A stretch of 64,000 nucleotides of DNA from Candidatus Saccharimonadota bacterium (GCA_024635455.1 JAGXIU010000003.1:354446-418445), one strand, 5' to 3'. Positions 1 through 64,000 are shown, counted from the first letter of the stretch. The notes: a model not told the origin generated them from the sequence alone. Numbers and translations are program-made.

Positions 1-92
1 AGTTGATCTTTTAATGATGATTTAAAATGTTGGTCAATATCGTGGGCTGAGTCGCGTAATTTCTCTCGAATATCTCGGGGTACTTTGTTCAT
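1..92 (-). CDS. hypothetical protein, 5' fragment running off the window (possible anti-sigma factor by position only)
   Basis: ATG at 92-90 overlaps the TGA of the upstream sigma gene (ATGA coupling). Translates MNKVPRDIREKLRDSAHDIDQHF... Confidence 0.3.
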   Translation of the reverse strand, partial: MNKVPRDIREKLRDSAHDIDQHFKSSLKDQ

Positions 93-595
93 GATGTTAC
101 CTCTAAATACGGGTTTTTCAATAACTCACGTAGCCGTCTCAAACCTCTATGATGAGTGGTTTTTACGTAGTTTTTATCACGCCCAAGCTGGCTTGCTACT
201 TCTTTAACTGACATATTGTTTATGAGTCTCATTGTTATGACTTGCCTCTGCTTTTCAGGTAACTTATTAACGTACTCCGCTAATCTTTCTTGTACTCCAT
301 TTGATTTTTCGTATGATGCGACAATGGTGTCAGTGTAGCTACTGAAGTCTTCTATGTTTTCTAATTCAGTAATAGCTGAGCTGTATTTATCTCGTAAAAA
401 TGTTATCCATTTCACTCTCATGATTCCATATAGGTACGTTTTGTGATTTTCTACTTCTACTGATTGCACCTTTTCCATGAACGAGACGAACGTTTGTGAC
501 GTAAGATCTTCTGCTGTCATTTTGTCTAAGCTCTTTATATAAAAGAACTTGTAGACTTTGTCAGCGTATTCGTCATAAAACGATTCTAGGTTCAT
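89..595 (-). CDS. RNA polymerase sigma-70 family (ECF-type) sigma factor
   Basis: Region 2-like YKFFYIK...DLTSQTF and region 4 HTH MSVKEVASQLGRDKNYVKTTHHRGLRRLRELL. Start moved to MNLESFY (595), which has TATAAT 6 nt upstream; the ORF itself extends to 664. Confidence 0.75.
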   Translation of the reverse strand: MNLESFYDEYADKVYKFFYIKSLDKMTAEDLTSQTFVSFMEKVQSVEVENHKTYLYGIMRVKWITFLRDKYSSAITELENIEDFSSYTDTIVASYEKSNGVQERLAEYVNKLPEKQRQVITMRLINNMSVKEVASQLGRDKNYVKTTHHRGLRRLRELLKNPYLEVTS

Positions 596-796
596 GTTTG
601 GATTATACCCCCCCTTTCTACTATCCAAGTATAAAACGGTGTACATAATATGTATATAAACCATAAATAATTATGTGGATTTGTGGCCTTATTATGTATT
701 TACACGGTTATCATGAGGCCTAGTGGTGTAAATCTAGCCACTAACCAGCTTAATCAACGAAAATATACGCCAAAACGCTGGACACTATAGAACAAC

Positions 797-2395
797 TCAG
801 GTTCTTGCTATATCTCTATTACGGTAGCCGACATAACCTGCTGTGATCAGACATAAAGAAATACTAAGCAGGACGACAGTGCCGAGTAGGCTTGTGTTCG
901 AAGCGCTTGCGTCTGCAACATGCCAAAAAGGTGAAACAGCCAGAATCTTATCATCCATCTGGAGGATTGGGCCGAGTATTGTGAGTCCGAAGCTCACAGC
1001 TATGCCTACCCAGGCGATGCCACGTAAACTTGGGCGCATTCCTGCCGATGCAATACCAATACCCACAAGCACAAGCATCGCAGGTATGGTTAGAAGGGCC
1101 TGTAGAATAACCTCGACAGACTCTATGTTTGTATTGTTAATGTGAGTAATGGCTGCTATCAATACCCCAACAATTGTCAGGGACGAAAATGTCCCCGCCA
1201 ATGCAATGATTACGTGAGATGAAAATAGTCTTCTCCGTGTTACGGCACCAGAAAGTAGTGGCTCTATGCGATGCGAGTTCTCTTCGTTTAATAGCCTGAA
1301 GATGACCTGCGTTCCATACGCTGCCACAATGATCCCGATAATAGTTAGTAATGTTTTAGCGAATTCGAAAGCGAAGTTAATATTAGATGCACCCTCTGCA
1401 CCGATGAATTTTGAGAGACCTTCATTTGCACCAAACGTATCGCCAACTGACGTCAAGAGATAGCCAAATGTCGCTCCAATGAAAACAAATGCTAATGTCC
1501 AACCAATTATCGTTGATCGTTGTAGCCGAAAAGCGAGACCCTGAATGGTACCGTCTCTTCCGGCGCGCGCATGACCGGGTGTATCAGCGATGAGCCCCTG
1601 ACCAAAATCCCGCCTTGATCTCATTAAATAAGCGACAGTCATGATGATTAGCCCGATAATAAGTAGTACGAACAAGGGCGCATAGGTGTTCGTAGTGGAA
1701 ACTTCCGTTTTTTGCGCCCAGCCAAGAGGTGACAGTACTGCCATCCAGCTTGCGCCATCAACTGTATCGGCTACACCTCGCAAGAGATACGTGAAACCCA
1801 AGAACGTTACTGCAAAACTAGTTGCAGCTCTGCTATGTGATGCAAGTTGAGAGCACAGGGCGGCGACGGTTGCAAAAACCATTCCAGAAGTTGCTAGTGT
1901 CGCACCGAGAGCTACGCTTGAGTCAACACCTGCACCAGTGGCGATAAGAGATGCAGCGACCGTTACTCCAGCAATAATTGAAGCGCTAAATGCAGCTGCG
2001 ATAGCAACTGTAATGATGGCGTATCTACCGACAACGCTTGATGCTATCAGCTCTTCTTCGCCTGAATCTTCTTTTGCCCTACTCTGCTTGGTTACAATCA
2101 AAATCGACATCATGCTCACTAAAAAACTGCCCAGGACAACCGTCCTCCAAGCTGTAAAGCCCTCGGCGGTAAGTAGATTATCAGCATTTCCAAACACCAG
2201 ACTAAAGGCTGGATTAGCTTGCACCGCCATTGCTAAATTACGTTGATCTTCTGGCGTGGGAAATATATTTGCATAGGCGACCTGAGACGAAACCGCCAGC
2301 AGGACAACTCCTATTATCCATGGAAGAGCTGCTTTAAAGCTTAAGCGTAGCGCAACCTTGTATAAGACCAGTGTGCCTTCGAACTTATTCTTCAT
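797..2395 (-). CDS. ABC transporter permease (ABC-2-like, multi-pass membrane)
   Basis: 532 aa, about 12 hydrophobic segments, 2 nt downstream of the ATPase gene. Confidence 0.6.
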   Translation of the reverse strand: MKNKFEGTLVLYKVALRLSFKAALPWIIGVVLLAVSSQVAYANIFPTPEDQRNLAMAVQANPAFSLVFGNADNLLTAEGFTAWRTVVLGSFLVSMMSILIVTKQSRAKEDSGEEELIASSVVGRYAIITVAIAAAFSASIIAGVTVAASLIATGAGVDSSVALGATLATSGMVFATVAALCSQLASHSRAATSFAVTFLGFTYLLRGVADTVDGASWMAVLSPLGWAQKTEVSTTNTYAPLFVLLIIGLIIMTVAYLMRSRRDFGQGLIADTPGHARAGRDGTIQGLAFRLQRSTIIGWTLAFVFIGATFGYLLTSVGDTFGANEGLSKFIGAEGASNINFAFEFAKTLLTIIGIIVAAYGTQVIFRLLNEENSHRIEPLLSGAVTRRRLFSSHVIIALAGTFSSLTIVGVLIAAITHINNTNIESVEVILQALLTIPAMLVLVGIGIASAGMRPSLRGIAWVGIAVSFGLTILGPILQMDDKILAVSPFWHVADASASNTSLLGTVVLLSISLCLITAGYVGYRNRDIART

Positions 2396-2397
2396 AG

Positions 2398-3297
2398 CTA
2401 TTGCTCAATCGGGTTCTCGTATTTCTTCTTGAATAGTTCTTCGAGGGAAGGTGGCTCTGTCACTAAACTCTTGATGCCATTGTTAGCGAGGATTTTCATG
2501 AAATTCTCTAATTCATTTGTTTCAATGCTGCAACTTAAATGATTGCCGTCGATCACGAGATTCTTCACGCCTGCCGCTTGCTTGATATCTGGTGGAATGG
2601 CTCTAAGTTCTGCGCTGACCTTGCTGTATGATTGTTGACGCATGTCGGAAAGCGAGCCTGTCTCGATTATTGTTCCGTCTCTGATGATACTGATGTGGTC
2701 AGCCAAAGCCTCTACCTCGCTCATGATATGGCTCGATAATAAGACTGTTTTGCCAGCCTTCTTTTCTTTCAGTATTTCTTGCTGGAATACCGCCTCCATT
2801 AGCGGGTCAAGCCCAGATGTTGGCTCGTCGAGTATGTACAGATCTACATTGGAGCAAAGGGCGGCGATTATAGCCACTTTTTGCCTGTTGCCCTTTGAAT
2901 AGGTGCGACTTTTCTTAGTCGGATCAAGCTCAAAGCTTTTGATTAGTTGTTCCCTACGCTCTTCGTCAAAGTTGCCTCGTAGTTTTGCGAGAATATCGAT
3001 TGCCTCACCACCCGTAAGATCTGGCCATAGACTTACATCTCCTGGTACATATGCTAAATTTTTGTGTAGTTGAGCAACTTGTTTCCACGGATTTCCGCCG
3101 AGTAGATTTATGGCTCCAGAGTCTGCCTTAAGTAACCCGAGCAGAACTCTGATTGTTGTAGATTTACCTGAGCCATTCGGACCGAGGAATCCGTGCACCT
3201 CGCCTTTTTTCACTGACAGTGAAAGGTTTGATAATGCTTTAAATTTACCGAATGATTTGTTGAGATTTTGTATTTCAATTACGTTTTCAGTCATCAT
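2398..3297 (-). CDS. ABC transporter ATP-binding protein
   Basis: Walker A GPNGSGKST, signature-like YSKGNRQK, Walker B LYILDEPTSGLD. Confidence 0.9.
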   Translation of the reverse strand: MMTENVIEIQNLNKSFGKFKALSNLSLSVKKGEVHGFLGPNGSGKSTTIRVLLGLLKADSGAINLLGGNPWKQVAQLHKNLAYVPGDVSLWPDLTGGEAIDILAKLRGNFDEERREQLIKSFELDPTKKSRTYSKGNRQKVAIIAALCSNVDLYILDEPTSGLDPLMEAVFQQEILKEKKAGKTVLLSSHIMSEVEALADHISIIRDGTIIETGSLSDMRQQSYSKVSAELRAIPPDIKQAAGVKNLVIDGNHLSCSIETNELENFMKILANNGIKSLVTEPPSLEELFKKKYENPIEQ

Positions 3298-3463
3298 TGT
3301 TTATCCATAAGAACAATTTTACTACTAAATAGCGGCATCGTGAAACACTCCAATAGCTTCGAGATAGTTTCCTCAAGCAAGCTAAGCGAATTATATAGCT
3401 CCAAAAAACGACAATCCGTGCATATAATCACAAAGGTAATTATACATTTGTTAAGCTAGTAAG

Positions 3464-4000
3464 ATGACTATATACCTCGCTCGCCATACCCAATCAGAAT
3501 ATAACGTAAGGGGTCTACTCAATAGTGACCCGAATATCCTTGTTCACTTAACAGAAGAAGGTATCCGTCAGGCGGAAAAACTCGCAGAATCATTACGCGA
3601 TAAGCCATTCGAGGTCATCTATACTTCTGAGTTACCTCGTACTCAACAGACTGCAGAAGTAATAAATAAGCACCTGAATAAACCTGTCATAGTTGAGCCA
3701 CTTATCAATGAAAACAAAATGGGATTTGAGGGTATGTCATTAGACGATTGGTTTGGCGCGTTAAAGGCGAGCGATGATGGCTGGCACAAACGATATAATG
3801 GCGGAGAAAGCATGGCTGATGCACTTGAGCGTACAAAACTATTTGTAAAAAAACTGAAAGACTCTGGGCACACATCAGTCTTGGTAGTTACCCACGGCTT
3901 CCACGTCGAGGCGCTTGTAGGATTATCGCAACATAAAGATGGTCCAGATGTAATGGGCCAGCTCGTCCCACAAGGGTCTTACGCCACACTGACGTTTTAA
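3464..4000 (+). CDS. histidine phosphatase family protein (phosphoglycerate mutase-like)
   Basis: N-terminal RHTQSEYN (RHG-type motif) and C-terminal VVTHG motif. Confidence 0.8.
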   Translation: MTIYLARHTQSEYNVRGLLNSDPNILVHLTEEGIRQAEKLAESLRDKPFEVIYTSELPRTQQTAEVINKHLNKPVIVEPLINENKMGFEGMSLDDWFGALKASDDGWHKRYNGGESMADALERTKLFVKKLKDSGHTSVLVVTHGFHVEALVGLSQHKDGPDVMGQLVPQGSYATLTF

Positions 4001-4127
4001 GGCGTAGCTTATAGCTTAGCTTCTGACGCTAGCAGACCACTTGGCTCACCATTCCGCCCTTACACTCCTCACCCGGATAATAAATGTCACTACCCAATAT
4101 CTTACGAACTCATGTAGAATAGTCATT

Positions 4128-4847
4128 ATGCCAAAAACTAAAAACGCTTTTTATTGCTTTTCGCCTGCGGTCATGATGGGTACGTTCTTGATAGAAATTG
4201 CCCTGTTTGCCTATGTCCTGCTACGTTATAAATTCACGCGCAATATACGCCTCATCGCGAGTCTTTTGCTCTTCCTTGGCCTGTTTCAGCTAGCTGAATA
4301 TGGCGTCTGTGCCGGATTATTTACATTAAGTGGAGAAGCATGGTCACGTATTGGGTTTGTGTCTATCTCAATGTTACCAGTGCTCGGGCTACACCTCAGC
4401 TTATCGATTGCAAATAGGCCGAAGCACTGGCTGATCGGCCCTGCTTACATATCGTTATTGATGTTTATCGGTTGGTTTATGTTGGCGCCTGATGCATTTA
4501 GTGGATATGCCTGCCAGGGGAATTACGTCATATTTCAATTGAACGCTACCGCAGGAATTATCTACTCGCTTTACTACTACATATGGCTGCTTGTTGGCCT
4601 CGGTGTATCATTATTCTACGCTGGATTATTGTGTGGAAAAAGGAAGCCGCAAGACGCAAAAGCACTCACCCTCCAGGTCGTCGGTTACCTGAGTTTCATG
4701 ATACCAACCGCTATGATAACTACCGTTTTCCCAGATGCTGTGCCTGGTGTACCAAGTATTATGTGTGGTTTCGCGCTCATTTATGCGCTGATACTTGCTT
4801 TTGGCATATCGCCAAAAGTTGGCACGAAGAAACCTCAAAAGAATTAG
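4128..4847 (+). CDS. multi-pass membrane protein (about 7 TM, resembles N-terminal sensor modules of histidine kinases but has no kinase domain)
   Basis: Hydrophobicity pattern only. Start moved from the TTG at 4041 to MPKTKNAF. Confidence 0.45.
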   Translation: MPKTKNAFYCFSPAVMMGTFLIEIALFAYVLLRYKFTRNIRLIASLLLFLGLFQLAEYGVCAGLFTLSGEAWSRIGFVSISMLPVLGLHLSLSIANRPKHWLIGPAYISLLMFIGWFMLAPDAFSGYACQGNYVIFQLNATAGIIYSLYYYIWLLVGLGVSLFYAGLLCGKRKPQDAKALTLQVVGYLSFMIPTAMITTVFPDAVPGVPSIMCGFALIYALILAFGISPKVGTKKPQKN

Positions 4848-4862
4848 CAGTATATTACTGAG

Positions 4863-5288
4863 CTAGTCTGAGGTTATTGAGCTATTATTTGTCTCTTTGT
4901 CTTCTGGGTGCAATATATCTTTGACGATATTATCAATCTGATCGTTCTGTAAGTTAGCCTTAACGGCGTATCCTTCTATACCAAGGTCACGTAATCCAGC
5001 TGGGGCGTCAGCTTCGTTTAGATTAGAAATAACAAAGACTGGAATATTTTCTCCCCAGCTACTTTTCCGCATGGTAGCAAGGACTTGATCACCAGAGATA
5101 TCCGGAATCATTAAGTCGAGCAATACAAGATCCGGTAGTTCTTTTTGAATAAAATACAGTGCAATGATGCCGTTGTAAGCCACGTAGCAGGTATAGCCAA
5201 GTAGTTCGAGTCGAGTTTTGTAAATTTCAGCTAGACTAGCGTTGTCTTCAACGATGATTATCTTTTTCGAGCTAGCTGTATCTTCCAT
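4863..5288 (-). CDS. single-domain response regulator (REC/CheY-like)
   Basis: KIIIVEDN...DLVLLDLMIPDISG...VFVISN...KA receiver motifs. Start moved to MEDTASS. Close paralog of 6164-6580. Confidence 0.8.
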   Translation of the reverse strand: MEDTASSKKIIIVEDNASLAEIYKTRLELLGYTCYVAYNGIIALYFIQKELPDLVLLDLMIPDISGDQVLATMRKSSWGENIPVFVISNLNEADAPAGLRDLGIEGYAVKANLQNDQIDNIVKDILHPEDKETNNSSITSD

Positions 5289-5372
5289 TAAGCATAATAA
5301 TAAACTATTATCCCAGATTATACCAATTGGGCGATAATCACGGCCGCTAAGAAAGTTTGCTACACTACGCAA

Positions 5373-6155
5373 GTGATAATTCTGCTCTCTTCGTCAAAGA
5401 CTATGCGTACGCCAAGTGTACCTACTCACGACGGTGTTACGAACCCGCTACTTATTAAACAGGCGAATGAGCTCATAGGACAGCTAAAAGCACTCTCAGA
5501 AACAGATATTAAAAATATCATGAAAGTATCTGATACGTTAGCTCACCAAACGCATGAGCTCATTAGCCGCTGGAGTGATAGCCCAAAAGATACTATTCCA
5601 GCAGCAGATAGTTTCTTGGGTGATATTTATAGTGGGCTACGTTACCGAGGGTTATCTAATAAAGCAAAGAAACGAGCAGACGAGCGTTTACGTATTTTGT
5701 CTGGATTGTACGGCGTACTGCGACCACAGGACGGAATATACCCATACCGGTTAGAAATGGGTTATCGATTACCGACTACGAGTTATAGAAACCTATATAA
5801 ATTCTGGGGCAGCACGATAGCTAAAACGCTTCCGACAGATCAGGTAGTAGTAAATCTTGCTCCACAAGAATACAGCAAAGCAGTACTACCACACCTAAGT
5901 AAAAATATCGATGTTGTATCACCGAAATTTTTAACACATAATCAGAAAACCAATAAACCAACATTTGTGGCAATCCATACGAAAATTGCTCGAGGTGCTT
6001 TTGCGCGATGGCTTCTTGAGTTAGACGTACAACAAACACAAAAACTCGAGCAATTTGATCAATTAGGCTACATTTATAGCCCCAGTTTAAGCAATAAAAA
6101 TCAACCAGTATTTACCTGTCAAAACTTTCAAGGCCTCGGCCTCAGCATCAAGTAG
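5373..6155 (+). CDS. yaaA: YaaA family peroxide-stress protein (UPF0246/DUF328)
   Basis: N-terminal IILLSSSKTM and the LSGLYGVLRP motif typical of YaaA. GTG start with TGcTACACT 6 nt upstream. Confidence 0.8.
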   Translation: MIILLSSSKTMRTPSVPTHDGVTNPLLIKQANELIGQLKALSETDIKNIMKVSDTLAHQTHELISRWSDSPKDTIPAADSFLGDIYSGLRYRGLSNKAKKRADERLRILSGLYGVLRPQDGIYPYRLEMGYRLPTTSYRNLYKFWGSTIAKTLPTDQVVVNLAPQEYSKAVLPHLSKNIDVVSPKFLTHNQKTNKPTFVAIHTKIARGAFARWLLELDVQQTQKLEQFDQLGYIYSPSLSNKNQPVFTCQNFQGLGLSIK

Positions 6156-6163
6156 GAGCTTAT

Positions 6164-6580
6164 CTATTCGAGTGCGACGCCTTCGTCTTGACCAGGAGGG
6201 GTCAGGATTTTATCGACCAGGTTGTCGATATCGTCATTGCTCAAGTTCGCCTTTACGGCGTAGCCTTCGATGCCGTAATCGCGCAGGCCAGCTGGTGCAT
6301 CAGCTTCATTAAGATTGGAGATAACAAATACACGAATGTCTTTACCCCATTCACTCGCACGCATCCGCTCCAGTATTTGGTCACCTGCAACTTTTGGCAT
6401 CATCATATCAAGAAGCACTAGGTCAGGTTTTTCGCGTTCTATAACCGCGAGCGCCTCTTCCCCGTCATAGGCGTTAAAGCATTTATATCCGACGATCTCT
6501 AACCGAGTTTTATAAATCTCCGCTAAGCTAGCATTGTCTTCTGCTATTACGATTTTTTGTTGAACTGTCTCATAATCCAT
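6164..6580 (-). CDS. single-domain response regulator (REC/CheY-like)
   Basis: KIVIAEDN...DLVLLDMMMPKVAG...VFVISN...KA. No output domain. Confidence 0.85.
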   Translation of the reverse strand: MDYETVQQKIVIAEDNASLAEIYKTRLEIVGYKCFNAYDGEEALAVIEREKPDLVLLDMMMPKVAGDQILERMRASEWGKDIRVFVISNLNEADAPAGLRDYGIEGYAVKANLSNDDIDNLVDKILTPPGQDEGVALE

Positions 6581-6765
6581 ATAAAATAATATAACGCAAA
6601 CGCGTTCGAAATACCATAATGAACTCCCGCGTCCGAGGTATTGGCACCTGATTAGCTAAGCTTCATGCTCGATTGACGAACGGCACCATAACGGGACGGA
6701 AAGCTGTAGTACCTAGACCTAGTGTGTTTTAATGGTAGAAGAAAGCATAACCAACACATATAAAC

Positions 6766-7971
6766 ATGCAAGAATTTTTTCCAATTTTTATTATCATGCT
6801 CGTCGCAGTTGTCTTCTCGCAACTTTTTATGCGTATGAAGGTCCCCTGGGTGGTCGCCCTTATATTTGGTGGTATCATCGTTGGCCCAAACGGAATCGAC
6901 TGGTTCCATACTGACAATACCATCAATTTTTTTGCAGAGATCGGACTGGTCATGTTGATGTTTATGGCCGGCGTCGAGTCAAAATTATCCGATATGCAAG
7001 GATTGAAGAAACGTATCGCTATTGTAGCCCTACTAATTGGGGTCATCCCAACTATGGTCGGCATAGCAGTCACCACGGCACTTGGCTATGACTGGACAAC
7101 CTCTTTATTGATGGGGATTGTCTTTATGTCCTCGGCAATTGCCCTGCTGATTCCATCATTTGAGCAACACAACATTATTAATTCTGATATCGGGAAAGTG
7201 GTGATTGCTGCCGCCATTATCATAGATGCAATCAGCTTGATTCTATTGTCAGTATTCTTACAGTTCGTAAACGGGACACCGACAGTTGGTAGCATCCTCA
7301 TATACCCTGCAGCCTTGGCATTGCTCGGAGTATTTGCATGGATTATTCCGAAAATCCGTTGGATTGCTTTGTCCGACATTAAAAAAACTGGTGACATATT
7401 TGAGAAAGAGCTACGCTTCACGCTACTTACCTTGATTAGCCTGGTAGTATTCTTTGAGTTTGTTGGATTACACGCAATCATTGCTGGCTTTTTTGCTGGT
7501 ATGATTTTATCCAAGTCGATGGAAAGCACGCTTCTGCATGCAAAGCTCCACGCAATTAGTTATGGCTTCTTTATACCGGTGTTTTTTGTTGTCGTTGGCT
7601 CTAATACGGACTTGTCTGTCTTTACTGAAGGGCTACGGCCGCTACTCGTTACGTTTGCCATTGTCTCAAGTTTTGTGATATCTAAGTTTGTTACTGGCTG
7701 GGTGGGTGGCCGTTTGACAGGTTTTGATTCCCGCTCAAGTGCATTTATTGGCGCTTCTGTTATACCTCAGCTATCGACTGCTTTGGTTGTCGCCTTTCTT
7801 GGTTTCGGTGAGGGTCTACTTACTCAAGAATTATTATCTGCCATTATTGGACTAACTATTGTGACGAGTATACTTAGTCCAATTTTGGTAAATATTATCG
7901 GGCGCAAAATTGTTACACAAAAACCAAAGCCATCTATACCTGTCGAAGAGCCCTCAACTGCAGCAAACTAA
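6766..7971 (+). CDS. cation:proton antiporter (CPA2/Kef-type Na+/H+ exchanger family)
   Basis: 401 aa, about 11-12 TM, GIIVGPNGI and FFAEIGLVMLMFMAG motifs typical of the Na_H_Exchanger family. Confidence 0.8.
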   Translation: MQEFFPIFIIMLVAVVFSQLFMRMKVPWVVALIFGGIIVGPNGIDWFHTDNTINFFAEIGLVMLMFMAGVESKLSDMQGLKKRIAIVALLIGVIPTMVGIAVTTALGYDWTTSLLMGIVFMSSAIALLIPSFEQHNIINSDIGKVVIAAAIIIDAISLILLSVFLQFVNGTPTVGSILIYPAALALLGVFAWIIPKIRWIALSDIKKTGDIFEKELRFTLLTLISLVVFFEFVGLHAIIAGFFAGMILSKSMESTLLHAKLHAISYGFFIPVFFVVVGSNTDLSVFTEGLRPLLVTFAIVSSFVISKFVTGWVGGRLTGFDSRSSAFIGASVIPQLSTALVVAFLGFGEGLLTQELLSAIIGLTIVTSILSPILVNIIGRKIVTQKPKPSIPVEEPSTAAN

Positions 7972-7975
7972 GAAT

Positions 7976-8458
7976 CTAGGACTTCTGCGGGTTAAACCGG
8001 CGATAGCCTAAATACAGCGCAATCACGACAGCGACTGTTAATGTCACAAAACTGTAGGTCGGATCTTCGGCTGCAAAGCTTCTACCGATGCTATATATCA
8101 ACAAAAACAAGCCGCCTAATAAAATACCGTCGGACAATACTTTTATATGCAGGCCAACTGTTAGGCTAAAAACAAGAAAGCCAACTGCTATCAGTAACGA
8201 GGCAATAGAAACATTGCGGTGATACACTTGCATTTCTGATTGGTACGCATCGTACTCTACTTGATATTCCAATTCTTGCTTTGTGCCCTCGGCTTGATCT
8301 GATTCGTCCAACTGCCGTTCGGGTACAAGTCCTAGTTCAGGATATGCCGGTGATTCTGGTGGTGTATAAAAAGTGCGTATACCAAAACCTACAAACACTG
8401 CAAGTAGGAGGCCAAGGAACAGTGTATACACAATAGTGATTGCTTTATTGTCTTCCAT
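7976..8458 (-). CDS. hypothetical membrane protein
   Basis: ORF with 4 hydrophobic segments; no recognised motif. Confidence 0.45.
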   Translation of the reverse strand: MEDNKAITIVYTLFLGLLLAVFVGFGIRTFYTPPESPAYPELGLVPERQLDESDQAEGTKQELEYQVEYDAYQSEMQVYHRNVSIASLLIAVGFLVFSLTVGLHIKVLSDGILLGGLFLLIYSIGRSFAAEDPTYSFVTLTVAVVIALYLGYRRFNPQKS

Positions 8459-8522
8459 AGAAACAATTGTAGCGTTTTCTCGCTAGAAATACGAATACAG
8501 CTTTTTTTCTATAATCGATACC

Positions 8523-8566
8523 AAAAAACCATAAATAAACCCGACACACGGTCGTATGTCGGGTTT
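8523..8566 (-). terminator. rho-independent terminator downstream of 8593-8976
   Basis: Hairpin AAACCCGACA...TGTCGGGTTT followed by a T-rich run on the minus strand. Confidence 0.5.
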
Positions 8567-8592
8567 AGCGCCCTGAAAAATATCGTTTTTGT

Positions 8593-8976
8593 TTATTCCT
8601 TAGAATCAGTCTGTTTAATCTGCCACTTCGTATTGCGGCCCGTTTTGTTGGTGCGCTCTACTTTATTCTCGTCTTCAAACTCGTTTAAGTAACGGAGTAT
8701 GGTGCGATTAGATATTTCAAAATGATCAGCAAAATGAGATGACGGTAAGGGGCCTGAACTCTCCAACATATCAATGATCGATAACTTTCTCGTCGCTTTA
8801 ATCTGTTGAAGTTGCTGATTAAAATCTTGGAAGCCCGAGGCAAGTTGCTCCTCTGCATCTATTTCTTTTGCCTGCAGCTCTATTTCATAACGTAGCCAAC
8901 GGATTTCTTTCTGCAGAAAAAACCAAGCTAGACCTGACCCGAACAACACGCCAACTACAAACCACCACTCGTTCAT
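8593..8976 (-). CDS. membrane-anchored HTH (DeoR/HTH_11-like) protein
   Basis: N-terminal TM helix, coiled region, then C-terminal IIDMLESSGPLPSSHFADHFEISNRTILRYLNEF winged-helix-like segment. Confidence 0.5.
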   Translation of the reverse strand: MNEWWFVVGVLFGSGLAWFFLQKEIRWLRYEIELQAKEIDAEEQLASGFQDFNQQLQQIKATRKLSIIDMLESSGPLPSSHFADHFEISNRTILRYLNEFEDENKVERTNKTGRNTKWQIKQTDSKE

Positions 8977-9042
8977 AACTTACCCTCCAAGTTCAAAATG
9001 TACTTACTATATGTAGTATAGCAAAGCGAATCCAGCTGGGAG

Positions 9043-9642
9043 TTAACGGTTAACTCCTGCCCAGCGCAAAACTGCGTTAGAGGCACTGCGCACCATCGAA
9101 CGAAATGGATAGCCGCGCGCTTCATCGACCCCATACGGTTGAACAATTATGCTGCGAATACCTGCCATGCCATAAGCAATCGCATCAGTTATACCATCAC
9201 CGACAGCTACGGATTGTTGTGGTAATTTAGCGTGATCGTACATTGCTTGTAATATCATATACGGCCTTGGTTTTATCTCGCTGTATTTCCTTGGCATATA
9301 GAGTGTATCGGGTGGCACGAGCATATTTCTAGCACGAGCTCTCATCAAGCTTTCATTTCGATTATTAGAAATAAGAACAAGGCTTGAGATAAGGCCTCGA
9401 GAAAATTCATCAAATATAGCTTGATTCGCAAGAGGATCTATTTCTGGATCATCATGGCGCGCGATAGTGCCATCACAATCCAGAACTAACATGGCATTCT
9501 TTTTACTTTCTAAGATTGACTCAAATGGAATATCTTCTATAGAGGAGCTAAAACTAACCGAGCGGCCAAAAACGTGTAGGGTCTCAAGGGAAGCTACTGG
9601 CGGTCTACGGGATGATACTAGAGATGATTGTTGGCTTTTCAT
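9043..9642 (-). CDS. HAD-superfamily phosphatase (YqeG/HAD-IIIA-like)
   Basis: Motif I LVLDCDGTI, motif II LVLISNN, motif IV VGDGITD. Confidence 0.7.
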   Translation of the reverse strand: MKSQQSSLVSSRRPPVASLETLHVFGRSVSFSSSIEDIPFESILESKKNAMLVLDCDGTIARHDDPEIDPLANQAIFDEFSRGLISSLVLISNNRNESLMRARARNMLVPPDTLYMPRKYSEIKPRPYMILQAMYDHAKLPQQSVAVGDGITDAIAYGMAGIRSIIVQPYGVDEARGYPFRSMVRSASNAVLRWAGVNR

Positions 9643-9738
9643 GAGGTACTGGCATTATAGTATATCTTCTGGATTAATTACTGAAACGAGCATACATTAA
9701 CGATACTGGACAGAGGCCGTGCGTGCTATGATAGCCGT

Positions 9739-10392
9739 ATGAGTAGAGCAATACTTTGTCGATATACAGCATGGCTATTGTTGTCTGCTGTAATACTAAT
9801 ACCGTTATTTTTGTGGTTAACGATATATCAATGGAGGCCAGTCATTTCACCGCTCGCGGTATTTCCTTTGTTAGGAGTTTGGGCATGGTCAATTATGTGG
9901 ACGCACTACGTATATGGCGCACTTCATATACAATTCCCTCGCACATTTGCGGTGCAGCATACCTACGACAGGCTCTCGGCTTGGCTCGTGTTATTGCTGA
10001 TTATTCTGCACCCGGCGCTACTCGCTTGGGAGCAAAAAAATCAGCTCAGTATCCTCCCACCAGAGAGCTTTTATGCGTATGTTTCGCCGTCGCTTGAACT
10101 ATATATATTATTTGGCTCAGTAGGATTATTACTGTTTTTGTCCTATGAGTTTTTTAACAGATTGCGCACAAAGCCACTTCTCCGTCGGCACTGGTTTTGG
10201 GTAAGCCTATCTCAAGTGGGCGCAATGATACTCATATTCGTACATGGTCTTCGTATAGGTCAAACAGTACTATCTGGTTGGGGTGAAGTCTACTGGTTTG
10301 TTCTAGGAGTTAGCTTACTGCCGGCACTTATTATTGTGGCAACTGCTGACTGGAGGAACCAACAAGAGTATAGGGCAATGCTAGCGAAGTAA
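9739..10392 (+). CDS. multi-pass membrane protein, possibly ferric-reductase/YedZ-like heme-binding domain
   Basis: 6 TM segments with conserved-looking intramembrane His (WTHYVYGALH, ILHPALL, FVHGLRIG). Weak call. Confidence 0.35.
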   Translation: MSRAILCRYTAWLLLSAVILIPLFLWLTIYQWRPVISPLAVFPLLGVWAWSIMWTHYVYGALHIQFPRTFAVQHTYDRLSAWLVLLLIILHPALLAWEQKNQLSILPPESFYAYVSPSLELYILFGSVGLLLFLSYEFFNRLRTKPLLRRHWFWVSLSQVGAMILIFVHGLRIGQTVLSGWGEVYWFVLGVSLLPALIIVATADWRNQQEYRAMLAK

Positions 10393-10441
10393 TCGAGTCA
10401 AAAAAAATAAATTTCTTAATGTTTGTTATAATAGGTCAAAT

Positions 10442-11515
10442 ATGAAGCAGTTAGCGAAGAATAAGCCGTCACGAGCACTCACCATAACTACCCTATTAGC
10501 GCTCATTGTTGGTGCACTTTTTCTGGCTCCATTTTTTGGCATTATCGTTACGTCTTTGATTGTTGCCTTTAGCTTTTCTCCGGTCTACAAGCGTATACAT
10601 GGTCGCGTAAAAAGCGAGCAAGCTGCCGCTGGCCTAACACTCATAGCTGCAATATTAACAGTAGTTGTTCCCATCATACTCGTGGTGAGCGTAACCGTGA
10701 GCCAAGCACGCACGTTATCTACAGACATACAGTCAGTAGTATTAACTGAATCACTACAGGCCAATCCAACAACTGTAATTGACACCGCAGTCGACTACAT
10801 ATCATCACTTACCGGTGGTCTGGTTACATTGGAGCCGAGCCAGATACAAGACACATTGGGCTCAGCTGGGTCACAGCTCGCCAGCCAAAGCGCACAATTA
10901 CTCGGTGGCTTAATAGGTAGTGTGTCTGGAATGATTACAGCGGTGGTATTATTTGTCTATATTTTTCTCGGTGTGCTCTCGCAGCAGAAGGCTTTGATAG
11001 GTTTTATTAAAAAACTCAATCCACTCGGCGATGATGTAGCTGATTTATATCTAAAACGTGCTGGCGCTATGACGAATGGCATGGTTCGCGGTCAATTTAT
11101 TATTGCACTTGCACAAGGTGTTATTGGTGCTATCACACTTTGGATTGCTGGTGTACCGTATATAGCGTTCTTCTTTCTCGCGCTTACATTTTTGTCTATT
11201 ATACCGCTCGGCGGAGGTATCTTGAGTATACCAATTGGTATTGGCTTATTGCTGCTGGGTAACATATGGCAAGGCCTAGTGGTGCTACTAGGTCACTTCT
11301 TACTTGTAGCAAATGTAGATAATCTATTGCGACCAGCCCTCATTCCAAAGGAGGCTCGCCTCCCATCAGCACTAACGCTACTGAGCGTCTTTGCCGGGTT
11401 AGCTACGTTTGGTTTTCTTGGGATTATAGTGGGTCCTATTATTATGATACTCATTGTGACGACGCTGGAAGTTTACGCATCAATTCAAGAAAATAGCTCG
11501 AAAAGCACTGCATAG
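10442..11515 (+). CDS. AI-2E family transporter (PerM/UPF0118)
   Basis: 357 aa, 8 TM topology, C-terminal LLSVFAGLATFGFLGIIVGPII motif typical of the family. Confidence 0.8.
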   Translation: MKQLAKNKPSRALTITTLLALIVGALFLAPFFGIIVTSLIVAFSFSPVYKRIHGRVKSEQAAAGLTLIAAILTVVVPIILVVSVTVSQARTLSTDIQSVVLTESLQANPTTVIDTAVDYISSLTGGLVTLEPSQIQDTLGSAGSQLASQSAQLLGGLIGSVSGMITAVVLFVYIFLGVLSQQKALIGFIKKLNPLGDDVADLYLKRAGAMTNGMVRGQFIIALAQGVIGAITLWIAGVPYIAFFFLALTFLSIIPLGGGILSIPIGIGLLLLGNIWQGLVVLLGHFLLVANVDNLLRPALIPKEARLPSALTLLSVFAGLATFGFLGIIVGPIIMILIVTTLEVYASIQENSSKSTA

Positions 11516-11570
11516 AATAGCTCGATTATTCAACCTTAATAAGAATTCGTATACATAAGACGAGGCGGAC

Positions 11571-11966
11571 ATGCTTAGAACTAAAAGTTTCCTGGACGAA
11601 AAAGAGCCGATCGACGGATTACGTATATCAGTAATGCGCAATCACCTGAAGCCTGGAACATTACAGCCAGACCCTGATATACCGGATGATGCGTATGATT
11701 TATGGAAGCCAAGCTTTGCACCGAAAGTAGGTTTACTCAATGAACTCAGAAATGATGAGATTTCTTGGGAAGACTTTTCTGAGGAGTACCGTGAGTACCT
11801 AAGGCACCCGATGAACGGAGTACGGATGCATCAGCTCGCACAAATTGCGCTAGAAGAGACAGTAACCTTACTTAGTAAAGAAGCGGATCCAGAGCATTCT
11901 TATCGGACTATTATCGCGAATTGCATTAGTCAGCTTTATCCGAAATTAGAAACTGAACTAAAATAA
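11571..11966 (+). CDS. DUF488 (YeaO-like) family protein
   Basis: DGLRISVMRNH...DLWKPSFAPKVGLLNELR...ISWEDFSEEYREYL follows the YeaO pattern. Confidence 0.55.
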   Translation: MLRTKSFLDEKEPIDGLRISVMRNHLKPGTLQPDPDIPDDAYDLWKPSFAPKVGLLNELRNDEISWEDFSEEYREYLRHPMNGVRMHQLAQIALEETVTLLSKEADPEHSYRTIIANCISQLYPKLETELK

Positions 11967-11973
11967 CCTGGTA

Positions 11974-13815
11974 CTACACTGAAGATTGCTGGCGCCGGAT
12001 ACGCCAATTACGGATATCGTGTCTCCACTCCCAAACACCATAGCCAACAGCAAAGCTCATCATGGCAAGCGCTAATGTCCAGTTAGAGTCATCCTCAACA
12101 GTTGGCACTGCTATGTCTTGTACGCCCATGACATCACTGTTTGGTGTTGCTACATTACGGCAGCGGTTCGTCTCTGGGTTACGCTCCTGGTGAGGCTCGC
12201 ATGGCACAAGATTTGAGCTAGCTGAAGTGATATTGCGGCAGCGGTTCGTTTCCGGGTTTCTTTCCTGGTCTTCATCACATGGCACTAATTGGCGCTGTTG
12301 ACGACCAACAGTTCTACAGCGATTAGTCTGCGGATTTCTTTCCTGATTCGGGCCACATGGAACATAGTTTGGGCCAGAATTTATACTACGACAGCGGTTG
12401 GTTTCTGGATTTCGTTCCTGACCCTCGAGACAGGGTGTTAATGTCTTAGTCTCAGTACTACGACATCGATTTGTCTCTGGGTTACGCTCCTGGTTCTCTT
12501 GTGGGCATGGCTTCAACGGTAACTCCTGGTTATAATTACCTGGAGATATGTCATAGGTTTCCTGCCAGTCATCTTGGCCAAACCAGGCCCAAGCGGCAGC
12601 TTCTGGCATATCTATTGGGTATGTCACGGTCTCTATTTCTTCCTCATCTTGATTAAGCAGGTAGACGGTGCCACTTGGCGAAACCGGTAACTGAATCTGT
12701 GTATCTTCTTCGTAGAATGCAACGTATGTTTCTGGCTGCATAAGAGTATCCTCAAGCCAATAGATATCATCGTTCGCGGTCGTCTGCAGACCACAACCGA
12801 GCAAAGGAATGGCTTCATTAGTCGGATTATAAAGCTCTATGAAAGCGTTTTCTTCACGTGGGAATTCAGACCGCGGACCTTGCGGGTTTGGCAATAGCTC
12901 AGAAAACACCACTCCTTCACAATACAGTTCTTCTACTGCTTCCTCTGTGTCTTCTGCGTCAGTTGTATCATCTGTGGCTTGATCTTCCGTGACAGATTCA
13001 TCATCAGTATGTTGATCAGTCTGAGTTTCTTCGTCTTCATTATCATCAGTTGATGAATCAGTGCTATCATCGTCTTCGCCAGCTTCTTCCTCGGAATTAT
13101 CGTCGACGCCCTCATCGGGTTCGGCCTCTTTGTCATCAGACACTTCATCAGCATTATTAGTCGGTGGTACTTGGTTGATTGGAGATTCCACAGATAGTAC
13201 TTGAAAGTCTGTCATATTGTCATAGGTGTTTTGCGGATCGCCACTATCAGTAAATATTCGCTGCAAGACAGTTCCCCTTTCAGCTGCAGGTGCGGCTACG
13301 CCAAGAGGGCTATCAGCCGCAGCGCCCCAGCCAAGTTGGTCAATCACCCACCAGCTATCTTCCTCTGTAGTATCAGGCATTGAAAGCCTTATATGTCCAC
13401 TGCTCTCGGCAGAGCCAGCTGCAATCTTTGCGTGCGGATCTGCGTCAGGAAATGCATCGAGGTAGTTATTTGAAGCTAGAAAAAGAAAACTATATGGCTC
13501 AACAATAAATGACGCGCCCTCTGCTTGCGTGCTTAATAGTTTATCGCTCCAGTTTCCGCCAGTACCGGGTTTGTACTCTAACCGCCAATCAGATATATCA
13601 ACTGGCTCATCTGTCTCGTTATACAAAACCAAGTACTCACTACTTGCATCAGCCGTACTGCGTGTCTGCAGCTCAACAATATGCAGACCATGATGAACCA
13701 AAACAGGTGTTTCTGTATTTGCGCGAACCGCCGATATGAATTGAAGTGGAATCGCTATTATAAAACTAATAGCCACAATAACAGACGTAACGGTATTCGG
13801 CATACTGCTGGACAT
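11974..13815 (-). CDS. membrane-anchored surface protein with two lamin-tail-domain (LTD)-like modules, an acidic linker and five Cys-bounded repeats
   Basis: N-terminal signal/TM. LTD-like EYLVLYNETDEPVDISDWRL and AFIELYNPTNEAIPLLGCGL. D/E/T-rich linker. 5x PC-x(3-5)-QERNPxTNRCR. C-terminal TM plus basic tail. Confidence 0.6.
   Translation of the reverse strand: MSSSMPNTVTSVIVAISFIIAIPLQFISAVRANTETPVLVHHGLHIVELQTRSTADASSEYLVLYNETDEPVDISDWRLEYKPGTGGNWSDKLLSTQAEGASFIVEPYSFLFLASNNYLDAFPDADPHAKIAAGSAESSGHIRLSMPDTTEEDSWWVIDQLGWGAAADSPLGVAAPAAERGTVLQRIFTDSGDPQNTYDNMTDFQVLSVESPINQVPPTNNADEVSDDKEAEPDEGVDDNSEEEAGEDDDSTDSSTDDNEDEETQTDQHTDDESVTEDQATDDTTDAEDTEEAVEELYCEGVVFSELLPNPQGPRSEFPREENAFIELYNPTNEAIPLLGCGLQTTANDDIYWLEDTLMQPETYVAFYEEDTQIQLPVSPSGTVYLLNQDEEEIETVTYPIDMPEAAAWAWFGQDDWQETYDISPGNYNQELPLKPCPQENQERNPETNRCRSTETKTLTPCLEGQERNPETNRCRSINSGPNYVPCGPNQERNPQTNRCRTVGRQQRQLVPCDEDQERNPETNRCRNITSASSNLVPCEPHQERNPETNRCRNVATPNSDVMGVQDIAVPTVEDDSNWTLALAMMSFAVGYGVWEWRHDIRNWRIRRQQSSV
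12157..12510 (-). repeat. five tandem coding repeats (PC..QERNPETNRCR units) inside the LTD protein gene
   Basis: The near-identical DNA core GTTACGCTCCTGG...CGGTTCGTCTCTGGG recurs five times on the + strand. Confidence 0.85.
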
Positions 13816-13942
13816 GGTACCTTCTATAAAAATAAATGCAAATGACTAAAACATCAGACAAAAAAGTGCATGGTATAGTGTTACGTAAGACTGCCATGAA
13901 CTGGTAGTTAAAGATTCATTAAAAAAAGAAGGGTTTAATCAT

Positions 13943-14512
13943 ATGCTAAAGAAAATAATTGACGAAACCAAAGATGCAGTAGTTTCTGCAGTACAAGGAG
14001 TAGATGACATCCTTAGTGCTATTACTGGTGCGGTAAAAAATCAGGTCGTAAGTGTATTAAATGGAGTCGGCGAAGTTGGTGGGTCTGCCATAGAAGCAGT
14101 TGCCTCAATTACTAGCGGCGCCATTAAAGGAGCTGGTGACGTTGGCGAATCAGCTACTGATACGATTTCAAACACAATGAGTGGTGTCGTAAAGGGCGCC
14201 AGTGAAGTTGGTACATCAGTAATTGACGCTGTCCGTGGTGGCGTTCAAGGTATCGTTCAGGCGACAGCAGAAACGGGTGGAGATGTTGGAGAGGCAGCAG
14301 TATCAGCAGTCCGTGGTGCGATTAAAGCTGCTGGTGAGGCCGGTACTGATACAGCTGAGGCTACAAAGTCAGCAGTTGGTGGCGCTCTAGACGCTGCTAC
14401 AACAGTCGGTGGTGATGCAGTCGAAAAAGTTCGAGATGCATTGCTCTCAACCGCAGAACTACCGCGAGATGTCATCGAATCTGCTCTAAAAGGTTCTGAC
14501 AAAGATCAATAA
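13943..14512 (+). CDS. hypothetical Gly/Ala/Val-rich protein built from seven 22-residue repeats
   Basis: Residues 19-172 split exactly into 7 x 22 aa (for example GVGEVGGSAIEAVASITSGAIK / GAGDVGESATDTISNTMSGVVK). Followed by a strong terminator. Confidence 0.55.
   Translation: MLKKIIDETKDAVVSAVQGVDDILSAITGAVKNQVVSVLNGVGEVGGSAIEAVASITSGAIKGAGDVGESATDTISNTMSGVVKGASEVGTSVIDAVRGGVQGIVQATAETGGDVGEAAVSAVRGAIKAAGEAGTDTAEATKSAVGGALDAATTVGGDAVEKVRDALLSTAELPRDVIESALKGSDKDQ
13997..14458 (+). repeat. 7 x 66-nt in-frame tandem repeat
   Basis: Periodicity read directly from the translation. Confidence 0.8.
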
Positions 14513-14530
14513 AGATACGTATTCTTACAA

Positions 14531-14562
14531 AATAACCCCTGCTTCAGGGGTTATTTTTTTTG
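14531..14562 (+). terminator. rho-independent terminator
   Basis: AATAACCCCTG-CTTC-AGGGGTTATT hairpin followed by T8. Confidence 0.85.
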
Positions 14563-14614
14563 TTACAGCGGAGACTGAAGTGCGAAAGTCGATTTAGTGG
14601 TTTATACTGTAGAT

Positions 14615-15289
14615 ATGAGCCAAATTTATTGCAGTAATTGCGGCAAGCTGATTCGATCATCATCAAACTTTTGCCAATTTTGCGGCGCTGCACAGCATGG
14701 TGAAGTAGCAATGTCACAAAAAATTACAGCCCAACGTCAGCCTCGTACCCCGAATAATGATTCTATTATCAATCCAGAAGAATGCATCGCTAAACGACGA
14801 CTATGCCAGCGTGCAGTTTGGTCGTTTTTCCTAAGTTACGTCGGAAAAACTAGCCTACTCTTAGTACTGTTCCTTATTGGAATTGCTTTCGAGCCGATAC
14901 TGTTTGGTTCTGTATTGATTGTCTATGTATTATTACTCTATTTAGCAGCAGTTATTGTTCGACAAAATTACTACTTTGAAGTAAACACGTCATCTTTCCG
15001 AAAAGAGCATGGTGTCATCCATAAAATTGATGTAACTATACCGTTTAACCGGATCCAGAATGTCAATGTAACACGCAGTTTAGGCGATAGGATATTAGGC
15101 TTAGCCCGAATCGATATAGAATCAGCAGGAAGTTCACACACAAATACACAAAATAGACTTAATAGTAGTGGCTCATTAGCAGAAGGCCACCTTCCTGGTG
15201 TCACATTAACTCAAGCCGAAGAAATACACGATTTATTGCTAGACCGATTTAGCAAAATCCAAAACAACAACCAGCGAACAAGCCCTTAA
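14615..15289 (+). CDS. zinc-ribbon plus bacterial PH (bPH_2/YdbS-YdbT-like, DUF304) membrane protein
   Basis: N-terminal CSNCG...CQFCG zinc ribbon, two TM helices, then YYFEVNTSSFRKEHGVIHKIDVTIPFNRIQNVNVTRSLGDRILGLARIDIESAG. Start moved to the ATG at 14615. Confidence 0.65.
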   Translation: MSQIYCSNCGKLIRSSSNFCQFCGAAQHGEVAMSQKITAQRQPRTPNNDSIINPEECIAKRRLCQRAVWSFFLSYVGKTSLLLVLFLIGIAFEPILFGSVLIVYVLLLYLAAVIVRQNYYFEVNTSSFRKEHGVIHKIDVTIPFNRIQNVNVTRSLGDRILGLARIDIESAGSSHTNTQNRLNSSGSLAEGHLPGVTLTQAEEIHDLLLDRFSKIQNNNQRTSP

Positions 15290-15318
15290 TTCATCCTTCT
15301 GTGACGAGTATAGTCGGA

Positions 15319-16002
15319 TTAACTGTCTTTTCGTTGTATCTCTTCGTAAAGAAAGTAGTTGCTGGCCAAGCCGACAACTGCTCCGAGTAAAGCTACACCA
15401 AATACCATCAAAAACATAGCAGTTACCCGACCGGCGTGCGTGACCGGATAAATATCTCCGTAGCCTACGCTCGTTGCTGTGACGACTGCCCACCATAGCG
15501 CGTCAAAATACGTATTTATATGGTAGTTTAGCGAAGATTCAAACATATAAAAAGCCGATGATGCGACAAATATAACAATCGTTGAGAATAAAGCGATAAA
15601 GATGTAGCGCGAACTATTGCGCGAGATATGCTCGGTTGTCTCACTTAGCTTACGGATTCGTGCATACAGTCGAACGGTTCGCATCAGCCGTATCAATTGG
15701 ACTGAACGTAGAGCCTGGTACGTTCCGCCGGTGATTGGGATTGAAGCGAGGAGTAAATACCAATTCTGTTTGAAATATTTTTTTCGGTTCGACGCCGTAA
15801 AAAATTCATACATAAAGTCTGCTAAAAATACAAAAGCAATAAATATATCGAGTGTATATACTACCCGTAACTGAGCGTTACTAAACTCTGAGCTCAATTC
15901 CAAAACAAGCATAGCTGCTGAGAGAATGGCTAATCCGCTTATAGCAACATCACGTGCTATTGATTGCCGATGTGGAAGCAACTGAACGACAAGTTTTTTC
16001 AT
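15319..16002 (-). CDS. voltage-gated-type potassium channel (ion transport family)
   Basis: Selectivity filter TATSVGYGD, S4-like segment with regularly spaced Arg (LRSVQLIRLMRTVRLYARIRKL), 6 TM. Confidence 0.8.
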   Translation of the reverse strand: MKKLVVQLLPHRQSIARDVAISGLAILSAAMLVLELSSEFSNAQLRVVYTLDIFIAFVFLADFMYEFFTASNRKKYFKQNWYLLLASIPITGGTYQALRSVQLIRLMRTVRLYARIRKLSETTEHISRNSSRYIFIALFSTIVIFVASSAFYMFESSLNYHINTYFDALWWAVVTATSVGYGDIYPVTHAGRVTAMFLMVFGVALLGAVVGLASNYFLYEEIQRKDS

Positions 16003-16042
16003 GTAACTATTATAGCAATGTAGTGGATTTTTTTCATAAACG

Positions 16043-16384
16043 CTAACAGGGTACTTGACCGCCGCGTCTATCAGGCTGACCCACCTTATCTGATGAATAA
16101 TCCCTCACGACCGAACTTTCGCATGCTGACAAACCAATCGTTCTCTCAAGACGCTGACGGACACATGTGACAGCTTCCTCACTCGGTGTAAACTCCCTGT
16201 TTAGGTGCTGCAAGCTACTAGTAACCTGAAATACCAGCTCATCTAGGTCATCCTGACTTGTAACATCATAGACACGAGCAAGGTCATTAAGCGCGTCAGA
16301 AAATAAAATATCTTTTGTAGGATTTTCTGCTTTACTAACTGGTTCTTGGCGTTGTTGGCTTAGCCCCTTTTCTGGCATATGCAT
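16043..16384 (-). CDS. hypothetical protein
   Basis: ORF only. Confidence 0.35.
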   Translation of the reverse strand: MHMPEKGLSQQRQEPVSKAENPTKDILFSDALNDLARVYDVTSQDDLDELVFQVTSSLQHLNREFTPSEEAVTCVRQRLERTIGLSACESSVVRDYSSDKVGQPDRRGGQVPC

Positions 16385-16401
16385 GGGTAGTTCTCCTTTT
16401 T

Positions 16402-16445
16402 CAAATTAAAAATCCGAGGTTCCTGTTGTGCGGAAGCCTCGGATT
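16402..16445 (-). terminator. putative rho-independent terminator
   Basis: Hairpin ATCCGAGGCTTCC...GGAACCTCGGAT followed by a T-rich tract on the minus strand. Confidence 0.45.
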
Positions 16446-16603
16446 ATATTTCTATTTGTCGTATTTTTAGGAAGCTTCAGTACGCACTTGAGCGCCAATA
16501 ATAATACCACTTGTTAGATTTGTGGTTTGGTAAGATTGGGCTGGTGCGAACTGAGCTACCATAGGTACATATTTACACGGCGCACCCGCTAAGTCAATAT
16601 GGT

Positions 16604-17059
16604 TCATGGACCATCTGTTGAGTGAGTCGCGTATGTATATACAACAGCTGCTACGAAACCAGTTATAAGACCGCCCCACAAAACATCAATCACTACTATG
16701 TGTGGCGGCCAAGCAGAAATTGTTGCGTAATTCGTTAATTCGTACGTGCCGTATGCCAGCATCCCTAGAATAGACCCCTTTATGAGCGTCTGAAGAACAG
16801 AAAGCTTGGCTTGCGCGGCTGGCTTTATTACTAATATAACGATACCGATTGCATACGCAATATAGAATACCGCAGCAGCTAGCAACCTGGGCGAATCACT
16901 AATTATGGACTCGAGAGCTGGTTGATATACCAATGGAGTCATAGCACTCAACCATACTGCATCAATACCGAGAAAAAGCGTGATTGCCAACCCGTATACT
17001 GATAATTTCATATGTTCATATGGTACCATCGCCGGTGGTTTTGTCATATTTGTTACCAT
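16604..17059 (-). CDS. DUF2177-like membrane protein
   Basis: 4 TM. LGIDAVWLSAMTPLVYQP pattern recalled from DUF2177. Confidence 0.45.
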   Translation of the reverse strand: MVTNMTKPPAMVPYEHMKLSVYGLAITLFLGIDAVWLSAMTPLVYQPALESIISDSPRLLAAAVFYIAYAIGIVILVIKPAAQAKLSVLQTLIKGSILGMLAYGTYELTNYATISAWPPHIVVIDVLWGGLITGFVAAVVYTYATHSTDGP

Positions 17060-17093
17060 GGTAGTACTAAGCTAGATAATATAGAGGAGACGT

Positions 17094-17726
17094 ATGCGCG
17101 TATCATTTTTTGTTGACCCAAGTTGTCCATTCTGCTGGATCACGAGCCGTTGGCTGAGTGAGATAGCAGAAGAACGTAATATAGAAATCAGTTGGGAGCT
17201 TTTTAGTCTCGCCTACAAAAACGATGAACTGAGCAGTGAGACATCTGGAGGCAAAACACAAGGCCACCTTGCCGGGCAACGCATCTTGCGTGTCATGGAG
17301 CAAGCATCTGCAGAAGGCGCTTCAATCGCATCACTCTACCGTGATTTTGGTAAACTACGATTTATTGATAATAAAGCCTATGATAACCAAGCTATTCAAA
17401 CAGTACTGGCCAAAAATAACTTACCAGAACAGTTATTAGAAGCCGCTGATGACACGTCAATTGATGAGAGAATAATTGCATCGACTGATCAGGCCGCAGC
17501 AGTTGTTGGCGATGACATCGGTGTGCCAACAATCGTTTTTCATCAGGATGATGGTTCTCGGCGTGGTTTTTTCGGCCCTGTGCTAACAAAACTACCCAGT
17601 ACAGAAGAAGGGCTTCAGTTATGGGATGGATTGGTCTCGCTGGTGACAGTCACGGCGTTTTGTGAGCTTAAGCGCGGTAGAGATAGCGACCTAGATACAA
17701 CATCTACTGCTCGTCTATTTTCGTAA
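17094..17726 (+). CDS. DsbA-family thioredoxin-fold oxidoreductase
   Basis: N-terminal CPFCW active-site motif in a roughly 200-aa DsbA-like frame; later GVPTIVF. Confidence 0.7.
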   Translation: MRVSFFVDPSCPFCWITSRWLSEIAEERNIEISWELFSLAYKNDELSSETSGGKTQGHLAGQRILRVMEQASAEGASIASLYRDFGKLRFIDNKAYDNQAIQTVLAKNNLPEQLLEAADDTSIDERIIASTDQAAAVVGDDIGVPTIVFHQDDGSRRGFFGPVLTKLPSTEEGLQLWDGLVSLVTVTAFCELKRGRDSDLDTTSTARLFS

Positions 17727-17749
17727 CTCAGTAGTTAAAGACCAATTTC

Positions 17750-18052
17750 TTAAATATGCGTAATGCGTGTTTGCAGCACGCTCTCGTATTCCGGGAAGTA
17801 ACGGCTAATGATAGGCAAATCAAATGTATCGAGAATAGCTTGTTGAGGTTCATGCTCGAGTAAAAACATAAATGACTCTCTGATTAGCCTATCAGGTAAA
17901 ACTGCTCCGTTGGTTAATTGCTTATAGTATTGCTCATTGAGCGAAACTGTGTGATTCGTAGTATTAGAGTCTCGACCGATAATGGTAACTCGAAACAGTG
18001 CATCAGGAAACTCTTGCAGTTTCTTGATTGTAATGTCTGTCTTCTGCGGCAT
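17750..18052 (-). CDS. hypothetical protein
   Basis: ORF 6 nt downstream of purA; no motif recognised. Confidence 0.4.
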   Translation of the reverse strand: MPQKTDITIKKLQEFPDALFRVTIIGRDSNTTNHTVSLNEQYYKQLTNGAVLPDRLIRESFMFLLEHEPQQAILDTFDLPIISRYFPEYESVLQTRITHI

Positions 18053-18058
18053 TGTAAG

Positions 18059-19327
18059 CTATGACTTGTTTATAGTTTGATTTCTATCAGGGCCAACCGA
18101 AACAGCTGAGATAGGGAGACTGATTTTATCCTCAATATATGCAATGTAGTCACGCATCTGTTCAGGAATGTCTTTCCATTTTTCTATTTTAGTTATGTCG
18201 TCTTTCCAGCCTGGAAACGCCTTATAAACTGGCTCTGTGAATTCGTTCATATCAAATGGCACTGTATCCTGCTTCTGCCCATCTCGAATATACTGCTCAC
18301 ACACCTTAACCTCTTCAAAACCAGATAATACATCGCCCTTCATCATATATAGCTCGGTTACGCCGCTTAGCATACAGGCATATTTCAGTGCAACGATATC
18401 TAGCCAACCACAACGGCGTTCCCTGCCAGTAGTAGCGCCGAATTCATTGCCTTGCCGTTGAATTGCTTCGCCGATGTCTCCGTCAAGTTCGGTCGGGAAT
18501 AATCCGCCGCCTACTCGTGTGCAGTAGGCTTTAAATACTCCAAATACTGAGCCAATGTCACTTGGAGCAATACCCAAACCTGTACACGCACCGCTCGCAA
18601 TAGTTGTCGATGAAGTTACATATGGATATGAGCCGAACTCAATATCGAGTAATGTGCCTTGAGCACCTTCAGCTAAGATTCGCTTTCCAGCATCCAACTG
18701 CTCTCTGAGATAATATTCACTATCCACTATTTGGAGTGAGCGCAACAGCTCAATGGCCCCATACCAGTGCTCCATACTGGCCTCGATATCATGGGGGAAG
18801 CCCATCCAGTCAAGTAATTCAATATGCTTTTTGATAAGTTTCTGTAACTTATCTTCAAAGTCAGGTAATAATATATCGCCAACCCTGATGCCACTGCGAG
18901 CCATCTTGTCGGTATAAGTAGGTCCGATGCCGCGCAGTGTACTACCTATAGCTGCTTTGCCTTTGCGTTTTTCGTGTGCTGCATCAAGTAATTTATGAGT
19001 TGGCAAAATTAAATGCGTTTTTTTTGAAATAAGTAGCTTGTTACTTACGTCTACCTGAGCCAATTTAAGCATGGCGACTTCTTCTTGTAATACGAGTGGA
19101 TCAAGAACGACACCGTTACCTATCAGATTAATGGTCTCATCTTGAAATATTCCAGAAGGTATAGAATGTAGAACGTATTTCTTATCATCAAATACAAGCG
19201 TATGTCCTGCATTTGGCCCGCCCTGAAATCGGGCTACAATATCATAGTCACGCGCCAGGACGTCGACAATCTTGCCCTTACCTTCATCGCCCCACTGCAA
19301 CCCTAATAATACGTCTACTTTGCTCAC
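18059..19327 (-). CDS. purA: adenylosuccinate synthase
   Basis: QWGDEGKGK P-loop, GPNAGHT, GIGPTY, TTGRERRCGW motifs. GTG start. Confidence 0.95.
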   Translation of the reverse strand: MSKVDVLLGLQWGDEGKGKIVDVLARDYDIVARFQGGPNAGHTLVFDDKKYVLHSIPSGIFQDETINLIGNGVVLDPLVLQEEVAMLKLAQVDVSNKLLISKKTHLILPTHKLLDAAHEKRKGKAAIGSTLRGIGPTYTDKMARSGIRVGDILLPDFEDKLQKLIKKHIELLDWMGFPHDIEASMEHWYGAIELLRSLQIVDSEYYLREQLDAGKRILAEGAQGTLLDIEFGSYPYVTSSTTIASGACTGLGIAPSDIGSVFGVFKAYCTRVGGGLFPTELDGDIGEAIQRQGNEFGATTGRERRCGWLDIVALKYACMLSGVTELYMMKGDVLSGFEEVKVCEQYIRDGQKQDTVPFDMNEFTEPVYKAFPGWKDDITKIEKWKDIPEQMRDYIAYIEDKISLPISAVSVGPDRNQTINKS

Positions 19328-19369
19328 AAATATTAGTATACCAGCTCAAAACGACTTATTGCCTATTTA

Positions 19370-19612
19370 TTAAATCTCAAACTTCTGTACGTGATCGTTT
19401 AGGTTGCTCAAAAATTCCTTGGCCTGCTTCCGGGTCAGAGAAACCCGAGCGACAATATGTTGTTGCTCAGGTTGTGGTAAAGCCTGCGCAAAGTTTAGCG
19501 TTACAACATGTTCGTTTGAGCCAATCAAGTACGAATCAGCATGTAATACCGGTGTTTTATTGGGGTCTAAGTTAAAGTTTACTTTCTTTTTATCATCTTT
19601 GGGCTTGTCCAT
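19370..19612 (-). CDS. DUF3467-like small protein
   Basis: 80 aa. The central pattern ...NEHVVTLNFAQ... resembles DUF3467 from memory. Confidence 0.4.
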   Translation of the reverse strand: MDKPKDDKKKVNFNLDPNKTPVLHADSYLIGSNEHVVTLNFAQALPQPEQQHIVARVSLTRKQAKEFLSNLNDHVQKFEI

Positions 19613-19670
19613 AAGAACTCCTTTATTTACTAGCTCTTCGTATCATAGCAGGAGAAGGTATACTTAAGCT

Positions 19671-20234
19671 ATGAACAAAGATGATCATATAGATGAGCGT
19701 TTAAAAGAGAATGGCGACCCACGCAATGTTATAGATAAATACAAAACGTGGCGCGTCAGCGCAATCAAGTCAGACTTAGCGGAACAAGCATTCCCGCTTC
19801 ACGTTGCAATTGAAAACTATCAGCACGACTATAATATCGGCTCAATCGTACGGAGCGCTAACGCCTGTAACGTCTCTGGTGTTCATATTATTGGGAAGCG
19901 ACACTGGAATCGCCGTGGTGCCATGGCAACAGAGAAATATTTAGAACTGTATCATCATGCATCAGTTTCAGATTTTCTAGATTGGACAAAGAAACAAAAT
20001 CTATCCGTTATCGGCATTGATAATATTCCGGGCAGCACATCACTACATAAGGCCGACCTGCCGAAACACGCTGTCTACGTGTTTGGTCAAGAGGGACCTG
20101 GCCTGTCAGAAGAAATGACCAAAGCGTGCCGAACAATCATTGCAATTGAACAGTTCGGCTCAACTCGATCAGTAAATGTTGGTGTAGCCGCAGGCATAAT
20201 ACTCTATCAATGGCTACAGCAGAACGTCCTCTAA
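19671..20234 (+). CDS. TrmH/SpoU-family RNA 2'-O-methyltransferase
   Basis: NIGSIVRSANA, VFGQEGPGLS and SVNVGVAAGIILY SPOUT motifs. Confidence 0.75.
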   Translation: MNKDDHIDERLKENGDPRNVIDKYKTWRVSAIKSDLAEQAFPLHVAIENYQHDYNIGSIVRSANACNVSGVHIIGKRHWNRRGAMATEKYLELYHHASVSDFLDWTKKQNLSVIGIDNIPGSTSLHKADLPKHAVYVFGQEGPGLSEEMTKACRTIIAIEQFGSTRSVNVGVAAGIILYQWLQQNVL

Positions 20235-20714
20235 CTAGCTAGACTCACCGACGCCGTCAGTGTTGAAGTCGACCCCAGCTGTATAAGCTGCCCAAGCTGC
20301 TTCTTCGGACTCACTAAGCTCAGTTGCACGTTGCGCCCAGTCAGAAACACTAGCTTTCTCTATATCGACAATTTCGTCAACATCAAGTAGTGGTGCGCCG
20401 GCTGATTGTGTCAGGTTTGTTTCAACAAATATAATCTGGGCTTGAGATAGATTAATGTCTTCTACTATACCAAGCGTCTGTACCGCTTTGCGAGCCATTA
20501 AGGTGTATGAGTCACCTGGTTGTGCTTCATAGGTGTAGGCAGCAGGCGCCTCTTCGACAACTTCGTTATTCGCCTCGTCCTCAGTCGTTTGCGTATCGAG
20601 TATTTCCTGCGCCAAAACGCTGTCATTCTGTAGAACTGAGCTTGTGGTTGCTAGGAAGAATGCCGCCGAGAACAAGAACACAAAAACACTACTTGTGAGC
20701 ATTAGTTTTATCAT
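20235..20714 (-). CDS. secreted hypothetical protein with LysM-like segment
   Basis: Signal peptide; YEAQPGDSYTLMARKA resembles a LysM start. Confidence 0.4.
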   Translation of the reverse strand: MIKLMLTSSVFVFLFSAAFFLATTSSVLQNDSVLAQEILDTQTTEDEANNEVVEEAPAAYTYEAQPGDSYTLMARKAVQTLGIVEDINLSQAQIIFVETNLTQSAGAPLLDVDEIVDIEKASVSDWAQRATELSESEEAAWAAYTAGVDFNTDGVGESS

Positions 20715-20805
20715 TATGTACCCCTTATCCCCACCACTTTTGTTTTATAGTTACAATACGTATTGTAGCAACCTGTCAAATTAAGCACAAGGGTGTTATG
20801 CAATC

Positions 20806-21711
20806 TTAGCTGTGCGTATCTCTCTGGGCTATATTTTCCTTGGAGTAGTCCGTAAAAATTATTGAAGTCGGTGTTAGCTTAACTATAACGTACGTACCTT
20901 CCTTTAGTGAAGTAACTGGTGGTCGGTAGCTCCCTTCGCTATATGATCGCTCCTGGATCATATGGTCAAATATGTCTCGCTGTTTCTTGTGATCGGCCTC
21001 TAAGCTGGCGATTGCTTGGATTTGGGCTGTCTTCATCGACCCGGGCTCATAAATTGTCAACGCCGACTTCCCATTGGACATGACTGAACGGGCTTTGCGA
21101 CTTGCGGACTTGGTTAATACATATAAGTAGCTATCGCCGTCGAGCACATAATGCACAACAGCACCGCTGACAGTATCATCCCTGTCGTCATACGTAGAGA
21201 GCACGCCAACGTCATTGTTACGGATGAATTCGGTAGCGTCTTTATTTGGTATATCCATAATTACTAAGGAGTCGTTCAGCTCTTCATAATACCGACCACT
21301 ACGCTGATCATACTGGCCACCGCTTAAGCGCCGAGATTCGATGTATTGAGTAAAAGTGGCGGCAGCTGAGGTATTAACAAATCGTAGAGCGTACTGTTTG
21401 CCTCTGGTTAACAACGTTACCGATGCGAACATGCCGAGCTGGTTTGACGTGACACCAGATACGATATCATACGTCAGTATATCTTTAGTGACAAAAAACG
21501 GCTTTTTATCAAGATAGATTACCCTCTTATCGGTGGCGACCACAAGGCACCAACCGTCCGGGCCAAGACCATACACTGCAGCGCCGATTTTTTCATCATG
21601 ATAAATAATTGAGGGGAGGAAGCGACATTCTGCTCGCAAGACGGTGAAGGAACCTAGGCCTGCTTCTTGAAGCTGCTTACGGACACGCTCTGTGTGTTTA
21701 TAGTCCTTCAT
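20806..21711 (-). CDS. fusion of a bacterial PH-like domain and a pyridoxamine-5'-phosphate-oxidase-like (general stress protein 26-like) domain
   Basis: C-terminal half ATEFIRNNDVGVLSTYD...AVVHYVLDGDSYLYVLTKSASRKARS matches the PNPOx-like split barrel. The N-terminal half is YokE-like. Confidence 0.5.
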   Translation of the reverse strand: MKDYKHTERVRKQLQEAGLGSFTVLRAECRFLPSIIYHDEKIGAAVYGLGPDGWCLVVATDKRVIYLDKKPFFVTKDILTYDIVSGVTSNQLGMFASVTLLTRGKQYALRFVNTSAAATFTQYIESRRLSGGQYDQRSGRYYEELNDSLVIMDIPNKDATEFIRNNDVGVLSTYDDRDDTVSGAVVHYVLDGDSYLYVLTKSASRKARSVMSNGKSALTIYEPGSMKTAQIQAIASLEADHKKQRDIFDHMIQERSYSEGSYRPPVTSLKEGTYVIVKLTPTSIIFTDYSKENIAQRDTHS

Positions 21712-21899
21712 ATCTTCACCCTTTCTTCATGCGTAGTACTTGGTTAGCACTACAGGCCCAATACCATTATGACAGGAATTGTCGAACAATAAAATATAGT
21801 CCGATTAAGGCAATTAGCCCAACAAGTGCTTCTGCGGCGCTAATCATAGCCGATAATCGGTATACTGTAGATGCTTATCGGTGGTATAGTTGCACACTA

Positions 21900-22649
21900 A
21901 TGGAGAATGATGATTTGGCTTTTCAGCAACGGAGACGTCGCTTTTCTATGGTCTTGCTCGTATGCTTATGCGTCATCGGCTATGGTCTTTTTCAGTCTTT
22001 GCAGAGTAATCAGCCTATAGATGAGCCCACTGCTGATCCTTCAGTACTCTCACAACGCATAGCCTCAGGTGAATATACGCGTGCCATTGAAGCGCTCGGA
22101 CAACTTGCAGTAGCTGGAAGGGTGAGCCAAGTAGGCTATGACAGAAGTAAATTTAGCCAAGGTTGGGCCGACTATGAGGGTTGCGATATGCGCAATCGAA
22201 TTCTTCAGCGTGATCTAGTTGATACGATTCTAGATAAAGATAACTGCATTGTCTTGCGTGGCACACTCAAATCTGGTCCATACAGTGGAAAGGATATTCT
22301 ATTTGAACGCGGTGTTGGCACGAGCGGTGCAATCCATATAGAGCATGTTGTCGCAGTATCTGATGCTTGGCAAAAAGGGGCGCAAGACTTATCCAGGCAA
22401 GAGCGCCGTCAATTCTATAATGATCCACTAAACCTGATTGCTGTTGATGGACCAACCAACCAAGACAAAGGCAGCCAAGATGCCAGCGCTTGGTTACCAC
22501 AAAGGTCCTATCGATGCCGTTATATTGCTCGACAGATTGCAGTAAAGTTACGATACAGCCTCTGGCTCTCGCCGCCTGAACATCAAGCCATGCAGAAACA
22601 GCTGCAAACCTGCCCACTGCAAGTATTACCTATCCAAAAAGAAGAGTAG
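21900..22649 (+). CDS. membrane-anchored/secreted HNH-type nuclease (DUF1524/GmrSD C-terminal-like)
   Basis: TM anchor, then IHIEHVVAVSDAW...NLIAVDGPTNQDKGSQDASAW. Start moved to MENDD. Confidence 0.6.
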   Translation: MENDDLAFQQRRRRFSMVLLVCLCVIGYGLFQSLQSNQPIDEPTADPSVLSQRIASGEYTRAIEALGQLAVAGRVSQVGYDRSKFSQGWADYEGCDMRNRILQRDLVDTILDKDNCIVLRGTLKSGPYSGKDILFERGVGTSGAIHIEHVVAVSDAWQKGAQDLSRQERRQFYNDPLNLIAVDGPTNQDKGSQDASAWLPQRSYRCRYIARQIAVKLRYSLWLSPPEHQAMQKQLQTCPLQVLPIQKEE

Positions 22650-22653
22650 CTCA

Positions 22654-24120
22654 ATGCGCCGCATAGACGCCATATTAAGAAAAAACGTACACATATCTTG
22701 GCAGATTGCTTGGACGGCAGCTGGAATTCTGTGTGGTGCTCTGATCTCAGATTTTATGCCATATACTTATTTTACTGGGCTGGACTGGCTAGTAATAACT
22801 GTTTCTGTCTACATTATTGCTTTCCTGCGTAGGAGTGGATTTGCAATAATTTTAGCCTTACTGGCAGGACTATGTCTCGGTCTATACGTTGGGGCGCAGA
22901 CACAAGCTAATCTCGCAGAATTTGAACAATTGTATGGTAAAGATGTAACGATACAAGGTACTGTTGCAGACGACACGACAAGAAGCCAATCGGGTGATCA
23001 ACGTATTAAATTACGTGACCTAAAAATCTCTGGTAAGCCAAAAAACGGTACCATATGGGCAAGTAGTCAGACTGAAGTCGAGATTAAGCGCGGAGACTAT
23101 GCTTCACTATCGGGAGTTGTCAGTCCAGGTTTTGGCACGATGCACGCAGCGCTTTTTGAGGCACAACTAACAGATATCCTACGGCCAGTCCCTGGCGATA
23201 TTACGCGAGTCGCTCGAGATAACTTTGCAGATAAAGTCGAACAACACATTAGCCAACCCCAAGCTAGTTTGGGGATAAGCTTTCTAGTCGGGCAACGGAG
23301 CGCCCTTCCAACCATTATTCAAGATATGTTTCGTGATCTCGGTTTAGTTCATCTGGTTGTAGCGAGCGGTTTTCACTTAACTATTGTGGTCCGCTTTGCT
23401 CGAAGGCTTTTTGCTGGTCAATCTAAATATATTGCAACAGCAACCAGCTTCATGCTCATAGCAGGCTTTTTGCTCCTGACTGGCTTTAGCACCTCAATGG
23501 TGCGCGCCTCCCTCGTTACTGGGCTTAGTTTGCTGGCATGGTATTACGGTCGGTCTATTCATCCTGTGGTACTTTTACTGGTTGTTGCCGCCATCACAGT
23601 GCTTATAAACCCACTGTACATTTTAGGTGATATGGCCTGGTATCTTTCATTTGCTGCATTTTCAGGTGTAATAATTCTTGCGCCACTCTTGCATGCATAT
23701 TTTTGGCATCCAGATAAAAAACCAGGCTTTATACGTTACTTAATTATTGCTACTACATCCGCTCAGATCACGACATTTCCAATTATCGCCGTAACCTTCG
23801 AGCAGTATTCTCCACTTGCGCTCCTGTCGAACTTACTAGTACTGCCACTTGTACCAGTTGTCATGATGGGTACGTTTTTAGTTGGCGTAAATAGCTTTTT
23901 ATTACCGTGGCTAGCGACCACGTTGGCCATACCGACGCAATGGGGGCTGCACTATATCACAACTGTGGCCGAATATTTAACTACACTTCCATGGGCTACT
24001 AGCTCCGTGTCAATCAGCAGTTTGACCGTCATACTCTACTACGCGTTTGTATTGTTCGCTGTCGTTTATATGCAACGAGTCACAAGCTACGATATACGCA
24101 CAGAAAATCCTATAGATTAA
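22654..24120 (+). CDS. comEC: ComEC/Rec2 DNA internalisation channel (no C-terminal metallo-beta-lactamase domain)
   Basis: N-terminal OB/DUF4131-like part, then the competence-domain TM bundle (LGLVHLVVASGFHL, STSMVRASLV). Confidence 0.8.
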   Translation: MRRIDAILRKNVHISWQIAWTAAGILCGALISDFMPYTYFTGLDWLVITVSVYIIAFLRRSGFAIILALLAGLCLGLYVGAQTQANLAEFEQLYGKDVTIQGTVADDTTRSQSGDQRIKLRDLKISGKPKNGTIWASSQTEVEIKRGDYASLSGVVSPGFGTMHAALFEAQLTDILRPVPGDITRVARDNFADKVEQHISQPQASLGISFLVGQRSALPTIIQDMFRDLGLVHLVVASGFHLTIVVRFARRLFAGQSKYIATATSFMLIAGFLLLTGFSTSMVRASLVTGLSLLAWYYGRSIHPVVLLLVVAAITVLINPLYILGDMAWYLSFAAFSGVIILAPLLHAYFWHPDKKPGFIRYLIIATTSAQITTFPIIAVTFEQYSPLALLSNLLVLPLVPVVMMGTFLVGVNSFLLPWLATTLAIPTQWGLHYITTVAEYLTTLPWATSSVSISSLTVILYYAFVLFAVVYMQRVTSYDIRTENPID

Positions 24121-24200
24121 AGTTTTCTGCTCTGTTTCATATCCATCATTACGTCTTGGGTAGACATCGATTTGTAATACCACCTGTAATGAACTAGTGG

Positions 24201-24932
24201 TTAATCTTTAGTGCCCTTGTATGCGTTGACTATACGAACCGCCTCATGCAGATCGTCAGTTATTACATACAGGTCTCTATCTTCTGGACTTATAGTTTTA
24301 GTCTGCTCTACTAAAACAGACTTGATAAAGCTATCAAGTGGCTTCCAGAACTCAGAACCAACCAGAATAACGGGGATTGGCTTGATCCGCTTGGTTTGCT
24401 TCAATGTTAGTATTTCAAAAAGCTCATCAAGTGTACCGAACCCACCCGGGAAATAAACATAGGCACGAGCCGCAAAAGATAACGCTACTTTTCTACTAAA
24501 GAAATAGTAGAAATCAACTGATCGGTTCACATATCCATTCGTAACCTGTTCGTGAGGGAGCTGTATTGTCATACCAATTGATACCCCATGTTCATCAGCG
24601 GCACCTCGATTAGCTGCCTCCATTATGCCGGGGCCACCTCCTGTGACAACAGAAGCGCCTGTACCGCGCACGATCATATCAGCAAGTCTTCGGGCTGTTT
24701 TATAATGTTCGTTCTGTTCATCGAAACGAGCAGACCCGAAAAATGTCACCGTATTTTTATGATGCTTCAGCAACTCAAATGTCTGCTTAAACTCTTTATT
24801 AATCTGTTTCATGCGCTTGTGCGTCGATACACTATCAATATCGTTAATGTGCAATTTCTCTGCACGGGAAATAGGCTTCAGCGCTGAACCATGCCGCAAT
24901 GCTTTTTTAATAAACTTTTTTATTTTTTTCAT
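24201..24932 (-). CDS. LOG family protein (TIGR00730; nucleotide 5'-monophosphate nucleosidase/cytokinin riboside phosphoribohydrolase-like)
   Basis: TGGGPGIMEAANRGA and PGGFGTLDELFE motifs. Confidence 0.85.
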   Translation of the reverse strand: MKKIKKFIKKALRHGSALKPISRAEKLHINDIDSVSTHKRMKQINKEFKQTFELLKHHKNTVTFFGSARFDEQNEHYKTARRLADMIVRGTGASVVTGGGPGIMEAANRGAADEHGVSIGMTIQLPHEQVTNGYVNRSVDFYYFFSRKVALSFAARAYVYFPGGFGTLDELFEILTLKQTKRIKPIPVILVGSEFWKPLDSFIKSVLVEQTKTISPEDRDLYVITDDLHEAVRIVNAYKGTKD

Positions 24933-25027
24933 ATCTACTACTGTTTAGATTACAGAAATATCTGCAAGAATGCAAAGCATGATCGTTTTTCCTACAGATT
25001 GCACCATGAGTCAGCTATACTGGTCGC

Positions 25028-25720
25028 ATGCAATTACGATTACCAAGACCAAAAAACAAACCCTGGCCACTATTTCAGCAGTTCCTATCCTCGAAGCCGC
25101 TCTTGCTCGTCATCAGTATATTCAACTGGCCACGCCGTATCATACGTCGGCTGTACGCCTGGGTTGTAGGTTGGTCAGAAAGTAAAAACGCAGAACGAGC
25201 ACTCGGTGCAATAGCGGTGGCAGAAAGCTCATTTTTTCCAATCCCCCCTGATCCGCTACTGATTGCCATGACGACAGTACAACCAAAAAAATACCTCCGC
25301 TTTGCCCTGATATGTACAATCGGCAGCGTGATTGGTGGCGCTATAGGTTATGCGATTGGTGTTGGGCTTTTTGAGACAATCGGCGCCTGGGTCGTGGAAA
25401 CTTACCACCTACAACATGAGTTCGATATCGTTGGCCAGCGCTATGGACAAAACGCGTTCCTGGCAATTGTTACTGCTGGGTTTACGCCCATCCCGTATAA
25501 GCTATTCACTATTGCTGCGGGAGTATTTCAGGTAAATTTTTTCGTGTTTATTATTGCCTCAGTTATTGGTCGCGGCGGAAGATTCTTCGCTGTTGCAGGC
25601 GCGATGCATTTTTTTGGTAAACGATATAAAGATAAGATAGAAAAGTATATCGACCTACTTTCCCTCGCGTTCGTAGCGTTACTTATTTTAGGTTTTTTTG
25701 CGATTAGCTATTTACTCTAG
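25028..25720 (+). CDS. YqaA/DedA-related (SNARE-associated domain) membrane protein
   Basis: RRLYAWVVGWSESKNAERALGAIAVAESSFFPIPPDPLLIAM is the YqaA N-terminal pattern. Exact start uncertain. Confidence 0.65.
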   Translation: MQLRLPRPKNKPWPLFQQFLSSKPLLLVISIFNWPRRIIRRLYAWVVGWSESKNAERALGAIAVAESSFFPIPPDPLLIAMTTVQPKKYLRFALICTIGSVIGGAIGYAIGVGLFETIGAWVVETYHLQHEFDIVGQRYGQNAFLAIVTAGFTPIPYKLFTIAAGVFQVNFFVFIIASVIGRGGRFFAVAGAMHFFGKRYKDKIEKYIDLLSLAFVALLILGFFAISYLL

Positions 25721-26711
25721 CAACTTCTTCAGAGGAGATTTTCTCGTTTCGAAAGCTATCGACTCCTGCACTGACGAGTAGCGCCATAGGTACGGCCAAT
25801 AGACCACCTAAGATACCGTAGAGAATAGTACCAATCAGGAATGACACGAGTACCACGATTGGGTGCAGGTGTACTGCTCGACCCATGAGCAACGGCGAGA
25901 GTATCTGACTCTCTAGTTGTTGGATAATAATATAGACTGCGGTAACGATTAGGCCAAACTCAAACGATTCAGATAATCCAAACAAAATTGCCGGAACGGA
26001 CGCAAGGATTGGGCCAATCAACGGAATAATCTCCAGCAATGCTGCGATAATACCGAGCACTCCGGCAAATGGCACACCAATAGCTAACATCGCCAGCCAA
26101 ACCGTCACACCAACCGCACTACTAATCAACATTTGGCCTAAGAACCAACGGCTCAACTTAACTTCTGCTCGTAGCCAAATATCCTCAGCCCGCACCTGAT
26201 ATTCTTTTGGAACATAGGAAACAAGCGTTTTCTTTATTGGGTCATAGCCGCGCAACCAATACATCGTTAGGACCAATATAGTCAACAATACACCGAATGC
26301 CTGTGCCAATGTCACACTAATCAAAAGGGCTAAAGAACCGATATCAGTAAATCTTTCTCGGACTATTTGGCGGAAGTCCTGCTCTTCTATTCCAAGTGCT
26401 TCAACAATCGGAAACCGACCGAACAAACTCGGCAGCTCGCCAAAGAACTTTGGTAACTCTTGAGCTAACGATGGAGCTATATAAAAACCAATACCGGTGA
26501 GTAAACCGACAAATGCGAGCAATGGTGTGAGTACAGCAATAAATGAAGGTAGTTTATACCGATGCAATATTCGAACAAACGGCAGGATAATAATAGTCAG
26601 CATAAATGCAATCAACACGATCAAAGCAACCAGGCGTAGGTGCCAAAGTGCAATTAAAGCGAGCACTATAGCGAGAAGACGATAAATTTGTTTTATAGTA
26701 ATGGTGTTCAT
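25704..26711 (-). CDS. AI-2E family transporter (second copy)
   Basis: 8 TM topology and family-typical C-terminal segment. Start moved to MNTITIK. Confidence 0.75.
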   Translation of the reverse strand: MNTITIKQIYRLLAIVLALIALWHLRLVALIVLIAFMLTIIILPFVRILHRYKLPSFIAVLTPLLAFVGLLTGIGFYIAPSLAQELPKFFGELPSLFGRFPIVEALGIEEQDFRQIVRERFTDIGSLALLISVTLAQAFGVLLTILVLTMYWLRGYDPIKKTLVSYVPKEYQVRAEDIWLRAEVKLSRWFLGQMLISSAVGVTVWLAMLAIGVPFAGVLGIIAALLEIIPLIGPILASVPAILFGLSESFEFGLIVTAVYIIIQQLESQILSPLLMGRAVHLHPIVVLVSFLIGTILYGILGGLLAVPMALLVSAGVDSFRNEKISSEEVARVNS

Positions 26712-26826
26712 ATACCTAATTCTTGTTACTGCAACTTTATATGTAGTAGTGTAACACTTTTTCAATACGTATAAGGCAACACGAGGTGGCTCGGTATGCT
26801 ACAGTTTAGATAAACATACAATCCTT

Positions 26827-27798
26827 ATGAGCAACTACCATAAACAAAAAACTGACGTAATAACCACCGACGAGCGAAACACCCTCATAGCAAATTTACT
26901 TCTACTGGATACGAATAAAGGGAAGCTTCATCAACCAAAAGATGCCTATTTTAATGGTGTTATTGGATTAAATCATCTAGCATCAGACATTGTTACCTGG
27001 CTTGGGTTTCAAGTAGTATCAATAGATGTAATAACCACTAAAGACGCTTCGTGGAGCGCTCATAGCACCGAGTCGACGAAAGAGATACGTATCCCTGAAG
27101 CTATAATAAGCCAACACCCTTTTCTAGCTTTATACTATACTTGCCTCGCTGTATGCTCCCTGTTAACAGATGAACATATCACTGACACGTCCCTTTCTTG
27201 TTCCGCTAAGCAAGAATTAATGGAGCATTTTAGTATCGAGGCTGGCTTGGGCATCTACGGCATGAATGCGCTGTACGACACAGATGTTCACAACACAACA
27301 GAGACGAGTAACCAAGTACTCGAGTTCATCGCTCCGGGACACTACAAACAGCTATTCGCAGCATATTGCAATAACAATAATATAGCTTTTACCTCTTATG
27401 AGCAGGGTTTGCTACCTGCTGCTCAGGATGCCTTACAGCTACACTCGCCCAAAAGTAAACGAAAAAGTTTTGTCCGACGCTACTTACAAAAGCATAAAAC
27501 TAACAAAGAAAGATTTGCACTTACCATGCTCAGTATGGTGTTTCTGGCTACATTTTTATTTATGCTTTGGCCATATATACCGAAACCACTCAACCAAGAC
27601 CAGCGTGCGATGCAGTCAGAAATTATCTCACTGAAGCAACGATATGATGATTGTCAAAGTGTCCTCACTCAAATGCATGAAAGCATCATAGAGCCAGACA
27701 TACTCAGCTCCAGAAGCCTGCAGAAGCAATCTCAAGTCTGCTCATCGCTCAAACAAGAACACGATAAGCTAGTCAATCGCTATAACCGCTCTCTGTAG
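26827..27798 (+). CDS. hypothetical protein with one TM and C-terminal coiled region
   Basis: ORF only. Confidence 0.4.
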   Translation: MSNYHKQKTDVITTDERNTLIANLLLLDTNKGKLHQPKDAYFNGVIGLNHLASDIVTWLGFQVVSIDVITTKDASWSAHSTESTKEIRIPEAIISQHPFLALYYTCLAVCSLLTDEHITDTSLSCSAKQELMEHFSIEAGLGIYGMNALYDTDVHNTTETSNQVLEFIAPGHYKQLFAAYCNNNNIAFTSYEQGLLPAAQDALQLHSPKSKRKSFVRRYLQKHKTNKERFALTMLSMVFLATFLFMLWPYIPKPLNQDQRAMQSEIISLKQRYDDCQSVLTQMHESIIEPDILSSRSLQKQSQVCSSLKQEHDKLVNRYNRSL

Positions 27799-28093
27799 TA
27801 TCGGTTCGATACACGCGCCTTTTATGACGAGGCCATATAACAACACCGCGCAGCACAGAAGTCGGAAGCCAGCCGAACGCATCACTGTCGGTGCTCATCT
27901 GGGGGTTATCACCTGCAACGTATATACGGTTGTCTCGTAACTTCTCTATTCGCTTTAGCTTCTCTTTGCCCTCATGGCTAAATATTACGATGTCTCCAGG
28001 CTGAGCCCGTCGCGTCTTTCGGCCAATAATAATCTGGCCTGGCCGAAGCGTAGGAAGCATGCTTTTTCCATATACTCGCCGTAGAAAAATCAT
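27773..28093 (-). CDS. sodX: S26-family signal-peptidase-like protease, nickel-SOD maturation protease
   Basis: GKSMLPTL catalytic Ser motif, GDIVIF, ...KRI... Lys region. Sits immediately downstream of sodN. Confidence 0.7.
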   Translation of the reverse strand: MIFLRRVYGKSMLPTLRPGQIIIGRKTRRAQPGDIVIFSHEGKEKLKRIEKLRDNRIYVAGDNPQMSTDSDAFGWLPTSVLRGVVIWPRHKRRVYRTDTTESGYSD

Positions 28094-28126
28094 TGAATCA
28101 CCGTGCTACTTGGGTTACGCAGACAG

Positions 28127-28504
28127 TTATTTTGTTGACTCAAACCACTCACTGACCTCAGCAATCAGATCAAGTAGCTTTTGGCTATCAGACGTGTCGG
28201 TAGATTTTTTTGCCTGGCCAGCTTGTTTTGTTGCCCGCCAAAAAAGATCATGTAAATCTGGTGTAGCCTCTACGTGCTCCGGTTTCGCATAATCAGTCCA
28301 TATAACCCACAGGTGATGCTTGACAAGCTCTAGCCGCTGTTCTTTTATCATAACGGCACGCCATTTGTCTTCTTGGTTCAAACCATCGTACTTTTGGTTT
28401 ATACCGTGCACCGACTCGGCTTCGATTCGGGCTTGATCCGGATCATATACCCCACACGGAAGATCACAGTGCGCATATACTGGTGCAATCGAAAATTTCT
28501 TCAT
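28127..28504 (-). CDS. sodN: nickel-containing superoxide dismutase precursor
   Basis: Pro-peptide MKKFSIAPVYA followed by the Ni-hook HCDLPCGVYDP. Confidence 0.9.
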   Translation of the reverse strand: MKKFSIAPVYAHCDLPCGVYDPDQARIEAESVHGINQKYDGLNQEDKWRAVMIKEQRLELVKHHLWVIWTDYAKPEHVEATPDLHDLFWRATKQAGQAKKSTDTSDSQKLLDLIAEVSEWFESTK

Positions 28505-28564
28505 AAATATTTACCTTCCTTTTAGATTATTTGCTGTCTCCAGTATAGCAACTCGTGCTAGTAG

Positions 28565-29224
28565 TTATGATCTCTTGTGGCTTTTGCTTTTGCTTTTTCG
28601 CCACGCCGCAATTTCTCCATGATTGCCACTCAGTAAAACATCTGGTACTGACATATCCTGGAACTCAGCTGGACGAGTATATTGTGGGAATTCGAGTGTT
28701 TCTCCGTCAGAAAAACTTTCTATTTCCGCACTTTGCTCTCCGCCTAACACACCAGGTATAAGGCGAACGGTCGCATCTATAATCACCATAGCAGGAAGTT
28801 CGCCACCAGTTAATACATAATCACCAATTGATATTTGCTCATCCACGAGCTCTGTAATCCGCTCATCATATCCCTCATAGCGACCACAAATAAATATCAT
28901 GCCAGTTTGCCTGGTAGATAGGTCACGCGCATAAGCTTGGTCAAATCTGTGACCACGAGGTGTCATCAAGAATACCTGTGCGTCCGGATCTCGCGACTTA
29001 CAATCTTCAACTGCAGCAAACACTGGCTCTGGACGAAGTAGCATACCATCACCACCACCGTACGGCGTGTCATCAACAGTACGTCTCGGACCAATGCCAA
29101 AATCGCGCAAGTTGACATACCGATAAGAGACAACTTCGCTGTCTTTCGCCTTCTTGAGCATACTTGTTTCTAGCACTGCTGGAAACATATCGGGAAATAT
29201 ACTAATTATCTGAATTTGTTTCAT
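28565..29224 (-). CDS. trmD: tRNA (guanine37-N1)-methyltransferase
   Basis: IISIFPDMF, DDTPYGGGDGM, ICGRYEGYDERI, SIGDYVLTGGELPAM motifs. Start moved to MKQIQ. Confidence 0.9.
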   Translation of the reverse strand: MKQIQIISIFPDMFPAVLETSMLKKAKDSEVVSYRYVNLRDFGIGPRRTVDDTPYGGGDGMLLRPEPVFAAVEDCKSRDPDAQVFLMTPRGHRFDQAYARDLSTRQTGMIFICGRYEGYDERITELVDEQISIGDYVLTGGELPAMVIIDATVRLIPGVLGGEQSAEIESFSDGETLEFPQYTRPAEFQDMSVPDVLLSGNHGEIAAWRKSKSKSHKRS

Positions 29225-29246
29225 GTACCACTGTATTCTACCACGC

Positions 29247-29291
29247 AAAAAAAAGAGACCCAGATACTATTTATCATAGTTATCGGGTCTC
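29247..29291 (-). terminator. rho-independent terminator between the KH-protein gene and trmD
   Basis: GAGACCCGATA...TATCTGGGTCTC hairpin followed by T8 on the minus strand. TAGAAT lies 10 nt before the trmD ATG. Confidence 0.55.
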
Positions 29292-29448
29292 GTTTTAACA
29301 CATAAAGCTCCCATCGTATTCGATGGCTCGCAATGAGCTTGTCGTTTTTGTTTTTTGTAATGTGCTTTCGTAAAGTTACCAACAACTCTAGCGAATATAA
29401 CTATACCTGGTTCTGCTCGCAGGTGCAAGCGTTTTATGTACGATTGGA

Positions 29449-29889
29449 CTAGATATCTAGGTCGTCGAGGTCTGCGAGTTCTTGTTTAGCTTTTTTCAAG
29501 CTAGAACTCTCTTCTTCTTCGTCTTCGACTTGATCACCAGAATTATTAGCCTCTGTTGGCTTTTCGGTGCTTTTCTCTGAGTTCTTTTTTGAAGTATCCT
29601 CATCGCTTGGCGTATCATCAGATTCTTCACCATCTGTCTGTTCGGCAGTATCAATAATCTTAAGATTATAACGAGCCTCGTTTTTCGTCCCTAGCGCTCT
29701 GAGTAAGGTACGAATACTCTGCGCAGTCGCACCGCGCTTCCCGATAACCCGACCTAAGTCATCTGGGTCAACCGACAGTTCTAACAACACGCCTTTTTCG
29801 TCAATGCGTCGTTCGATAATTACTTTATCTGGATTGCCAACCAGTGATTTTACGATAAATTCTACAAATTGCTGATCAATACTACTCAT
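29449..29889 (-). CDS. KH-domain RNA-binding protein (YlqC/UPF0109) with long acidic C-terminal extension
   Basis: VIGKRGATAQSIRTLL KH GXXG motif. Position between rpsP and trmD. Confidence 0.75.
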   Translation of the reverse strand: MSSIDQQFVEFIVKSLVGNPDKVIIERRIDEKGVLLELSVDPDDLGRVIGKRGATAQSIRTLLRALGTKNEARYNLKIIDTAEQTDGEESDDTPSDEDTSKKNSEKSTEKPTEANNSGDQVEDEEEESSSLKKAKQELADLDDLDI

Positions 29890-29995
29890 CCGTCATATCC
29901 TCCTATTCAGACATTAGAAAATGCACACAATAGATGCGCCGGCAAACTTTTGCTTATTTAAGTATAACAAACTTGGCCCACCCGTAACACGAATT

Positions 29996-30454
29996 TTATT
30001 TTTCGGTTGATTCTTCTGCTGGAGCTTCTTCGGTTGTGTCAGCGGATGTTGTATCCGTTTCTTCCGTTGCGCTAGCTTCAGTAGCTTCTGGTTTGGTTTC
30101 TACTTCAGGCTCAGTAGGCTCTTCTGCAGGAGTTTCTTTTGGTTGGTTTTTACGTAACTTTTCAGGATTCTTGGTTGCCCGTTTAACTTCTGTCGCGTCA
30201 GGCATTACCCACTTCGGTAACTTCACTCCTTGAGCCTTTAGAATACGAATTACACTATCAGACGGCTGAGCACCGTTACCTAGATAATGAGTGACTTTTT
30301 CTTTATCTACTGTGGTTTCTTTGCTGTGTGGATTATAAGAGCCGACGTTAGCTACAACTCGTCCACTTTTTGGTGACAATTGAGCCTCTTGCACAATTAT
30401 TCTGTATTGTGCGTACCCCTTACGGCCAACTCGTTGCATGCGTATTGCTAGCAT
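29996..30454 (-). CDS. rpsP: 30S ribosomal protein S16 with Glu/Thr/Pro/Ala-rich C-terminal extension
   Basis: MLAIRMQRVGRKGYAQYRIIV N-terminus. Confidence 0.9.
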   Translation of the reverse strand: MLAIRMQRVGRKGYAQYRIIVQEAQLSPKSGRVVANVGSYNPHSKETTVDKEKVTHYLGNGAQPSDSVIRILKAQGVKLPKWVMPDATEVKRATKNPEKLRKNQPKETPAEEPTEPEVETKPEATEASATEETDTTSADTTEEAPAEESTEK

Positions 30455-30543
30455 AATAAAAAATCTCTCTTTCCTCTACAGATTGTATCTGCGCTTAGTA
30501 GTATCTGCAATCTGCTCCATTCTACAGAGAGACTCATCTGATG

Positions 30544-31239
30544 TCAACTCTGGTAGCGCTGGAGCGCCTTTTCAGCCGCCTCAACTTGTCCTAATTGCTT
30601 GCTAGGGCCAGCTCCTTTACCGATCAACGTGCCGTCAACATAAACACCGACTGTAAAGACTTTATCGTGATCAGGGCCTTCCTCGCTTAACACCTTGTAG
30701 GACGGCGTATGGCCATCATTGCTTTGCGCTAACTCCTGTAAATGTGACTTCGGATCCATCCACGATCCAGTTTCCAAAATAGTTTTAAACGTTACCAGAA
30801 GGCTTTCGTGGATAAACTTTTTGGCCGCCGCATAGCCCTTGTCTAAGTAGATCGCACCAACTACAGCCTCGTAGGTGTTTGCGAGTATCTGCGCTCGAGC
30901 GCGATCGCTGCCCCGGCGCTCACCACGGCTCAATCGAAGCATCGGTTCAAACTCATGCTTCCGTGCTGCCTCACCAATGCTTTCAGTTCGCACCAAGCTA
31001 CTGCGCCAATTGGTTAATATACCCTCAGGATCATCGTAGTTCAGATATAAATATTCTGTTACAACCAGCTCAAGCACTGCATCACCGAGGAATTCCAGGC
31101 GCTCGTTATGCTCTTTAACAGTTTTTCTATGCTCATTCACATACGAACGATGTGTAAAAGCAGTTCGCAACAGCTCTATATCGTTAAATTCAAGCCCTAA
31201 TGTCGTACTAGCAAATGTTTTATATGCGCTTGTATCCAT
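30544..31239 (-). CDS. rnc: ribonuclease III
   Basis: NERLEFLGDAVLE signature plus a C-terminal dsRBD. Confidence 0.92.
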   Translation of the reverse strand: MDTSAYKTFASTTLGLEFNDIELLRTAFTHRSYVNEHRKTVKEHNERLEFLGDAVLELVVTEYLYLNYDDPEGILTNWRSSLVRTESIGEAARKHEFEPMLRLSRGERRGSDRARAQILANTYEAVVGAIYLDKGYAAAKKFIHESLLVTFKTILETGSWMDPKSHLQELAQSNDGHTPSYKVLSEEGPDHDKVFTVGVYVDGTLIGKGAGPSKQLGQVEAAEKALQRYQS

Positions 31240-31247
31240 AAAACCTA

Positions 31248-31748
31248 TTATAACTTCTCTTGCCGAATCCGCTTGAGTGCAAGCAGTATCAGTTTACTGA
31301 TATCTTCGTAAGCAATAATATCCACAGCCTCAGTTGCCGGGAACCACTTAATCCCGTTCATCCAGTCCTCTGGTTTTAGATTATCGGTATCACCGAGGGC
31401 TTTTACTAAATAGATCTCTGTTGTCATCAGCACCAGACTCACTTGTCGCCGATATTGGAAGTTTATTTTACCGAGCCAGTTCAAAACCTGCATTTCTTGA
31501 AGACCAGTCTCTTCACCAATCTCACGCTCGGCTGTTTGACGAGCCTTTTCTCCTTCTTCAATATGCCCTTTTGGGATAGTCCAACGGTTTTTTGCATCCT
31601 GAATCAATAAAATCTCGACTGATTTGCCGTCCTTCGCACGGCGAAATATGACACCACCAGCGGTCGGTTCACGTACCACTTCTTTGATGCTTGGTTTGCG
31701 CTTATGGACAAACTTTTTAAATTCTTGAATTGGCTTCGGTCGCTTCAT
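31248..31748 (-). CDS. NUDIX hydrolase
   Basis: Nudix box GHIEEGEKARQTAEREIGEETG. Confidence 0.8.
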   Translation of the reverse strand: MKRPKPIQEFKKFVHKRKPSIKEVVREPTAGGVIFRRAKDGKSVEILLIQDAKNRWTIPKGHIEEGEKARQTAEREIGEETGLQEMQVLNWLGKINFQYRRQVSLVLMTTEIYLVKALGDTDNLKPEDWMNGIKWFPATEAVDIIAYEDISKLILLALKRIRQEKL

Positions 31749-31751
31749 AGC

Positions 31752-32276
31752 TTAACTTTCTTTCTTCTTGGTGGTTTTCTTGCTATCTAGTTTCTTTGGT
31801 TTTGTAGCTTTTGGCTTCTTAGCGTCCTTCTTGTCTGAGCTGCTCACAGCGTCTTCTAGTTGCTTTAGCAGGGTTCCAAGTACGCCATTAATAAATTTGC
31901 TAGAGTTTTCACCACCAAATGACTTAGCAAGCTCGATTGCTTCGTTAATAACAACCTTTGGCGGAACGTCTTTTTCATGAAGAAGCTCGTACGCTCCTAT
32001 CCGCAAAACAATCCTATCCATCCGTGCTATCTGATCAATCGGCCACTCCGGGGCAATTGGTTGAATAGTGGCATCAAGTTCATCTTGAGATTCTGTAATG
32101 TGCTCACACATGCGTGCAATAAAATCAACATCATCAACTATGTCTTTGTAGCGACGTATATTGCGCTTAAGAACTTTGCTCAGATTGAACGATGCATCAT
32201 TGCACGCAAGCCTCAGCTCTTGTTCATACAAGGTTTGTAATACAATGATTCGGCCAAGATGACGGTTTGATGCCAT
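31752..32276 (-). CDS. nusB: transcription antitermination factor NusB with Lys-rich C-terminal tail
   Basis: LGRIIVLQTLYEQE..., INEAIELAKSFGGENSSKFINGVLG. Confidence 0.8.
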   Translation of the reverse strand: MASNRHLGRIIVLQTLYEQELRLACNDASFNLSKVLKRNIRRYKDIVDDVDFIARMCEHITESQDELDATIQPIAPEWPIDQIARMDRIVLRIGAYELLHEKDVPPKVVINEAIELAKSFGGENSSKFINGVLGTLLKQLEDAVSSSDKKDAKKPKATKPKKLDSKKTTKKKES

Positions 32277-32339
32277 AAATAGTTATTCTCTTAAACGGTA
32301 AGGTGCATTGCGTATATGTTTATACGCAGATGAATTATG

Positions 32340-32492
32340 TTAACTTGCGGTCTTTTTTTTGCCACTCTCTTTTCGAGTGGTATACGCTTTGACTGGAGAG
32401 CTTGCATTAACGCGGCGAGCCAGTTTCACGATTGCGTGACTACGGCGCTGACGAGTTCTGCGCGGTGTCGTGCGCTTCTTTGGCTGTCCCAT
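32340..32492 (-). CDS. rpmF: 50S ribosomal protein L32 (50 aa, below the ORF-track cutoff)
   Basis: Hand translation MGQPKKRTTPRRTRQRRSHAIVKLARRV... matches the L32 N-terminal pattern P-K-[KR]-[KR]-T-S/T...RR.H. GGAGG sits 7 nt before the ATG. No zinc-ribbon Cys. Confidence 0.6.
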   Translation of the reverse strand: MGQPKKRTTPRRTRQRRSHAIVKLARRVNASSPVKAYTTRKESGKKKTAS

Positions 32493-32536
32493 GTGACGGC
32501 CTCCTTCCTGAATTACCTTTATACAACTTGCCCATT

Positions 32537-32565
32537 AGTATACCGGAGGCGTGTTTAGAACTCAA
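32537..32565 (-). promoter_or_regulatory. sigma-70-type promoter for rpmF
   Basis: TTGAGT-N17-TATACT on the minus strand, about 45 nt upstream of the rpmF ATG. Confidence 0.35.
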
Positions 32566-32614
32566 GCCGTGTCTATTGACACATTTGAGTTATCATATAA
32601 TCGTAAATCAGCCG

Positions 32615-35083
32615 CTACTTCTCTGTGACGACAAAATTAACAAGTTTTTGCGGAACGTAAATCGTTTTTACTACTTCACCTGCCTGTAAATATTCAGCAA
32701 CTCGTTTATTATCTTTTGCCTGGGCGACAATATCGTCCTTCTGTGCATCGGTAGACACTTCTACATTCGCACGAACTTTTCCATTCACCTGTACAACAAT
32801 ATTCAAGCTGTCTTGAGCGAGGTATGATTCATTGTGTTTCGGCCAATCACTCTGATGGATTGAGTCGGTCTGACCCAGCTCATGCCACAACTCCTCAGTA
32901 ATATGAGGGGCAAAAGGAGCCAATAGTTGCAAGAGTGAGAGGATAGCGAACCACCATTGCTCGGATTGTTCGAGGCTGTGAGACTGTTTTATCTTATAGT
33001 ACTCATTGACTGCCGCCATCATACTGGCTATCGCTGTATTGAACTTGTGCTGCTCTATGTCATTGGTAACTTTTTTTATCGTGCTGTGTGAGACAAATAA
33101 GAGTTCTTGCGCTACATCATCAGTGGTTTTGCCTACTTTGGTCGACAAAAATTCGTGTGTGAGCGTCCATACCCGGCTCAAGAACCGGTGGGCTCCCGGG
33201 ATGCCTTGTGGGTCCCAAAGTACATCTAGCTCAACAGGTGCAGCGAACATTTCGTACAACCGTAAAGCATCCGCCCCGTATCCGCTTTCGATGACTTCGA
33301 GCGGGTCTACGCCGTTTCCTTTGCTCTTACTGAACATTGATCCGTCAGACGCTCTGACCTTGCCGTTATACACCATACGAGCAAATGGCTCTGGTGTTCC
33401 AACAAGACCAAGCTTGTAGAAAAACCTCATAAAGAAACGAGCGTACAGCAAGTGAGCTGTTGCATGATCGCCACCATTGTAAAAATCTACCGGTAGCCAC
33501 TTTTTTACTAGTTCACTGTCCCAAGCTTGTGACGAATCGTGTGGGCTAATGTAGCGGAGAAAATACCAGCTCGAGCAAACATAACCATCCATGGTATCCG
33601 TCTCTCGTTTGGCTGGCTTGTCGCACGTTGGACAAGCTACATTGACCCAATCTTCAACCCCAGCTAATACAGAGGCGTTGCCACCTGTTGGCTTGTAGTT
33701 CTTAATCTCAGGCAACTCAACCGGAAGGTCCTTTTCTGGCACAGCGACAGCTCCACAATCATCACAGTGAATAATCGGTATTGGCGCACCCCAATATCGT
33801 TGTCGTGAGATAAGCCAATCACGCATCTTATACTGCACTTTCGCGCTTGCCTTATCCTGCTTCTCCAGATCTGTCACGATAGCCGCTTGCGCTTCAACTG
33901 AGTTCATGCCGTTATACTTATCTGAGTTAACAAGCTCTCCCGATCCGGTGAATATATCGTTATCTTTTTCTGCATTATTTACAGGAACAACGACTTCCGT
34001 GATAGGAATTTCAAAAGCCTCAGCGAACGCGTAGTCACGTTCGTCATGGGCAGGGACTGCCATGATAGCACCGGTACCGTACCCCATAAGCACGTAATCA
34101 GCTATCCAGATAGGCATGTCTTGGTTATTGATCGGATTAACAGCGTATGCTCCAGTAAATACACCTGTCTTGTCGGTGTTTACTTCTTGCCGCTCTATAT
34201 CGCTTTTTATTTGCGCCTGTCGGACATACGCCTCTACGTCAGATTTATTTTTATCGGTCGTTATCTCGGCTACTAACGGATGCTCGGGTGCCAACACCAT
34301 AAATGTTGCCCCGTATAACGTATCTGGACGAGTTGTAAACGCTTGTACCGACTGCTGGCTCTCCTTGATCGCAAAAGTAATTTCTGCGCCCTCACTGCGT
34401 CCAATCCAGCTTTTTTGTGAAGCCTTAACAGACTCAGTCCAATCGAGCTCATCAGTTGCTTGTAATATCTCATCAGCATACTCAGTAATCTTGAAAAACC
34501 ACTGTTTCAGGTTCTTTTTGGTCACCATCGGGTCATCCTCACCATCATGACGCCAACACTTGCCTGCCAACACCTGCTCATCCGCTAGAACAGTCATACA
34601 TTGATTGCACCACCACTGCGGGCTTTCCTTCTGGTACGCCAAATCGTGTTCGAACAGTTTGCTGAATATCCACTGAGTCCACTTGTAGTACTCTGGGTCA
34701 GTTGTATTGATCTCTTTTGACCAGTCAACTGCCCAACCCATTGCTTGGTATTGCTTATGGTATTTTGCAATTGCATCTTTCGTAGAAATTTGAGGTGATA
34801 CACCCGTCTTAATGGCGTAATTTTCCGCCGGAAGCCCAAACGAGTCCCAGCCAATTGCCTGATACGACTCATAACCCTGCTGACGCTTATATCGAGTTAT
34901 TACATCTGGGATAGTGTAGTTACGCACGTGCCCAACGTGGATACCGGCACCACTTGGATAATTAAACATACCAAAGCCTATATACTTTGGCTTCTTACTC
35001 GATAAATCGGTCGAATAGGTACCGTCTTCAAGCCAGCTTTTTTGCCATTTTGGTTCAATATCTTTTGGGTTATAACGCCTCAT
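32615..35083 (-). CDS. leuS: leucine--tRNA ligase
   Basis: Class I HIGH (GIHVGH) and KMSKS-like (FSKSKG) motifs; 822 aa bacterial LeuRS architecture. Confidence 0.95.
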   Translation of the reverse strand: MRRYNPKDIEPKWQKSWLEDGTYSTDLSSKKPKYIGFGMFNYPSGAGIHVGHVRNYTIPDVITRYKRQQGYESYQAIGWDSFGLPAENYAIKTGVSPQISTKDAIAKYHKQYQAMGWAVDWSKEINTTDPEYYKWTQWIFSKLFEHDLAYQKESPQWWCNQCMTVLADEQVLAGKCWRHDGEDDPMVTKKNLKQWFFKITEYADEILQATDELDWTESVKASQKSWIGRSEGAEITFAIKESQQSVQAFTTRPDTLYGATFMVLAPEHPLVAEITTDKNKSDVEAYVRQAQIKSDIERQEVNTDKTGVFTGAYAVNPINNQDMPIWIADYVLMGYGTGAIMAVPAHDERDYAFAEAFEIPITEVVVPVNNAEKDNDIFTGSGELVNSDKYNGMNSVEAQAAIVTDLEKQDKASAKVQYKMRDWLISRQRYWGAPIPIIHCDDCGAVAVPEKDLPVELPEIKNYKPTGGNASVLAGVEDWVNVACPTCDKPAKRETDTMDGYVCSSWYFLRYISPHDSSQAWDSELVKKWLPVDFYNGGDHATAHLLYARFFMRFFYKLGLVGTPEPFARMVYNGKVRASDGSMFSKSKGNGVDPLEVIESGYGADALRLYEMFAAPVELDVLWDPQGIPGAHRFLSRVWTLTHEFLSTKVGKTTDDVAQELLFVSHSTIKKVTNDIEQHKFNTAIASMMAAVNEYYKIKQSHSLEQSEQWWFAILSLLQLLAPFAPHITEELWHELGQTDSIHQSDWPKHNESYLAQDSLNIVVQVNGKVRANVEVSTDAQKDDIVAQAKDNKRVAEYLQAGEVVKTIYVPQKLVNFVVTEK

Positions 35084-35138
35084 ACTCGTGCCATTATACG
35101 ATACAGGTAGCCTTAGGTCGAAAAAACCTTAGAATCGA

Positions 35139-36401
35139 TTATGAAAACAGTTGGCTTTTTTTGCGGAGCCAGGCTGGAGATTGTCGCACTAATTGCTCAG
35201 CATCTTCCGGTTTGGCAAGCAACGGCTTAATGGCTTCTTCTAGGAACACACCATTTTGTGAGCCTTTGAATAATATGGTTAAACCATCGCCAAGCTTTGA
35301 CTTCAAGTGGTCAGCAACCGCATATGGTGAATCAAATGCGATGACCAAATTCCCCTTTGCCCGAGCAGCGTCCGCCAGGAAAGTTTTAGCATCTGGGCCA
35401 ATGACTATAACTTCTTCTAGTTGCTTATTGTCACAGTAATTACCGATTCGTTCATGCTCGTTCTGGCTGTGTTCACCCATCTCGTTCATATTGCCAATAA
35501 CTGCAATTTTACGCGGAGCGTCCACGGCGTACAGCGTGTCGAGCGCTGCCACGACTGCATCTGGGCTGGCGTTATAGCTATCATCTATGGCTATAACGCC
35601 AGATGCGAGTTTTAGTATATTCATCCGTCCGGCCATCGCAGTAACTGCAGCCAAGCTGGATACCTTATCTTTAATATCTAGATTAAGTGCTTCGCCAACA
35701 AGATAAGCTGCAATGAGTACTTTATGCATATGCACACCGATCAATTCAGTCTGTACAGATATATTGAGCTGGTTATGATGCAAGTCAACAGCTTGATCAC
35801 TTGAAGTAGCCCAAACTGTTGCCTCGCGAGACGTGCCATATGATTGATACTGCGTAAGGCCTGCTCGAAACTCCTGAGCCACATCGTCAATGTTTATAAT
35901 TAGTCGCTCCGCATAAGATGCGATTGCTAACTCTTCTTCTGCTACCGACTCAATGTCGTTAAAAAACTCCATATGCTCTGCTGCAATAGCCGTAACAACT
36001 GCCACGTCAGGCCGCAGATAGGCGGCAAATTCTGCTATCTGACCAGGACCATCGGTGCCAAGCTCAAGTACTACAACATCGTAGGGATAATCTCGTTGTA
36101 GTTGGTACTCGATGTGCAAAAACCGCCACAGCCAGGCAAATGGATTATATAAATGTGGCAGTCGTAGACCAAAAAAGACAAAAGGTACACTCAAAATATC
36201 GTTATAATTGCCGACTTGATAACGCACTCGATATTCGTGGCCAATATACTGTGCAATAGCCCGCTTGGTGCTCGTCTTGCCGACACTACCTACGACAGCG
36301 ACAACCAAGAAATCTCGCTTCGCCCGCAGCCGACGAACCTGCCAGCCAAGTAACCTCGCGATTATTTGTTTTATTTTTCGTTTCATGTCGAGGGAGAACA
36401 A
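35139..36401 (-). CDS. murF: Mur ligase family, UDP-MurNAc-pentapeptide synthetase (MurF-like)
   Basis: VAVVGSVGKTSTK P-loop and IDDSYNASPDAVVAAL motif. Confidence 0.7.
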   Translation of the reverse strand: MFSLDMKRKIKQIIARLLGWQVRRLRAKRDFLVVAVVGSVGKTSTKRAIAQYIGHEYRVRYQVGNYNDILSVPFVFFGLRLPHLYNPFAWLWRFLHIEYQLQRDYPYDVVVLELGTDGPGQIAEFAAYLRPDVAVVTAIAAEHMEFFNDIESVAEEELAIASYAERLIINIDDVAQEFRAGLTQYQSYGTSREATVWATSSDQAVDLHHNQLNISVQTELIGVHMHKVLIAAYLVGEALNLDIKDKVSSLAAVTAMAGRMNILKLASGVIAIDDSYNASPDAVVAALDTLYAVDAPRKIAVIGNMNEMGEHSQNEHERIGNYCDNKQLEEVIVIGPDAKTFLADAARAKGNLVIAFDSPYAVADHLKSKLGDGLTILFKGSQNGVFLEEAIKPLLAKPEDAEQLVRQSPAWLRKKSQLFS

Positions 36402-36427
36402 GCTTAAGCGTACTTGCTGTTTGTTAT

Positions 36428-37414
36428 TTACCGCACGTCCTGCAGGCGTTGTTGTAGCACGTTTGCAGGTACAGTATCTTCATCTTTCGGTATATCTACT
36501 GTTTGCAGTAAGCCAAAGTCACGGATTATTTCCTGTCGGTCATCTTGTCCGTATTCGATAAAGACTGGTTGACGGCTTAATACATCAACCTCAAGTGTAA
36601 AGCGCACGGGTTCGACGCTGCGGAACTGAGCTGGGTTTACATTTTGCAGTTGCGTCAAGCCTTGCAATTCTGCCAGCTGTTTTAGGTACGCCACGTACGG
36701 TTCAGGTTGCAGAAGTACGGGGTAGCTATATGTCATCCGACCATCCCGTTCGAACTTCTCGATACCAAGATAATCTATTTGATACATTTGCGTCTCTTGA
36801 GTAAATTCATACAAACGTTTTTGGTCAGTTGGGCTCAAATTAGCAAATGGAAGTACGCCCAGTGTCGCCTCACTGTAAGCTTCACCCTGCACGCCTTGCC
36901 CTATCTGCGGTTGACTTACACCCCAGATACCGACTACATCGCTGAAGTCAAATTCTGAGCCATCATCACGTTTCTCAGAAGTTTCTACGGTAGTGTAACG
37001 AACGTAGTCACGTTCTGGTGTGCCGATCTCCTCTGTAACCACGCGAGCAGTCGTAAAGCCACTTTGCGTGATAGTCGTTTCACCGGATACCACCGCTTGA
37101 CCACCAAGATGCAAACGATTGACTTGCCTCAGACTTTGCTGGGCGACATCCTGTTCTATTACTTTTGTAACCGACTGTGTGCTGAGTGTGTTCTTGATCA
37201 TATCCTGGAACACTCGGTCTTCATCAATAAATATAAATTGCCACCACAGGAACACTCCGGTCACCATGACGACAAGGCTTACAAATGTAGCTGCCTTAAT
37301 GCCTGCTGTTGATATGATTGGACGACTGATTTTAGGAGCTGAAGATTTTGTTTTCTTCTGTCGGTTTTTCTTAAACCGTAGACCACCCTTAATACGTTTG
37401 AATAGTTGTTTCAT
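36428..37414 (-). CDS. membrane-anchored hypothetical protein
   Basis: Basic N-terminus, one TM, large extracytoplasmic domain. Confidence 0.4.
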   Translation of the reverse strand: MKQLFKRIKGGLRFKKNRQKKTKSSAPKISRPIISTAGIKAATFVSLVVMVTGVFLWWQFIFIDEDRVFQDMIKNTLSTQSVTKVIEQDVAQQSLRQVNRLHLGGQAVVSGETTITQSGFTTARVVTEEIGTPERDYVRYTTVETSEKRDDGSEFDFSDVVGIWGVSQPQIGQGVQGEAYSEATLGVLPFANLSPTDQKRLYEFTQETQMYQIDYLGIEKFERDGRMTYSYPVLLQPEPYVAYLKQLAELQGLTQLQNVNPAQFRSVEPVRFTLEVDVLSRQPVFIEYGQDDRQEIIRDFGLLQTVDIPKDEDTVPANVLQQRLQDVR

Positions 37415-37578
37415 GCCCTACATTGTAACAGTTTTTCCCAGCGACGTATTGTTTCCTGACGACAACGCAGGATTGAGCCAATGCTGCTCTTTGAGCTCCC
37501 TAAGTAAAATAGTGTAGAATAGTCCCTGCTAAGCAACTGAAGTGATTAGTTGTAAGCCGTAACTCTTGTTCTTTTGAT

Positions 37579-37655
37579 GGGGCATTGGCGCAGTTGGCTA
37601 GCGCGCCTCAATGGCATTGAGGAGGTCATCGGTTCGAATCCGATATGCTCCACCA
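37579..37655 (+). tRNA. tRNA-Ala (GGC), CCA encoded
   Basis: Hand-folded cloverleaf. Acceptor GGGGCAT/ATGCTCC with G3:U70, anticodon loop ATGGCAT, T-loop TTCGAAT. Confidence 0.9.
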
Positions 37656-37698
37656 AAAGACACAAGAATACTGCAGACTCATTGTATGCACCATCTAT

Positions 37699-37731
37699 AA
37701 ACCCGACAGCCGGCTGTCGGGTTTATATTTT
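37699..37731 (+). terminator. rho-independent terminator after tRNA-Ala
   Basis: AAACCCGACAGC/GCTGTCGGGTTT palindrome followed by a T-rich tract. Confidence 0.7.
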
Positions 37732-37990
37732 CCCATCTTAACCGCAGAAAAATATGTGTATTTTGATAAATAATTAAAAAGCCCTGTGTAGCACGTAGCT
37801 ATGCAGAGCTCTTTAAAATTCGTGCGCCCCCACCCTTGCGACGGGTGGCGCTAATACTAAAATAATTTATGTTTTGTTATTTTTGTTTCACACGTCGCAG
37901 GTAGACGCACGAAGTACCATAAGTTTAACCCGTATTAATAACCGTGTCAACAATAATAAACAGAGGCGAGCAAGTGACGCCCCACTGTCA

Positions 37991-40938
<2,948 letters not shown>

Positions 40939-40948
40939 ACAGAAAACC

Positions 40949-41827
40949 TCATGCGCCACTTCCCATTTCTCGTAACCGCTTCACCCGCTCTTCTACTGGT
41001 GGATGAGTCGAAAAAAGCTTGGCAAGCTTATTGCCACGCAGTGGATTAGCAAAAAACAAGTGGGCAGTTGCTGTATGTTGCGCTTTCGTCGCGCTACCAT
41101 ATTGCCCAATCTTCTCGAGTGCTCGTGCCAACCCCTCTGGGTAACGAGTCGTCAGTGCACCACTGGCATCAGCTAAATACTCACGCTTTCTAGATATAGA
41201 CAATTGAATCAGCTTGGCAATGAGAGGAGTAATAATTGCCGCTAATATACCAATAATTATAATGAAGCCGCCGCCATTATTGTTTCGGTTACTGCCGCCA
41301 AACCAAGTCATGCGAATCATAATGTCAGCCAAGAGTGAGATAACAACCACAAGCGCGAACGCAATCATAGTCACTCGTATATCGTAGTTTTTGACATGTC
41401 CGAGCTCGTGCGCCATAACACCTTGTAGCTCTGTGTCATCCATAATATCCATCAATCCTGTGGTTGCACAGACTACAGCATGCCTCGGGTCTCGACCGGT
41501 TGCGAATGCATTCGGAGCTGGATCATCCATGATGCACACTCTCGGCATCGGCATTCCTTCTGTAATCGCTAGGTTCTCTACGATTCGATATAGACGAGGG
41601 TTGTCGCGTTTCTGAATTTCTTTCGCACCGTTAATTGCCAGCGCCATTCGTGATCCGCTCAGGTAACTAATGAAAGCGTATACGCCTGCTCCTATCAGCA
41701 CGTAAGGTGTGATAGCGGGTTCACCGACGTACCAACCGAACAGCCAACCGAGCCCACTTACTAGTACCACAAAGAAAAGCATCAAAAATACAGTTTTTCG
41801 TTTATTGCTCGCTATTTGTTTATACAC
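40949..41827 (-). CDS. htpX: zinc metalloprotease HtpX (M48)
   Basis: HELGHV zinc motif, 4 TM, C-terminal HPPVEERV. Confidence 0.88.
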   Translation of the reverse strand: MYKQIASNKRKTVFLMLFFVVLVSGLGWLFGWYVGEPAITPYVLIGAGVYAFISYLSGSRMALAINGAKEIQKRDNPRLYRIVENLAITEGMPMPRVCIMDDPAPNAFATGRDPRHAVVCATTGLMDIMDDTELQGVMAHELGHVKNYDIRVTMIAFALVVVISLLADIMIRMTWFGGSNRNNNGGGFIIIIGILAAIITPLIAKLIQLSISRKREYLADASGALTTRYPEGLARALEKIGQYGSATKAQHTATAHLFFANPLRGNKLAKLFSTHPPVEERVKRLREMGSGA

Positions 41828-41873
41828 GTGAGTATGCCTCGATTAGTATCTGAAATAAGAAGAATAGGCTTGA

Positions 41874-42428
41874 TTAAAACTTAACTTCTGGTGCCTGGGC
41901 AATCTTAGCTGCTTCCGGCTCGTCAACCTCAAAAAAGTCGCGTTCTTTGAATCCTAGCATGCCAGCAATTAGGTTTGTTGGAAATACTTGAATCTTAATA
42001 TTTAGGTCACGAGTAGAGCCGTTATAGAAGCGTCGAACTGCTTGAATCTTATCCTCAGTGTCAACTAATTCTTCCTGTAGGTGCTTGAAGTTTTCGTTGG
42101 CCTTCAAGTCAGGATAATTTTCAGCTACGGCAAACAGGCTCTTCAGTGTCTCTTGGAACATGTTTTCTGCCTGAGCAGTTTCCTTGACGCTATCGGCGTT
42201 GTCTACGCCAGCTCGTGCTTCTGTAACTTTTGTGAATACTTCTTTTTCGTGCTTTGCGTAACCTTTGACTGTATCGATAAGGTTTGGTATTAGATCTGAA
42301 CGCCGCTTCAGCTGGACGGTGATGTCACTCCAGGCTTCCTCAACGCGAACCTTAGCATGGACAAGGCTATTGTAGAGTACGATGATGCCGACGATGATTA
42401 CCGCCAGAGCAATAAATATATATAACAT
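41874..42428 (-). CDS. lemA: LemA family protein
   Basis: N-terminal TM, YNSLV, AWSDITVQLKRRSDLIPNL, RRFYNGSTRDLN motifs. Confidence 0.88.
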   Translation of the reverse strand: MLYIFIALAVIIVGIIVLYNSLVHAKVRVEEAWSDITVQLKRRSDLIPNLIDTVKGYAKHEKEVFTKVTEARAGVDNADSVKETAQAENMFQETLKSLFAVAENYPDLKANENFKHLQEELVDTEDKIQAVRRFYNGSTRDLNIKIQVFPTNLIAGMLGFKERDFFEVDEPEAAKIAQAPEVKF

Positions 42429-42532
42429 AAGTGTTGTTTCTCCCTCTTCTTTTGTAAGCTTAATTATACGGTAATCAAACAGTATTTGAAAGTATAAATA
42501 ACCCTATATATCTAACACAACCTAGCGTATAA

Positions 42533-43150
42533 TTGGAGCATATGAAAAAGCTTTTCAAGGGTGTAAGCCTCAAACAGACACTTCCGTATATCCTCATTGT
42601 TGGTGGATTAATTGGCCTACTATCCTCTATAACACTTACTGCGCAGCGATTCTCTGCCCTCAAGGACCCAAATTTTATACCCTCGTGCAACATCAGTCCA
42701 TTGGTTAGCTGCACTAGTGTCTCGGATACGCCTTACGCCGATATGCTTGGATTTCCTGACACCTTGCTCGGAGTTGCAGCGTTTTCAGTGCTTATCACTG
42801 TTGGTATGGCGCTCATAGCAGGCGCAAACTTCAAACGTTGGTTCTGGGTCGGGTTACAGCTCGGTGTCACGATTGGTTTAGTTGGCATGCACGCATTTTT
42901 CTTCACCAGCGTCTATCTAATAGGCGCGTTATGTATTTACTGCATGATTGTCTGGACAGTAACTATCCCGATTTTTTGGTACACGACACTATATAACTTG
43001 CGGCAAAAACATATCACCACGCCGAAGCGTATGGAAAAATTCGTAGCGTTCATACAGAAGTATCATGGCGACATACTATTTGTTTGGTACGCCATCATTA
43101 TCGGGCTCATTCTTAATCAGTTCTGGGATTATTGGGTATCCCTGCTGTAG
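42533..43150 (+). CDS. vitamin K epoxide reductase (VKOR) family protein
   Basis: Loop Cys pair (PSCNISPLVSC) and CIYC active site in a TM helix. Confidence 0.7.
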   Translation: MEHMKKLFKGVSLKQTLPYILIVGGLIGLLSSITLTAQRFSALKDPNFIPSCNISPLVSCTSVSDTPYADMLGFPDTLLGVAAFSVLITVGMALIAGANFKRWFWVGLQLGVTIGLVGMHAFFFTSVYLIGALCIYCMIVWTVTIPIFWYTTLYNLRQKHITTPKRMEKFVAFIQKYHGDILFVWYAIIIGLILNQFWDYWVSLL

Positions 43151-43187
43151 TCTATCGAAGCTGCATCGAATACGTAAAACCAAAGCA

Positions 43188-43216
43188 AATACCCACCCGC
43201 GAGGTAGGGTATTTTC
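43188..43216. terminator. bidirectional terminator hairpin between convergent genes
   Basis: AAATACCC-ACCCGCGAGGT-AGGGTATTTT. Confidence 0.5.
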
Positions 43217-43242
43217 ATTAGCGCCAGATAGTATGCGCGTGT

Positions 43243-43881
43243 CTATTCGAGGCTGAATGGAGGATATTTATCAGTAGTCAGAAGAACAGCATATGCGGTG
43301 ACTCGCCAGCCCCAACGTACAACGCCGACAACAAAATCAAATAAACTTTTAGGATATGTGCCCGTAAGCAATATCGCAAACCATGCTATAACCGTCACAA
43401 ATAATACGGCAACACCAAGAAATCCTAGGACAATGTAATGAGGGATTGCTAAGAACCATTTAATAAGTGGTGCTAGGCTGTTTAAGTCTTTTTCTACATT
43501 TGGGTACTTAATATCCAAGTGGACGTCCTGCTGTTCGTCTGTAGAAGGATAACGATCAGTTAACAACAAGATATATGCCATTACCCTGAGTGAAAAACGA
43601 TTTAATTCTAGGTTGAAGTTGAACCACCACTTTGGATACTTTTGTCGGAACAGTATCATTAACAGGGTTGCCAAGAATAACCCGCCAACTATACCTCCAC
43701 CACTGCTAGCGATCCCACTACTTTGCTCAGCGTTAAATTCAATAACTCCCTCGCCGGACAAAGCTGACAAGATCACAAAAATCGGAATAGCCATTATCAG
43801 CCGAAAGAAAGTCGTTACACGATCTAGTTTTTTAGGATAATCGATTTTTAGGCTTGCCGGGTAAGTGTCTTTTGTAAACAT
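43243..43881 (-). CDS. DUF4389 domain membrane protein
   Basis: Duplicated pattern ...R.TTFFRLIMAIPIF... and ...FLAIPHYIVL...YP..LFDFVVGVVRW typical of DUF4389. Confidence 0.65.
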   Translation of the reverse strand: MFTKDTYPASLKIDYPKKLDRVTTFFRLIMAIPIFVILSALSGEGVIEFNAEQSSGIASSGGGIVGGLFLATLLMILFRQKYPKWWFNFNLELNRFSLRVMAYILLLTDRYPSTDEQQDVHLDIKYPNVEKDLNSLAPLIKWFLAIPHYIVLGFLGVAVLFVTVIAWFAILLTGTYPKSLFDFVVGVVRWGWRVTAYAVLLTTDKYPPFSLE

Positions 43882-44014
43882 AGAGATCTCCTTGTTGGTG
43901 GTGAATTCATTTTATTCTACACTCCTCACAGCATAAATAACTAGCAAGATATGTCTTTAGGTGTTGCACTTACTGACAACGTAGGACTGATTATTAGAGT
44001 AACGTCACTTCTTT

Positions 44015-44098
44015 CACCACGCTCACTTGACGGGGTTTGCATCCGCCTGATCGAAGCCAAGAAAAATACCCTATAAAGGTTTAGGGTGTGTTTTGTGG
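44015..44098. repeat. copy A (shorter, diverged) of the ~100-nt intergenic repeat
   Basis: 44021-44072 is identical to 45392-45443. The hairpin arm has diverged. Overlaps the stop codon of the hydrolase gene. Confidence 0.85.
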
Positions 44099-45316
44099 GC
44101 CAGGTGGGCCGTTGAGCTGGCGCGCGAGTGTTCCCATAAGCCAAGGCCAAGCAACGCCACCTTCGTCCCGGCCCAGTCGCACAATGACGGTGTCCTCGTT
44201 AGGGGCAATGTAAATGTATTGGCCTAGGTTACCTTGGGCGGCGAAGTCAGTAGGGCTACCCTGCGGACCGGTTGGGTACACCCACCAGAAGTTTTGATAA
44301 TTCTCAGACGGATCACCCGTTGTGTCGACGGATGTTGCGTCGCGTACCCATTGCTCTGGAACGACCTGCTTACCATCAACGATGCCGTCGTTCGCAAACA
44401 TTAGACCAAATCGAGCAAAATCAATGGGGCGCGCATTGACGCCACTCTCCATCTTTTCGAAGCCACTACTGACGCTATCCAAGCTCCAAGAAGCGTCGGC
44501 CTCTGCTCCGAGTGGCTTCCATAGGACATCACTCATGTAGTCGGTGACTTTCTGATCGGTCGCTCGCTCAAGCGCCATCCCGAGCAATAGCGGATTATAG
44601 TTGTTGTAGAGAAATGTCTTACCGGGTGCCTCGTCGATGACCGCGGAGAGTCCAGTTGCTCTCAAATCAGGAGAGTAGTACGTTTTCGCGGGGTCACCCC
44701 AAGGTGTCTTTTGATCTTCGTAGGCAAGGCCTGACGACATCGTAATTAGGTTCTTAAGCGTTATTGAGCTGAACTGTGGGTCGCGGTCGAGCAACTCGGG
44801 CACATAGTCAGTTATAGGATCATCAAGCGAGCCAATATGTCCCTGGTCGATCGCGATACCGATGAGAGTTGAGAGGAAAGACTTAGAGACAGAAAAAGAA
44901 GTTTGGAGCGTTTCTCGTTCAATGTTTTCTCCATACCACTCGTTCACCAGAACACCGTCTTTCACCACCAAGAACGCAGTTGTGTCGGTTCGCGTTAGGA
45001 AAGCGTCAAGATCGCCTCCAGCCACGAGTGTAGGGTCGAGTCCCCCGCCCATTGCAGGATCAATTCGTTTGAATGCTTCAGACGTCTTGTTGTTGAGTGC
45101 TACAGGTAGATCCGACGATACTGACGCCTCAATTACTCGCGAAGGGAACCGATTTATGTCACCAACGTCTGCGTCGAACCAGACGACAGAGCGAGCAAAC
45201 TGCGAACGCCCAGTAAGACTAAAAAGCAAGCCGTATGTCAGTGCTAGTATGCCAATTATGGCGACTAGTATTATCACTGCGTGGCGAACTTTAGGATTTT
45301 TTATTTTTCTCAGCAT
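44081..45316 (-). CDS. serine hydrolase, beta-lactamase (class C/PBP4*-like) family, membrane-anchored
   Basis: SVSKSF (SxxK) motif, YNNYN (YxN-like). Start moved to MLRKIKNPK because the upstream part of the track ORF reads through repeat copy B. Confidence 0.78.
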   Translation of the reverse strand: MLRKIKNPKVRHAVIILVAIIGILALTYGLLFSLTGRSQFARSVVWFDADVGDINRFPSRVIEASVSSDLPVALNNKTSEAFKRIDPAMGGGLDPTLVAGGDLDAFLTRTDTTAFLVVKDGVLVNEWYGENIERETLQTSFSVSKSFLSTLIGIAIDQGHIGSLDDPITDYVPELLDRDPQFSSITLKNLITMSSGLAYEDQKTPWGDPAKTYYSPDLRATGLSAVIDEAPGKTFLYNNYNPLLLGMALERATDQKVTDYMSDVLWKPLGAEADASWSLDSVSSGFEKMESGVNARPIDFARFGLMFANDGIVDGKQVVPEQWVRDATSVDTTGDPSENYQNFWWVYPTGPQGSPTDFAAQGNLGQYIYIAPNEDTVIVRLGRDEGGVAWPWLMGTLARQLNGPPGPQNTP

Positions 45317-45370
45317 AAGCTTATTATAGCGCGGTAGTTTAGAAATGGGGATTAATATCTGTGTTACTCG

Positions 45371-45471
45371 CACCAAACCCTCGTTCGCTAGGCTCACTTG
45401 ACGGGGTTTGCATCCGCCTGATCGAAGCCAAGAAAAATACCCTACACAAGGCAGGGTACTTTTCTTGGTGC
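45371..45471. repeat. copy B of the 101-nt intergenic repeat
   Basis: 100/101 identical to 47359-47459. Confidence 0.95.
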
Positions 45472-45585
45472 AGCAGGTACAAATAGGTTTACGCCAAATC
45501 AATGAAGAACTGATTAGATGGAGGGAGATTCTAGCTGTTCCCTACCAGCAGTACTTGTTATCTAAGTAAGGTTAGGGAGTTACAC

Positions 45586-46065
45586 TTACTCTTGTGAAAC
45601 TTGGATACTTCCTACTTCTGAAGGATTGAGATGGTTATGGTATTGCCAATTTCCAGCATTCTCAAATGTAAATACATACTCTTCACCAGGACTTATTGAT
45701 TCCTCCGAATCGAAACCAGGCAAAACTGTATGCGTAGGGTGATTATCTGATGCAATCCAAACTTCTTGACTACTTTCATTGAAAAACTTTACTGTTGAGC
45801 CTGGTGTAATTGGTCCGATTTGCTCTGGGTCAAAACGCCTATCAACATATGTCACAACCGCAGAAATAGTTTCGTCTTGTCCGTTTACTACGGCTTCATC
45901 GACTCCCTCACTCCCTGGTGCTGGAACTGCACTTACGAGTTCTTGATTTTGGTTTTCAGATGTATTTTCTACTTTTGACGCAGGCTCATCCGACCCTGTG
46001 AAGGCCCACACCCCTACTCCTGCTATCACAATTATTGTTACAATCGCAATCAATGATTTACTCAT
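45586..46065 (-). CDS. secreted cupredoxin-fold-like protein (no Cys copper ligand seen)
   Basis: Signal/TM, then TVKFFNESSQEVWIASDNHPTH...EEYVFTFENAGNWQYHNHLNPSEVGSIQV, which resembles the cupredoxin_1 pattern. Confidence 0.4.
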   Translation of the reverse strand: MSKSLIAIVTIIVIAGVGVWAFTGSDEPASKVENTSENQNQELVSAVPAPGSEGVDEAVVNGQDETISAVVTYVDRRFDPEQIGPITPGSTVKFFNESSQEVWIASDNHPTHTVLPGFDSEESISPGEEYVFTFENAGNWQYHNHLNPSEVGSIQVSQE

Positions 46066-46214
46066 GAAATCTCTCCTTTAATAGATACATTGTATCAAAA
46101 CAAAAGACGACGCCAGAACATCATCCCTTTTGATATGGTGCACTGCTGTGGATGGACTTCTAACTTCTATTGCTGGTTTAAATAGCCATTATTACTAGGT
46201 GCTACAATTAGATA

Positions 46215-46424
46215 ATGAATGAAACGAGACAAACAGCATTAGTTAAGTGTCCAAAATGTAGTCATGAAACAGAACTTGAAGTACCACAAACAAGCTGCTT
46301 GCCTGCTTACAAATGTGGAGGTTGCGGTGAGTTGATTATGATACCTAAAGACTCCGAGAACTGTTGCATAGTCTGCGAATACTCAGATGACGAATGTCCA
46401 ATACCAAACAAACATAAAAAATAG
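46215..46424 (+). CDS. GDCCVxC domain-containing small Cys-rich protein
   Basis: CPKC...C..YKCGGCG...ENCCIVCEYSDDECP matches the GDCCVxC family layout. Confidence 0.7.
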   Translation: MNETRQTALVKCPKCSHETELEVPQTSCLPAYKCGGCGELIMIPKDSENCCIVCEYSDDECPIPNKHKK

Positions 46425-46461
46425 TAACAAAAAGACGATTAGGGTATTTTCCTCTTTGGTC

Positions 46462-46506
46462 TGGTGCGAGCGAGGGGATATCGGTAAGCCTTTTCCGTTG
46501 AAACAT
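46462..46506. repeat. second, degenerate att-like copy (tRNA-Gly 3' end core plus element-proximal sequence)
   Basis: TGGTGCGAGcGAGGGGATATCGGtAAGCCTTTTCCGTTgAAACAT matches 47280-47324 at 42/45 positions. Confidence 0.85.
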
Positions 46507-46547
46507 TCAATCTTTCAGCAGAACTTATTTAGTCACAAATACAATAG

Positions 46548-46829
46548 TTAACTTCCTGCTATAGGCGAACCAAATACACCAACTGCGAGTTCCGCCCAAA
46601 AAAGTAGGAACAGCGCTACTATAAATAATCCAACCACAATCTGATTCATACTTCTTGCTCTATTTGTAATTAGACTGGCAGCGAAGCCAAGCCCTGCTAA
46701 CAACACTGACATGATAATAAAACTAGGCACATTCCAATCAAAATTGTTTGATATCATCATTCCAATGATTGGTATAAGTAAAAGTGATTCTGCGCCTACT
46801 ATAAATCGCTTAATTCTTTTATAGTCCAC
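46548..46829 (-). CDS. small membrane protein (3 TM)
   Basis: GTG start with AAGAGG RBS. Confidence 0.4.
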   Translation of the reverse strand: MDYKRIKRFIVGAESLLLIPIIGMMISNNFDWNVPSFIIMSVLLAGLGFAASLITNRARSMNQIVVGLFIVALFLLFWAELAVGVFGSPIAGS

Positions 46830-46843
46830 GGCTACCTCTTTCT

Positions 46844-47128
46844 TTAGTATTTAATATTATTGAGTGCTTGAATAGAACCATTATTAAAAGCTTTATTTTT
46901 ATCAATTAAATTAAGTAGTCTCATCGCCTGGTACAAAGCAAAATAAAAAGGAATTGCTGGTATATATAATCCAGCCAATATTGGTTTGTAAAATCCTGTT
47001 TGGTCAGAGGAAAGTCCAGCTGGAAGAGCAAAAATACAAATTACAAGCACAGTTAGGCCTATGAAGACGATTGTTGCTCGCAGAAGTACTGTTGAGCCAC
47101 GTTCAATTAATTTTATTGCTGTGTTCAT
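46844..47128 (-). CDS. DUF2975-like small membrane protein
   Basis: 2 TM followed by NLIDKNKAFNNGSIQALNNI, which resembles the DUF2975 core. Confidence 0.4.
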   Translation of the reverse strand: MNTAIKLIERGSTVLLRATIVFIGLTVLVICIFALPAGLSSDQTGFYKPILAGLYIPAIPFYFALYQAMRLLNLIDKNKAFNNGSIQALNNIKY

Positions 47129-47278
47129 ATCTAAAAGATTACACAGTATTTATTGTTTATCAATATATTTTTATTGTTAAAATTTTCACTAATAGAGTAA
47201 GTTAGAGTCGTAGTTTGGGTTAAAGCAAAAAACGCAGATTTGCTCGACGTTTCTCAGGGGTCATGTTCTGCAATATAT

Positions 47279-47297
47279 TTGGTGCGAGTGAGGGGAT
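47279..47297. repeat. attL core (displaced copy of the tRNA-Gly 3' end)
   Basis: Identical to 62235-62253. Confidence 0.9.
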
Positions 47298-47358
47298 ATC
47301 GGCAAGCCTTTTCCGTTCAAACATGCTCGATGCAAGCATCTGCGCGTGATTTCACTCC

Positions 47359-47459
47359 ACCAAACCCTCGTTCGCTAAGCTCACTTGACGGGGTTTGCAT
47401 CCGCCTGATCGAAGCCAAGAAAAATACCCTACACAAGGCAGGGTACTTTTCTTGGTGCG
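47359..47459. repeat. copy C of the 101-nt repeat, just inside attL
   Basis: 100/101 identical to copy B. Contains the TACCCT...AGGGTA hairpin plus T-run (a minus-strand terminator for 47649-48320). Confidence 0.95.
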
Positions 47460-47648
47460 CCATAAGCTACGAAAGTAAAACCTTACTTCTTAGAGATTTG
47501 CAAAAAATACCTGAGAATTAAACACACCTGCGTTCCTATATAGTTTGTCCAGTAAGTGAAACAGCTACTGACAGTATGAGTCTAGAATTACTAACCGATA
47601 ACCGAGACAATGTAGACAACTATAAGTTATGGGAGTTAGTGAAGAGAT

Positions 47649-48320
47649 TTAATCAATTAACTCCTGCAACAAGACTTTGAAATTAAGTTCTCCAATATTC
47701 TTCGGTGAAATAACTACATTTTGAGAACTATTCAAAGTCATATAAGAATAGCCAGCTAACTCGGGTACAGCTTCTAGCCAGAGATTCTTGCTCCGCATTA
47801 CGACGATTACCTTGTTTCTGCGAATTGCTTCTCTAACAATTTCAAATGAGTAGAGCTGTGAGGGTGTGTAGCTGTTGATGTGTTTATAGTTCACTGAATG
47901 ATATGGGAAGTACTCAACCATCATAATTTTATCTCGCAGTACTTCTTCTGAAATACCCGCAGTAATAAGAGGTTTAAGTTTTGCACTCCACCATTTATAG
48001 CCACCTGTTGCTTCTAGTCCACCGTTAAAGTAATAGAATGGCGAAGTGTAAGGGTTCTCTAGGTTATTACGACAGCCTTCAATAAACTCAGGCAACTTCA
48101 TATTTACATCTACATCGGAATCGGTGAAGCCAGGGTTAAGGGCTAAAAAGACTACTTTAGCTTCATTTAAACCACCTACTAGTGGTTCGGGCAGAGTATC
48201 GAGTCTTAGCCCGATAAAGTTCTTGTGGCTTTCAATAACCGCTAAATCTTCGGCGATAATATAAGGTTCTGTATCAGGCAAATTAGTCCAAGGATTAGTC
48301 AATATTAACCCGCTAGTCAT
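47649..48320 (-). CDS. hypothetical protein, possibly uracil-DNA-glycosylase-superfamily fold
   Basis: VVFLALNPGF resembles UDG motif A (G-x-NPG of the MUG/SMUG families). YFPYHS resembles motif B (HPS), about 90 aa later. Not verified. Confidence 0.35.
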   Translation of the reverse strand: MTSGLILTNPWTNLPDTEPYIIAEDLAVIESHKNFIGLRLDTLPEPLVGGLNEAKVVFLALNPGFTDSDVDVNMKLPEFIEGCRNNLENPYTSPFYYFNGGLEATGGYKWWSAKLKPLITAGISEEVLRDKIMMVEYFPYHSVNYKHINSYTPSQLYSFEIVREAIRRNKVIVVMRSKNLWLEAVPELAGYSYMTLNSSQNVVISPKNIGELNFKVLLQELID

Positions 48321-48322
48321 GG

Positions 48323-48625
48323 CTACAACCTCTCCATCAACTCTAGAAATGCGTCATCTACCCACATAAATAAGCCCTTGTCCCTAAATGTATCTACTTC
48401 GTTATGAGGAACAATTTCATCAAATACCTTGCCATTTACTACCTGTGCATTAAATCCATAAGGCGAACCTTCTTCGTCTGATATTCGCTTTAGATAAAAG
48501 TAACTCTGATAGTCAGGGTGCGTGTACTTATACTCCTTACCTCTATGTTGCGTCCAAGCGTCTTGTGACTCTTTGAAAATGAACCCTTTACTAAGTAGAG
48601 TTGTATCGTATTCTTCTCTCGTCAT
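48323..48625 (-). CDS. hypothetical protein (100 aa), co-transcribed with 47649-48320
   Basis: 2-nt gap to the downstream gene. The track start at 48631 is a TTG; the ATG at 48625 has TGaTATACT 6 nt upstream. Confidence 0.45.
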   Translation of the reverse strand: MTREEYDTTLLSKGFIFKESQDAWTQHRGKEYKYTHPDYQSYFYLKRISDEEGSPYGFNAQVVNGKVFDEIVPHNEVDTFRDKGLFMWVDDAFLELMERL

Positions 48626-48700
48626 AGCCAAAGTATATCAGAGAGTCAGTAACTTTTTATTGGGGGTGTGCTCATACGAAAATAGTCTACAATTAGCTTA

Positions 48701-48877
48701 ATGATTGGCAAAATAGACGAAAAGAAACTAGCAGAGTGGAAGAAGACATTAGCTGATAGTGGCGTAACCTATGAAACTGATTATGAGTATCGAGAAGCTA
48801 TCCACAATCTAGTTGGCTACTTTGATATTTTGATACAAATAGACTTAGCTAATAATGAAAATGACTCCAAAAACTAA
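48701..48877 (+). CDS. small acidic hypothetical protein (58 aa, below track cutoff)
   Basis: Hand translation MIGKIDEKKLAEWKKTLADSGVTYETDYEYREAIHNLVGYFDILIQIDLANNENDSKN. Convergent with the SLATT gene. Confidence 0.25.
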   Translation: MIGKIDEKKLAEWKKTLADSGVTYETDYEYREAIHNLVGYFDILIQIDLANNENDSKN

Positions 48878-49387
48878 CTATTTCTTTTTTTTCTTAATGG
48901 CTTTGTAGGTTTGACCGCCACTTTTTATATTAGATTTGGCTTTCTTATACGCCTTAACCGATGGAATTAAAGCCGTTCCGTTGATTTCTTGCTGTCTTGC
49001 CACAAGTTTAGCCAATATTTCCCTTGCTTCATCGACAGGCAGTTCCCCTAAATCAACATCTATAAATATTCTTGTATCCTGTTGTAGAGCTAAGTAAGCA
49101 TTTGCAGTAGCGTGAGCCTGATCAATTTTCTTGGAGTAATTCAAGGTTGTCATTATTCCACTTAAAAATGCAGCTAAAAGTGCCATTATTGCGACTGGCG
49201 TTTTACCTATCGTAGTTGCTAGTCCAGCCACACCTGCAATCGCTGCGATTCCTGACGAAGGTATTCCCAAGAATAAGTATCGTTTATTCCACAGTTTTGC
49301 CTGTTCAAACTGTCCTTGAGAACTGTACATTACAGCCTCGTGAACTTTGTTTGCCTCTTGGCGTATAGCGTCTTTTCTATTCTTCAT
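48878..49387 (-). CDS. SLATT-domain 2TM effector protein
   Basis: N-terminal helix, two adjacent TM helices (FLGIPSSGIAAIAGVAGLA / VAIMALLAAFLSGIMTTL), C-terminal helical region. TAATG overlap with the upstream NTase. Confidence 0.6.
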   Translation of the reverse strand: MKNRKDAIRQEANKVHEAVMYSSQGQFEQAKLWNKRYLFLGIPSSGIAAIAGVAGLATTIGKTPVAIMALLAAFLSGIMTTLNYSKKIDQAHATANAYLALQQDTRIFIDVDLGELPVDEAREILAKLVARQQEINGTALIPSVKAYKKAKSNIKSGGQTYKAIKKKKK

Positions 49388-50229
49388 TATATTTCCCTGT
49401 CAAAAACTAGCTTCCACCAACCAAGTGCGTCAGTATGCTGGTCGGCTTTCTGGCAAGCTACGGCATTGTTTACTCTAGTTAAGGCAGTGTTTAGCTTAGA
49501 CATTGCATCTAGCCGCTGTAACTCTGTAGTGCAGGGACTTACTAATCCAGAGATACCCATTGGGTCACGAATTGCTGCAAGATTGTCAGAAATCAGTCGA
49601 CTTATTACTCGCTGAATATCATATTCATAAATTATTGACTCTTCATCTTGGCAATACTTGGCAATACGCAATTCCAGGTAAAACGAAGATATCGGTATAT
49701 TTCTAAAGTATTTAAGAGCCTTTATAAGCCTTATTAACGGCTTTACCTTGTACCCTAGGTTAGAGTTAATGTTGTTTACATACGCATTGTGAGCCGATGG
49801 ACTAGCTTTTTGCCAACCGCCAAAGTCAGGTATTAGATAAACGCTAAAACCATTACTCTGCTCTTGATAATATGCAGGTGTAACTTCAACAGTTCTATTG
49901 TCTGAGAAATAGCACACTACTGCTGGTGTTCTAATTCCGATAGAACTGGAAGTAAACCTGCCTTCGAAGGAAGTTTTTACAGCTGAAAGCATAGACTGCG
50001 AATCATTGCGTTGCGAAGCAGCTGGAATACTAGCCATCAGGTCTAAATCCGTATAGAACCTTACGCCAGTTCCGTTGCCAAAAGAACCCGTTTCGTTGCA
50101 GATACTCACGTTAAATGAGTCATTAAGTCGGGCTTTGATTGAAAGTTTATGGGTAGCATACGACGCTCTCTCCGCATCGGTCGGAGTTAATCTTGCGAGA
50201 AAATCTACGAAGTGTTGGTTAATTGTCAT
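49387..50229 (-). CDS. SMODS-like nucleotidyltransferase (pol-beta fold)
   Basis: GSFGNGTGVRFYTDLDLM (GS...DxD) and downstream acidic strand VEVTPAY. Confidence 0.65.
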   Translation of the reverse strand: MTINQHFVDFLARLTPTDAERASYATHKLSIKARLNDSFNVSICNETGSFGNGTGVRFYTDLDLMASIPAASQRNDSQSMLSAVKTSFEGRFTSSSIGIRTPAVVCYFSDNRTVEVTPAYYQEQSNGFSVYLIPDFGGWQKASPSAHNAYVNNINSNLGYKVKPLIRLIKALKYFRNIPISSFYLELRIAKYCQDEESIIYEYDIQRVISRLISDNLAAIRDPMGISGLVSPCTTELQRLDAMSKLNTALTRVNNAVACQKADQHTDALGWWKLVFDREI

Positions 50230-50418
50230 AATATATCCTAGCTATATTATGCTACAGCTTCCAACAGATACAAAGCGTAAGCATTGACAAAAGCCAAATT
50301 AATGTTATTAGTGCTTATGCTTGCAATCAATAATGTACGCAGTTACAAGCTGTTTGATATTTGTCAGGTGTTAGGAGTTTATTGTGTCGTAGGGTCTAAC
50401 TAGCATACAATTACAGCT

Positions 50419-51018
50419 ATGAATGTAACTAATGCTGAGTACTTTACTTTTAATGTAGATTCGTCACTACTATTAGTTGGACAAACTGGTACAGGCAAAT
50501 CCGTATTAGAAGATAGATATATTGAACGTTTACTGAGTTCTTTTTCACCTGACGAATTAAAGTTTGTGCTTATTGATATGACAGGAGTCGATTTTTTTCA
50601 AATTAGGGATAATCATAAAGACTACATTATGGAAGATGTTAAATTTGATTCAAGCAAGGGTCTGGCAGTCTTGGAGCAAGTTGATACTCTTGCGAAAGAA
50701 CGAGTTAGTTCACAAAATATTACACCCTTGATAGTTCTATGTATTGAAGAATGCGACATGGCCGCCCTAAACCAAACTCGTTTCGACAACTCGTTAATTT
50801 CTATAAATAAAATCGCAAAATCAGCAAATATAAAAGTAATCTACTCCACATCACGTCCAGCTCCCGACGTTGTCTCAAGTCGTTTATTAAACAGTTTCGA
50901 TTTAATTTTAGCTGGCACTCTTGTAGATACTGATTATGAATATCTAGGTGTTCAAAAACCCAAAGAACATAAAAAATTTGAATTCGTTGTAACACAATTA
51001 AATAAGAGTAACGGGTAA
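50419..51018 (+). CDS. minimal FtsK/SpoIIIE-family ATPase (199 aa)
   Basis: Walker A GQTGTGKS, LKFVLIDMTGVDF, Walker B LIVLCIEECDM, IKVIYSTSRP (compare ATQRP). Confidence 0.7.
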   Translation: MNVTNAEYFTFNVDSSLLLVGQTGTGKSVLEDRYIERLLSSFSPDELKFVLIDMTGVDFFQIRDNHKDYIMEDVKFDSSKGLAVLEQVDTLAKERVSSQNITPLIVLCIEECDMAALNQTRFDNSLISINKIAKSANIKVIYSTSRPAPDVVSSRLLNSFDLILAGTLVDTDYEYLGVQKPKEHKKFEFVVTQLNKSNG

Positions 51019-51020
51019 AA

Positions 51021-51437
51021 ATGAATGTTTATCTTGATATAGATGGGGTGTTGCTCGCTAACGACCTTAACCCCGCTAATCACGTTCACAAATTTCTTCA
51101 AACTATAAATCAAAAAGCGGAAAAAGTTTATTGGCTAACTACGCACTGCCAAGGAGACTCGCTAACAGCAGTAAAACGACTTTCACTGGTATTTGAACCA
51201 AAAACTCTTGAGCTGATAAAAAACTATAAGCCTACTACTTGGGAAACCGCTAAAACACGAGCGATAGACATAAAAGAACCTTTCCTCTGGTTTGATGATA
51301 ACTTATTCCATGAAGAAAGGATTACACTCGAAAAACACGGTCTTTTAGATAACTGGATAGAGGTAAATTTAACTAAATATGAAAACCATTTACTAAAGTT
51401 TATTACGGATTTTCCTATACCTGTTCAAGGTTTATAA
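51021..51437 (+). CDS. HAD-like hydrolase
   Basis: Motif I YLDIDGVLL, WLTTH, WFDDN. Confidence 0.5.
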   Translation: MNVYLDIDGVLLANDLNPANHVHKFLQTINQKAEKVYWLTTHCQGDSLTAVKRLSLVFEPKTLELIKNYKPTTWETAKTRAIDIKEPFLWFDDNLFHEERITLEKHGLLDNWIEVNLTKYENHLLKFITDFPIPVQGL

Positions 51438-51591
51438 ACAACTTACAGTGCAATTCTCTCCAAAATCTAAAATCTTCTTGATTTAATAGAGTCCCTAAAA
51501 TTACAAGACTAACCTGTATGATAGCTCTTTGCGATATATCTATGAAACTCTTTTCATGTGTCGATGAATTTCCATTATAATGGAGTAAGTT

Positions 51592-52464
51592 ATGAGGGAA
51601 ACAAAAAACCAAGTAAAGACATTAGCGACTGCTATACCACGACCTTTCTTAAAATGGGTTGGTGGCAAAGCTAGATTATTACCAGAGATTTCAAAGTATT
51701 ACCCAACAAGTCATGGAACATTTTATGAACCTTTCGTAGGCGGGGGTGCAATGTACTTTTCCCTAAAGCCTAAATCTGCCCACATCAATGACCTAAACCT
51801 CGTTCTTATTAGTGCATATAAGCACATCAGGGATAGATTAAAGCCGCTGATTGGTTCGTTGCAAGAGCTTGAATTACGGTACTACTCATTACCTTCACTA
51901 GAGGAAAAGAAGTTATTTTTTCTAGAGCAACGAGAAACCTTCAATTCTTTACCTAACGATTCTTTCGAAAAAACTGTGCTTCTAATATTCCTAAATAAAA
52001 CTTGTTTCAACGGAATGTATAGGGAGAATTCTAAAGGTGGGTTCAATGTACCATTCGGAAAACATGAAAAACCAAAAATATGTGACGAGATTAATTTGAA
52101 GAGAGTATCCGTTTCTTTACAAAATACTACAATTACACATTCGTCGTATGAAGAAGCTGTATCTACTGCGAAAAAAAATGATTTTGTTTATTTTGACCCA
52201 CCATATCACCCCCTCAATCCAACTTCTAGTTTCACCAGTTATCAGGCAGGAGGTTTCTCTGAGCAAGACCAAGTTAAATTACGAGATGAATTCAAAAGAC
52301 TTTCTAACATCGGCTGCAAGGTTATGTTAAGCAACTCTGATTCGCCCCTAATAAATGAACTATACAAAGAATTCAATATTCGCAAAATATATGCCGCTCG
52401 CTCAATTAATTCAGTCGGCACTAAAAGGGGCAAAATCCTAGAAGTATTAATAACAAATTACTAG
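51592..52464 (+). CDS. dpnM: Dam-family N6-adenine DNA methyltransferase (GATC), DpnM-like
   Basis: FLKWVGGKARLLPEI, FEPFVGGGA, DPPY motifs. Confidence 0.9.
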   Translation: MRETKNQVKTLATAIPRPFLKWVGGKARLLPEISKYYPTSHGTFYEPFVGGGAMYFSLKPKSAHINDLNLVLISAYKHIRDRLKPLIGSLQELELRYYSLPSLEEKKLFFLEQRETFNSLPNDSFEKTVLLIFLNKTCFNGMYRENSKGGFNVPFGKHEKPKICDEINLKRVSVSLQNTTITHSSYEEAVSTAKKNDFVYFDPPYHPLNPTSSFTSYQAGGFSEQDQVKLRDEFKRLSNIGCKVMLSNSDSPLINELYKEFNIRKIYAARSINSVGTKRGKILEVLITNY

Positions 52465-52465
52465 C

Positions 52466-53254
52466 ATGGGAAATTTCAAACACTATCAGTCTGAATTAGT
52501 TACTCTTTACATAGATGATGCTATCAAACGAATGAAAAAACTTGAAAAAGAGTCGGTAGATATGATTTTTGCTGACCCACCTTATTATTTGTCTAACAAT
52601 GGTATCACTGTAAAAAGCGGAAAAATGGTTTCAGTTAACAAAGCAGAGTGGGACGTTAGTAAAGGTGTACTAGAAGATTTTAAGTTTCATAAAAAATGGA
52701 TAAAAGCAGCGCATAGGCTACTAAAACCCAACGGTACGCTCTGGATAAGTGGGACTTACCATTCTATCTACCTTTGTGGCCATGCACTTCAAGAAAACGG
52801 ATACAAAATACTTAATGATATTGCGTGGTTCAAGCCTAACGGCGCACCCAATATTAGTTGTCGATACTTTACAGCTAGTCATGAAACTTTGTTATGGTCT
52901 GCTAAAAGCCCTAATTCAAAACACACTTTCAATTATGAGTCGATGAAGTACAACAGGTGGGAAGAAGATGTGTTTAAGAAAGAAGCAAAGCAAATGCGAA
53001 GTGTCTGGTGCATTCCTACTCCTGGACCTAGTGAAAAAAAAAGTGGCAAGCACCCTACGCAAAAACCACTGGCGTTGCTTGAACGAGTTATTTTAGCTAG
53101 CACCCAAGAAGGAGATACAGTTCTTGACCCTTTCAATGGTAGTGGTACTACTGGTATAGCTGCACTCAAATTAGGAAGAAAATACGTTGGAATAGATAAT
53201 AAGACGGAATACCTCGATATAACCGTTAAGCGCATTCAAGATATAATCAAATAA
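52466..53254 (+). CDS. dpnA: second N6/N4 DNA methyltransferase (beta class), DpnA-like
   Basis: DMIFADPPYYLSN, then C-terminal HPTQKP and DPFNGSGTTG. Confidence 0.85.
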   Translation: MGNFKHYQSELVTLYIDDAIKRMKKLEKESVDMIFADPPYYLSNNGITVKSGKMVSVNKAEWDVSKGVLEDFKFHKKWIKAAHRLLKPNGTLWISGTYHSIYLCGHALQENGYKILNDIAWFKPNGAPNISCRYFTASHETLLWSAKSPNSKHTFNYESMKYNRWEEDVFKKEAKQMRSVWCIPTPGPSEKKSGKHPTQKPLALLERVILASTQEGDTVLDPFNGSGTTGIAALKLGRKYVGIDNKTEYLDITVKRIQDIIK

Positions 53255-53266
53255 AACAGGAGTAAT

Positions 53267-54181
53267 ATGAAACATCTAGAACACTACAAGAGTAACGGCC
53301 TTCAATCTTCCGATCATGTTTTTGATTATCTTCTTGAGACAATGCGTCCAGGTGTAGCTGATTGGGAGTACTTTGTGGACTGGAACAAGGTTTTCAACAA
53401 CACCAGACTAATAGAGTCGAGCCTTAACATTATGAATTATCTATTAGGTAAAGAAGATTTTGATAATGAATTTAGATACTTAGTGAAGAAGTATCCTGAA
53501 ATTATGCAGATGATTCCAGTATTGATAGTACGGAATGGTGCAAAATCCAGCGAATATCATGTAGTGACAGTTAACGGTGCTTCATTAACCGAGGAAGCTT
53601 TTAAATTCAGCAATTCACAGCCTAGTGACGAAGATATAGAAAGTGCCATTCTATTTATTAAAAACAGCGGACTGATAAAAATATTCAGACAGGACGGCGT
53701 TCACAATCTTGTTGACTATGTACTTGGTGTAGAAGCAGGATTGAGCAGTAATGGTAGAAAAAATAGAGGTGGCAAGGCTATGGAAAATGTCTGCGACGCT
53801 CTTCTCGCTGGAATGAAACTTGATTATCTAAGAGAGGCTAATTCAAAGGATATTGAACAGAAATTCGGCGTAGAACTAAAAGGAATGGAAGGACGACGCT
53901 TTGATTTCGTAACGATGGTAAACAATAAGTTGTTTGTTTTAGAAGTAAATTGCTACTCAAGCGGTGGGTCTAAGCTCGATAAGACAGCTAGCGATTTCAG
54001 GGGGCTCCAAGACGAACTTAGGGGTCAAGCAGTTTTTGTGTGGCTTACCGATGGCCATGGTTGGCTCAAAACCCGTAACCCACTACGGAAAGCCTTTGAC
54101 CATAATGACTACATACTCAATATTGAGATGATAAATAAGGGCGCCTTAGCAGAAGTTTTTGAGACAGCCTCAACTAATTAA
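53267..54181 (+). CDS. dpnB: type II restriction endonuclease, DpnII/MboI family
   Basis: Colinear with R.DpnII as I recall it: VADWEYFVDWNKV, NLVDYVLGVEAGLSSNGRKNRGGKAME, RFDFV, LEVNCYSSGGSKL, WLTDGHGW. Confidence 0.85.
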   Translation: MKHLEHYKSNGLQSSDHVFDYLLETMRPGVADWEYFVDWNKVFNNTRLIESSLNIMNYLLGKEDFDNEFRYLVKKYPEIMQMIPVLIVRNGAKSSEYHVVTVNGASLTEEAFKFSNSQPSDEDIESAILFIKNSGLIKIFRQDGVHNLVDYVLGVEAGLSSNGRKNRGGKAMENVCDALLAGMKLDYLREANSKDIEQKFGVELKGMEGRRFDFVTMVNNKLFVLEVNCYSSGGSKLDKTASDFRGLQDELRGQAVFVWLTDGHGWLKTRNPLRKAFDHNDYILNIEMINKGALAEVFETASTN

Positions 54182-54376
54182 CCAAGTTAGTAAATTAAAG
54201 TAGTCACATTTGTTATTGCCACAGCCTAAATAAGGTTTGCTTTTTGATAAATACTTGTTAGAACGGCTTAGAATCGCTCAGAAAACCTGTTTAATGCTCG
54301 TTTACTCTTTGTTTTCTTACTAGTATGTAAGGTAAAAAGTCTATTTTCTAATACCAAAATCAAAATTATGAATTAC

Positions 54377-54793
54377 TTACTTGTTATTTTCAATGGAAAG
54401 GAGTTTTTTAAATAACTGCTGTGCCTCACCTGTTTCAAATAAATCAGCCCAAGCGCCTTCATTAAATCGGGAGTTTCGTGCAACCGCTGTGAGCAATTTT
54501 AAGATAAAAATCTTATCAAGATTTTTATACTTACTACTGCTTGAATCCTTGAAGAAATCTCGTCCTTCTTGCCAGCTACCCCAATCAAAATCGACAATTA
54601 ATTTGTTGTCGTATAGAAACTTCATAAAATCATGAGCTAACGGGTCACTCCATGAATTTAGCGTAACGTTGTTTCCTTCTCTTACGCTGCGGTCTTCCCA
54701 CCATGGTCCTTCATGTTGTTCAAGTTCTTTTATTAAAGACGCCAGTTGTTCTAAAGCTTCATTGCTTAGTTCATAATTATTGTCATCGCTCAT
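54377..54793 (-). CDS. hypothetical protein; C-terminal segment resembles the domain often fused to or adjacent to bacterial macro domains (DUF6508-like, from memory)
   Basis: LLTAVARNSRFNEGAWADLFETGEAQQLFKKL. ATGA overlap with the upstream gene. Confidence 0.4.
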   Translation of the reverse strand: MSDDNNYELSNEALEQLASLIKELEQHEGPWWEDRSVREGNNVTLNSWSDPLAHDFMKFLYDNKLIVDFDWGSWQEGRDFFKDSSSSKYKNLDKIFILKLLTAVARNSRFNEGAWADLFETGEAQQLFKKLLSIENNK

Positions 54794-55392
54794 GTTGTAC
54801 TTTCCTTCTTGTATTTTATAAGGTCATAACCTAGTTGCCATAAGTATTTGTCTACTTCTTTTAATGAATGTTCTTCAAGTCCGTAGAATGTAATGAAAGA
54901 ATTAATAGCTTCAATATACTTTAAATAGTCTTTATTGTTCATGCCCTTACCATAAAAGCCATCGATTTTATTGAAGTACTTTAGCACGCCATCAACATAG
55001 GAGTCATAAATGGAAAATACTTCAGGTCTATGAAAGCTACAGTATTTAGATGCGAAGCTATAGAGACGAGATGACTTTCCGTCTGGTAGTGTAATGTTTG
55101 CGATGTCATCTACCAATGATAAGTCACCATTTTGAAGTCGATGGTCTATATTAAGTGCTTTTATGTGATGAGACATCTGTATGCACCCACCAGACATTCT
55201 TAGTTGTGTGCTGTAAAGATTATCTAGAGCACTGACTTTTATAACAATTTCGTCGATGCTTATATTTAAAGGGTAGGTAGAAGTGAAAAGCTTAATCAGT
55301 GCAATTTCGGTATAATTCGTCTTCTTATCAACATCAAACTTCGTGTTCAATTTGATGAGGTCTATTTTATTTGGGCGTTTTAACAAATCCAT
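54790..55392 (-). CDS. hypothetical protein (200 aa, predicted all-alpha)
   Basis: 2 nt after the macro gene stop. Motif SFASKYCSFHRPEVFSIYDSYV...DKYLWQLG. Family not recognised. Confidence 0.4.
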   Translation of the reverse strand: MDLLKRPNKIDLIKLNTKFDVDKKTNYTEIALIKLFTSTYPLNISIDEIVIKVSALDNLYSTQLRMSGGCIQMSHHIKALNIDHRLQNGDLSLVDDIANITLPDGKSSRLYSFASKYCSFHRPEVFSIYDSYVDGVLKYFNKIDGFYGKGMNNKDYLKYIEAINSFITFYGLEEHSLKEVDKYLWQLGYDLIKYKKESTT

Positions 55393-55394
55393 CG

Positions 55395-55910
55395 TTAACC
55401 CTTCAAAACACTGTCAATTAGAGATTTATCGTACTCGTTAAATGAGACTAATATTACTTCATCAATAGTTGAGGCTATTTCATTATCTTGAAAGTAATCC
55501 CTAATCGTCTTTATTGCCACACGAGTAGCTTCTTCTTTAGGGAACATATAAACGCCCGTTGATACAGCAGGGAAAGCGATTGATTTGCATTTATTTTCAT
55601 CGGCAAGCTGTAGTGAGCGTAGGTAACAACTCTCTAGTAAATTCTTTGCTTCATTTGGTGAGTACTGACCATATATTGGTCCAACAGTATGGATTACATA
55701 TTTTGCAGGCAAATCGTAACCTTTAGTTATTTTTGCGTCACCTGTTTCGCAGCCATTCAGAGTTCTACACTCCTCTAAAAGCTCTGGACCAGCAGCTGAG
55801 TGTATTACATCGTCAACGCCGCCACCGCCTAGTAGAGTATTGTTTGCAGCGTTTACTATTGCATCAATTTGAAGTGTGGTTATATCAGTCTGTATGCTTT
55901 TTATCGTCAT
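55395..55910 (-). CDS. macro domain protein (ADP-ribose/O-acetyl-ADP-ribose hydrolase, YmdB-like)
   Basis: [33 protein letters not shown]...[11 protein letters not shown]. Confidence 0.9.
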
Positions 55911-55946
55911 ACATACAGTTTACTTAAAAACATTGATAGTCCGCAA

Positions 55947-56087
55947 TTATCTATCATTTTTTTGAATCATGAGTTTTGCTAATCTTATTTTGAATGCCTC
56001 TATAGACTCATCCTTTCTTGGCTTGATGAGAAAAGCTCCTGTAGTCATACTAGTATAGGTTTGTACTCTTTTTTCATTGTTTTTCAT
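55947..56087 (-). CDS. possible small ORF (46 aa) heading the macro operon
   Basis: Hand translation MKNNEKRVQTYTSMTTGAFLIKPRKDESIEAFKIRLAKLMIQKNDR. Ends 37 nt before the macro ATG. Confidence 0.2.
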   Translation of the reverse strand: MKNNEKRVQTYTSMTTGAFLIKPRKDESIEAFKIRLAKLMIQKNDR

Positions 56088-56310
56088 TAATCTATAATAT
56101 CAACAAAATCACTCTACCGTTGAATATCTTAAAATCTAAAACATAGGATTCTTTTTAACTCGATATTTGTGTGCTAATTAAGTATGGTTTTAACGCATTT
56201 ACAGACGATATACCAGCTTTTAAGGTCATTAATGAGTATATGTTCATTTGAGCTATTTAACAATGTAGCTTTGTGTTTTGTAACTCAGCTATATCAAACG
56301 TTTAGTGCGG

Positions 56311-57435
56311 TTAATAAGAAATAAACTTTATGACTCTTAATCCATCTGCGGAAGTTGTACACTCCATAACTCCTATAGCCTTTTCGGCTCTCAAGAAGCC
56401 TCTACTATCTGCAATATTTACTTTTATCAAGATAGTACCATCAGACTGTACTCTCTCTATACTCGATTGGTCATAGCCAACATTAATATCTTTCACATTG
56501 AAGTAAGATTGAGCGTAGGCTACACAACTTACTTCTGCTTCGAATATTGCGTCATCTGAACTGCCCATACCTGGAATATAGTTAACTATAAGTTTTTTTG
56601 TTACTACCCCGATATTATTTTCAGCAATAATAGTAAATACATTCTCACCAGGATTTAAGTCAGTCTTATATTTAGTAGACAATATGCCTATATTTACTGC
56701 TGTACCGTTTACTTTCAAGGAGTGACCGCTCGAACTATATATATTTGATGTTTTAAATCTTATATCATAATTTTTAAGACTTGTAGAAATCGTTAAGTGT
56801 TCGTTTTCTTCCGATGAATCTTCGACTTCAAATGTCGGCAACTCTTTTGCTTCGGGCTTTGAGTAATCGCTTAAAGGTTTTTCTTGTTTTTTTATAAAAT
56901 AAATAGTCTTTTCGTCGGTACCTTTATCATTTGAGGCAATTATTTTGTAGGACTCACTCAGATTAGTAGTATCTATTTCAAAGTAGAATCTTGAGGCGTC
57001 AACTATACTTGGTGGTACATTGACGTCATTTACAGTTAGAGTAGTATTCTTTTGTTCAGAAGAAGTGCCAGTTGACACACTTAACGAATACTTATCAGAT
57101 AATAATACTTCTTTATTTAAGTCTATATACGTTTTATCGTCATTGACTACAGAGTTTGTAATAACAATTGCTGGTGCTTTTTTTGCTTTAGGTACTGAGT
57201 CTGTACTTCCAATAAACCAGAAGCCTACCCATAATAATGAAATTATGATTGCAGTCAGCTTTTTCTGCCTACTCCACTGTTTGTGAGTTAGGGCTAAAAC
57301 TATACCAACTGGTGGAAGAAATATAAGAAATAACACAGTCAAAATAGACCTTGTAGACATTGTTTGTCCATTGGCTCTATTTAAAGAACCTTTCACTGTA
57401 TTTTGATTGGGTAGTTTTCTTATTTTCATGCTCAA
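56311..57435 (-). CDS. membrane-anchored surface protein, hypothetical
   Basis: Two N-terminal TM helices, then a beta-rich Ser/Thr/Asn-rich ectodomain. Confidence 0.45.
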   Translation of the reverse strand: MSMKIRKLPNQNTVKGSLNRANGQTMSTRSILTVLFLIFLPPVGIVLALTHKQWSRQKKLTAIIISLLWVGFWFIGSTDSVPKAKKAPAIVITNSVVNDDKTYIDLNKEVLLSDKYSLSVSTGTSSEQKNTTLTVNDVNVPPSIVDASRFYFEIDTTNLSESYKIIASNDKGTDEKTIYFIKKQEKPLSDYSKPEAKELPTFEVEDSSEENEHLTISTSLKNYDIRFKTSNIYSSSGHSLKVNGTAVNIGILSTKYKTDLNPGENVFTIIAENNIGVVTKKLIVNYIPGMGSSDDAIFEAEVSCVAYAQSYFNVKDINVGYDQSSIERVQSDGTILIKVNIADSRGFLRAEKAIGVMECTTSADGLRVIKFISY

Positions 57436-57644
57436 TAAATTTTATTAGTAATTTCGATGAACAAAAAAGCTCATCACAAGCGATACCCTTTCGGATACCC
57501 ATCACCGTTTCCAGTAATGACAACAGAAAGAAGTACTCATGATGAGCTGTTTCTTTCTGTTGATTTGATGACCATGCTAACTAAAAGTTAGTTTAGGTCG
57601 TAGTGGTTGCCCACATGTGGTCTAGTATATCGTTTTTTATAGGA

Positions 57645-57932
57645 TTATTCTTGCGTTAATTCTTTACTACGAGATTCTGCATACTCCCACGCTGAGAACG
57701 ACTTATCACTTTCTGGTATGTAAGGGTCTTCTCCAAACATTGTGTAGGAGCTATATAGCTCTTCAGCAGTTATATTTGGTTCGAGTGCAGAGATTAGGAA
57801 ATCATCTATAATCATTTTGCAATGTGCAATTGCTTTACTTAAGCTATCGTATTGTCCTGAACGATAGCGTTCACTCTCGTCCATAAAATGGAAGTTATCA
57901 TCAACTAATACTGTGTATGTTTTTCTTTTCAT
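57645..57932 (-). CDS. hypothetical protein (95 aa)
   Basis: ORF only. Confidence 0.4.
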   Translation of the reverse strand: MKRKTYTVLVDDNFHFMDESERYRSGQYDSLSKAIAHCKMIIDDFLISALEPNITAEELYSSYTMFGEDPYIPESDKSFSAWEYAESRSKELTQE

Positions 57933-58153
57933 TTTGACCTTTCAGAGCCAAATAAAAAACGGCTCATGAGTTATTATTTCATAGCCGCAATGGACGCTTG
58001 ATAGCCGCTGTCCTACATCTATATTATAGCAGATTTTGTCTGTAAAAGATATGATAATTTGTGACTAAAAAAGCAATAACACAGAAGGAACAGTGATATT
58101 CAGCTGAAAGTTAATAAATTTACAACCAATCAGTTACAATTATAACCAATACT

Positions 58154-58630
58154 ATGTTTGCAAAAATAACACCTGATTTAAACATACTGCCAGAAGACCT
58201 TAGCGATTTGAATCTGATTGCACTAGCCTTTTTTACAATAGCTGCAATATTTTTACTGATTTATATTGCCATATATTTATTACCCCATGCTTTGCGTTTA
58301 CATAAAGAAAAAAGTATAGAAAAAGAGAAATCAGAGAAAGATATACGTTTCGATAAATTTAAATCAGTGCTACACCTTGGTTCAAAACAGTTAACTATTC
58401 CTGAAAGCTCACTAGAATATTATGTATGCAAACTTGTTTTTGAAAACCCTAAAACTTATCATAGCGATTTAGATATTTTAGACGAAGCAGGTGAGCCCAA
58501 TAAAAAAGATAGGGCGGTCTATTTTGCAGTGGACAGAATAAATAAAAAAGCTAATCGTGAATTAAAACTAAAGTACAACTTATTTAAGCGCAATCGTGAA
58601 AGAACACGACTGAACGATAACTATTTTTAA
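58154..58630 (+). CDS. membrane-anchored protein with C-terminal winged-helix (OmpR/CadC-like) segment
   Basis: N-terminal TM. LTIPESSLEYYVCKLVF...AVYFAVDRINKKAN...LFKRNRERTRLN resembles trans_reg_C. Confidence 0.35.
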   Translation: MFAKITPDLNILPEDLSDLNLIALAFFTIAAIFLLIYIAIYLLPHALRLHKEKSIEKEKSEKDIRFDKFKSVLHLGSKQLTIPESSLEYYVCKLVFENPKTYHSDLDILDEAGEPNKKDRAVYFAVDRINKKANRELKLKYNLFKRNRERTRLNDNYF

Positions 58631-59011
58631 TTTTCGATAATATTTTAAGACGATTATTTATATTTTTTAATCTGTTAAACACATCTAATAACATTGAAGC
58701 TCAGTCGGTAGACCTCTACTAACATTGTTTGTTGTTCAATGAAGACAAGCTTTTACGAAGCGGTATTGAATCACCCAAAAGTATCGATTCTGTAGCCTAC
58801 CGTAAGTCTAAGCGGATAAAACATTACATTAATCTAAAAGGAGAAAAAAATCACCAATAATACTTAAAACTAAATAAAACTATAACAATGTGAAGAAACT
58901 ATATTACTAGAAATAGTGTAAGTAATTCTATCTGAACGCCTTTAACTAACTGGAAAAATTATTACCAGGCTTGTTAAGTGCGTCCATAAATCAATAATAA
59001 AGGAACTAAAA

Positions 59012-59185
59012 ATGAGAATAAGTGAAGACAGTATCTTAAATCTTCAGACGATTCTGAAGAAACAGATAGGTGAAGAATATGACTCGGAAAATGTTCAAGC
59101 AGCAGGACGAGCAATTCTAAAATTATGCGGCATAAAACTATATCAACAATTTGAGAAAGACAACGAATATGAAATACAAGACTAA
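59012..59185 (+). CDS. small hypothetical protein (57 aa, below track cutoff)
   Basis: Hand translation MRISEDSILNLQTILKKQIGEEYDSENVQAAGRAILKLCGIKLYQQFEKDNEYEIQD. AAAGGA RBS-like sequence upstream. Confidence 0.25.
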   Translation: MRISEDSILNLQTILKKQIGEEYDSENVQAAGRAILKLCGIKLYQQFEKDNEYEIQD

Positions 59186-59316
59186 AGTAACATCATTTAA
59201 AAAGTTTAAAAGGCTAATTGTACAACCACTAGCACGATATGAATACAGGCGAAAATATATAGCAGTAAGAAGAAGCATGCAGCTTAGAGAGATTAAGCTG
59301 GCTAACGAGGTACATT

Positions 59317-60573
59317 ATGAAGACTGATAACATTGAGCAATTAAGCAAAGAGATAAAATCGCAGACAGAAATAAATGCTACTAGTCCTTTTCCAGAAATA
59401 AATTTGGATGAGCTAGCTGATATATTGTCTCTAACGATTAAGCATGACTATTTATGCAAGACGATTACATTTCTAGGAATGCTTTCCGCATATACATACG
59501 ATAGTCAGTTAAATATCAGCTTCAATGCTCCTAGCTCATCTGGCAAAACATATATTACATCTGAAGTTGCAAAGTTATTTCCTACTGATGACAAAATTGA
59601 GATTAGTGGTGCAAGCCCTACAGCACTGTTCTATCAACAAGGTGAAGTAGACAAAGATTCTGGCTGTAGGATTCTAAATCTAGAAAATAAAATACTTATT
59701 TTCTACGAGCTACCTGACCAAAAAGTTCAGGAACGCCTAAGAGCTATCGCATCGCACGACAGTAGAAAACAAACTCACTTCTATACTAACAAAACAAAAA
59801 ATGGCACTAACAGAACTGACAAAATTCAAATAATAGGCTTTCCTGCTATGGTGTTCTGTTCTGCTTCATTAAGAGTGAACGAGCAAGAACAAACAAGAGA
59901 GCTTCTGCTTAGTCCAGAGCAGTCACAAGAAAAGATTTCTGCTGCGATTGAACTACAGAATAAGCGTGGCACTGATGAGCATAGCTATAATGAATGGCTT
60001 TCAAGTCGACCAAACCGTTTAGCGCTCATAAAACGCATACAGGCTATAAGTGCAGAGCATGTAAAGTACATTAAGTTACCTGACAGCGATGTCTTCAAGC
60101 AACGTTTTATGGACGGATTTAAACAACTAAAAGAACGGCACACCCGTGACTTCACCCATGTGCAACAACTAGCAAAAGCAATAGCCTTGCTAAACATTTG
60201 GTATCGTAAAGAACCAGATGGAAGCTACCTTGCAACTATCGAGGATGTAGAAGCAGCAATGAACCTATGGGAGCAATTCGCTGAAAGCCAAGTTATGGGT
60301 GTACCCCCTACAGTCCTACATTTCTACAAAGAATTCATGCTCACATTGCAAAGAGAAATAAAGCTGAACCAAATTAATGGTCGTATTGGCTTCAGTCATG
60401 AAACATTAAGTGAGTATTACCTTAGAAAAACAGGTACTTTACTCAACGAGGATACTCTGCGCAAGCAGATTATTCCTCAGCTCCACGCTAGTGGTCTTAT
60501 TGACCACCGTCAGCCTGATATCGGAGACAGACGAAGTAAGTGGATTTACCCTAAATGGAATATAGAAAACTAA
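59317..60573 (+). CDS. P-loop NTPase, putative element replication/helicase-like protein
   Basis: Walker A APSSSGKT, Walker B-like ILIFYELPD. Located next to the recombinase. Confidence 0.45.
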   Translation: MKTDNIEQLSKEIKSQTEINATSPFPEINLDELADILSLTIKHDYLCKTITFLGMLSAYTYDSQLNISFNAPSSSGKTYITSEVAKLFPTDDKIEISGASPTALFYQQGEVDKDSGCRILNLENKILIFYELPDQKVQERLRAIASHDSRKQTHFYTNKTKNGTNRTDKIQIIGFPAMVFCSASLRVNEQEQTRELLLSPEQSQEKISAAIELQNKRGTDEHSYNEWLSSRPNRLALIKRIQAISAEHVKYIKLPDSDVFKQRFMDGFKQLKERHTRDFTHVQQLAKAIALLNIWYRKEPDGSYLATIEDVEAAMNLWEQFAESQVMGVPPTVLHFYKEFMLTLQREIKLNQINGRIGFSHETLSEYYLRKTGTLLNEDTLRKQIIPQLHASGLIDHRQPDIGDRRSKWIYPKWNIEN

Positions 60574-60642
60574 ATAGGAACCGAAGTGTTGACTATCAAC
60601 CGTAACATTGGTCCTATATAATTTAAAAGAAGGAATAAGAAA

Positions 60643-62247
60643 ATGAACTATGAAAATAACAAAGAAAACAAATTAAGATACATCGCTTATGTACGCAAAT
60701 CTAGCGAAGATGAAGAACGACAAGTTCTTTCAAAAGATGCTCAAAAAGATAAAATCAAAGAATGCTTTCCTAATTTGAACATTATTGATTTTGTAGATGA
60801 AAGTAAAAGCGCATTTGAACCAGACAAGCGAAAAGTATTTAAAGACGTACTTGGAAAGCTCGACCTTAAGCAGATTGATGGGATTATTGCATGGCACCCT
60901 GATAGACTTTCACGGAATGAAGTGGATGCTTCCGCTATAACGTACCGTATACGAACAGGTACTATTAAGGATTTGAAATTCGCTAATTACACATTCGATA
61001 ACTCGCCTGAAGGAATAATGATGTTGCAGCTTACCATGAGTCAATCTCAATACTTTTCAGCAAAACTTAGTAAAGATGTAAAACGTGGTAATGAGAAAAA
61101 GCGCAAAATGGGTGGCATAACTGGTAAAGCACCTGAAGGTTATCTTAATGACAGAATAAAGAAAACTGTTTATAAAGACCCGAAGCGGTGGTCGCTACTA
61201 CGACAAGCGGTGGACATGATGCTAACAGGCGAATACAGCGTTCCAATGATATTAGATTGGCTAAATAACACTATGGGCTACCGTACACTTAAAAGAAATA
61301 AACGTGGAGGTGGAGAACTATCGAGAGCCTCGCTTTACCGCATATTCAATAGTGTAAGATACGCAGGTTGGATTGAAGACCCCTACAATCCCGATGCGAT
61401 GTATCCCGCCGATTATCCTCCTTTAATGTCTCAAGCTGAGTTTGACCGCATACAAGCCTTATTAGGCTCAAAGGCATCGAAGAAATTCGCTACTCGCAAA
61501 CAATTTGCGCTTAGAGGACTAATCCGTTGCGGATATTGTAATTGCATGATAACCGCTCAAAGCCAGGAGAAGAAACTTAAGAGCGGTGGAAGTAACATAC
61601 ATACTTACTATCACTGCACTCGTAAAAGTAAGTTTATTAAGTGTAATCAGAATTATTCTGTCACAGAAGACAAGCTCTACAAACAGTGTGAAGACCTATT
61701 AGAAGGCTATGAGCTTACCCCGCAACTATATGATTGGAGTATGGAAGCTTTAAACGAAATGCTTCAGCAGGAGAAGCCAGAGCGTGAATCAGTAGCAGCG
61801 ATGCAAAGTCATGCTATCAGTGACATAGAAGCTCAATTAGACCGTTTACTAGAGATGTCAATGAAAAAGATGGTTGACGACGAAACATTCACATCAAAGA
61901 GCAGTAAACTTAAATCTCAATTGAAAAGTCTTCACACACAACAAGCCGAGACAGCTAAAAAAGTTGATAGCTGGTACGAATTTATGAGTGACACCTTCCT
62001 TAAACTGACTGGTGCCACTAATAAGTTTGTGAATGGTGAATTTGCTGATAAAAAAGAGATACTACTGGCGATAGGTCAAAACCCAATCCTTTTAGACGGA
62101 AAACTGTCTATTACCCCTGATGAGTGGTTAATTCCTATCAAAAATAATTCAAAACACTTCAGTGATGAGATTCAGAAGGTTAAAACCATGTCTCAACAGA
62201 TGAAAAAGACCCTCTTAGAGGGTCTACGTATCGATTGGTGCGAGTGA
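60643..62247 (+). CDS. large serine recombinase (integrase)
   Basis: Resolvase catalytic domain YIAYVRKSSEDEE...RLSRN, recombinase domain, zinc-ribbon CGYCNC...YYHCTRK, coiled-coil tail. The TGA stop lies inside the att core. Confidence 0.9.
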   Translation: MNYENNKENKLRYIAYVRKSSEDEERQVLSKDAQKDKIKECFPNLNIIDFVDESKSAFEPDKRKVFKDVLGKLDLKQIDGIIAWHPDRLSRNEVDASAITYRIRTGTIKDLKFANYTFDNSPEGIMMLQLTMSQSQYFSAKLSKDVKRGNEKKRKMGGITGKAPEGYLNDRIKKTVYKDPKRWSLLRQAVDMMLTGEYSVPMILDWLNNTMGYRTLKRNKRGGGELSRASLYRIFNSVRYAGWIEDPYNPDAMYPADYPPLMSQAEFDRIQALLGSKASKKFATRKQFALRGLIRCGYCNCMITAQSQEKKLKSGGSNIHTYYHCTRKSKFIKCNQNYSVTEDKLYKQCEDLLEGYELTPQLYDWSMEALNEMLQQEKPERESVAAMQSHAISDIEAQLDRLLEMSMKKMVDDETFTSKSSKLKSQLKSLHTQQAETAKKVDSWYEFMSDTFLKLTGATNKFVNGEFADKKEILLAIGQNPILLDGKLSITPDEWLIPIKNNSKHFSDEIQKVKTMSQQMKKTLLEGLRIDWCE

Positions 62248-62311
62248 GGGGATTCAAACCCCTGGCCTCTTCCTTGGCAAGGAAGCGCTCTATCAGCTGA
62301 GCTACACTCGC
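62236..62311 (-). tRNA. tRNA-Gly (GCC), CCA encoded
   Basis: Hand-folded. Acceptor GCGAGTG/CACTCGC, anticodon loop TTGCCAA, T-arm AGGGG-TTTGAAT-CCCCT. Confidence 0.9.
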
Positions 62312-62408
62312 GTATATGTGGCTGTAAAATAACTATCGCTAAACTCACGTTCAACTTGGGAAATTATAGCGATAGTTCGGCTTGGGGGCAAGTCTACGTA
62401 TATGATGC

Positions 62409-62437
62409 TTGAGATTTTCTCTTATTTCTCATAGAAT
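62409..62437 (+). promoter_or_regulatory. sigma-70-type promoter for tRNA-Phe
   Basis: TTGAGA-N17-TAGAAT, 17 nt upstream of the tRNA 5' end. Confidence 0.4.
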
Positions 62438-62454
62438 ATGATGGCAGTAATCGT

Positions 62455-62530
62455 GGCTCTTTAGCTCAGTTGGTAGAGCAGAGGCTTGAAGAGCCTTGTG
62501 TCCCCAGTTCGAGTCTGGGAGGAGCCACCA
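62455..62530 (+). tRNA. tRNA-Phe (GAA), CCA encoded
   Basis: Acceptor GGCTCTT/AGGAGCC, anticodon loop TTGAAGA, T-arm CCCAG-TTCGAGT-CTGGG. Confidence 0.9.
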
Positions 62531-62538
62531 AACAAAAT

Positions 62539-62568
62539 GCCTAACCCTCGCGGTTGGGCTTTTTGTTT
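62539..62568 (+). terminator. rho-independent terminator after tRNA-Phe
   Basis: GCCTAACC-CTCGC-GGTTGGGC followed by TTTTTGTTT. Confidence 0.65.
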
Positions 62569-62671
62569 GGCTTGAGTTTACGCAAGGACTCGAACTGGTA
62601 GTTCGGCGGAGCGATAATGCACGCAGAAGTTTACTTCGAGTACTTTTGAGCGGAGGAGGCATAGCCGATGC

Positions 62672-62687
62672 CTGGGAGGAGCCACCA
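62672..62687 (+). repeat. duplicated 3' end of tRNA-Phe (16 nt)
   Basis: CTGGGAGGAGCCACCA is identical to 62515-62530. Confidence 0.9.
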
Positions 62688-62785
62688 CTCCCAGCTAAAC
62701 TCGACAGACTACAGTGTGTCGGGTTTATTTGATTAAGTTTTACAGATAAATATAAGTTTTTGCTACAATACATCAGTGCTTACAT

Positions 62786-62859
62786 GGCGCGTTGGCCGAG
62801 GAGTTAGGCATGGGTCTGCAAAACCTAGTACACGGGTGCGAATCCCGTACGCGCCTCCA
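62786..62859 (+). tRNA. tRNA-Cys (GCA), CCA encoded
   Basis: Acceptor GGCGCGT/ACGCGCC, anticodon loop CTGCAAA, discriminator U73, T-arm ACGGG-TGCGAAT-CCCGT. Confidence 0.85.
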
Positions 62860-62939
62860 TCCTTCTATCGTTCATTCAACTGAGCAATGGAGGATGCTTA
62901 TTCTCGCCATTGGGTGAGACATAGGCACTATTAACAACT

Positions 62940-63027
62940 GGGCGAGTGGTGGAATTGGTATACACGCGCGACTTAAAATCACGTGCCTGAATAAGGCTTG
63001 AGGGTTCGAGTCCCTCCTCGCCCACCA
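62940..63027 (+). tRNA. tRNA-Leu (TAA), long variable arm, CCA encoded
   Basis: Acceptor GGGCGAG/CTCGCCC, anticodon loop CTTAAAA (one C:A mismatch in the anticodon stem), T-arm GAGGG-TTCGAGT-CCCTC. Confidence 0.85.
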
Positions 63028-63033
63028 AACGGT

Positions 63034-63474
63034 ATGACAATGAATTTTTCAGCAAGAGCGATTATCCCCTATAAGAACCAGTATCTTGTGGTCAGAAATA
63101 GCACCTCTGATAATTTTTGGTGTCTACCTGGTGGCAAGATAGAGTCGGGTGAACTGGTCTCTAAGGCAATTGAACGTGAATTAGTTGAAGAAACCGGGGT
63201 AAAACCAGTTATAGGCGTTCTCTTGTTTATCCATCAATTCAAGACTGCCTCCGGCTACACATTGCCAAGCTTTTTATTCCATATAAAAAACGGCCAAGAT
63301 TATTATGAAGCGGAGTTAGAAAGAGCAACTCACGCGCACGAACTGGCAGAAATTACTTTTAAAGATATCTACACACTTGATGATTTTCGGCCGTATGTTC
63401 TGCCAGAAAAACTCAAGATTATTGAAAAGCGTGATTATTCAGGTCCGACCGAGATGCTGATTGATGAACGCTAA
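63034..63474 (+). CDS. NUDIX hydrolase
   Basis: Nudix box GGKIESGELVSKAIERELVEETG. Start moved to the ATG at 63034 because the track ORF begins inside tRNA-Leu. Confidence 0.8.
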   Translation: MTMNFSARAIIPYKNQYLVVRNSTSDNFWCLPGGKIESGELVSKAIERELVEETGVKPVIGVLLFIHQFKTASGYTLPSFLFHIKNGQDYYEAELERATHAHELAEITFKDIYTLDDFRPYVLPEKLKIIEKRDYSGPTEMLIDER

Positions 63475-63649
63475 CATGTGTTGTTAGTGACATAGCAACA
63501 AAGAGTAGCTCACTGCGCTGAGGGACAGGTCGCTACGCTCTGGTGCACTTGTCGTTCTCGAAGCAAGCTTCTGTGAGCGACTTCGTTGGCACCCGAACCC
63601 AATTTGTTTCACAAATTTCGGGGGTTCGAGAATGCCTAATACTCACCAT

Positions 63650-63676
63650 ATAAAAAACCTATCACAAGGATAGGCT
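63650..63676 (-). terminator. rho-independent terminator after tRNA-Val
   Basis: CCTATC-CTTGT-GATAGG followed by T6 on the minus strand. Confidence 0.6.
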
Positions 63677-63683
63677 CTTTATA

Positions 63684-63760
63684 TGGTGGGCGCTGAGGGA
63701 CTCGAACCCCCGACCCCTTCGGTGTAAACGAAGTGCTCTAGCCAGCTGAGCTAAGCGCCC
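63684..63760 (-). tRNA. tRNA-Val (TAC), CCA encoded
   Basis: Acceptor GGGCGCT/AGCGCCC, anticodon loop TTTACAC, T-loop TTCGAGT. Confidence 0.9.
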
Positions 63761-63852
63761 TAAATGTGGTTTTTAGGATGTGTATGATTATATCAGCAAA
63801 CTGATTGCTCTATAACCCTGGTTATTTTAAACAATTAACGGCAGTTTTACAA

Positions 63853-64000
63853 TCAAGTATCGAATGCGTCTAACTCATCAGGTGCAGCCGCTCGGATCCT
63901 ACCAGCTGGATCTTCCTTAAATACCCCGTCACCAGTAGATATACTCAAGGCGCTGTTGAATGCTTTTTGAGAAATATCTGGGTACGACTCTGCCAACTGC
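63853..64000 (-). CDS. 3' end of an unidentified CDS entering from beyond the window
   Basis: Open frame ...QLAESYPDISQKAFNSALSISTGDGVFKEDPAGRIRAAAPDELDAFDT, stop at 63853-63855. Confidence 0.3.
   Translation of the reverse strand, partial: QLAESYPDISQKAFNSALSISTGDGVFKEDPAGRIRAAAPDELDAFDT

Follow-up and report, generated by a model that had tools for sequence, protein, structure and literature searches.

The 64-kb stretch of DNA analyzed here (the window) carries three copies of a roughly 100-nt repeat, here called the unit, and the locus raises the question of whether these copies are small mobile elements, recombination sites, functional RNAs or the scars of past integrations. We favor the last of these, with a probability of about 0.7: the copies would be joints between DNA segments that accreted one after another at tRNA-Gly, and would have been pushed away from the tRNA by successive insertions.

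Copies of the unit and their gene context

A repeat search of the 64-kb window recovered the unit copies as one direct-repeat family with three members, all in the same orientation and on the minus strand. Copy B (45371-45471), the reference copy in the search, and copy C (47358-47458) are 99% identical (100/101), while copy A (about 44008-44101; nhmmer E 1.8e-10), which the search placed at 44000-44100, is 74% identical to copy B. A preliminary description of this DNA had counted the copies and the identity of B and C correctly and had located A and B well, but its coordinates for copy C (47359-47459) are off by one base. It had also been right about a perfect block common to the three copies, the length of which is 53 nt by blastn-short (44021-44073) and not 52 nt. 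A 51-mer from this block occurs exactly at 44022, 45393, and 47380, where shuffled sequences lead one to expect 0 matches, and the BLASTN check that had been proposed, run on the window with blastn-short, returned no unit copies besides A, B, and C. The end sequences are present as claimed, with ACTCGCACCAA at 45366-45376 and CACTCCACCAA at 47353-47363 at the left ends of units B and C, respectively, and TTGGTGC at 45465 and TTGGTGCG at 47452 at the corresponding right ends. Copy A, as also described earlier, lacks about 20 nt, which fall in hairpin 2, and has a different, diverged hairpin that still forms. This copy is fused to the 3' end of a hydrolase gene and possesses neither a tRNA-end remnant nor an att core, and we read it as either the oldest copy or a chimeric one.

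Duplication during assembly, which had been named as a possible refutation, does not account for the repeats. Independent Logan assemblies from two runs break within units B and C and have unique sequence on the far side, and a copy of the unit about 90% identical is found in five independent assemblies of a sister species.

Each of copies A, B, and C lies 3' of a minus-strand gene, as the positions of the ORFs confirm. The cargo between units A and B is a serine hydrolase of the beta-lactamase family (44081-45319, minus strand; GC 0.52), the stop codon of which (44081-44083) falls within the copy A hairpin. Copy B lies 115 nt past a cupredoxin-like gene encoding 159 aa (45586-46065, minus strand), and copy C lies 190 nt past a 223-aa gene. 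The cupredoxin-like gene and unit B are both absent from a homologous array at locus L039, where units are missing from both sides of the hydrolase orthologue and a remnant of the tRNA-Gly end comes after it.

The placement of a repeat 3' of co-oriented genes, the covarying stems described below and the foreign GC content of the hydrolase would suit an integron-like cassette array, in which the unit would be an attC-type site traveling with its gene, and cassette-fashion bracketing of this kind had been suggested earlier. We consider this explanation very unlikely. No tyrosine integron integrase was found among ten ORFs scanned around the repeats and at the tRNA-Gly end, a set that includes only a minority of the island-body ORFs, and the sole recombinase among these ten is a serine recombinase. 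The unit ends do not match RYYYAAC/GTTRRRY and no attC motif was detected; the sequence to which the unit belongs forms three hairpins rather than a single bulged one; the hydrolase of L039 is free of units on both sides; and the array holds multi-gene segments as well as a 15-kb island.

A module at the 3' ends of tRNA genes

The unit is not a free-standing element: it makes up the two-thirds nearest the tRNA of a ~180-nt tRNA-end module, which in its basic form begins at the CCA end of a tRNA gene. In tRNA sense this module consists of the final 7-8 nt of the tRNA, then a terminator hairpin, the T-arm of the cognate tRNA in inverted copy, a palindrome and a second tRNA end. Hairpin 1 is long; its stem takes in an A-tract as well as the CCA, and a U-tract comes after it. 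The inverted T-arm copy closes hairpin 2. The palindromic segment is conserved but imperfect and measures 63-77 nt across modules, and the second tRNA-end copy comprises the last 12-19 nt, from the T-loop onward. The true inverted tRNA piece inside the unit, overlooked in the preliminary description, is this T-arm (GGATGCAAACCCC), which occupies a fixed position in every module and scores best against its own tRNA in every module except the one designated Phe2_rel, including species-specific T-stem variants. This anatomy is the signature of site-specific DNA insertion into a tRNA 3' end.

Module C (47279-47480, minus strand; E 6e-46; 84.7 bits) is complete and is 85% identical to sister-species sequence over 181 nt. 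It consists of att core copy 2 (47279-47297), the palindromic segment (47298-47357), the unit (47358-47458), which ends in the partial core CGCACCAA in tRNA sense, and a junction sequence, X, from 47459 to about 47480. The 100-nt unit had been taken for the element itself, a view that does not survive the finding that the module continues through the palindrome to the 19-nt att core at 47279-47297. In module B (45330-45495, minus strand; E 7e-23), ~20 nt of junction sequence X and then the partial core GCACCAA come before the unit (45371-45471) in tRNA sense. After it stand a shortened palindromic segment (GGTGCGAGTAACACAGAT) and AATCCCC, a remnant of the T-loop/T-stem. An arm-only remnant (46440-46508, minus strand; 93% in the repeat search) retains att core copy 3 (46461-46479, 17/19 to the tRNA end) and 27 nt of the right arm of the palindrome, and then, in tRNA sense, a 20-nt stump of the unit start (CCAAAGAGGAAAATACCCTA).

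Solo modules, likewise overlooked earlier, are found directly 3' of two other tRNA genes in the window. One adjoins tRNA-Phe (62455-62530) at 62524-62688 (plus strand; E 5e-35; 82.9 bits) and finishes with a repeat of the tRNA-Phe 3' end (GCCTGGGAGGAGCCACCA); the other adjoins tRNA-Val (63684-63760) at 63508-63689 (minus strand; 64.4 bits) and ends in a truncated second tRNA-Val end (TCCCTCAGCGC). Beyond the window, modules occur in the sister species at tRNA-Gly, tRNA-Phe (two copies), and tRNA-Val, and at tRNA-Phe in locus L016. The profile matches sequences outside its own membership, namely L016 (E 4e-12) and the tRNA-Val module of the window (E 1.7e-10), and a profile of the unit alone matches a Phe module (E 1.3e-4).

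We also asked whether the palindromic segment and the second core might together be a decayed tRNA. No cloverleaf was found: ARAGORN called no pseudo-tRNA there at its default thresholds or at 90% or 80% of these and produced only spurious calls, none over the palindromic segment and second core, at 70%, and Rfam gave no tRNA match at E<=10.

The preliminary description had interpreted the two unit ends as inverted recombinase half-sites, a reading that is not supported here. At the right end of the unit, TTGGTGC(G) is indeed left over from the tRNA-Gly 3' end and marks a former junction of the module with a tRNA or att core. The left-end match (TTGGTGCGAGT, minus strand), on the other hand, belongs to a conserved box, GTTYGGYGGAGYGA; the Phe and Val modules contain this box as well, and there it does not match the ends of their tRNAs. 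The distance between the two unit ends, 90 nt, is also more than one serine-recombinase site could span. The same ends could be taken as the terminal inverted repeats (GCACCAA/TTGGTGC) of a MITE-like transposable element, for which the 7-nt inverted repeat, the near identity of B and C and the strong fold would speak. But the flanks show no target-site duplication, an inverted repeat of just 7 nt falls short of the usual ~10 nt or more, and the copies share one orientation in one tRNA-linked array, with none elsewhere in the window. Homology also runs past the unit on both sides, to the palindrome and core on one and to junction sequence X on the other, and family members invariably adjoin a tRNA end and contain sequence of the cognate tRNA, all of which leaves a transposable element scarcely credible here.

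Conserved hairpins and predicted termination

Folding of the unit confirmed both of its reported stems, TACCCT/AGGGTA and CAAACCC/GGGTTTG, and the fold check proposed earlier yielded significant structure on the minus strand (-47.4 kcal/mol, z -4.0) and on the plus strand (-43.1 kcal/mol, z -3.7). Across modules, hairpins 1 and 3 are 91.9% paired, with double changes in 19/30 pairs; none of 500 shuffles reached the observed values, and slid controls were 35-48% paired. Hairpin 1, a helix of 17 pairs, is 91.6% paired with double changes in 9 pairs, and on the tRNA-sense strand it contains 11 G.T against 1 A.C, with G.U pairs restricted to that strand; hairpin 3 shows no strand asymmetry. Copy A is terminator-like on both strands in a terminator scan. 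Hairpin 1 has the features of an intrinsic terminator, namely a stable GC-containing hairpin, a U-tract after it and pairing conserved at the RNA level, as seen in the fold, the scan, the covariation and the bias of G.T over A.C, in agreement with the earlier proposal that the hairpin and T-run may serve as one. Hairpin 1, in place, is thus predicted to terminate the minus-strand cargo genes.

The perfect 53-nt block in the three copies and the significant structure might also indicate a small regulatory or cis-regulatory RNA, conserved for an RNA function beyond termination. This seems improbable to us. The covariance-model scan that had been proposed matched the unit to no Rfam family: at gathering thresholds it returned only tRNAs and LOOT in the window, and even at E<=10 only chance miRNA-hairpin matches fall over the unit. 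Promoter signals are at chance level (12 sites, 10.8 expected), and the conserved parts lie downstream of the terminator in the sense that carries the G.U pairs. The symmetry of hairpin 3 and the different neighboring genes of each copy also speak against it.

Proposed stacking of insertions beside tRNA-Gly

The integration target is tRNA-Gly(GCC) (62236-62311, minus strand), the last 19 nt of which (plus A) make up the att core. This core is found at 62235 (0 mismatches), 47279 (0), and 46461 (2). The island extends over 47.28-62.25 kb, and its 15-kb body (47481-62235) is low in GC (about 0.36, versus 0.44 in the rest of the window) and carries SMODS, a DpnII-type restriction-modification system, a Macro-domain protein, an FtsK-like protein and a LOOT RNA. 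At its end lies a gene for a large serine recombinase (60643-62247, plus strand) with Resolvase, Recombinase, and Zn_ribbon_recom domains. This gene overlaps tRNA-Gly by 12 nt, the tRNA-Gly 3' end being complementary to its final four codons (TGG TGC GAG TGA). Homologues of the recombinase with 75-86% identity all adjoin tRNA-Gly(GCC) in five other genome contexts, and more distant homologues adjoin tRNA-Arg (65%) and tRNA-Trp (41%). No module was seen in these other recombinase islands within the stretches of <=10 kb examined, beyond which the far ends of the islands lie.

Comparison with the sister species, the housekeeping DNA of which is about 79% identical to the window, supports integration at this site. 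A segment at 47196-47278 (minus strand; 47196-47279 in the comparison), here flank0, is 90% identical to the sequence immediately 3' of tRNA-Gly in the sister species; the sister tRNA-Gly is thus joined directly to the flank0 counterpart and represents an empty site for the 15-kb island. Direct repeats of the tRNA end, a tRNA-proximal recombinase gene and an empty site in a relative together identify an integrative island. In the sister species, a block of core, palindrome, and unit, 85% identical, adjoins VKOR, one cargo gene further out, and an extra ~190-nt module lies at tRNA-Phe between 18-nt repeats. Presence and absence vary between genomes, as the sister species and L039 show. The unit is tied to recombination at tRNA-Gly, and the earlier suggestion that the copies are scars of successive integrations bracketing separate gene segments is supported.

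In the history that we propose, the 15-kb defense island with its recombinase, the DUF2975 segment, the cupredoxin and zinc-ribbon segment, and the hydrolase segment would have been inserted serially beside tRNA-Gly, each new insertion shifting the earlier modules leftwards and leaving three unit copies and one arm-only remnant as segment joints. The joints would be made by the serine recombinase, crossing over within the ~7 nt that end the tRNA and thereby generating the junctions of X with GCACCAA and the unit. Serial independent insertions do not by themselves explain the 100/101 identity of B and C or the sharp-edged block of copy A (53/53), and homogenization must be assumed, in which gene conversion or recent duplication would keep B, C, and the block of copy A identical. 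Judged against the sister species, the most parsimonious course would be that module C and the island arrived in one event, by a crossover in the T-loop. Arrival in two events, with module C already resident and the recombinase crossover ~7 nt from the tRNA end, would better fit loci L028 and L029, which are identical up to the final 7 nt of the tRNA and differ from there on, and a dyad symmetry of 9/14 (CGTAGCTTATGGCG versus CACCAATCGATACG). Truncated second cores stop 6-8 nt short of the tRNA end and complement the first cores of 7-8 nt.

More tentatively, the module may itself be a previously undescribed miniature, target-adapted integrative element of Saccharibacteria, non-autonomous and mobilized in trans by a recombinase, that inserts at the 3' ends of tRNA-Gly, -Phe, and -Val genes, bringing with it both a terminator and a replacement tRNA end; the tRNA-Gly copies would then be independent insertions amid recombinase-borne cargo. 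The solo modules at tRNA-Phe and tRNA-Val, with nothing between tRNA and module, are consistent with this possibility, as are the tandem modules and clean presence/absence difference at tRNA-Phe, the homology of the non-tRNA parts across three tRNA targets with tRNA-derived parts that remain cognate, and the resemblance of the palindromic segment to paired recombinase half-sites. Solo modules could equally be what is left after deletion of an island body between 7-8-nt GCACCAA repeats, however, and the module comes without an identified circular form or dedicated enzyme. A 22-mer from the unit had only chance matches in 185,579 species representatives, JGI metagenomes, and IMG/VR, so that any mobility is confined to a narrow lineage. 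Were the module such an element, it would supply a replacement tRNA end and terminator, its T-arm copy would track the local tRNA and possibly fold into a recombination site, and it would recreate the landing site for later serine-recombinase defense islands. Mobile modules would constitute an unusually small class of site-specific element, adapted in sequence to its tRNA target.

The stacked insertions that we favor suggest how a small, reduced genome of the Saccharibacteria type may build a variable region, with reusable, terminator-bearing joints. They also outline a family of serine-recombinase islands that uses tRNA 3' ends, with the last codons of the recombinase written on the tRNA CCA end. 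The joints account for the assembly breaks at these positions and may be used to delimit islands and defense cargo in these genomes, and tRNA-targeting large serine recombinases with defined candidate att sites would be of interest for genome engineering.

Several known systems share features with this locus. Like rho-independent bidirectional terminators, hairpin 1 has a GC-cored stem between an A-tract and a U-tract, stands between convergent or tandem genes and has G.U pairs on one strand only; unlike them, its stem is built from the tRNA's own CCA end, and it is just one of three conserved parts of the module. Integron attC/cassette arrays, such as the Vibrio cholerae repeats, also have near-identical repeats of about 100 nt 3' of co-oriented genes with covarying secondary structure, but IntI (in the ten ORFs scanned), R''/R' motifs, and a single-hairpin form are absent here, and the unit is linked to a tRNA rather than traveling with a gene. 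Integration within tRNA genes reportedly falls into anticodon-loop, T-loop, and asymmetric 3'-end sublocations used by tyrosine integrases, a scheme attributed to Williams (Nucleic Acids Res, 2002). The 19-nt repeat here similarly runs from the T-loop to the CCA end, and other breakpoints form a second set, about 7 nt away from the 3' end; in contrast to that scheme, a serine recombinase family is associated here with tRNA-Gly, -Arg, and -Trp ends.

SCCmec and other SCC composite islands are built at the 3' end of rlmH (orfX) by Ccr large serine recombinases; they contain multiple direct repeats and pseudo-SCC elements that lack ccr. As proposed for the present locus, insertion is by a serine recombinase into the 3' end of a conserved gene, and tandem elements, some without a recombinase, are parted by repeated att sequences. 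Unlike SCC, the target here is a tRNA gene, the CCA end of which overlaps the recombinase ORF, and the SCC repeats are cores of about 15 bp without the hairpin module or inverted target copy seen here. Tandem accretion of integrative elements, and of derivatives of them without an integrase, at one att site is known from the ICESt1/ICESt3 and CIME arrays of Streptococcus thermophilus and from stacked tRNA-gene islands. Those arrays resemble the present one in the direct repetition of the att core between stacked segments, in a recombinase kept only in the tRNA-proximal segment with older segments decayed, and in a relative with an empty site. This locus differs in using a large serine recombinase rather than a tyrosine integrase, a structured ~180-nt module rather than a short core as the joint, and a reduced genome of the Saccharibacteria type as the host.

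Copies of the repeat unit in the window

A repeat search of the window recovered one family, with members at 45371-45471 (copy B, the reference), 47358-47458 (copy C, 99%) and 44000-44100 (copy A, 74%). This confirms the three copies of a unit of about 100 nt reported in the preliminary description, although its coordinates for copy C were one base off. The central 51-mer of the unit is exact in all three copies, with 0 such matches expected by chance; blastn-short set the identical block common to the three at 53 nt (44021-44073 in copy A) and found no fourth copy in the 64 kb. The end strings are as had been claimed (ACTCGCACCAA at 45366-45376, CACTCCACCAA at 47353-47363, and TTGGTGC(G) at the right ends), as are the two stems within the unit and the position of every copy 3' of a minus-strand gene; the hairpin of copy A contains the stop codon of the hydrolase gene. 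Because B and C match at 100 of 101 bases and A carries a sharp-edged block of 53/53, the identity of the copies would have to be explained by gene conversion or by recent duplication among them.

In Logan contigs from two runs, termini fall within units B and C, as is expected when a genuine repeat exceeds the assembler's k-mer in length. An assembly artefact is rejected: breaks at the repeats recur in independent assemblies, and other genomes also carry the module of which the unit is part. An exact 22-mer of the unit was absent from genome, metagenome and viral contig collections, save for chance matches in an alphaproteobacterial (Amphiplicatus) gene, and two further scans of viral contigs returned nothing or a chance coding match. 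The unit had no blastn match in phages and plasmids and matched no Rfam family. A promoter in or beside the unit was also rejected, consensus matches being no more frequent than chance.

Anatomy and structure of the tRNA-end module

In minus-strand reading, the first bases of the unit are (C)GCACCAA, which correspond to the terminal 7-8 nt of tRNA-Gly and one further A; the hairpin CCAAGAAAAGTACCCT...AGGGTATTTTTCTTGG comes next. The full module, read in the tRNA sense, consists of the tRNA 3' end, hairpin 1, an inverted copy of the cognate T-arm, a loop GTGAGC...TAGCGAACGA, a box GTTYGGYGGAGYGA, an imperfect palindrome of 63-77 nt (CACGCAGAAGCTTGCTTCGAG...GGAGCGTAGCGAT) and a second copy of the tRNA end that starts in the T-loop. 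The 100-nt unit is the first five of these elements. Its ends had been read as inverted recombinase half-sites, a reading that is not supported: the "inverted core" at the left end is the box, which the tRNA-Phe and tRNA-Val modules carry without a match to their tRNA ends. A pseudo-tRNA formed by the palindromic segment and the second core was rejected, as neither ARAGORN with its thresholds lowered nor Rfam supported one.

Modules of this kind follow other tRNA genes. In the window, tRNA-Phe is followed at 62524-62688 by a module of the same design as that of tRNA-Gly and homologous to it over its full length, and tRNA-Val by one at 63508-63689 (profile E 1.7e-10 before its inclusion in the profile). 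In a sister species tRNA-Phe is followed by a tandem pair of modules (L006 160-545 / L026 9310-9654), both of which close with a copy of that tRNA's 3' end; of this pair the window has the distal one only. The module profile also found a module after the sister species' tRNA-Val, one after tRNA-Phe in locus L016 from another genome (E 4e-12), and fragments in loci L019 and L027. Matches to a covariance model of the distal segment were limited to these same modules in the 357 kb searched. In L027 (1-1515), from a third species, the module fragment and a terminator resembling hairpin 1 are followed by the gene for a 436-aa secreted-looking protein; the insertion lies between the tRNA-Phe side and tRNA-Cys, and tRNA-Phe is therefore also an accretion site. 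The VKOR/DUF4389 terminator at 43178-43230 shows a weak likeness to hairpin 1 (nhmmer E 0.003-0.01; it contains TACCCTA) and may be another decayed module stump.

Across seven modules, pairing in hairpins 1 and 3 reaches 91.9%, with changes on both sides in 19 of 30 pairs, against 35-48% pairing in slid controls and 0/500 shuffles as high as observed; these figures are biased in favour of the structure, whose prediction used this alignment too. The tRNA-sense strand of hairpin 1 holds 11 G.T and 1 A.C, so this hairpin works as RNA in the tRNA sense; that is also the sense of the cargo genes, and the hairpin fits an intrinsic terminator. Hairpin 3 shows no strand asymmetry (3 vs 2) and may serve at the DNA level as a palindromic binding site for a dimeric protein.

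The inverted T-arm piece differs by tRNA (AGGCGGATGCAAACCCC for Gly, GACTCGAACTGG for Phe and CTCGAACCCCCGA for Val). It scores best against its own tRNA in all modules except the sister species' second tRNA-Phe module, and where the T-stem of tRNA-Phe differs between species, the piece differs with it. Ahead of the palindromic segment, the 5' strand of the T-stem is copied directly, over 14 nt in the sister species' Val module and 5-7 nt elsewhere; this "split T-arm" is convincing only in the former. The T-loop of the window's tRNA-Gly(GCC) is TTTGAAT (T-arm 62250-62264), with U at position 56, where C is usual. This T-loop recurs in the tRNA-Gly of the sister species (L006 768-843); in other Saccharibacteria tRNA-Gly genes, those of L014 and L016, it is TTAGAGT.

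The island at tRNA-Gly and its recombinase

The tRNA-Gly(GCC) gene lies at 62236-62311 on the minus strand. A 534-aa ORF at 60643-62247 encodes a large serine recombinase (domains Resolvase, Recombinase and Zn_ribbon_recom), and its end, TGG TGC GAG TGA, is the complement of the tRNA-Gly 3' end (62236-62247). Near the end of the ORF a Trp codon, TGG, complements CCA, and the residue does not vary among 21 homologues (alignment A4); in some homologues (L016, L023) the ORF extends 66 nt into the tRNA. The last 19 nt of tRNA-Gly, with the following A, are repeated exactly at 47279 and with 2 mismatches at 46461, and a shared 27-nt arm comes after both core copies. GC content drops from ~0.44 to ~0.36 between 46 and 62 kb, and is 0.52 in the hydrolase gene. 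Over the window, Rfam identified only tRNAs and a LOOT RNA (57482-57599, minus strand; RF03000, with 79.7 bits and a gathering score of 46.4), the latter within the island, a short way downstream of an ORF of 374 aa on the minus strand.

The sister species was reached via a 90%-identical LeuRS, and its housekeeping DNA is ~79% identical to the window. Its layout, in window orientation, is VKOR; TTGGTGCGAGTGAGGGGAT, arm (palindromic segment) and unit; a cargo gene for a DNA-alkylation repair protein; the counterpart of 47196-47279; and tRNA-Gly, tRNA-Phe and tRNA-Cys. From this layout, the 15 kb at 47280-62235 were inserted at the 3' end of tRNA-Gly. Core, arm and unit form a 181-nt block that is conserved in both species, at 85% identity to window 47279-47458 (90% for the unit alone).

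Recombinase homologues of 75-86% identity in other Saccharibacteria/Patescibacteria contigs all adjoin tRNA-Gly(GCC), a 65% homologue adjoins tRNA-Arg, and 41% homologues in IMG/VR contigs terminate in the 3' ends of tRNAs, in one case that of tRNA-Trp. The viral-contig homologues were detected by profile scan only, the recombinase as a single-protein query having no match there. Defence genes are part of the cargo of the recombinase islands. One cargo block is common to the islands in L018 31-6646 (77%, tRNA-Gly) and L023 1-6208 (65%, tRNA-Arg), and comprises an HSP70/MreB-like protein of 842-846 aa, an AAA ATPase, a peptidase A24 and a ~620-aa protein. Directly upstream of the recombinase, all islands (window 58154-60573; L014, L016, L020, L023, L025) share a backbone in which two or three tiny ORFs accompany a protein of 411-423 aa matching PF27228 (MTBMA_p00010_2nd); this backbone may be a replication or maintenance module. 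A search of the literature on Saccharibacteria with a serine recombinase and a tRNA found nothing relevant.

Joints of the array and comparison with known systems

Read in the tRNA sense (right to left in the window), tRNA-Gly is followed by the body of the recombinase island, ending in GCTTATGG joined to CGCACCAA, and then by unit C, its palindrome and the core at 47279. The segment 47196-47278, the DUF2975 gene and a 93-aa gene come next, followed by the right arm of a palindrome with the core at 46461 and a 20-nt stump of the unit start. The zinc-ribbon and cupredoxin genes end in TACCTGCT joined to GCACCAA; beyond them lie unit B, a truncated palindrome and AATCCCC, then the hydrolase gene, unit A (its hairpin fused to the gene end, with a 20-nt deletion), DUF4389 and VKOR. 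The earlier suggestion that the repeats are scars of successive integrations is supported.

Two types of joint recur: the palindrome joined to a full core that starts in the T-loop, and a ~20-nt junction sequence joined to the last 7-8 nt of the tRNA. Truncated second cores stop 6-8 nt short of the tRNA end (TCCCTCAGCGC in Val, CTGGGAGGA in L016, TCCGAGAGGAG in the sister species' second Phe module) and mirror the 7-8-nt first cores. The near-identical recombinase ends in L028 and L029 agree through the seven terminal nucleotides of a tRNA, TGGCTCC, and diverge beyond them. From these sequences we infer that the crossover made by the serine recombinase falls in the final ~7 nt of the tRNA. The candidate attP, CGTAGCTTATGGCG joined to CACCAATCGATACG, has 9/14 dyad symmetry by our own count.

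Module C may be read in two ways. Arrival with the island would need only one event in comparison with the sister species, and it predicts a circle GCCGAT-ATCCCCTCACTCGCACCAA-TCGATACG and an empty site in which tRNA-Gly is joined to TATATTGCAG. If module C was instead already resident when the island inserted, two events are needed, but the 7-nt breakpoint is accommodated; the predicted circle would be GCTTATGG-CGCACCAA-TCGATACG, with an empty site in which tRNA-Gly is joined to GAAAAGTACCC and a crossover ~7 nt from the tRNA end.

The genes between the units had been described as bracketed in cassette fashion. In L039, a locus from another genome, a hydrolase homologue of 85% identity directly adjoins the zinc-ribbon region, with no cupredoxin gene in its surroundings and no unit on either side. 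This leaves the cassette reading unsupported: the genes are not carried along together with a repeat of their own, and this speaks against cassettes of the integron type. The L039 hydrolase is followed by the decayed remains of a tRNA-Gly end, CTAGAGTCTCTTCACTCACACCA, which match the tRNA-Gly of L014/L020 at 20/23 positions, showing that the same cargo sits in a tRNA-Gly-linked array of another genome. The window's serine hydrolase (44081-45319, minus strand; beta-lactamase family) has a GC content of 0.52 against 0.44 for the genome. Its close homologues are of Saccharibacteria type (66-86%) and those beyond are actinobacterial at ~50% (Geodermatophilus, Blastococcus, Microcella), which suggests a transfer from Actinobacteria.

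MITEs and integron attC sites were both rejected on their defining features. The closest known systems are integrative elements accreted in tandem at tRNA genes and the SCC composite islands made by Ccr serine recombinases. Unlike both, the array described here combines a tRNA target of a serine recombinase with a structured, target-adapted joint of ~180 nt.
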